From Chrysomallon squamiferum (Eukaryota > Animalia > Mollusca), in contig CM022676.1 of assembly GCA_012295275.1 (NCBI GenBank), forward strand, positions 15,438,001 through 15,502,000: DNA of 64,000 nt, in the 5' to 3' direction. Of this stretch, positions 1-64,000 are shown piece after piece. The position numbers and the translations under genes are program-made. The notes beneath the pieces were generated by a model, which saw nothing but the letters and a program-made list of their open reading frames with translations, searched no databases and had not been told where the DNA came from. How positions within the stretch are numbered: the stretch's first letter is position 1; every line of letters begins with the position of its first letter.

Positions 1-321
1 CTAAATATATGCTAGTATGAAGTTCACATATTTCTATGATACATACAGAGTGTTTGTAAATTAATATTTCTCAGTATGACAACTTGTTTTATCAACACTA
101 TATATTAATATTTGTCTGTGTGGCTGTAAATAGCAAACTGGTGATGCTACTCTGTCACTTTTCATATTTTTTTCTGTTTAATTCTGTATGCATCGTATTA
201 TTTATGGTTTATCAATGTGGTTTTGTTTGACTGTTTCTTCTACGTTTAACTACTGATGTATGAATTATTATTTCTGAAACGTAACAAAACTATTTAAACA
301 TGCCTTATTATTTCTGTGTAG

Positions 322-392
322 GTAACAACCTAGAACAAAGTGGGTCAACTGAACATCATCCGTATGAAGTATTTGGTGTTGATGATAATTGA
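322..392 (+). CDS. Terminal coding exon (copy 1) of an upstream gene, (G)NNLEQSGSTEHHPYEVFGVDDN*; likely receptor cytoplasmic tail
   Basis: Acceptor tttctgtgtag at 311-321, open phase-1 frame to TGA 390-392; identical in copy 2 while the flanks differ. Confidence 0.6.
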
Positions 393-1016
393 CCGAACGA
401 TTGAAATATTCGTTACTAATGCATTTACTTAAAACTGCAACAAATAACTCATTTTAGTGTATGCACACGTACTTATATAACAGCTAAAATACATTTTATC
501 GAAATATATGTATATATATATATTTGTTTTCATACAAGAACTTTACTAGACGTATTTCTCTTAAATGTGGTTTCATACTTGTATTATGTTTATATGAGAA
601 CAATGTAATATGCAATGTATGTTTGTGTACTGTTTATGTTCTAAAATGTTGTGTTTTTCTTTGGATATTTAGAATTAACTGATACTATACAGCATAATTT
701 TATTTGTAGGAAATCTGTAAAACTGTAGTTAGACTGTCTAGTCAAATTCTGATTAATCTATGTCTAGTAAAATTGTGATTAAACTATGTTTTGTAAAATA
801 CTAATTATCTGTATGCATTTACTTCTGAGTAAACTATGTTTAGTGAAAACAACGCAGGCCTTTGATATTTTATGCCAACACATGCATTAATTATCTGCCT
901 TGTTATCGTCTTGTGATGTGAACCCAGAAATTTTTAAAACGAAATTTACTTTAAAGCACACCAACATACTTATTGAACGTTTTATTATTTCTCGTCAAAA
1001 GAAAATACAATAAAAG

Positions 1017-1051
<35 letters not shown>

Positions 1052-1080
1052 GTACTACTACTAATAATACAACAACAAGA

Positions 1081-1126
<46 letters not shown>

Positions 1127-2064
1127 ATAATAATAATAATAAAACAAAATAAAAATAAGAAGTCAGTCATCAGCATTATAACTGATTTCTTTCAATTACT
1201 TACTACAACAGCTCTGTAATCACATTTGTCACATATACTTGCCTGTAGCAGTAATATGTCCTTACCATTTCAACAGCAGTCAAATTTACACCACTTTCTG
1301 CGCTTCTTATATCAGCTGTGTTTATCGCAAGACTGTCGTCTTTAAGTCGGTGCTATTTAAATATTAAGTTATCTATCAGACGCCAAAGACATCAACTAAA
1401 CACTGAATTATATCCGAAATTACTACAACCTGTAAACATAACTGTAACTGGTTGTAGCTGTGTTAAATCGCCAGTCTATACCAAAATATTCCATTTATTT
1501 ACTATAATCAGTTATACATTACACAAACATTCATATGTCATATTTGTCTACATACTAATATATGACTTCATGATTTAAAAAACCAATTAAGTGTGGTTTA
1601 TATATAATACTCTATAGATTTTAAGATAGCAAAGAGTGAAATTAAGAAGAAATAAGCTCACTGTATTAGTAATAATAAGAAAGTAAAATAAACAAAACAC
1701 TAACTATATGTAACTATTACAGTGAGTAATGATGTAGCGTTGTGTAAGTTTTCGTCAGTGTGTGTTGAAATATGTATCTGAATACAACATCTTGAATTAA
1801 AATATAACCATAACACATAACTACATAAACATCTATAACAAATAAACAAGTAAAATATAACTATAACACAAGAATGCACATGAAAAAATTCAAATGGAAG
1901 CAAGTGAACATATTATATATTTAAAATGTAGTTAAAGTCGGAGTTACATTATTGACAAGTATTTTATCTTTCTTTCAGCTTATATTTATTAATGTATTTA
2001 TATATGATGATGATCATCATCATCATCATCATCATCATCTTTCTACTTATTTATTATTGTTGTT

Positions 2065-2121
<57 letters not shown>

Positions 2122-2450
2122 ATTATGATTATTAATAATTCAATTAACTTTCTCGGTTTCCTGTGAAAATACGTATCAATTTTAGACGATAATTTACATT
2201 AACGATATTATCTGGTATACCGTTTTTTGCATTTGACAATACAGCATATTTACTTTCAAATACATAATGACATTCATCTACAAATTTATCAAGATTACAT
2301 ATATGACATTTTCTCTTTTATCTGACAATATTAAATCAGTTTTAACAGTACATCATTTTAGCTAACATTCTTCAAGCATGCAAATTTAAATTAATAATTT
2401 AGTAAGTCATTTACAAATCTTGTCTCTTCCAAACTACAGAAATTTTTCAG

Positions 2451-2492
2451 AACAGCAGTCACCAACATACGAAAATCTTGCTTCTGAACCGG
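2451..2492 (+). CDS. 42-nt internal exon QQSPTYENLASEP(G), Tyr-motif tail
   Basis: Acceptor tttttcag, donor gtaagt at 2493, phase 1-1, joins in frame to the exon at 3097. Confidence 0.6.
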
Positions 2493-3096
2493 GTAAGTGT
2501 AATATTTTCTGAATGTTTATTCGAAGAGGCCTTACTTTATCAAAAGCGCTTTAAATTCTGCAGGTTCAATATGTATTAAGTCTTCTGGCAAGGCAATCAG
2601 GAGAGAATGAAGGAAGTAATGAGTGGACAAATAAAGAAAGGGCATGAAACAGAAGGCCAAAACATATTATGAAATAGTAAAGATATAAAAGGTTGTCATT
2701 TATATATTGGGCTAATAGCGTCAAAGGTTATTTTGTATTACATGATTAACTAATAGAAATAAGTTTAATTGTCTCTTAAGATATGCTAGTATGAAGTTCA
2801 GCATAGTTCTATGATAAATACAGATTGTTTGTAAATTAATATTTCGCAGTATGACAACTTGTTTTATCAGCACTATAGATTAATATTTGTCTGTGTAGCT
2901 GTAAATAGCAAACTGGTGATGCTACTCTGTCACTTTTTATATTTTGTTCTGTTTAGTTCTGTATGCATCATATTATTTATGGTTTATCAATGTGGTTTTG
3001 TTTGACTGTTTCTTCTACGTTTAACTACTGATGTATGAATTATTATTTCTGAAACGTAACAAAACTATTTAAACATGTCTTATTATTTCTGTGTAG

Positions 3097-3167
3097 GTAA
3101 CAACCTAGAACAAAGTGGGTCAACTGAACATCATCCGTATGAAGTATTTGGTGTTGATGATAATTGA
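3097..3167 (+). CDS. Terminal coding exon (copy 2), (G)NNLEQSGSTEHHPYEVFGVDDN*
   Basis: Same acceptor and frame as 322-392; phase-compatible with 2451-2492. Confidence 0.6.
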
Positions 3168-4832
3168 CCGAACGATATTCGTTACTAATGCATTTACTTA
3201 AAACTGCTACAAATAACTCTATTTAGTGTATGCACACGTGCTTATGTAAGAATTAAGATAACAAAAATTCAAAAAAGTAATTTCAGAAATTTCAGTATGC
3301 AAGATAACTAATTATATATCTATATTCCTGCTATATATATATTTGTTTTCATACAAGAACTTTACTAGATATTTTTCTTTTAAATGTGGTTTCATACTTG
3401 TGTTATGTTTATATGAGAACAATTTAATACATAGTGTATGTTTGTGTACTTTTTATGTTCCATAATGTTGTGTTTTTCTTTGGATGTTTAGAATTAACTG
3501 ATACTGTACAGCTTAATTTTATTTGTGGGAAATCTGTAAAACTGTAGTTAGACTGTCTAGTCAAATTCTGATGAATCTATGTCTAGTAAAATTGTGATTA
3601 CACTATGTTTTGTAAAATACTAATTATCTGTATGCATTTACTTCTGATTAAACTATGTTTAGTGAAAACAACGCATGCCTTTGATATTTTATGCAAACAC
3701 ATGCATTAATTGTCTGCCTTGTTATCGTCTTATGTGAATCCACACATTTTTAAAAAGAAATTAATTTTATTATTATGCACAGAACATAAAGCACACCAAC
3801 ATACTTATTGACAGTTTTATTATTTCTGGTCAAAAGAAAATACAATAAAAGTAAATAAATAAATAAATAAATACTACTACTAATAATACAACAACAAGAA
3901 CTACTACTATTACTACTACTACTAATAATAATAACAAATAAAAATAAAAATAAGAAGTCAGTCATGAGCATTATAACTGATTTCATTCAATTACTTACTA
4001 CAACAGTTGTGCAATCACATTTGTCACATAAACTTGCCTGTAGCAGTAATATGTCCTTACCATTTCAACAGCAATCAAATTTACACCACTTTCTGCGCTT
4101 CTTACAACAGTTAAGTTTATCGCAAGACTGTCGTCTTTAAGTCGGTGCTATTTAACTATTAAGTTATCTATCAGACGCCAAAGACATCAACTAAACACTG
4201 AATTATATCCGAAATTACTACAACCTGTAAACATGACTGTAACTGGTTGTACCTGTGTTAAATCTCCAGTCCATACAAAGATATTCCATTAATTTACTGT
4301 AATCAGTTATACAGTACACATACATTCATATGTCATATGTGTCTACATAATAATATTTGACTTCATGTTTTAAAAGACAAATTAAGTGTGGTTTATATAT
4401 AATACTATATAGATTTTAAGATAGCAAAGAGTGAAATTAAGAAGAAATAATCTCACTTTATTAGTAATAATAAGAAAGTAAAATAAACAAAACACTAACT
4501 ATATGTAATTATTACATTGAGTAATGATGTAACGCTGTGTAAGTTTTCGTCAGTGCGTGTTGAAATATGTATCTGAATACATCTTGAATTAAAATATAAC
4601 CATAACAAATAAACAAGTAAAAAATAACTATAACACAAGAATGCACATGAAAAAATTCAAATGACAGCAAGTGAACATATTACATATTTAAAATGCACTT
4701 AAAGTCGGAGTTACATTATTGACAAGTATTTTATGTTTCTTTCAGCTTATATTTATTCATTTATTTATATATGATGATGATCATCATCATAATAATCATA
4801 TTTCTACTTATTTATTATTGTTGTTTTTGTTA

Positions 4833-4894
<62 letters not shown>

Positions 4895-7317
4895 TCAAAT
4901 AACTTTCTCGGTTCCCTGTGAAAATACGTATCAATTTTAGACGATAATTTACATAAACGATATTATCTGGTATACCGTTTTTCGCATTTGACAATACAGG
5001 ATATTCACTTTCAAACAGACAATGATATTCATCTCCAAATTTGTCAACATTAAGAATATGACATTTTCTCTTTTATCTTACAATATTAAATCAGTTTTAA
5101 CAGCAGGTTTAACATGAGACTTCTAATTTTACATAAGACATGAACATTCGCTTGAACAGCGCTATTCTCTGGAGGGATTATTTTTGAATGACTTCACTTT
5201 TTAACGATGCATCTTAAAGCTTATTATTGACATGAGATATATAGAACACAGAACGAAAACTAACGAATAATTACAACAGACTTGATAATCGAGGGTGGTG
5301 TTCCAGATTATTTTACTATTTTAAAAACGTGTGCTTAGTGGTCTAAAGTGAGCGCTTAAAAACTCATCAGTATAGCGATGGTCACTCCATGATATGAGAA
5401 CCCTTTTGACAGAGCGCTTCAAGAATTTCCTAATTTTAATACATGTTTAACATTTTGTATAATTAGTACCCTTGTGAGGAAATATTGTTTTGTCTTTATA
5501 AATTAGGTTCCACGAAAAGGTTATTGTTTTTTATTGAAAAAAAGGTATATCGTCCTAGTTCAGCATAAATCCTTTTAACACTTACTAAATTCTTACACAC
5601 TTTCATATGGAGTTTTCTATTAAATGTAAAAACAATTCTAATTTCAATACATTATTTATTTATTTATTTACTTTTTTATATAATTATTACCCTTTGGAGA
5701 CCTTTCAGTTTATGTTTTTCCCCATTTGTAGATACTGATAATTTAGCATTTTGGATACCGTTTTAAGTAACCATTCAACGCTATGACAGTCGGGATATGT
5801 CCATAAATGGTTTACCGTACAATCATCTAAAATGTACTTTTCCTTCACAAATGCGTCAAAAGGAGAATCGATAACATGCGTTAAAAATATAGTTGTGAGG
5901 AAATTTTGTTTTCACTTTGCAAATTCGGTTCTCCCAAAGTGTTATGATTCTTACGTTTTATAGAAATTCAAAAAGGAATACTTTCTTATTTAACCATAGA
6001 TCATAAAACCAGGTTTACATTCCAAACACATTCGTTTTTTCTGACACCGGTTTGACAGTTAAAGCTGTCAGATAAAAAAACGTTTAGGCACTTAGCCTAT
6101 CGACGAATACCGTTAAACATTAGGCCTAACATTTCCAGTAAATAGCCCTAATCACTGGAGTTTGGTTGCTGTTGTTTGACATTCTGCCTGATAGGAGTTC
6201 TGGCAAACAGTCAAATGGGTTTAATTCTTTGCTACCATCTGTTTAGTGATTCAATTAAATTATTTATTATCATAAGTTTTATAGCTTATTGATATACTAC
6301 GTCAATAATTTAAAAAGAAAGTATTTAACTGAATTGGAAGACTCTGCTTTGCTTGGTCATATATTCTTTGCTTAATTATGCACAGATACGTTTTTATATT
6401 TTCATTAGTATGGTTCTGCTCCATCCACATGTAACCATATCGGAACTCATATAAAGTTTCCCAAATAAAAGTCATCCAATTATTCTTCTATAATATCCAA
6501 TACAATGCTTTGTTCTAATTCATTTCAACCAATATTTAAACATTCTATAAGTAGGCTCATAAACTAATAGGAATCTAAGTGATTCAAAATATACCACCAT
6601 ATCTGTGGTTGACATTTTAACAATTAAAACATTTTTAAGTCTGACCAGCTTTTGATGTAACTCATGTTTAAACTGCATCAATAAATAGAACACTACTTGT
6701 GATATGTTTCGAAATAAATGTGTTAATGCAGCTGTAGTCCATTCTTTTTCATTCAATCATTTTGCGTAATGAATAGACGTTCATTTCAGTCGTTTGGTCT
6801 AATTCCTGGACATTTTAGACATTAGCACAAACGACTGACGATCTTGGACGTTAGACTAAATGCATAAACATTTCAGGCATTAGGACAAATTACTAGTTTA
6901 TAATATTGACTATAATATATACAACATTCAAACACTCTAAAATGGTAGAAATGATTATTAAAATTAAAATTGAATATCAGTTGATGTAAGTAAGATCAAA
7001 TTAAATGCTATATATTAATTGTATTTAATTTATGTGTTTGTTTGCTTACTATGCAGATTAGTTAAAGATAATTTTAAACTGCTGTTTTTCCCGAATGCTT
7101 CAGTATACTGATCTTAGTTTTGTGGAGAAACTCTCCAGCATGTCACATTAAATCTGTCAAGTGTCTGTTTGTTTTCTACGTAGGCCCGATAAAAAATTGT
7201 GTGTTATACACGAGACATACTAAAGTATACTCGTGGGTTATTTGCAAAGATGAAACCTTTTACTGTAGGTTAGAGAAAGGCAGACTATTGTAAGTGACTG
7301 TCACACATTGATAAACT

Positions 7318-7318
<1 letters not shown>

Positions 7319-7391
<73 letters not shown>
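7319..7391. repeat. (GT)n microsatellite
   Basis: Pure GT dinucleotide run. Confidence 0.95.
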
Positions 7392-7395
<4 letters not shown>

Positions 7396-8739
7396 TTTGT
7401 CACAGTTTATTTTAAACAGTACCTACGGAGATAACCAGAAACAATCTAAGCATATTCTGCATACTACCAAACTGTTTTACTTCATTCGCTGTTAGGATAA
7501 TTCCTTGGCATCAGGATTCAGAATGTTCGAGCTCATTTCAACAGCCCTAATTGCTAGAGGGAAAATCCAAAAACTTGGCCCTGTGTAAGAGATTGACAAT
7601 GTCGAAATCTATTTCATGTAACAATGCAAAGAAACGAGGGATACATATGGCTTCATGGGTAATCAGAAATATGTGCATGAAGGATGTTACACAAAAAGTT
7701 AATGGTGAAAAACGAAATAACTTTATTCTGTACAAATAAACGTTTGTCCTTTGGTTAAAGCTGAAATCTATATATAATAGAAGCAATTATAATTTAGATT
7801 GGAAAAGAAGTATAAGTAAAATACTGTTACCTAATTCTGTGTGAATCACGTTACATTTATTCTGCTGACATAAAATAAATAATATATGGTAAACTGCTGT
7901 GATGGTAAAAACATTTTAATTGATGATCAAGATCAAAATGTCAGTTTCATGTCTTAACTAAACATTTAGAAAAATTCAGTTTGATACGAAGGTGATAAAG
8001 GATTTACCAGAATATAATTATCTTATCGGAACTTTGCTAATGCGCGTCCTGAATCAGCTTTACCTCTCAAAGAAAGAATTCAATATCAGACTTTACAACA
8101 CATCAGTCATGAATTCTATTCTTGAAGATATCGCCGTTTGAACGAAAATGACTTTTATAGAAAATATCAAAGGAAATGAAAAAAGAGGACATACTGAAGA
8201 ATTGGGGGTAAAATGTCTTGTTGTGCTAAAGATGATGAATGACGAAGAAAAAAGTGAAAACATTTTTTTGTGACTAGAAAGATCATGAACAGGAATCCCG
8301 AAGTCCCTCATCACCTACAATATAGCAATAACTGGACCTGAAAAACATAACCTAGTAAGAAAATATGAAATTTAATCTTCAGCAAAATTTGAAAATTTTA
8401 CAACTATATAGTTTTCGAAGAATTTCTAGATATATTTAATATCTGTTCATAATTATAATTACAACTGAAGGGATAGGATTATACTAAAAATAAAATTATT
8501 TATTTGTCTAATGGTTAAGGTATTTTCATAATAGCTTCAGAGCTGGCTCAATGTGTGTAGATGTTCATACCAGAATATTCTGTAATTGAATATAAGAAAA
8601 TATGAATTGTTCACATAGAAACACACACATAGACACACATGCACAGTCGCACTCAGTCACTGATAAACACGTACCTGCACAAAATTTTAGCTAACATTTT
8701 TCAAGCATGCAAATTTAAATTAATAATTAAGTAAGTCAG

Positions 8740-8782
<43 letters not shown>

Positions 8783-8944
8783 GTATATAGATAGCTACAT
8801 ACAAAATCAATTTAAATACCATTAATCCGTTCCAGCCCCCAATGTGTTTTGTAATGTGTTTTTTAAATAAGAAAAATATATTTATAAATCACAAATATTG
8901 CACAAAAACAAAATAAATAAATTGGTTTTGTAAAGTTATTTATC

Positions 8945-9427
8945 TTAGAGATCAGAAACATTATTTTAACGCCTTTGGCTGGACTTACAGCCTTTATCGA
9001 CGCCTTCAGCTTCAGCATGATACAAATCTTAGAAGTACTAGGCTTGTACTGCGTTCCCAAGTGGACTACATGCACACGTCACTCATTTTTTTTCTATGAA
9101 TTCAAGCTATAATTCAATGGACATCATCCGCTTCTTCTTCTCAGTACTGTTTCTTCCACTAAATTCTTAGGATCCATGGCCAGAAAAAAGAAATTTGGCA
9201 AAATAATGCAGAAAAGGCGAGCACAACATAACAGAGATGCTTCCGCAGCGAGGTAACCACGTGAAGTAAACGAGTGAGACGTGGGATGCTGGCCAGATGT
9301 TATGTTGTTCGTTGCGCCAATTAGCGGCGGCTTATCTGCAGCTCGCTCGTAACTCGGACTCAAAAAGCAACTGATCGTAAGTGGAAAAACTCGTAAGTTG
9401 GGGCACTCGTAAGTCGAGATACCACTG
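8945..9427 (-). mobile_element. Degenerate 5' end of a pogo/Tigger DNA transposon (TIR plus N-terminal HTH-psq transposase fragment)
   Basis: Minus strand begins TA|CAGTGGTATCTCGACTTACGAG with repeated ACTTACGA motifs; broken frames MDPKNLVEETVLRRR and VVHLGTQYKPSTSKICIMLKLKASIKAVSPAKGVKI resemble Tigger-type transposase N-termini. Confidence 0.75.
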
Positions 9428-9687
9428 TATATTATTCCTATTAGTCTTAATACGGTAATCATAGAGTGTAGGGTGTGTTGTATCTGTGTAGGCTGTTTGT
9501 TTAGTATACATACTTTACAGTTTAAATAAACATTATTATTTTTATTTTCCAGTTAACGAATCCATCTTTAAATAAGTTTCTTATTCTGTATTTAAGTAGG
9601 TTCCCTAACAATTTAGTTTGGTTTATTTTCTATTGTGTAGTTAGAAATATATTTCGGAAATAACTTATAAATAAGAAAAACAAAACA

Positions 9688-9756
<69 letters not shown>

Positions 9757-10204
9757 TATATAATCAAAATAATAAAGCATTTAGTCACTTGAGTCAAGTT
9801 GTGCTGTATCTAGACAGAGAGAAGTGACTTCTTCCAGTTTTTCTAACGTTAACCCTGCATAGCTAAATCTTTCTGTTTACACAGTAGATTTGTTGTAAAC
9901 TCTTCTACGAATTTTGCTTTACAGAGTTCGCTCTGCCATTGCGACAAATTCAATAAGACAATGAAAAATGTGCATCCGGATTAAACAGGATGTTCTTCAT
10001 CAAGGGCTGACAATAGCTGGACGGGACTTGGAAATGGTGTCATTTTACACAGAACTCCAAGTTAGTCAAAGGCCGCTTTTCACAGAGTCCATTGTACATA
10101 CAAGCAAATAAATCGTTAAATAAATGATCATGTCATAAATAATAAATAAATAAATAAATGAAAACAGATTTTCAGCGTCCACAGGAACTAAATAATAATT
10201 GTAT

Positions 10205-10520
10205 TTAAATTCTGAAGATTTTTTTATCGAAATTCTAAAATTCAAACATTTTTTTTCCGAGCAGTCGAAATGTTGATACTCAAATTGTTCGAAAGGTTAT
10301 TTAGACACAATGTCTATTTTAAGAAGGAAATCATTAAAGTTATCATATAAAACATCCTGAGAGCTATCTCTGTAAGCCGTTTATGAAACTGAAATGAAAT
10401 CTGAGTCCTGAATTAAATCTTTGTTTCTGGTTATATTCTCATATCCTAAAATGCGAAAAATTCAGCAGTTCGAAACATTTCCTGTCCTAAGCATTTCAGG
10501 TAATGTATTCTTAACCTACA
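10205..10520 (+). mobile_element. Tigger4/Zombi-like non-autonomous element relic
   Basis: 10440-10520 (cgaaacatttcctgtcctaagcatttcaggtaatgtattcttaacct) resembles the Tigger4/MER46 terminal sequence as I recall it; the left boundary is uncertain. Confidence 0.45.
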
Positions 10521-10639
10521 TTTCTCAGAACGACAGAAGAACGATGAAAGAAAGACAGAATAAAAAAAAGTTTGTATACAAAAGAATAATTATTAAAATT
10601 AATAATAGTAATAGCAGTAGTAGCAGTATAATAATAAGC

Positions 10640-10693
<54 letters not shown>

Positions 10694-11000
10694 GATAAAG
10701 TAGAGACAGAAAGAAAACATAAATACATTGGCAGATTACAGCAGGGAACGTCTGTCCCTAACACCGCTGCTTAATTCTCACCTATGATGGATTTGAAAAT
10801 AATTTGTTTTATAGATTTGTCTACATATATAGAAGTAGCAAAGCTTAATAAAACATAAACAGATGTGATATATCTTCTGTCTGTAGCAAACAGTTGAGAT
10901 TTAATCCTTGTGAACAGATTAGAAATGTGTGTTTTGACCCTTTTCAAGGTTATTTTCACAAACATACAGACAGATAAAAACACAGGCACGAGCGCTGTAA

Positions 11001-11054
<54 letters not shown>

Positions 11055-12778
11055 ATATGCCTAAATATATACATTATATACCTCACCATACAAGTAAAAT
11101 AAGGAATTTTCACAGACTATCCCTTATTTGTCAAGTTTCGAAATGTACATAAATAACACAAACAGAAACAGACACGCACACAGAATAACACATTTTGGTA
11201 CTGAACAATTATTTTCTATTTTGGGAAATAGAACATTGACTCCTAATTATAATTATAGATCTTTTAATCCTGATTTCAGTGAGTTAAATTGTTCCAAAGT
11301 TAAAATTTGTTAATACGTAATTGTTTCATGCCGTCCGCGCAAAACTGCAAATCTAAGACATTTTTAGTTTTGAGGGCCCGTTCTGAAGCTAGGTTGTTTC
11401 TTACAAATCTTGTCTCGTAATATGTCAAACATTTTCAAAATATTCAATCTGATATTTTAATGACGTTGCTAAGTACATTTGCATTGATAGGTCAAGCCAA
11501 AATTGATAAAACCATTCATGTACATTAGATAAGCAATTGCATTACTTCATTTCTGCTTGTATGATAAACACAGTATTTATACGAAATTATTCAGAGTGAA
11601 AATATAGAGATTTGTGAAATATATTTAGAAATGGTAGATTATAAAATCTCAGATATTAACGTTTTAGTTGTGTTAACGGTTTTATTTAACAAGTTCCAGT
11701 TTTCTTAAGCATCATGTTACTATTTTAGTGCTAGTAAAGTCTAAAATGTATTAAACATGATCAGTATCCTTTCCTCCTGACAGCCGGACTCAAAACACTT
11801 TACAATGTGAGTATCTTAACAAAACACGGACAGAAACTGGATGGATAATGAATTACAATATAATAATAGTAATTACAGAAGTGACAAGTATGTTATGTCA
11901 AAGAAAATGGAACACAAGTTGAATTTCGTTTGGATAAGGTTTAAAAAGTGATTTTTGAAATGATGTTTTTGAACATGTTTGAATGTGTTGAGGACTTTAT
12001 AAAACAAACGTCAAAACAAAAAGGAGACTGAAAAAGGAAGTTTTAACTGAGTGACTTACTAATTCATTATTTATTATGTATGCAGTATGTTTCTAACCAA
12101 TTCTGAAAACTGCTTTAGCGGTTCGTCATCGCCTAAACAAAGCTCTAATTATTGACTTATATCAGCAAGTAAAGGCAGTGTATTTACTTATTGTAATTAT
12201 TAACTCTTTGCTCTGTACTGTCCTATGTCATTAATAGAGACTATACAATCTTAAGGTCATATGCATATACACATTATTGCTTTGATAAAATAATATGAAC
12301 TTAGTATGTTGATAAGAAATATGTTTACTGAAATACAATTTCATAAATAAATTTTAACGTGAAAAAAACTAAAATTATGATGATATTATTTATCTTCGTC
12401 ACAACTATAGACATAACAGCATTGTTGAGAAGTTATATATATATTAAATTGCATGAACAATAGTAAGTACTTTACAGCTGTTTCCTTTCTAAAACAATGC
12501 AGCTTGTTGAGAAACGTCATTAGACCCACTTCCTTGTTCTAGGAAAGCTTTGTAGAAATTTCATTGGCTGCTCTAAGAGGAAGAAGACATCATTGCAGAT
12601 AGGGAAGACAATTCAAGAAGTTCGCTTTGAAGTAGTTCGTTATTTTGTTTTTCTTACTGCATTTATTTGTTAGTCATTATTACGACTTGATGTTTGATAT
12701 TATTATTGATATTCACATTGTTATTGTTATTATAATTATAATTATTATTATTATTATTACTACTACTATTGTTATTGC

Positions 12779-12812
<34 letters not shown>

Positions 12813-12882
12813 GTTGTTGTTGTTGTTATTGTTGTTGTTATTATTATTATTATTTCAGATCTTCCACTAGAATCATTCAGAC

Positions 12883-31984
<19,102 letters not shown>

Positions 31985-32131
31985 GTATGCTATTTTTGTT
32001 TTTATTTTATGTTTTTTTCATTTCTTAAACTTCTTGGATTATTTTAAAGTTTACTTTAACGAAAAAAAAAAAAAACACTTTTCAGTGAATAATGCCCGTT
32101 AACTTCTTACTCTTTTTCTTCCACATTGAGA

Positions 32132-32279
<148 letters not shown>

Positions 32280-32812
32280 GTGTTTGTGTGTATGTGGGTA
32301 TCTCTTTGTGAGTATAAAGGTAACTAAAAGACGGCTAGAATCCTCTCCCTTGAATATTTTATAATACAGATACTGGAAAAAGTATTTCTCTATAATGTAT
32401 TGCAATTTATAAATATCCATGTGAAACGGCTGAAGTTTATTTATCAGTCACTGTTGAATTCTCATAGCAGACATATCGTACGGTAATCTGAATTAAATGG
32501 ATATACAACAACAACATTAATTTCGATTATCACGATGCTGAGAAAAATAAATATTTCAAAACGGCAAAATTATTTAGTCCGGTTTCTCTCATGGTGAAAT
32601 TCGAACATGGCGGCCATGTATACATATGAAAGTAAGTGAACTTTAGGCGTACACTGTGTATGTGTTTCCGCATATATACATACATGCATACAGACACAAA
32701 AAAAATCACACAAAAATATAGATACATGTAAGAATGACGAAAGAGAAAGAATGGCGAGCTCCGTGGGAATCTATGATTACCCTGGGTTACAGAGCAACTT
32801 TTATTTAATATT

Positions 32813-33035
32813 GTCTCACGGCGGAGCGGTAACATCGTCCGCCTTCGGTGTTCAGGCGAATGGGTGTCAAACGTTCGACTCTCGTCAGCTGCATCTGACG
32901 GGTGCGTGAGGTCGTGATTGGACTTTGTCCTCCTTCGCCAGTGTGTTCCCGAATATTGTCTAAGTGCGGAATCTATTCACACGAACATATGACACAGAAT
33001 ATTCAGATTATGTATGTATGTATGTGTGTATGTGT
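32813..33035 (+). mobile_element. tRNA-derived SINE, paralogous copy of 18546-18770
   Basis: Collinear match (gagcggtaacatcgtccgccttcggtg...ttcccgaatattgtctaagtg) plus shared downstream flank. Confidence 0.75.
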
Positions 33036-33084
33036 ACATGCGCAAAAACTATCTGGTAATAAGACACTGGAATTTCCTGTTATA

Positions 33085-33284
33085 NNNNNNNNNNNNNNNN
33101 NNNNNNNNNNNNNNNNNNNNNNNNNNNNNNNNNNNNNNNNNNNNNNNNNNNNNNNNNNNNNNNNNNNNNNNNNNNNNNNNNNNNNNNNNNNNNNNNNNNN
33201 NNNNNNNNNNNNNNNNNNNNNNNNNNNNNNNNNNNNNNNNNNNNNNNNNNNNNNNNNNNNNNNNNNNNNNNNNNNNNNNNNNNN
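33085..33284. other. Assembly gap (200 N)
   Basis: Run of n characters. Confidence 1.
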
Positions 33285-35160
33285 ACAATATACAGTGAAC
33301 CTTTAAACAAAAACATATTATTAGGAGTACATACAGGATACCTTTAAACAACAAAGTGTTATTCGAAAATATACGTGATAACTTTAAACAAAACACGAGT
33401 TGTTAGAAAATATACAGGTTAATGTTAAACAAAAACGTATTTTTAGAAAATATACAGGATAACTTTAAACAGATACGTATTATTAAAAATATACAGTAAA
33501 ATTTAAACAAAAATCTATTATTAGAAAATAAACAGGGTAATTTTAAACAAAACACGAGTTGTTAGAAAATATACAGGGTAACATTAAATGATTTACTAGA
33601 AAACATATAGGAAAACTTTTAAAAAAACCAACAAAGTATTACTAGAGAATACAAAGGAGAACTTGAAACAAAAATGTATTATTAGAACATACAGTGAAAC
33701 TTTTAACAAATATGCATTATCAGAAAATATACAGGACAACTTTAAACGAAACTCCTATTGTTAGAAAATATAGAGGAAAAAATTAACAAATCACATATAA
33801 TTGGAAAATGTAGATGATAACTTTAAACAAAAATGTTTTATTAGAAAATATGCAAGATAATTTGGAACAAAAATATACTGGTAGAAAATGAAAAAGATAA
33901 CGTTAAACAAACATTATACTATTATAAAATTATCAGTGAAACGTTAAGCAATAACACATTATCAGAAAGTATACAGGGTAAATTTAAACAAAAACGTATT
34001 ATTAGAAAATATACAGGGAAAATTTAAACGAAAGAGTATTATTAGAATATATAGTGAAACTTTAAACAAAAATATATTATGAGGAATATATATATAGGAT
34101 AACTTTGAACAGTAACGTCTTATTAGAAAATATACGTGACGATTTTAAACAAAACACGAGATGTTAGAAAATACACAGGTTACTGTTAAACAAAAACGAT
34201 GTATTAGAAATGTACAGCGATACTTTAAACAAAAACGTATTATTACAGTTATACAGTGACAGTTTATACAAAAAGGTATTATTAGGAAATATGCAGGTTA
34301 AAGTTAAAGACAAACGTTTTATTAGAAATATGTAGTTAAACTTTAAACAAATATGCATTTTTAGAAAATATACAGAAAAACTTTAGACAAAAGCGTATAG
34401 TTAGAAAATATTCAGTTCGAAGTATAGCGAAAACGTATTGTTAGAACATATACACGATATATTTAGACCAAAAGGTATTATTAGGAAATATGCCGGTTAA
34501 CTTTAAGCAAAAACGTATTATTAGAAAATATACAGGATAACTTTAAACAAGAACAAATTATTAGAAATATACAGTAAAACTTGAAATGTGTTGTCAGGAA
34601 TATACATGGTAATTTAAACAAAAACGCGTTATTAGAAATATACAGTGAAGTTTCAAACAGAAACATATTAATAGGAATATATATATATATAGGGGAACTT
34701 TAAACAAAAACGTTTTCTTAGAATTGTACTGGGTAAATGTAAACAAAAATGTATTATTAGAAATATACAGTGACATTTTAAACAAAAACGTATTATTAGA
34801 AAATATAGATGATCGATTAAAACAAAATTCATACAGATAGGAAATACAGAGGATAACTGTAAACAAAAAATGTATTAGAAATGTAAAGTGAAACTTAAAG
34901 ATAAATGTCTTATCAGTAACTTACAGGGTAATTTAAATAAAAACTTACTAATAGAAATGTACAGTGTAGAATTATACTCTAAACAAAAATATGTTACTAG
35001 AATTATAAGGTGTAACTTTATTATATATGTATAAAAACAGAAAGGTGCTGTTAGAAATATGCATTGCAATTTTAAACAAACTTATAGATGAAGAAACACA
35101 GTGCATCTTGAAGCAAAAGGTTATTATTAAATATACAGTGCATCTTCAAACGGAAACCGT
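33285..35160. repeat. Diverged AT-rich minisatellite, ~38-39-bp unit (AAAATATACAGGATAACTTTAAACAAAAACGTATTATTAG), roughly 45-50 copies
   Basis: Recurrent tttaaacaaaa...ttattagaaaatatacag motif at ~39-nt spacing. Confidence 0.9.
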
Positions 35161-35505
35161 ATTATTTTATATATATATATATCAGCAGCAGCAATATTAT
35201 CAACATCATCGTCACCGACTTCATCACTATACTCCTCCCAGTTTTCTCTTCAGTTTTTCTATGGTTGTTTTAAGTAGAAATTGACCAGGCACAGATTTCA
35301 TTTCTGTTAAAATCCTTACTTTGAACAACTCTGTAAAATAAAAATAAATATATTGTTTTTAACTCTGACTGGTTGAGAACCACAAAATAAATTATCAAAT
35401 ATGTGAATAGGTATCTGTGGTGATTGGCTGTACATGTTTTACGTATAAATGGATGTATATATTAAAAGAAACTGATAATTGTGATTACTTGTTTTCTTTC
35501 TTTTT

Positions 35506-37163
35506 CTATTTTTCTCTGCTCATTTGGTGACCACTTCTTCTGTCACTGTTAAATGCTTGTTTTGTTTGTCCCGTCACAGTGTAGTCTGTATCAGGCAAAT
35601 CCAGTCTGGACATACTGTTTGATTTTTCCTGGATATAATCCATGTATCTGTTGGTTATTCGATAATCCACGTCTGATGTAATGTTCGGATGATCCGTCAA
35701 TTTCTCTCCTCGATAATAGGTGCAAGTTTTTGGTCTGATGCATTCCTTGGATTTAGTTCCTATGGGATCATTCCTGAATCTGTTTTCTCCTTGATAATCT
35801 CTGTGAAATTTTCCTCTAGGATAATCCGTCGTTTTAATTTCTCTGGTGTCATTTTTCTCTTTATTTGTATTCTGAAAATAGTCGTCTCTCTTTGTTTTAG
35901 GATTGTATCTGTCATTGTCTGCTCCTGGATAATCGCTCACGGATTTTCTTCTGAGATGATCTTTCTCCGTATTTGCTTTCGTAAAGTCTCTTTCTATGTA
36001 TGCTTTGGAATTATTTGGGGGATTATTGCTCTTTTGATTTATTCTCCAAATATACTTGTTTTGTTCCGTTCTGGTATAATGGGTGTCTGAACGTGTTCCG
36101 TGTGATTTTTCCATCTGAATATCTGAAAGTGTGATTTCAGCCTCCACTATGGATGACTCTCTATCCGACGGCTTACTGTTAGCAAATCCATCTGACGCCC
36201 TTCTGTTAGTATCTTTGCCTGACGTCCTTGTGTTACTGTCTTTGTCTACCAGCCTACTGCTATTATCTTTCTCTGACGTCCATCTGTTACTATTTCTGTC
36301 TGACTCTCTTCTGTTGGTATCTCCCGCTGACGACCTTCTATTAGTATCTTTCTGTGATGCCGTTCTGAATAACACTTCACTGTGAGGATGTCGATCTGAC
36401 GCCCTTCTGCAACTGTCTTTGTATGACGCACTACTGTTACTATCTTTGTCTGCCGCTCTGCTATTTGCATCTCTCTTTATCGTCCTTCTGTTACTATCTG
36501 TGTCAGTCGCCCTACTATTTGCATCTCTCTTTGTCGTCCTTCTGTTACTATCTTTGTCTGTCGCCCTGCTATTAGCATATCTCTCTGTCGTCCTTCTGTT
36601 ACTATCTTTGTGTGTCGCCCTACTATTAGCATATCTCTCTGTCGTCCTTCTGTTACTATCTGTGTTTATCGCCCTACTATTTGCATCTCTCTGTGTCGTC
36701 CTTCTGTTACTATCTGTGTTTGTCGCCCTACTATTAGTATATCTCTCTGACGTCCATCTGTTGGTGTCTCTGGCTGACTTTCTTCTGTTGGTACATTTGT
36801 CTGATGTCTTTCTGTTAGTATGGTTGTCTGCCACCTCGCTTTCAAGATGTCGATCTGAAACCCTTCTGCTACCACGTCTGTCTGACGTCCATCTGAAAGT
36901 ATCTCTGTCTGATCCTCTACTGCTAGTATCTCTCTCTGACGCCCTACTGTTAGTATATCTCTCTGACGCCCTACTGTTAGTATATCTCTCTGACGCCCTA
37001 CTGTTAGTATATTTGTCTGACGCCCTACTGTTAGCATATCTGTTGGACGCCCTACTGTTAGTATATCTGTTGGACGTCATTTCGGAGGACGTCACATCTT
37101 TTCTTGTACTGGAACAGATTTCGCACTCTGCATTCTTCCCGAAATAGTCAAAATAGATATGAC
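35506..37163 (-). CDS. ZNFX1: ZNFX1-like exon 2: second half of a degenerate RZ finger plus a ~530-aa R/S/D/T/N-rich tail
   Basis: Acceptor tgtgtttcag|GTCATATC at 37164/37163, phase 1; reads GHIYFDYFGKNAECEICSSTRKDVTSSE and continues in frame into the 35506..37095 ORF. Confidence 0.8.
36150..37075 (-). repeat. Coding tandem repeat, 27-bp (9-aa) unit such as ERYTNSRAS, with a 54-bp dimeric stretch
   Basis: + strand unit ccctactgttagtatatctctctgacg; the reading frame is preserved throughout. Confidence 0.9.
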
Positions 37164-37611
37164 CTGAAACACAAATATGATTCTAGAATTATAATTTCTG
37201 TCACGGTGTTTTTTAAATACTGTTTATTTTTTGGTTTTTTGTTTATTATCCTATGGAATAGCTGGATATTGGGACTGAACCATCATTGGACGTAAAAATT
37301 ACTAGATGTAGGTCGAAGACAAGAGAAAGAAAAGATGATGAAAAGAAAAGAAAATAAAGAAGTGAAGAAAAATATGAAGAAATAAATACCAAATTATAAC
37401 TGAATAATAAGTAAATAAATAAATAAAATTAGATCTGGAAATATGCGAATCAGCCAAAAATGAGATATATAAAGATAATAATTTAATAACAAATACAAAA
37501 TATTTCGATATTACTAAAATATCATTTGACGTTGTTTTAGATATATAAATTTACAGACAGACATTTATAAGTTCTTAATTAAAAACAGATACAGAAAAAC
37601 AGTGTTCTCAC

Positions 37612-40600
37612 CTGCTTGACATTTCAGCCAGCCTTCCCTACTGAAATTCATGGTAATTTTATCTGTGGAGACGTAACGAAGAGATATTTCACTTGAAGGA
37701 AGGAAAGGAGCCCGAGATTTAACTATTTCTTGACGTTCTGGAGTAAAGGCATTTCCATCCATAGCGAACTTTTTAATTACATCAGTAACATCATTTGTAT
37801 TGTCTGTGATTTTCTGTGACTGTTTGGCGTTGTCTGAAGCTGATTTTAGATCGATTAGCAGTTTCAGTCTTTTCGTTTCATTGTCTGCATCGAATTGCTC
37901 CTGCTTCGTAAATATTCTTCTGTCCTTCGATATCCATGTCTCGAAACGATCCACGTCTTTACAATGTTCACTGATCCCCATCTTACGAAAATATGTTTTA
38001 AACGTATGACAGTTATTTTTTAGAGCCATAAGCATCTGACGCAAACTCATTGACCTTTGTGTTTCGTAATAGTCTTTTCTTTCCTGCTTTATTAATTCAA
38101 GCTTGATATAATCTACGTCCAGTAAAGTCTGTTTGATGACGTCTCTATATCTTCCACTATGTCTAATGAGCACGTTACAGCGTGGACAACGTTTCAACTG
38201 GATTGTGTTGGATTTCGACTCCAACAGCTCATCGAGAGCTTGCACCTCAAAGATATGTCCGCAGTCTTCGAGCTGCACAAACAGAGAGTAATTTCGTTTA
38301 TCAGCCTGCAAAGCTTTCACTTCATCTCTGTTGCAGACTCGACAAAGATCAGGACACTTTTCTCCTACCAGACCAATGCATCTGTGCTGACACGACAGCT
38401 TCTTCATGCACCGCTTGTTGGAGCGTGGCGCATTCCACACATCACAACATCGTCTACGAATGCTCCTTCCCTTGCAGGTGAACTCGCAGTTTTCACGACA
38501 CATTGAACAGCGGTCACCACATGACCTATCACAGGACAGATGGTCACAGCTGTTCTCACACGGCAAAGGACAAAGTGGACACGTAGAACAGTCACTGACA
38601 CATTCGTGTCCACACAGCAGACGTTTCCTGCATTTCTCCTTGCAGGCAACGTGAAGTCGACCTTGAACACATTCGTGACAAGAACCACGACAAATATGAC
38701 CACATTTCAAAACGGTGCTGCATTTTATATTACAAATGGCGTTGTCTCGTTCATGACAAACCATTTCAATTTCATGACCACATTTCAAAACGGTTCTGCA
38801 TATTACGTTACAAACTGCCTTGTCTCGTTCATGGCAAAGCACTTCAATTTCATGACCACATTCCAAAACGGTGCTGCATTTCACATTGCAAATGGCTTTG
38901 TCTCGTTCATGGCAAAGCACTTCAATTTCATGACCACATTCCAAAACGGTGCTGCATTTCGCATTACAAACGGCGGTGTCTTGTTCGTGACAAACCACCT
39001 CAATTTCGTGCCCGCAGTACAAACCAACATGCTTTACTAGCTGCATGCACTTGATTGTACTTGCATCGGCAGAGCAAGGAATTTCTTGTTTGTGTCCACA
39101 CGCTGGTATCACCTCGGTAACGGGAGCGACACAGTCTCTGCAATATTCAGAACAAAGAAGCGGACATTTATGTTGAAATTTACACAAAATTCTTTCACAC
39201 GGTTTCTGACATCTGTATTTGAGATGAAGTGGATCAGCTGGATGGCACGCCAGTTCACACACGTGACCACAGTTCAGTCTGTACGTGCATTGCTTTCTGC
39301 AGCCTCCTTCAGGAACCAAACTGAAATCTTCTGCTTTCGCAGCTTTTACTCCTTCATCTTTGACGTGATTTCGACAATAAAGACCAAGAGCATTTCCGAG
39401 CTGGTCGGTCGATTTCAAATCGTCAATAATGGTTTTCCATAATTTACTCTGTTGACCGAGCAGGGTAAAGTTTCCTATGACGTAAAGTCCCATTCTAGCT
39501 CTGGAAAGAGCTACACACACCCGGTTGTCTGTTTTCAGAAAGCCAATACTCCTCTCCAGATTGCTGCGTACCAAAGACAGCAGTATGATATCATTCTCCT
39601 CTCCTTGGTAATTGTCAACATCTGTGACAATGACATTTGTAAATATTTCGTCTTTCATATTCTTCTTCAGATAGACGACCTGAGCTGAATACGTAGTTAA
39701 GACTGTGATTTCCTTTGGATGATAACCTTGTTTCAAGAGGTAGCGACAGAGCGCTATAATATATTTCGCCTCAAACACGTTCAAATGACTCACGAGTTCG
39801 TCATTTGTTTCTTCATTTTCACAATGGTTTATGAAAAATACATTGGTACACACACCCAGGATATCCGGGTATTTCTCAACAGAAGGGTGATCTCTGAGAT
39901 GAGGATAGATGTGTTTCATGATTCTGGAAATACAGGGCCGCATTCTGTGCTGTTGCTCAAGACACACACACTCCAAGCCGTTGTTAACCATTCGTTCAAA
40001 TAAGGATAACTCCAGGTTATATCGTTTTGCGAGTGCGTAAACAGTGGGACTTGGTCGCAGCTGCTGATGGTCTCCGATCAGAATCAGATGCTGACATCCT
40101 GAATTCAGTGATGCAATCACGTGGCCTTCCAGAACTTCTGCAGCTTCCTCAATGATGATGATTCTTGGTTTAATTTCTTCTAAAACCTTCTGATAACGAG
40201 CAGCAGCACTCGTTGTCATTCCTACCACAGAACATCTTCTCATCACTCTCTGGTCCGCGTCCTGCTTCGCCGTTCTGTATGTTTCTCCAGCAGCACTGAC
40301 TCTTTCCTGCAGCTCTTCTATCTCTGACTCAGTTTGCTCTTTCAGATGTTGCACCCACAACCTGTAAAGACGCCACCGATTTCTGGGTGAGAGTGACCAG
40401 ATATCTTCTACTGCGTCAGCTTCTCTTTCTGACATCCTAGACTGCGACATCATGTTTGTGATCAAAACAGAACTTTCACTTTGTGAAATCTCTTTAAAAA
40501 CCGTGTCGAAGTCAATGAGCAAAATGCCAGGCCGAGTGGGCAAAGGTTTGTAGTGTTTTCTGTTGTCTGTTTGCTCGTACTGACAATCCTCAAATTTTTC

Positions 40601-42766
40601 TGAACTACCGTGGAATTTATAAACTTTTCTTCGTTTTCTTGGTACAGGAATAAGTATGCCGAGCCATACGGGTAGGAACCAGTCTCTAAAAGGAGTATGT
40701 AAGAGTTGGTCGTAGTGCATCTCTTTAACATGACCTGTCAGATACAGATTTCTCACTATTCCGTTATCTATCAGTTCGTGTTGTTCTTTTTTCTCAAGAA
40801 GACTTTTCTGACACCCAATATAATTTGTTTTCAACACGTCGTAATTTTTTCCGTTAATGGTATACTTTTTTCGCATTTCCTTGATTTCATAAGTTTTAAC
40901 TTTTTCATTCTTACTTCTTTTACCAACACGAACGAGATTTGTTCTTTTAAACTCGAGGATTCCTTCAAGGAATTGGTCCAATGCGTGATTCGTATAACAC
41001 AGAACTAAAATGGGGTTTTCTCTGTCTCCTTCCCAGATATCTCTGTTTCTTAATAAAGTTTCTATTATTTTTAGTCCTATATATGTTTTTCCCGTTCCTG
41101 GAGGGCCCTGGATGAGGACAAATTCTTTGGTCAGGGCTTGTTGAAACGCCTTGAACTGAGCCGCCTCCAGTTTCAGAGTCTCTGGCTGGGTCCACTTGTT
41201 CAGATTCAGAACAGGAACGCCATTGTGGCTCTCATCCTCATCGTCTGCTGCTTCACTAAAACTGTCTGTATCTTTTATTTCTCCCCTGCTTGTCAGTGGT
41301 GTTGTGGACGAAATTTTCTTAATAGTTTTGTTGTTTTCAGCCTCAGATGTCTTAGTCTTGTTCTGGAATTGATAGTGAGCATTTTCTTTGTCTCTCAGAT
41401 AGGCTGGCTGTTTCACTTCAGTTGTACAGTGTACAATGTATTCCTCGAACGGAAGCTTGTTAATATTCTGCAGAGATGACAAGACGTAGCAATATGCTTC
41501 AAAGTAAGCCGGTGTTTCCAACATCACCATCGGCTTCGTCAAATCGATTCCTGTGATGCCTACAACATGCTCTTCAAAAATCTCAACTGTGACTACACCG
41601 TTGTCATCCTTTACAGGCCCCGATTCAACAGTTGCAATGGTAAACGTTTTGAAACAGTTGCTCGACAGACAAACCAGAGAACCATATTTCAGTCGTTTCG
41701 TGTACTCCCACTGGATGTCTTTCAGTTTGCTTGTGTCAAATGTCACAGTATGCACGAACTTTGCATTTTTGAAATCTGAATTTAGTATTCTGACACCTTT
41801 ATACGTGCGAAGAGAAACACCTTTTCCTGGTTGCTGGTGAAACGATACATATTCATGAATAGCTTCGTACAACGGCTGAATGAAATCTTCCCTCAACAGT
41901 CTGAACTGTACATCGAGGTAGTCGTCGAGATCGTAGTACGCACCTCTTTTCTTCATCCTGCGAAGGAAGGGCGCGTTTGTGCGATAAACGTCATCGTACG
42001 TTGGCATCACTGAAATTCTTCTGAAGTCATTCGGAAGTGACGGTTTCTTTGCTGCTGTTACTCTGTCACTTTGAGCCTTTTTCATCATTGACGTTTTCAG
42101 TTCTAAGAGTTGTTTTGTTTTCATGTCTATCGTCTCAGGGACAGACAACCCACGTTTTCTTAAACTGGCCACGACGTCGTCTACAAGGGAGTTAACTCCT
42201 GCAACCTGTACGATGGTATGAGGCAGCCGCAGAGATAACTGTACAAGCAGGTCAAGAACATCGGCTATAAATGGAAGTGACATTTTCTCAGCAGCTACTG
42301 AACAATCAGCAGATATCTCCCTCAACAGTGGCGGAACCGTGCGTTCTAAAAACAGCGATCTCTCGACATCAAGTAGAAGGTTAAATACTTGTTCTGTGTG
42401 TACTTCGCAACTGCACGACTTTGCTAGTAATTTTGTTATCAAACACACATCACTTGACGAAAGTCTTCTTTGAGTCAGAAGTCTGAAAAACTGTTTTTGT
42501 CTATCCTTGAGTTTATACAACAGTTTTTCATTGTCTTTCTCCTTCAATTCGTTCAGTTCAAGCAGCAGTGCTTCATCATTCTTCTCCTTCATTTTGTTAT
42601 GATCAAACAGCTGTGTTTCATCATCATCCTTCAATTCATTCAGTTCAAACTGCAGTTTTTCATCATCATCCTTCTGTTTATTCCGTTCAAACTGCAATGT
42701 TCCATCGTCCTTCTCCTGTATGTCCTCAAGGTAAGAATCATTTACTCCTCCGTATTTTGAACACAT
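37612..42766 (-). CDS. ZNFX1: NFX1-type zinc finger-containing protein 1-like (UPF1-like SF1 RNA helicase), giant coding exon 1
   Basis: QFRLLREDF, GPPGTGKT, CYTNHALDQF, IEEAAE, ILIGDHQQL, QHRM, VDNYQGEE and VALSRA motifs, an NFX1-type CGH zinc-finger array and RING-like LEDCGH...CPRC; donor CAG|gtgaga at 37612/37611. Spliced product ~2270 aa. Confidence 0.93.
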
Positions 42767-43465
42767 TATGCTTTTGTTATTTCACGTGTCTTCTTATCTT
42801 TTCATCTTTCAATTTATCTTCTGACTACTTAATTTATTAATGTCATTTGTTTCACTTTACCGTTATGTTTAATGTTTCACTTTGTCTTTTGGTGTACAAG
42901 ATGGATTTTTCCCAGTTTCAATTCATGTTTTGACGTTTCAGTTTAGGTTTACTCGTTTCAATATAACCTTATTTTGTGAAGTAAATAAAACTCCTTAATA
43001 GCACACTGAAACAAAGAAACCAGAAACCAGTTACTTTTTGTTTATTCTTCACTATTGTACTGACGGATGTATGTATGTTTATGTATGTATATATGCAAGT
43101 GGAAACATACATACATACAAACACATATACATGCATGCATACACATACACATACATACATATATATACACACGCACGCAAAAACAAACACATACACAAAT
43201 ATATTTACAGAAAAGTACGCACTTACGAACTTTTAAAGGCAGTTTTAGAATTATAAAGTTCCGTTAATTGGCGGTGAAGATATAGCGAGTTGAGTGTGAC
43301 AAAGTAAACCAGCTTTGTATTTTTTCCTCTCCGGTGGATTCTGTTTTTCCTTGGATTCCGTGGTTTTCACCGATGTCCTCAGACTTTTGGTATGTTTTGG
43401 CTTCGGTATATATATATATACACACATACAACATACAGAGACACGCAAACACACATGTATGTATG

Positions 43466-43499
<34 letters not shown>

Positions 43500-43753
43500 C
43501 GTGCAACTTAAATTTATATTAATGTAATAACTTGATTTACATAAATTAGAAAGTTAATAAAATATCTAGAGTTATTATACGTAAAAGAAATGTGTCAAAT
43601 CAAACACAGTGTCATAGATAACGTGCTTTACGTTAAGTAAAGACGAGATTATCTCTCTTCGTGATATATATATATATATATTTATCTGTTTGTGTAGAGA
43701 ACTAAAAACTATGTCTAGGAAGGATCAAGGTACGATGTTACTATTCACTGATA

Positions 43754-44406
43754 CTGAGTTGAGGCTACATCACTAATATGCTGTTTTACTGAACTTTGAA
43801 TTTCTGAAAGAAGAATAATAATAATAAGAATAATAATAACAATTCCTTTATGCAGTTCATTGCTTAGTACTATAACTGTTCTGTTTCATCTATTTAAATT
43901 TGTTTGCATATGAATAAGTAGATTCTATACTGAAAAGTCGAATATTTCTACGATCCGTATTTAAAATGTCTGTCCTCTGAGAGTATATATTATGTTTTGT
44001 CAAGCCTAAAGTAGAAAAAAATAATTTTTGTTATAAAAATTAAAATTCGAACATAAAATTCGAGTGAGAGAAGGAAAAAATATGAACAACCACTGTACTG
44101 ATAAAAATTCAAATGGTTTCAGATTATATGATTATACACTCTTAGGTGCACATTATCGATTGCAGTAAGGATATACACAGAAAATAGGTACTCAGTATAC
44201 ATCTACATTTATATACTAATAAATATAAATGGCTCTATCAAACTGACAAAAGTGTGTCTATTCCCATAGTTAGTCTAGATGTTTTGTTCATTTGTTCACA
44301 ATGCCTGTGACTTTAGAAACACAATCCATTAACAGTAAATTATTGTGTCTGTCTATCAGAAATTCAAAGTTCAGTAAAACAGCATATCAGTGATGTAGCC
44401 TCAACT

Positions 44407-44409
<3 letters not shown>
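43754..44409. mobile_element. MITE / non-autonomous DNA transposon with ~54-bp TIRs and TA flanks
   Basis: 43754-43807 (ctgagttgaggctacatcactaatatgctgttttactgaactttgaatttctga) is the reverse complement of 44356-44409 with one mismatch; TA on both sides. Confidence 0.85.
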
Positions 44410-44461
<52 letters not shown>

Positions 44462-45267
44462 TGTATGTATTTATGTAAGTAGTAAATCAATAAGTGTCTG
44501 GAAGCTGTTGGAGGAAAAAAAAACTAAATAATAATAATCATAATAATAATAATAATAATAATAAATATATAATAATAACAACAACAACACTAATAATAAA
44601 TTAATTAATTAATTAATCTTGTTTATTTGCATTTTACGCTTCAAGTTTAAGGTAAAGATAATATAACAAATAAAACAGAAGAGAACAAAGTGTGTGTTTA
44701 ATTAGTTTTGAAATAAAAAAGTCTACATACCCAGACCGAACATTTGCAGTCAGCTTTATCAGCAGATGTATCTGATGACGTGGTATAGACACTGAGTTTT
44801 ATTTACTGCTGATGTAAACGATAACGTTTCAACGAAATTAACTGATAAGAGTACTTTCACTTTAATTACCGTATACATCACAGTACAGGGGACAAAATGT
44901 AGAAACATTTTTTTCAGTTAAGAAAAATAAAAAATAAAATGGCATATAAATACCTTACGGTCAAACACATTTACATACGCATATAAAAACGCATACACAA
45001 ATATATGTGAAGCATACGTAAATGTATAAGCCAGAAACACATACAGATAAGACTTCTACACTTCCGCACACATACGTTACACTAAATAAGTCAGTCTAAA
45101 GGAAGTGGTTGGAACTGGTAAAAAAAATGAGTAGTAGCCGCAAACTTGCTGAAAGTATCTGATTATAAATTTATAAATTGTTATATTTCACAATTCTATA
45201 CTGTAATACTGTTCTGATATTTTATCAGAAATTGATTCTTTAAATCTGGTACCAATCTTTTTTTTTC

Positions 45268-45311
<44 letters not shown>

Positions 45312-45387
45312 CATATATTAATATATGTATATATATATATGTATATTTTTATTTTTTTTTTTTTTTTTTTTTTTTTTTCACTTTCAG

Positions 45388-45973
45388 ATCTTTGGTCTGC
45401 TAGGAGGCTGGTAGAGAACGAAACTACTAGAAGCAAGAGGCTCTTTTATTTGAGGAAATATGTTTGGAAAGCCCTTCTTCGCACTTTAAAATTCATAAAG
45501 AAAACATGGAGTGGAAGGAGCATGACAATACAGTACTCTAAATAAGGTGATACACGTCTGCTTCTTTCAAGGTCAAGGTGAACCGGTTTTTTAAGTTTAG
45601 AGTGTTTATATTTCAACTTTTCGTTGCGGTTTAAAAAGTGATATTAACACACACAAATATTCAAATACACGAAGAAACAGGCATAGAGACATGCACATAA
45701 ATTTGGATTTTGTCTTAATATTTTTGTTTTGTTTTTCGTTTTATTTTATATTTTAAAGGTGGTTACTCTGCAGCTTCAAGTGACTACAGTAAACTAAAAG
45801 TGGAGGGTAGCAGGCCAATCAGCGGTAAGAACGGACTCCTAGGATACACGGGGAAAATTGGTGACTGGAAAATTACGGTCCGGAACAAGAGCTCATGGCA
45901 AAATCCGAAGCCAACCCTGTCATTTACGTCAAAGGACGGTAGAACAGTGATAAAAATCAGATACAAAAATTAA
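45388..45973 (+). pseudogene. Spliced small gene or null allele: pro-region ending RSKR plus a ~105-aa cationic domain resembling bacterial polymorphic-toxin C-terminal domains; one in-frame TAA
   Basis: Exon 45388-45546 (acceptor ctttcag, donor G|gtgata, phase 1-1) and exon 45759-45973 (acceptor ttttaaag, stop TAA, AATAAA at 46017) join as ...TIQYSK*G|GYSAASSDYSKLK...VRNKSS...PTLSF...IKIRYKN. First exon not identified. Confidence 0.65.
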
Positions 45974-46179
45974 CAAGTATTTCTCTATTCTTGCTTTTAT
46001 TAAAGAAAAATTCTGGAATAAAACAAATACATTATGTTTGAAAAATTCCTCTGATTTTACATTATAGTTATTCTTAAACTCATAACTGACAGGAATTTTA
46101 ACATTAAAATAGATGGTGGAATGAATTGCTTCAATATAGAGACCAAGACTAAGTATGTAGTCCGCATCGTCTTAAGGTA

Positions 46180-46623
46180 TAGGCACACTGGGCGTTACCT
46201 ATGGGGACCTCTGGTCAAGTAACACGTGCAGTCAGTGTATGCGAGTATGTACGGGTCCCAGTGCTTTGCTTCATCCGGAGCCGATGACGCTGATAAGATG
46301 ATCAACGAAAATATCTAGCGACACTGAGACACGTAAAGATGAATTGTGTCTGTTCGCAGCAACATGTCTAATAGACTGAAAAATGTTCTTCTTTTCCATA
46401 CATGTTTTGTAAAAACACTGCAAGTTCTGAACATTAAGTTTACGCAGATTTACCCGTGTTACTCACTATCAAGCGCTCGATTTCAATCTACCGTAAGGGA
46501 GGTAATCCATAATAACTATTGAATGCGGAAGTTATGCCTTAAGTGGTCATTTGATCGCTCTGCTTGTCACGTTGCCTTTAAATCGATCTAATACTTATGA
46601 TTTCAGAAACGAAATTGCTGACT
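46180..46623 (+). promoter_or_regulatory. Probable promoter / non-coding first exon of the convertase gene
   Basis: Locally CpG-richer segment ending in a consensus donor AAA|gtaagt at 46624; acceptor upstream of the ATG at 48883. Confidence 0.35.
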
Positions 46624-48920
46624 TTGTCAGCCACATCTTCAAAGTAAGTGAATGCAATTTTCTTTTTACATATGGTTATTCTTCTGTCTGTCGTGTATAC
46701 ATTTTTTGCTAATAACAGGTAACTTGTCGCGATCCTCGCCTGAACTTACTAATTAATATGAATCTTAATAGTAAGTTCTTAACTATCTGTTAAACTAAGT
46801 AAGCCAAGAACATAAACATGAAAGCAGCGAAGCACCTTCGGCCACATTTAACAGTTATTCACATTATAACTTTTCGTGTAACCGTTTAAAATTAATTAGC
46901 GAATATTTAATTTTTAAATTTCTATTTTTTTATATATGCATGTATGAAATTACAGTGTGTGTGGGTTTTTTTTGTTTTTGTTTTGTTTGGTTGTTTTTTT
47001 TTGTTTGTTTTTATTTAAAATTAAACAATTATAAATATTTTATATTTGATTTCTAAAATTATTCATGCATCAGTGTTTACTTGTAAACTGGAAATTAACT
47101 TAGTTTGTTACATCTATCTACTTATCTGTGTTTTCACATGCATACATGCATATAAAGGATACCAGTAATACATTTCTTTATAAAAAAATAAAAAACACCT
47201 AAATAAGCTGTAGACTGTGTCAGTACTTATTTATAGTAATATCAATAATTATAGTCTTCTTTAATTTCACTGTTGAATTATCCATCTGGCTATATATATG
47301 TGTGTAATATATATATATATATATATATATATATGACTGTAAATATATATGCATATACATATCTACCGGTCTACATGTATATGTACACTATAGATTATCT
47401 GTGTGTTTGTATCTGTGAGTCTATATATAGCTCTATGAGTAATTTATATACATCACAGTGTCCATACCTGTTAAGGAGCTTAAAAAATAAACTGACATCA
47501 ATCTCTATGAAACAATAATTGCATCTATCCACTAGAGAAATAAACACAACACATGTTAATGTATACATTATACCCTATCAGCATAAGAACAGACAATGGC
47601 TTACCATACTCTTACATAAAGAAAATGTCATTTGCAAACACTGCTTTCCTGCCTGACTATCAAATCTGTCTTTTTTCTGCTAACTATGAAATACCAGTCC
47701 TATTGAAGCAAATCCATCGAGTTGAAAAATTAGTTGTAAAAGTAAAATGTGGTGTGACAGAAAACTAATTAATAAAATCAATTGTTAACATAATCAACAT
47801 CATACATTAGTTAAAAAATCAACATCATACATTATGAGTTACAAACATCCTATAATTCTTTTCATTTTATTTACATATATGTATTTGTGTATGTGTTTGT
47901 ATATAGTTGTACATATTTATGAATTTAGTTAATAAACTGAATAAAGTTTTAGTAACCTGTATATTGCTGCGGTTGTATTAATTTACAATACAATGACAAA
48001 ATACTTAATCTATGTAAAGTAGATGATACCAGGCTTTGATGAAAACATGTAATTTACATATCAATTAAATAACAACTCAGTGGGCTGTCTTTGCAAAGGA
48101 AACAAGTCTGAAAACAAGAAAACTCTGAATAAATGCGGGTTATATTTGATAATTTATATGTAACAACCTGACCTCAGATCATGTTCCTTCAAAGTTGTCA
48201 CTATTTGATTTTTACCTGTCAGCTGTAATTTATTATATTCTTTTTTGGATAACAAAATCACTACATGAATTAATAATAGGAAGATGGTAAAACAGTAGAT
48301 GGATCTCACATTCTGTTTGCTGTGAGTTCAAATCTCCAGAACTAACTAGTTTATAATAAAATTTGAAAACTAAATTATGAAACTGCAATTTTATATTTTA
48401 GAAACAATCTTTATTTTTCTGTTTAATTTTTTTGTGTGATTGTTTTAGTTCATGCAGTCAAAGGTTCTAATGTTTTTGGTTGTCCAGATCATCTGATGTG
48501 TGTATGCATAGTAAATGAAAAGAAATATTTAAAACAAGGAAAAACAGAAAAATAAATATTTTTGTAATAATTATTTTAGTAGCAATATAGGGTTGTGCTG
48601 TATTTAAGAAATAGCATTTACAGTGTACAGGTTTCAAAACTTTGATATATCAGGACAGTTTATTTACTAGTTTGAGATATCAATATGTCTCCCTCTGTGA
48701 CTACCTATTTATTTATTGATCAGTTTATCGATCTGTCTCTACATCTACATATCTGTTTCTGCAGATAATGACAAGAATTTACTACTGAGTGTGTGGGTAA
48801 ATGTAGGTGCAGATAGAATATTAAACATGTAAACACATGTTGTTTGTTTTTAAATAAACATTTTTTAACATTTTTGTCCACAGATTCTTCACTTCTACAG
48901 ATGAACTCATTCAGTGAAGT

Positions 48921-50269
48921 ATGCAACTGCAGACATGTCAGTCTTGTTATCATGGCAACAGGGTTTTCTGCCTCGTTTTCATTTTTGTCTTTCTCACTGT
49001 TGTGATATGCAGCCAGTCACTGACGTTGAGTGGAGAGAAGAAAATTGATCATTTTGACCACAGTGGAAACCACGAAGACACACTGTGCTGGACGGTGAAA
49101 ATCCACAACAGAGTTCAACATTCCATACCACTTCAAGGGAGACAACTTGTCCTTTCTGCAGCAGACATCAGGCTTGTCTCTGTGGGACAGATATCAAATT
49201 TCCTAAACCATTTCACTTTCTGTTTCTGGCCAGACACTTTAGAACTGAGTGACACAAGTAAACAGAACTATGAAGATTTACACAAAGTGCATCAGTTTCT
49301 CTTGAAGAAAAAGCGTCACAGATTCAACACTGTGAGGAAAACAGTAGAGAGTTGGTTGCAGGGAGACAACTCTGTTGAGTGGTTTAGTCCCAACGTAGTG
49401 AGAGTCAGACAGAAAAGATCTCTTCATTTTGAAGATCCGTTCTTCACACGACAGTGGCACTTGGTAAGTAAACAATTTGCATAATGTATCTCCAGTTGTA
49501 GTGAAAGTAGAACTTAGCTCCATTGTGTAGCCTCCACTCAAACAGTGACACAGCATCAGATATGTCTGTTTATGTGGACTCACTAACCAGTTTCTTCTTA
49601 ATACACTTTGATTAACATTTTAGTGTTACATACTTTCATGAATATGAAATAGCAGACTGTAACAATGAGAGATAATTTATTGTGTTAATTTAAATTAGAT
49701 GTGTTTTATCTAAAATTACTAAAATAATTTTTATTTTGTTTTATTTTATTAATATATGTATTTATTTGTTTATTTATTATGTTTATTATATTTATTTATT
49801 TATTTGTTTATTTTTTATTTTATTTTATTTATTATATTTATTTATTCATGTATTTATTTATTTATTTATTAAACAGAGGAACAACTTGTTGTCTGGAATG
49901 GATATCAATGTCACTGGAGTCTGGGAACGAAACATAACAGGAATTGGTGTCACTGTTGCTGTTGTTGACGATGGTAAATACATATTTGATATAACTAAAT
50001 ACAGTTCTTATAGTTAATAATAGTAAATACTTTTGTTTTAGTTGATAAATAAATATTGCTGCTGATTTCTAAAGTTAACAGATTTCAAAACTCAAATTTA
50101 GTTATCTGTATTTTGGTTTCAGTTAGATTTGTTCAAGTTCTTTGAGTACAAGTTTGAAATTCTGTATACATAAAACAGTATTGAAATGTTCTTTCTCACT
50201 CTCTGTTCTGTTTATATATCTGTAATCTCTCTATTTTTTTTTTCTGTCTGTGTAACCTATGTCATTCTG

Positions 50270-50343
<74 letters not shown>

Positions 50344-51643
50344 CTGAAAGGGCAATACAATCTCGTCTAATAAAAGAAAGAAATCTCATTTCAAATGTTG
50401 GATATGAAAGTGAAAAAAGGAAGTTGATAATAAAAAAACAAACTTGACAAATTCTATTCTATAAAATGAAATGGGGAAAAAAAATTCTTGTATGTGTAGT
50501 TATTGTTATTTTTGACTGCTCTCTATACTATTTATGGAATTTTTCATTTTACTGATATTTTTATTTCCAGGCTTGGAGTGGACAAACCCTGACATTCATG
50601 ACAACTACAACTACCACGGCAGCTGGGATCTCAATGATGATGATTCTGACCCTATGCCTAGTGACCACAAAGGTGAGTATCAGTTAATTTATTTTTATTA
50701 ACTTTGTGTGTACCTTGAGTTAAACCATTTGGTTTGGGTAGCACTTGTACTTGTTTCATCATCATCACTATTGTCATCATCATCTCATTATCATAAACAA
50801 CATTACATTATTCATATTTTGTTTTGATATTTTCATGAAAAATAGCCATAAACATTAAGATTATTTTACCATGATGGAGTCCTTATTTCTGCTTTTATCA
50901 GTTCTTTTCTGGGGCAGTAAAACATCTTAGAAAATAATAAAATATTACCCTAAATTTAAATCTAAAGTCTGTTACTGAATATAGAGATTATGGTTTTGAA
51001 TAAAAGTAAAAGCTTGAACACTAAAATTAAAACTATTCTGATTATTTTGTTGCAGCCACAAACCATCATGGTACACGATGTGGTGGTGAGATTGCTGCTG
51101 TTGCTAACAATGTTTGTGGTGTTGGTGTCGCTTACAAGGCAGGAATTTCAGGTAAGAATTAAATATTTAAATTAATGAAATGTAATAATTTAAATATGGC
51201 CATGACAGTATGAAATTCAGTGAAAAATAAATAACTTAGTTGAATAATTAAATAAATAAATTAAAAAAAAAAAATGAAAGAACAAATAAAAGAAAATATA
51301 AAGATAAATATAGTTTGTTTAAAACAAATTACTTGTGTTTTATTCTGAGCAGGTTTGAGAGTTCTCGATGGACCAATGACAGACAGTCTGGAGGCTTCAG
51401 CTTTTACAAAAAAACTCCAAATTAATGACATTTACAGCTGCAGGTGATTTTCATAAACATTTATTAAATTAATAAAACATGTATTTGCCTTATTTTTTTA
51501 TCATGCTTGTATTTTGTTTCTTTTTGCTGATTTCATATTATTTTCAAAACAGTCTGTTCTGTCAATGAATTAGTTATTTTGGTAGAGTAATGAATTCTCA
51601 AGCTGGTGATTTAGCTTCATATCTTGTTAGTGGACACAAAATA

Positions 51644-51691
<48 letters not shown>

Positions 51692-54600
51692 ATTTATTAT
51701 TATTATTACTACTATTATTATTATTATTATTGATGTGATCATTGTTATTTTACAGCTGGGGACCTGGAGATGATGGTAAAACAGTTGATGGACCTCACAT
51801 CCTGGCTGCTGTGAGTTCAAATCTTCACAACTGACTGGTTTATAACTTAATGAAATAATTATCTTTTACTAAGTATCAATCACATTTCAGTATAACAGTA
51901 AGTTACTAAGTAATAAAATATTGATGTAACTATGTCATTATTATTATTATTATTATTATTATCATCATCATCATCAGCATCATTATTATTATTATATTTG
52001 TATTTGCAGAAAGCTCTGAAATATGGTGTAGACTTTGGCAGAAAAGGATATGGAAGTATTTATGTTGTTGCTAGTGGTAATGGTGGAAGTCACCAAGACA
52101 ACTGTAACTATGATGGTTATGCTAATTCTATATACACCGTAACTATAGGTAACAGAACATTTTTTTTCATTTACTTTAACTCTTTATATAGAATTTAGTT
52201 TTCTTTCCTACAATATTTTTTCTTCTCAATTAATCTGTGAAAACAATTTTCAATATAATTATTATTATAATCATCATTACTGTTGTTGTTATTTTTGTTA
52301 ATATTTTATTTTTATTATTGTTATTATTAATGTTAATATTTTGTTTTTATTGTTAGTTACTATTGTGCTTTTTTGTTATTTTTTTTCTTCTTCCTATTGC
52401 TGTTTTTACTGTTACTGTTACTGTAGGTGCTGTAGATGAAAGTGGTCAGATGCCATTTTATGCAGAGGAATGTGCCTCCATGTTGGGTGTCACTTTTAGC
52501 AGTGGTCGAGCTAAAGATCGAGATATTGTAAGCTCTAATAGTTTCAGTTGTAGCAGTAATTAGTAACATGCAGGCAGTGGTAGTAGTAGTAGCAACAACA
52601 ACAGTACCTGTAATAGTAGTAGTAGTAGTAGCAGCAGCGGTAATTATAGTAACTAGTAGTTGTAGTCATAAAAGTTGTTATAATTTTAATGGTGGTAATA
52701 GTAACAGTAATGTTAGTAATAGTAGTAGTAGTAGAAGTGTAATAATACTAGTAGTTGTTGTCACTGATTATAACTGTTATTTCTTTAGTATTACTTTTAG
52801 TATTGTTATGTATTCTGTTATCATTGTCGTCTTCATCATCATCATCCTTATTATTATGATTATTATTATAGTTGTCAATATCATCATTAGTGCTGTTGTT
52901 ATCATCATTGTTAATATTATTAATATTTTAATTATCATTATCATTATTACTATGATTATTTTTAATACTACCATTGTTGTTATTATTATTATTGTTGTTG
53001 TTGTTGTTGTTGTAAACAGGTGACAACAGACTGGAGGAAGGGTGGTGGTACAGGGTGTACTGACAGACACACAGGTACTAGTGCTGCTGCCCCCATAGCT
53101 GCTGGAATGATAGCGCTGATGTTGCAGGCGAGGTCGTGTCTCACTTGGAGAGATGTTCAATACTTGATAATTCTCACAGCTGTCAAGGTAACTTTATTAC
53201 AGTGTATCCGTAACACGTTACAATACAAGTAACAGATTAACTAACTTATTACAATATAAGTAACAGAGTAACTGTAACCATGTTACAAGAAATATAATGA
53301 ATGTAACATATTACAATATAACTGTAAGAATAAATGTTACATAAGTAACATACCAATTGTAACATGTTACAATATAACTAGCAGAATAAATGTTAGAATG
53401 TTAATGTATTAACATTGTTAACATACATGGAACACAATTAAACTAACAGTTATCACAGAGATATGGTTTCTTTGCAATAATGGGGAAAACGATAGAGATC
53501 AGGCAATTTCCTACTTATAATAAAAGTTAGTTATAATAAAGGGAATATACAGTTGAGCAGTCAGTTTATTGAGATGTCAAGAAACAGACTCAAGGAAAAA
53601 AATGGTACTGACATAAATTTGAAATTTACTTAGAATTACTTACTTGTCTAAGTCAGCACTGTGTACTAGAAATAACACTTCTGCTCTGAATGTCAGCTGT
53701 AAAACCTGATCAGATGGAAACAGGAAAAACTGGTTGAGAAAAGACCCTCGTTTCTATTTAGTACACATTTATTTCTCTCACAAACTCCTCAAGTTGTCAT
53801 CTTGAAAATGGAGTGAAACAAGGCTGTACACAAGCTTATTTGTGTCATATGAAGAAAAGTGGAGTTAATGATAGATGTGTATCATTGTTAAAGTACACGT
53901 GATGGAGTTAATGGTAGATGTGTATCATTGTTGAAGTACACATGATGGAGTTAATGGTAGATGTGTATCATTGTTGAAGTACACGTGATGGAGTGAATGA
54001 TAGATGTGTATCATTGTTAAAGTACACGTGATGAAGTGAATGATAGATGTGTATCATTGTTGAAGTACACATGATGGAGTTAATGGTAGATGTGTATCAT
54101 TGTTAAAGTACACATGATGGAGTTAATGGTAGATGTGTATCATTGTTGAAGTAAACATGATGGAGTGAATGATAGATGTGTATCATTGTTAAACTACACA
54201 TGATGGAGTGAATGATAGATGTGTATCATTGTTAAAGTACACGTGATGACTTTGTCACCTCCAGACTGTGAACCACTACAGCAAATGTTTGATCTGGTTT
54301 ATAACTGTGTAACTGATTGAAACTTTCTAAAGTCTTACAAAGCTATAGTGTTACATTTTAGAAAAGAAGTGGTTTAAATCTCAGATGTGCTTATGTTTTG
54401 GAATACACAGACAGTTATAAATATCTTGGTTTGTGGATTTCCTGTGATATCATCCAGATGTCTGTCTAAGCTGTTCTCTGCCAGAGAATACTCTGTAACA
54501 TTCAAGAAAGGAGTGGCAATGTTAGCAAATCTATAAATTCCTTTTTTGTTGTTGTTTTTTTGCCTAATTTCTTGTGCAGGAAGAAATTACTCACATTGTG

Positions 54601-56695
54601 TTTAAACTACAAAAAAATCATGTTGAACAAGTCCTGCTGTGTGGTGTTACTACATGGGGTTTGAAAGGTGATGCTGTAGTGAATACAGTTCTGTCCATTC
54701 TTCCAGGTGAACAAGTTGAAATGCAGTGACTCGAAGTGTTTAGACAGGTGTTTAAAGTGTAACAAACTGACAATGATAGTCTCTTGTCAAATACATGGGC
54801 TAAAAGTATTGCAGAATTAGCTAAGAAAATTAATATTAATTCAGAACTGAAGAGAAATCTGTCATCTTCAATCTGTTAGAAATTGTACCTATGAAATGAG
54901 TCAAAACCATTTTAAATAGAAACACAGAACCAAATTGATGTAATGTTTTGTGGAATGATAGATATCAGTTAAATGGAAATAAATCAAGATTTTATGGACA
55001 GATTAAAGAAGATATGTGTTCTGAATTATATAGTCAAATAATTATTCCAAGATCAGATAAGAATGCTTTATACAGTCAATGATTTAAACAAGTGTAATTA
55101 TTTTTAAAATTTAAGTATATGTACTAGATACATAAAGATATCATTTTATGTAAATAATGTCATATTTTTATTTTCATTTGACTCTTAAATAAACATATAA
55201 TAATAATAATAATCATCATCATAACAATAAATAAATAAATAAAAGTTTTATAATAATTAAAGAATGAATACTTATAGGAGTTCAGTAAGAGTTTTTGAAG
55301 AGAAAATCAAATTTGGCTATGACACTAATTAGAGTTTTGTTACACAGATGTTCAAACAATTATAACAAAGTTTAAATAAAATATATAATAATAAAGATAA
55401 CATTATTTCAGTAAAAAGTAAATACCTGAGCGAGAAAAAAGTAAAACAATTGTTATGTTAAAACAATAATTGTTACAATGTTTTAATGTGTAAATTAAAA
55501 ATGACATTGCAAATAAAATGCCATAAAAGTAGAGCTTAGTGTGAAATAAAAGTTGTGTTAAAAGTAAAATGATTAAAAAAAATGTTTGTTGTTGGTTTTC
55601 TCTTGTTTTAAATAATAATTCAAGACATTTGTATATATCTGTCAGCCTGTCTATCTACCTATCTGTCTGTCTATCTATTGATATATATATATATCTATAT
55701 CTATCTATCACCCTGTCTGCCTACATATCTACCTATATTTCTACCTATCAGTCTATAAGTGTTTTGTATTTGTTCTGATCTACAGGTGGATTTAAAAATT
55801 TCTTTTCATCATCTTATTATTATTATATTGTTGTTTTTTTTCAACAATAATTGAAGGATTCATTATATCTATCTCTTTTTCTTTTCTGTTTTGAAGGTGG
55901 ATGTGGATGTAGCTCATTGGCAGAAGAATGGAGCTGGATTGTATCACAGTCACAAGCATGGATTTGGATTACTGAAAGCATGGAGACTGGTTAATGCTGC
56001 TAAGGTTGGAGTAGTTGTGTGTTAGAGTTGTATTAGTATGTATGCATCTGTAATTACACAAATGTATGTAGTACATTTGTCTGTCTGTAGTTGTGTGTTA
56101 GAGTTGTATTAGTATGTATGCATCTGTATTTACACAAATGTATGTAGTACATTTGTCTGTCTGTAGTTGTGTGTTAGAGTTGTATTAGTATGTATGCATC
56201 TGTATTTACACAAATGTATATAGTACATTTGTCTGTCTGTAGTTGTGTGTTAGAGTTGTATTAGTATGTATGCATCTGTATTTACACAAATGTATGTAGT
56301 ACATTTGTCTGTCTGCTATGTGATCTCATATCACAAGAATGTCAACTGTGTTTTTAAATGTAAATTTCTTCTTGTTTTCTCTGTCAACTTCAGTACAGTT
56401 GATATTTTATAATATATTCTCTGTGTATCTGTGAATTTCACTGTGACTGCAAATGTAATGTATCTGTATGTCTGTCTGTTTCTTTATTTTTGGATCTATA
56501 TCTCTCTAGCTATCTATCTGTTTGTACATACATGCACAGAAATAACATTTATATTGTTAATACAAATTTTTATCATTATTATTATTATAATCATCTTCAT
56601 CATTATTGTTGTTGTTGTTCTTCTTCTTATTATTATTATTGTTCTTCTTCTTCTTCTTCTTCTTCTTCTTCTTCTTCTTCTTCTTCTTCTTTTTA

Positions 56696-56762
<67 letters not shown>

Positions 56763-59260
56763 AGGTATGGGATACAGTACCATGGATAACATCTTATTCA
56801 GTCCAGGAAACCAAACTCAACCTGAAAATCCCAAAAGGCAAAAACAAGTCACTGAGTGTACCTGTCACAGGTGAGATGTGATATATTTACAGGTGACTGA
56901 CACTTTCACTTGTAAAATATTTCACGTTTTTAATCGGTATTTGGGCATAATAATTATATTTTAAGTAATAGTCATAAAAATCACTTTTTAAGTTTGCTAA
57001 ATCACTACTTAAATAATAATCACTTCTAGCCACTATTTCATTTATTTGAAATCACTACTCAATCACAAAATAATCACATATCTTCACTAGTTCATGTGGT
57101 AGAAATACAGAGGTATTTATTGTCACTATTTCAGTTTATGACTATCACATAAAAGTATGTACTTACTTCTTCTCACTATTTCAGTTGATGACTATCACAT
57201 ACAAGGGTACAGTCTCTATGTACTTGAACATGTGCAGGTTACCGTGACACTAACTCACCCATGTCGAGGGACGTTGGGCGTGGAATTGGTTTGCCCCAGT
57301 GGCACCAGATCAACCATTGGTGCTCCACGCCCTAACGACAAGTAAGTTTATTTATCATAGAATATGAAATTAATGACAAGTAAGTTTATTTATCATAGAA
57401 CAAGAAATTAATTACAAGTAAGTTTATTTATCATAGAACAAGAAATTAGTGACAAGTAAGTTTATTTAACATACAACAAGAAATGACAAGTAAGCTTATT
57501 TATCATAGAATGTGAAATTAATACAAGTAAGTTTATTTATCATAGAACAAGAAATTAGTGACAAGTAAGTTTATTTAACATAGAATGTGAAATTAATGAC
57601 AAGTAAGTTTATTTATCATAGAATGTGAAATTAATGACAAGTAAGTTTATTTATCATAGAATGTGAAATTAATGACAAGTAAGTTTATTTAACATAGAAT
57701 GTGAAATTAATGACAAGTAAGTTTATTTATCATAGAACAAGAAATTAGTGACAAGTAAGTTTACTTAACATAGAATGTGAAATTAATGACAAGTAAGTTT
57801 ATTTATCATACAACAAGAAATGACAAGTAAGTTTATTTATCGTACAACAAGAAATTAATGACAAGTAAGTTTATTTAGCATACAACAAGAACTTAATGAC
57901 AAGTACATTTATTGATCCTAGAATGGGAAATTAATGGCAAGTAAATTTATTTATCATAGAATGGGAAATTAATGATAACTTATCATAGAACAAGAAATTA
58001 ATGACAAGTAAATTTATTTATCCTAGAATGGGAAATGAATGTCAAGTAAGTATATTTTGTGTTGTTATTACTGGGGTTGTTGCTGTTATAATACTATTAC
58101 AACTTATTTTTAAGTATTATTGTTGTTATTCTTGTAATTGTTATTCTTTTTATTCTTGTTCTTGTTCTTGTTCTTGTTCTTATTCTTATTATTATTTTAT
58201 TATAATTAATATTATTATTATTATTAGTGTTGTTGTTGTTATAAATGTTATTATTATTATTTTTACTGTTGTTATTGTTGTTATTGTTGTTATTTTAACA
58301 GTTGTTGTTATAATGGTATTGCTATTTCTAGTTCTACTGTTGGATTCTCAGACTGGACATTTAGCACTGTGAGGTGTTGGGGAGAAAAACCAACAGGAAA
58401 ATACCAAATAGTTTTCACAGACAGAGGTTTCTCTTTATTATTGTATTATCATCATTATTATTATCAGTAGTAGTAGTAATAGTAACAGTAGTAATAGTAG
58501 CATTAGTAGTAGCAATAGTGGTGTTAACGGTGGCAGTAGTGATAGTAGTAACCATGCTATTACTAATGATATTAGTATCAGTACAGTAGTAGTAGTAGTT
58601 TAGTTATTGTGGTGGTGGTGGTGGTAGTAGTAGTAATAAATAGTACTATTTTAGTTGCACTAGCACTAGTTGTAATAGCAGAAAAGTAAAATTAGTAGAA
58701 GCAGTGGTAATATTGATTGTGTTAGTTGTAGTAGTTGTAATAGTAGTGGTGGTGGCATATGTAGTAATAATAATAGCAATAGTTGCAGTTGTTCTAACAA
58801 ATAATAATAGCAAGCAGTAGCAGTAGTAGTGCTGAGTGTGATGGTTGTACTGATGTTGCTGCTGCAGTTGTTGTTGTTATTGTTTTATGGTTGTGTTATA
58901 AATGGTGGTAGCAGTTGTTTGAGATTTTTTGGTATCACTTACGTATTTCTTAAGTATTGTTATAACCAAACTACAAACTGTTTATACAGTTGCCTCTGGC
59001 AATCATACTGAAGTTGACTACAGAAGACAAGAAGAAATTTGTATTTAGAAAGATACTTGACACTCTTGTGATATAACATCACATAACAGAGAAACATATG
59101 TACATACATTTGTGTAAATAATACAGATGCATACAGTCTGATGTTTTATTGGTGGTAGTAGTAGTAGAAGTAGTAGTAGTGGTAGTAGTAGCATCAGAAA
59201 AACTGACAGGATAATACCAAATAGTTTATTGTTATTATTATTATTAATAGTAGTAGAATA

Positions 59261-59293
<33 letters not shown>

Positions 59294-61710
59294 GGTAGTG
59301 GTGTAGATATAATAGTAGTTGTAGTAGAAGGCTTAATCATATAGTAGTAGTAAAAGCATTAATAGTAGTAGCTGTAGTAGCTACAGCAGCAATGACAGTA
59401 GCAGTAGTTTTTTCATTATAAGAATTTACTACTGATAGATAAATAAATATGTATCTATGATTAATAAATAATGTTAGAAAGATGGACGGTGTTAATCGAT
59501 TTGATTTAATAAAATATTAATCAATCCAGAATTTATGATGTTTTTTTGTTTTTTTTACATCAGACACAAAGCATTCAGCATTTGGTGTTTTGAAATCGTG
59601 GAAGCTGACGTTGTTTGGAACACCAATGACTCCTCAACAGTTCATGAAAAGACGACGGTAAACACTGAAAATGTTTTTTTTTACTATTACATTCACTCAA
59701 GCATGAATACAATATTTTGTGTGTTCTATTTTTCATTTTTTTGGGGGGGCTATATTCAGCACAAAATGTTTACATCTGATTTACAGGTAGAGCTATGAAC
59801 ACAGATTGCAAAGTTTATATTACCATTATAAACTGTATCTGTTAATACCAGACTCTTATACTTACAGGGATGTTTCATTTTTATACAGAAAACTGCAAGA
59901 ACAGTAAAAGTAAATAAATGTGTTAAGTTTTAATTTATATATAAATACAGCATTTTAATCAACATGATACCACTAGTCAGTACATGGAGAAATTTCATTT
60001 ATCTCTTCATCATCTTCATAATAAATCAGAAAAGACGTATATAAATATACACATAAAAATAAACATAAAATGATATGAAAAATATGTAAAACAAATGTAT
60101 AAAGAGTATACAGAGGAAAAAAAAGGTCAGTTTGTCTTTATTAATTTAAAAAATTCTGATAATGTTATAGTTTTCACATCTTCTTACCTGCCTCTCCACC
60201 TCTCCTGTTTATATTTGTTTATCTTTCTGTTTATGTATCTGTTTATCTAGCTAATGTATTTCTGTTTGTCTATTTGTCACTATACTCCTTTGATGGAAAT
60301 TGTTAGCATCGTTGTTTTGACAGAAATGTGTATATTAGTTTGATTAAAAGAAGCTATGAATGTAGTTCTTAATACACCGTTTATTGTTTTAGTTTGATAC
60401 ATAAATCTGTTAATGTTTTGTTTTATTTGTTTTTATGGGGTGGGTTTAATTGTTTATTGTTTTATTTTGATAAAATAGTCTATGAATATTGTTTTGAGAA
60501 TTGTTTATTGTTTTAGTTTGACAAAACCTATGAATATTGTTTTTAAGAATTGTTTATTGTTTTAGTTTCATAGAAGAAACTATGAATAATATTTTTGAGA
60601 AGTGTTTATTGTTTTAGTTTCATAGATGAAACTATGAATATTGTTTTTAAGAACTGTTTATTGTTTCAGTTTGATAGAAGAAGCTATGAGTGGAATTTAT
60701 CTTAATGACAGCTACGAAATACCATGTCCACCACCCCCTGTTATAGCCACACCTTACACACCGATGTCAGAAAGAACATTAAAGGTATTTTTAATTTTTA
60801 TTGTTTATATATTTTCTGTAGTCATCAATATTGTCTTATCATCTATATGATCATTCTGTTAGAATTATCTTTATTATTACTCTTGTCATTTATTTATTGC
60901 TTTTTTATTGTGTTTCTTGTGCTATTTTAAATATTTATTTTGTTAGTTTGTTTAAATTTTATTATATAATTTGTTTATTTATTTGATTTGTCTATTTTTA
61001 TAATTTTGTCATACTTACATATTTTATTTACTTATTGTTTTATTTTTACTTCTTTATATGATGTTATATATTGAATTTTAAGTATTTATTTATTTATTTG
61101 CTTATTTTATTTGTTTATTTATTTAGTTGCTTAGTTATTTGACTTGTTTGTTTGCTTCATTTCTTGTTTGTTTATTTATATACAGATTCTGGCACTGTCG
61201 TGTATATTCTTTGCTGTCATGTCTCTCTATGAAACTCTGGAATATGCTTTCTGCTACAATGATGAGAAAAAAGAACAACGACGCAAGGTCAAACTTGCTG
61301 CAAGAGCGCAACGACTCAGCAGTGGCGCCAGTGCTGCTGCCACTGCCGATGATGCAACTGAATCAACTGGGTTACTTCAGCAAGAAGAAATTCCCATGGA
61401 AACCATATCGGTGATGTTGCCAGTAGCAACCCCTGAGGAGGCGTGCAGCTCTGATAGGGAGGAGGTTAATGAGAGTTTGCTAAGCAACAGAGGAGATAAC
61501 GAAGCTCCATCAAAGACAGCCATGTCTGTTAGTGAGTCTAGTGAGCAACATTTTGTGAGAAACTCACAGTATTGTGTTCAGTCTTCCTTAACAAAAACAA
61601 ATCATTTTACAAGTGGCCTTAATAATGGATTACCAGTGCCTCCTGTTGCAGTAGATGACGATGTTGATCTGACTGGCTCTGATCAAGACAGTGTCCTACT
61701 TGCCAGGTGA
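48921..61710 (+). CDS. PCSK7: Proprotein convertase subtilisin/kexin type 7 (PC7)-like, 16 coding exons
   Basis: Exons 48921-49463, 49877-49973, 50571-50672, 51056-51151, 51353-51443, 51756-51810, 52010-52148, 52427-52527, 53020-53187, 55897-56004, 56765-56870, 57185-57341, 58332-58426, 59564-59657, 60670-60784, 61186-61710, all phase-compatible GT-AG. Hydrophobic N-terminus, RQKR pro-site, triad VVDDG / NHHGTRC / HTGTSAAAP, oxyanion ASGNGG, PC7-typical [14 protein letters not shown] and HSHKHGFG, P domain LEHVQV, TM segment and acidic dileucine tail. Confidence 0.93.
53800..55070 (+). mobile_element. Decayed LINE RT relic in convertase intron 9
   Basis: LENGVKQGC at 53801-53827, then a Y-x-DD-like segment, then [14 protein letters not shown] and DSYKYLGLW; right boundary approximate. 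Confidence 0.65.
53861..54247. repeat. 43-bp minisatellite x9
   Basis: Unit ggagttaatggtagatgtgtatcattgttgaagtacacatgat; 387 bp = 9 x 43. Confidence 0.95.
56011..56314. repeat. 76-bp tandem repeat x4 directly after the exon 10 donor
   Basis: Units start at 56011, 56087, 56163 and 56239 and are near-identical. Confidence 0.95.
57336..58052. repeat. ~38-bp minisatellite (~19 units) containing the exon 12 splice donor
   Basis: Unit atgacaagtaagtttatttatcatagaatgtgaaatta. Confidence 0.93.
60335..60690. repeat. ~50-bp degenerate tandem repeat containing the exon 15 splice acceptor
   Basis: Unit tgtttattgttttagtttcatagaagaaactatgaatattgtttttaagaa; the last unit reads into the true exon (tttcag|tttgatagaagaagctatga). 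Confidence 0.85.
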
Positions 61711-62903
61711 CAGTGACGTCTGTGATGTTGTTGTCTACATGTGTCCTTTTTTTGTGTTCTTATATGATGGGATTTTAAAAATATATATATTTTAACATCT
61801 AATTAAAATCACTGATTGATGAGGTTCAAATTGGTGAAACTTCCATGTTATCCAGATGATCTTAATTTCTGTGATGGTTTTAATTTTATTGTAAATAGTG
61901 GGTATTTTTATGGAATTTTTTTTTTTTTTTAATTTTTTATAACAGTATTTGCACTTGGTGATACATTTTCAAACTGAGATAAAATCCTATTCATGTCCCT
62001 TTTTTTAATCTTTGTAAGTCTTAATTTTTGGTATTGTTATTATTATTATTTTAGTAATTTATTTATTATTATTTTTAAATAACATTATCTTTATAATTCA
62101 GTTCACTTCTTTTTCTTTTTTTTCAAAACAGTTTTCTGTTCCAAACTAATGAAAATAGATGTTGCTGGTTTATTTGTAAACTATTTAATTACTGTAATTT
62201 TTATAATTTTTTAGTCAAATTGTGTTGCTGTCCAGCAGACTTTGGATTATGAAACTATTTTAAGTTTGTTGATGAAATTATTTATTTACTTCAAGTTTTC
62301 ATTTTATTTATTTATTTATTCATTTATTTTTTATTATTCTTTTTTATCTATTATTACAATTATTATTCAATTAATTTAATAATTAAATGTGTTTGTGTTT
62401 GAGAAAACCAAGCTCAGGTTTTTAAAAAAATATTTCATATATCAGTCTGTGTGTGGGGAATTCACTCACAATGTGACATGAAAGTGTGAGGTGACCATTG
62501 TCCAGTTAGTGTCATTGTTTTAGTACAAGTTTATCAACACCACTATTAATCATCAATGAAATAACTTTTTTCAGACAAGTGCGACTAACATATTTTTTGA
62601 GATACTAGAAATAAGAGTGAAATAAATTTGATTCAGACAGAAAACTGAAAATCTATAAATGAACTCATTCTGACATCTGTGAGCTGTAGCTAAAAGTAAC
62701 TGCTGCAATCTGGAGTTTTACTGTGCAACATGAACATTTATTTTATATATATCTATTATAATCTAGTGTTTTTTCCATTCCAACTACAGATGTCGTGCAG
62801 TTTGTAGTATGTACTGCTTACAAAATAACAATTGTATACTTTTTAAAATTCTGTTTTTAACTTATATTTACTATTTAAACACAGATTTATGGTTGTCTAA
62901 CCC

Positions 62904-62952
<49 letters not shown>

Positions 62953-63493
62953 GATTATTATTATTATTATTAAACATTTTTGAAATCTCTGGTAAAATTA
63001 TCATAAAACTATTTTTTACCATTCCAACTAGTATCTTTGACAGTTCATTTTATTTTTATGACTTCTCCTTATTATATTCAGTTGACTTTAACTACAGGTT
63101 TTAGCCTAAAAGTATTGATATAAAGAATTACTCTAAAGCAAACTCTGTTTCTATAGTAACATACTAGAATACTGCAGTGGTTTGATTTACATACCTTTCA
63201 GTTGTACTTTGTAATACCTGTAGGTTTGTTTATTAGTTCAAAACAAGTACAGGATAAAATTACATAATTTTATTTAGTATTCTGAATACTTGCAGTGTTT
63301 GTACCTCCATCAAGATCCCCGAAGACTTGAACTAAAAACAAACAATGAAATGTGTTCATGAAAATAGAATAATTTGGTGCAGGATATCAAATACCTGTTG
63401 TTTTAGCTCTGAGTTCTCAGTGATTTTCCTTCTTTTTTTTTCTTTTTTTTTATCTGCATGTTTATTTATTTATAGATTTATTTCCCTTATAAA

Positions 63494-63527
<34 letters not shown>

Positions 63528-63690
63528 TACCAATAATCACACACAAAACACTCGAAAAATAAAATTCACACAACACGTATATGAAACAGACACACATATA
63601 AACATGAATATTTAAAAAGAAATAGAATGTTTTGTTGACTCAGATGTCCATACCACTAGGATACTTAATAATGTATTATTATTATTGTTA

Positions 63691-63748
<58 letters not shown>

Positions 63749-64000
63749 CATCATTTTCATTATCATTATTATTATTATTTTAATAACAGTACAGCCAAAA
63801 TTATTATACAAATGTTTGTTGTTTTTCTTGAATACATATTTTATCTATTTATTTGTTTGTTTATTTTCTTATATATTTATTTATTTACTTTTCAAATGCA
63901 TTATTATTAGTAGTAGTATTTTTAGTATTATTATTATTATCATCATTTTCATTATCATTATTATTATTATTTTAATAACAGTACAGCCAAATTATTATAC

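What the first reader, a model, noticed from the sequence alone, without database searches (positions are those of the whole stretch)
37100..37650. ZNFX1 paralogue with an RZ finger that keeps the zinc ligands but lacks the catalytic cysteine
Seen: splicing 37612 to 37163 yields WLKCQAGHIYFDYFGKNAECEICSST. Established: the RNF213/ZNFX1 RZ finger reads W/Y-x-C-x-x-G-H-x-Y-x-I-x-[ED]-C-G...C-x2-C...IGG, and the Cys of the [ED]CG motif is the proposed ubiquitin-accepting residue. Here the C-x3-H and C-x2-C ligands persist, [ED]CG is replaced by YFG, the loop is ~4 residues shorter and IGG is missing, while helicase motifs and the RING-like LEDCGH..CPRC module are intact. Inference: an RNA sensor uncoupled from RZ-dependent ubiquitination, i.e. 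a pseudo-E3, decoy or regulator of active paralogues.
Basis: partly seen in the sequence, partly recalled or inferred. Interest (0 to 1): 0.72.

Follow-up and report, generated by a model that had tools for sequence, protein, structure and literature searches.

The report
Ligase-stripped ZNFX1 RNA helicase subfamily
This gene is a copy of the antiviral RNA helicase ZNFX1 that keeps its RNA-handling core but has lost the key residues of both ubiquitin-ligase modules, so it likely binds RNA without tagging anything with ubiquitin, and similarly stripped copies likely arose several times in invertebrates.

Summary
Observation confirmed. The 448-nt GT-AG intron (37611-37164) gives the stated peptide, and an RNA contig of a close relative joins exactly there. 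The RZ remnant keeps four zinc ligands but lacks the catalytic Cys, the general-base His and IGG. Its E2-binding Phe (human F1575) aligns with Ala here. Human ZNFX1 lacking only the RZ Cys stays active in vitro; the double mutant is dead. So both modules are likely disabled. Also missed: a 535-residue basic repeat tail and no recognisable auto-inhibitory plug, both shared with a Gigantopelta relative. All helicase catalytic and RNA-contact residues checked are kept. The gene is not unique: it sits in a well-supported 9-row gastropod clade, and 43 of 50 Cys-less RZ remnants among 180 scorable homologues also lack the E2-binding motif (8 independent pairs, p about 0.03-0.06). Best reading: a likely ligase-dead RNA helicase/scaffold. 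A decoy role is untested, and a RING-only ligase is not excluded. My literature searches and this scan's earlier notes showed no description of such paralogues. New variant of a known kind; interest 0.55.

The parts
37612..42766 (-). Large coding exon A of the ZNFX1 paralogue (first Met to first half of the RZ remnant)
   Evidence: Open frame 37565-42781; Pfam ZNFX1, AAA_11, AAA_12; human ZNFX1 9q9z E 1e-229. An upstream non-coding exon was not looked for.
42540..42706 (-). 42-nt (14-aa) tandem repeat, 3.9 copies, at the short N-terminus ahead of the armadillo region
   Evidence: TRF
39377..42049 (-). SF1 helicase (approximate bounds); residues matching human Y450, K625-T626-Y627, E1006-E1007, Y1043, H1073-R1074, F1210, R1216, R1223 are all kept
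   Evidence: Alignments to 9q9z (chain offset 87 checked on K625, E1007, R1223); motif positions; residue roles
40442..40666 (-). Shortened 1C insertion without a recognisable acidic plug helix; a basic run stands in place of the acidic run; similar insert in Gigantopelta P0052
   Evidence: Plug = human 828-836; motif I-II distance 320 vs median 385 in Cys-bearing rows; plug PSSM -27.8, below the 95th percentile of shuffles
38370..39304 (-). NFX1-type Cys/His finger stalk (approximate bounds) with a recent 78-nt repeat in 4 copies at 38696-39007
38174..38356 (-). Z-RING/Miz-like domain: zinc ligands C1502, H1504, C1527, C1530 kept, linchpin position Asn; E2-binding loop 2 residues shorter, with Ala (38303-38305) in the F1575 column, or Leu (38309-38311) by count-back
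   Evidence: AlphaFold2 model of this region pLDDT above 90
37612..37630 (-). First half of the RZ remnant (Trp and first Cys ligand)
37164..37611 (-). 448-nt GT-AG phase-1 intron inside the RZ finger
   Evidence: Sequence; skipped exactly in RNA contig X1/1; 13 of 161 homologues end shortly after the same half-motif, as gene calls cut at a shared intron would (inference)
37114..37163 (-). Second half of the RZ remnant: His and C-x2-C ligands kept; no Cys between them; no IGG; Ser at the general-base His position
35506..37113 (-). 535-residue low-complexity tail (R 15%, S 14%, T 11%, D 10%, N 10%; net charge +38), built on a 27-nt unit in about 24 copies (36424-37068) with 54-nt higher order; ends at TAG
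   Evidence: no Pfam family

Best explanation
The gene encodes a 2270-residue ZNFX1 paralogue whose helicase residues are intact and whose two ubiquitin-ligase modules have each lost their key residues, so it is likely a ligase-dead RNA helicase that would gather RNA through its basic repeat tail rather than through ubiquitin chains. Shown: gene structure; loss of the RZ Cys, His and IGG; no aromatic residue in the E2-binding loop; kept zinc ligands; kept helicase residues; the tail; membership in a gastropod clade that shares the double loss. Inferred from human mutants: little or no E2 binding and no transthiolation, hence no self-ubiquitination and slower turnover. Inferred more weakly: the zinc sites persist as structural or binding elements; without the plug the RNA groove is less inhibited; the Arg-rich tail drives RNA-protein condensation and so replaces ubiquitin-driven clustering. 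I put 'no meaningful E3 activity' at about 0.7 and the full scaffold mechanism at about 0.45.
For: F1575 column is Phe in 12 of 12 active controls and A, Y, M, S, P, T, R, I, S in the 9 clade rows; Ala in the window protein under three MAFFT modes. F1575A abolishes activity and F1575N abolishes E2 binding and viral restriction in human ZNFX1 (10.1101/2025.09.05.674436); the F1575A/C1860A double mutant is the catalytically dead control (10.1101/2025.10.14.682297). Among 180 of 297 proteins scorable for both traits: Cys+/E2 motif+ 124, Cys+/motif- 6, Cys-/motif+ 7, Cys-/motif- 43. On a 114-row helicase tree the Cys state changes 9 times; of 8 independent pairs 6.2 go the same way and 0 the other way, median p 0.031. 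IQ-TREE supports a 9-row clade at 100/99; 8 of its 8 complete members keep four ligands and lack the Cys, and of 117 unscored rows only P0003, cut at the intron, has its best hit there. In the relative's RNA contig the 2 listed changes inside the RZ core are synonymous and the 9 listed in the flanks are non-synonymous. Only this protein and P0052, of 180, have a tail over 100 residues after the RZ.
Against: No activity was measured. By count-back the F1575 position is Leu, and the two closest complete relatives have Tyr (P0052) or Met next to Trp-Phe (P0053), which could still contact an E2. The linchpin is Asn, a tolerated residue, and the Z-RING region models at pLDDT above 90. With a looser E2 motif the table is 126/4/15/35 and the independent-pair test gives 4.8 same, 0 opposite, median p 0.063. 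The 180 rows include near-identical bird and coral sequences, so the Fisher p overstates the case. Plug loss is not tied to Cys loss: 29 of 40 Cys-less rows pass the plug test and 25 of 63 active non-seed rows fail it. The tail's role is inference from composition alone, and P0053 in the same clade has a plug-like motif and a 58-residue tail. Expression is shown by one shallow contig from a relative; 2 of its 13 tabulated changes were not listed.
Confidence: 0.5

Rival explanations
1. RING-only ligase: the RZ step is lost, but the remodelled Z-RING still activates an E2 (perhaps a different E2), as proposed for C. elegans ZNFX1, making K63-type or other chains without transthiolation.
For: Z-RING zinc ligands and spacing are kept in all 9 clade rows; Asn is a tolerated linchpin and the RZ-less human fragment is active; C1860S keeps activity in vitro; Leu sits 16 residues before the Cys; 7 of 50 Cys-less rows keep the strict E2 motif, so RZ-only loss does occur; weak RING hits in the fold search, e.g. 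gp78 RING rmsd 1.7 over 41 columns, E 2.8.
Against: The loop has no aromatic residue, is 2 residues short, and its F1575 column varies freely within the clade while fixed in active rows; co-loss with the RZ Cys recurs.
Confidence: 0.22
2. Decoy or tuning subunit: the dead copy co-assembles with active ZNFX1 paralogues on RNA, dilutes their ligase output or serves as their ubiquitination substrate.
For: Human ZNFX1 dimerises and polymerises, and wild type ubiquitinates the dead double mutant in trans. Haliotis and Gigantopelta entries show Cys-less copies, and Haliotis also has active ones.
Against: No direct evidence. No active paralogue could be shown for this genome. The dead copies arose several times with very different C-termini, which fits specialisation as well as a decoy role.
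Confidence: 0.16
3. Decaying duplicate: the C-terminus is drifting after duplication and the zinc ligands are simply the last residues to go.
For: Run X2 holds many divergent contigs over this stretch (78 laid on 691 nt), one with a broken acceptor at 37164, and a listed change at 37771 would be a stop if alone in its codon. Some Branchiostoma copies look like recent Cys losses.
Against: The 6.8-kb frame is intact; helicase residues are all kept; the clade spans Haliotis, Gigantopelta and this organism with path lengths of 0.6 or more changes per column while four ligands stay fixed; the relative's transcript has only synonymous listed changes in the RZ core.
Confidence: 0.09
4. Wrong exon: the donor at 37611 is spliced to another exon that carries a canonical catalytic RZ half.
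For: A 200-N gap at 33085-33284 is unread; no RNA from the window's own organism was found.
Against: No canonical half in six frames of the window; the relative's RNA uses this junction; annotated relatives P0052 and P0053 have the same kind of remnant; the exon A half already lacks the usual ubiquitin-binding helix pattern.
Confidence: 0.03

Closest known systems
Human ZNFX1 (PDB 9q9z; 10.1101/2025.10.14.682297; 10.1101/2025.09.05.674436; PMC13710534)
   Same: Domain order armadillo, SF1 helicase, NFX1 finger stalk, Z-RING/Miz, helical domain, RZ; all helicase residues checked; zinc ligands of both E3 modules.
   Different: No C1860, H1881, IGG or F1575 equivalents; Asp at the I1835 position by count-back; no recognisable 828-836 plug; 535-residue repeat tail in place of about 45 residues.
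Engineered ZNFX1 F1575A/C1860A 'catalytic dead' mutant (10.1101/2025.10.14.682297)
   Same: The same two functional positions are lost; Ala even aligns with F1575.
   Different: Here the losses are natural, come with remodelled loops, and are shared by a long-lived clade; activity is unmeasured.
C. elegans ZNFX-1
   Same: A natural ZNFX1 without RZ catalysis that works in RNA granules.
   Different: It lacks the RZ entirely and is thought to keep Miz activity; this protein keeps an RZ zinc remnant and has lost the Miz E2-binding loop. I did not examine the worm sequence.
Gigantopelta aegis ZNFX1-like P0052 and P0053; Haliotis P0080, P0082, P0087, P0117 (database entries, named only 'NFX1-type zinc finger-containing protein 1-like')
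   Same: Same clade (100/99); Cys-less RZ remnant and altered E2 loop. P0052 also shares the plug-less insert and a 284-residue R/N/T/D-rich repeat tail; 67-70% identity in the helicase core.
   Different: Tail units differ in sequence; P0053 keeps a plug-like motif and a short tail. None has an RZ Pfam hit (6 of 6 Cys-less proteins tested, versus 78.8 bits for active P0010).
RNF213 RZ finger
   Same: Zinc-ligand pattern of the RZ finger.
   Different: Catalytic pair C4516/H4537 has no counterpart here; RNF213 is an unrelated AAA+ protein.

Membership tests
ZNFX1 | UPF1-like SF1 helicase with the ZNFX1 1B domain | tested here: met
   Pfam PF25396, PF13086, PF13087 above cut-off; 9q9z E 1e-229
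ZNFX1 | Catalytic and RNA-contact residues (K625, E1006/E1007, R1074, R1223, Y450, Y1043, F1210, R1216) | tested here: met
   Read from alignments to 9q9z
ZNFX1 | Armadillo region and NFX1-type finger stalk | tested here: met
   Aligned to 9q9z over both regions
ZNFX1 | Acidic plug helix (human 828-836) in insertion 1C | tested here: not met
   PSSM score -27.8 versus threshold -5.1; the test also misses 25 of 63 active non-seed rows, and a weak remnant cannot be excluded
RZ-finger E3 (RNF213/ZNFX1; Pfam PF20173) | Four zinc ligands C-x3-H and C-x2-C at the RZ position | tested here: met
   14.7 bits on own RZ HMM, 0 of 500 shuffles as high
RZ-finger E3 (RNF213/ZNFX1; Pfam PF20173) | Catalytic Cys seven residues after the His ligand (C1860) | tested here: not met
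   No Cys between His and C-x2-C; none of the listed variants in runs X1 and X2 places one there
RZ-finger E3 (RNF213/ZNFX1; Pfam PF20173) | General-base His (H1881) and IGG | tested here: not met
   Ser at that position; His in 116 of 130 Cys-bearing and 5 of 50 Cys-less rows
RZ-finger E3 (RNF213/ZNFX1; Pfam PF20173) | N-terminal ubiquitin-binding helix (I1835) | tested here: inconclusive
   Asp by count-back (I/V/L in 124 of 130 active rows), but an Ile lies two residues away; in the P0052 model this stretch has pLDDT under 50 and no helix, with no active control model
RZ-finger E3 (RNF213/ZNFX1; Pfam PF20173) | Zinc binding and transthiolation activity | not testable with these tools
   Needs biochemistry
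Z-RING/Miz allosteric E3 of ZNFX1 | Zinc site C1591, H1593, C1619, C1622 | tested here: met
Z-RING/Miz allosteric E3 of ZNFX1 | E2-binding Phe (F1575) in the x-F-G-x-E loop | tested here: not met
   Ala by three alignments, Leu by count-back; motif absent
Z-RING/Miz allosteric E3 of ZNFX1 | Linchpin residue (Q1623; R, K, Q, N tolerated) | tested here: met
   Asn
Z-RING/Miz allosteric E3 of ZNFX1 | RING/U-box cross-brace fold | tested here: inconclusive
   Confident model but only sub-threshold RING hits by Foldseek; the wide search was filled by the helical domain
Decoy pseudo-E3 | Co-assembly with an active paralogue in the same cells | not testable with these tools
   No genome held; interface residues not conserved even among active invertebrate copies

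The most novel reading that the evidence does not exclude
Invertebrates have repeatedly split off a ligase-dead class of ZNFX1 in which the E2 dock and the RZ catalytic pair are lost together while both zinc sites are kept; in this lineage the helicase has also shed its auto-inhibitory plug and gained a long basic repeat tail, making an always-open RNA trap that clusters RNA by condensation instead of by ubiquitin, a second mode of ZNFX1 action.
Probability: 0.3. Interest if true: 0.75.

Novelty: new variant of a known kind. Interest (0 to 1): 0.55.

Why it matters
In human cells ZNFX1 restricts viruses only when RNA binding and ligase activity are both present. Natural paralogues that have kept the helicase but dropped both ligase modules, several times over, imply a maintained ligase-independent or regulatory job for ZNFX1. 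They give ready-made natural counterparts of the laboratory double mutant, and their co-loss pattern supports, from evolution, the model that both activities run through one E2 dock. These copies are missed by the Pfam RZ model, so annotation hides them. Dead enzyme copies are common in expanded immune families (general knowledge), which limits the surprise.

Tried and rejected
Whole-genome paralogue survey: no genome held. Search for shorter or fragment relatives of the C-terminal region: 782 candidates, none at E 0.001. Runs X3 and X4 gave only short unspecific pieces; no run held half of the words, so the species itself is not represented. Fold searches: no hit at E 0.001 for either model; the wide VIA search matched only generic helical bundles. 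Atlas look-up for the tail did not complete. Armadillo dimer residues (human V219, V226 align with Arg here) were dropped as evidence because active invertebrate copies do not conserve them either. A complex prediction with an E2 was not run: no animal E2 sequence came from any call. The first plug HMM run failed and was replaced by a PSSM; one RZ regex slip was fixed. The idea that plug loss goes with Cys loss across the family was rejected. My guess from base composition that the window is cephalopod was not supported: the nearest proteins are gastropod. Literature: seven searches found no paper on Cys-less or E2-dock-less ZNFX1 paralogues; the library lacks most subscription papers, including the 2025 split-site ZNFX1 paper cited in the preprints, and bioRxiv supplements (with their orthologue alignments) could not be seen.
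Full report
1. The observation. The minus strand holds a 1738-codon open frame at 37565-42781 and a second of 558 codons at 35506-37182. A GT donor follows base 37612 and an AG acceptor precedes base 37163; the phase-1 join restores Gly-His and gives the quoted peptide. Of 8 downstream AG sites that give Gly-His in phase, only this one continues as G-H-x-Y, and no canonical second half exists in six frames of the window, apart from an unread 200-N gap. One RNA contig of a related organism (run X1, depth 4.3) skips exactly these 448 bases. Thirteen of 161 homologues end shortly after the same half-motif, which I read as gene calls cut at a shared intron. The spliced frame has 2270 residues, 535 of them after the C-x2-C.

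2. What the protein is. Pfam and PDB place it in ZNFX1. With the 9q9z chain offset of 87, every helicase residue named in the papers that I checked is kept: Y450, K625-T626-Y627, E1006-E1007, Y1043, H1073-R1074, F1210, R1216, R1223. The RZ remnant lies at the expected place after the helical domain (spacing 234 versus a median of 290) and scores 14.7 bits on an HMM of 65 canonical fingers, above all 500 shuffles. It keeps the ligands matching C1849, H1853, C1869, C1872 and lacks C1860, H1881 and IGG.

3. (a) The Z-RING keeps its zinc ligands and an Asn linchpin, but the loop that carries F1575 is two residues short and has no aromatic residue. Three MAFFT modes put Ala in the F1575 column, which is Phe in 12 of 12 active controls; counting back 16 from the Cys gives Leu. 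(b) The 1C insertion is short and has no recognisable acidic plug (human 828-836). (c) The tail is a basic, low-complexity repeat on a 27-nt unit.

4. Why (a) matters. In 10.1101/2025.10.14.682297 (passages and sections 11, 12, 14 read) full-length C1860S keeps activity in vitro, both domains are needed in cells, the double mutant is dead, and wild type ubiquitinates the dead form in trans. In 10.1101/2025.09.05.674436 (passages, section 8 and the first part of section 11 read) F1575A abolishes activity, F1575N abolishes E2 binding and viral restriction, and an RZ-less fragment is active. Loss of the RZ Cys alone would therefore predict a RING-only ligase; loss of both predicts a dead one. From PMC13710534 I read passages and section 8; from PMC11959080 passages. 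Other papers were seen as search listings only.

5. It is a subfamily, not a one-off. The nearest proteins are Gigantopelta P0052 and P0053 and unnamed P0003. IQ-TREE on 36 chosen rows gives a 9-row clade at 100/99 with Haliotis P0080, P0082, P0087, P0117 and P0186, inside a gastropod group that also has active copies. All 8 complete members keep four RZ ligands, lack the Cys and lack the E2 motif; no unscored row with a fully lost RZ belongs there by best hit (1 of 117 hits the clade, P0003, cut at the intron). P0052 shares the plug-less insert and has a 284-residue repeat tail; only it and the window protein, of 180, have tails over 100 residues. The tree joins P0052 with P0053 and P0003 at 86/82, not with the window protein, so shared origin of plug loss and tail is likely but not shown.

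6. The double loss recurs. Of 297 proteins from three searches, a Z-RING was parsed in 270 and both traits in 180; 117 were left unscored, many being cut gene models. Counts with the strict E2 motif: 124 Cys+/motif+, 6 Cys+/motif-, 7 Cys-/motif+, 43 Cys-/motif-; with a loose motif 126, 4, 15, 35. Cys-less remnants carry source names from abalones, Gigantopelta, unionid mussels, corals, amphioxus, a brittle star and a psyllid. On a FastTree of 114 rows (of 138 with a helicase core; near-identical bird and coral-type rows, one mis-cut row and short cores left out) the Cys state changes 9 times; 8 independent pairs give 6.2 concordant and 0 discordant (median p 0.031), or 4.8 and 0 (p 0.063) with the loose motif. 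A smaller first tree gave 6 pairs and p 0.125-0.25. Change counts do not show direction; I read them as losses because the Cys is present in vertebrates, RNF213 and the deepest rows. The remnant definition needs the ligands, so 'ligands kept' is circular family-wide and is evidence only within the clade. The sample is biased to hits of this protein.

7. Is it maintained? The frame is intact over 6.8 kb. In the relative's transcript the 2 listed changes in the RZ core are synonymous and the 9 listed just outside are not; 2 of 13 tabulated changes were hidden, so this is a hint. Run X2 shows many divergent contigs over the region, some broken, none with a listed change that restores the Cys: the relative probably has several copies. 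An AlphaFold2 model of the P0052 remnant gives a two-strand hairpin at pLDDT 76-84 and no confident helix before it; the window's own joined remnant was not folded.

8. Mechanism. Most likely the protein binds and moves on RNA with ATP, cannot dock E2 well and cannot accept ubiquitin, and so escapes the self-ubiquitination and turnover of active ZNFX1; the zinc sites stay as structure; the basic tail would supply multivalent RNA contacts in place of ubiquitin chains. Sequence losses are shown; loss of activity is inferred from human mutants (about 0.7); the tail and plug steps are inferred from composition and structure papers (overall about 0.45-0.5). Rivals: RING-only ligase (0.22), decoy subunit (0.16), decaying duplicate (0.09), other exon (0.03).

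9. Novelty and score. It is a member of ZNFX1 but fails the catalytic tests of both E3 modules. Seven searches found no description of such paralogues; subscription papers and bioRxiv supplements were out of reach. This scan's notes held no such finding. The sequences of relatives are in public databases under generic names. New variant of a known kind; interest 0.55, because the repeated double loss makes a ligase-independent role of ZNFX1 directly testable, while function is unmeasured and dead paralogues are common in immune families.

Noticed in passing
window 15237-15572, 26407-26769, 28271-28591, 31759-32028 (+): Exons of a multi-SRCR (scavenger receptor cysteine-rich) gene on the + strand, converging on the ZNFX1 gene (Pfam PF00530); 14797-15866 and 31289-32291 are 81% identical duplicated SRCR units.
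   Followed up: partly
window 48918-50017 and 61135-61710 (+): Exons of a proprotein convertase-like gene: weak S8 pro-domain hit (E 0.0012), an R-Q-K-R cleavage motif and the start of a subtilisin-type catalytic region; it lies head to head with ZNFX1. The PCSK7-like label is from recall.
   Followed up: no
window 45760-45950 (+): A GC-richer, exon-like open stretch with no Pfam hit; if it belongs to the SRCR gene, ZNFX1 would be nested antisense in an intron.
   Followed up: no
window 33287-34964: AT-rich 40-bp satellite, about 42 copies, just downstream of the ZNFX1 stop, ending at a 200-N gap at 33085-33284.
   Followed up: no
window 1-2348 and 2775-5103: Tandem duplication of about 2.4 kb at 88% identity.
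   Followed up: no
window 38696-39007 and 42540-42706: Recent in-frame tandem repeats inside exon A: four 26-residue finger units and 3.9 copies of a 14-residue unit.
   Followed up: no
proteins P0026-P0036, P0074, P0084, P0097, P0099, P0104, P0113, P0123, P0142, P0266: A separate clade of 2500-3000-residue ZNFX1 proteins (named members are corals) with a lengthened Cys-less RZ loop, no E2 motif, Ser at the linchpin position and a kept, sometimes duplicated plug motif.
   Followed up: partly
proteins P0101, P0102, P0136, P0188, P0203 (named members Branchiostoma): Closely related copies caught at different stages: Cys lost with the E2 motif kept, both lost, or motif lost with the Cys kept; a natural series for the order of loss.
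   Followed up: no
run X2 on window 36950-39000: Many divergent contigs of very different depth, one with a broken splice acceptor, suggest a multi-copy expansion of this gene in the related organism; depth is not a copy number.
   Followed up: partly
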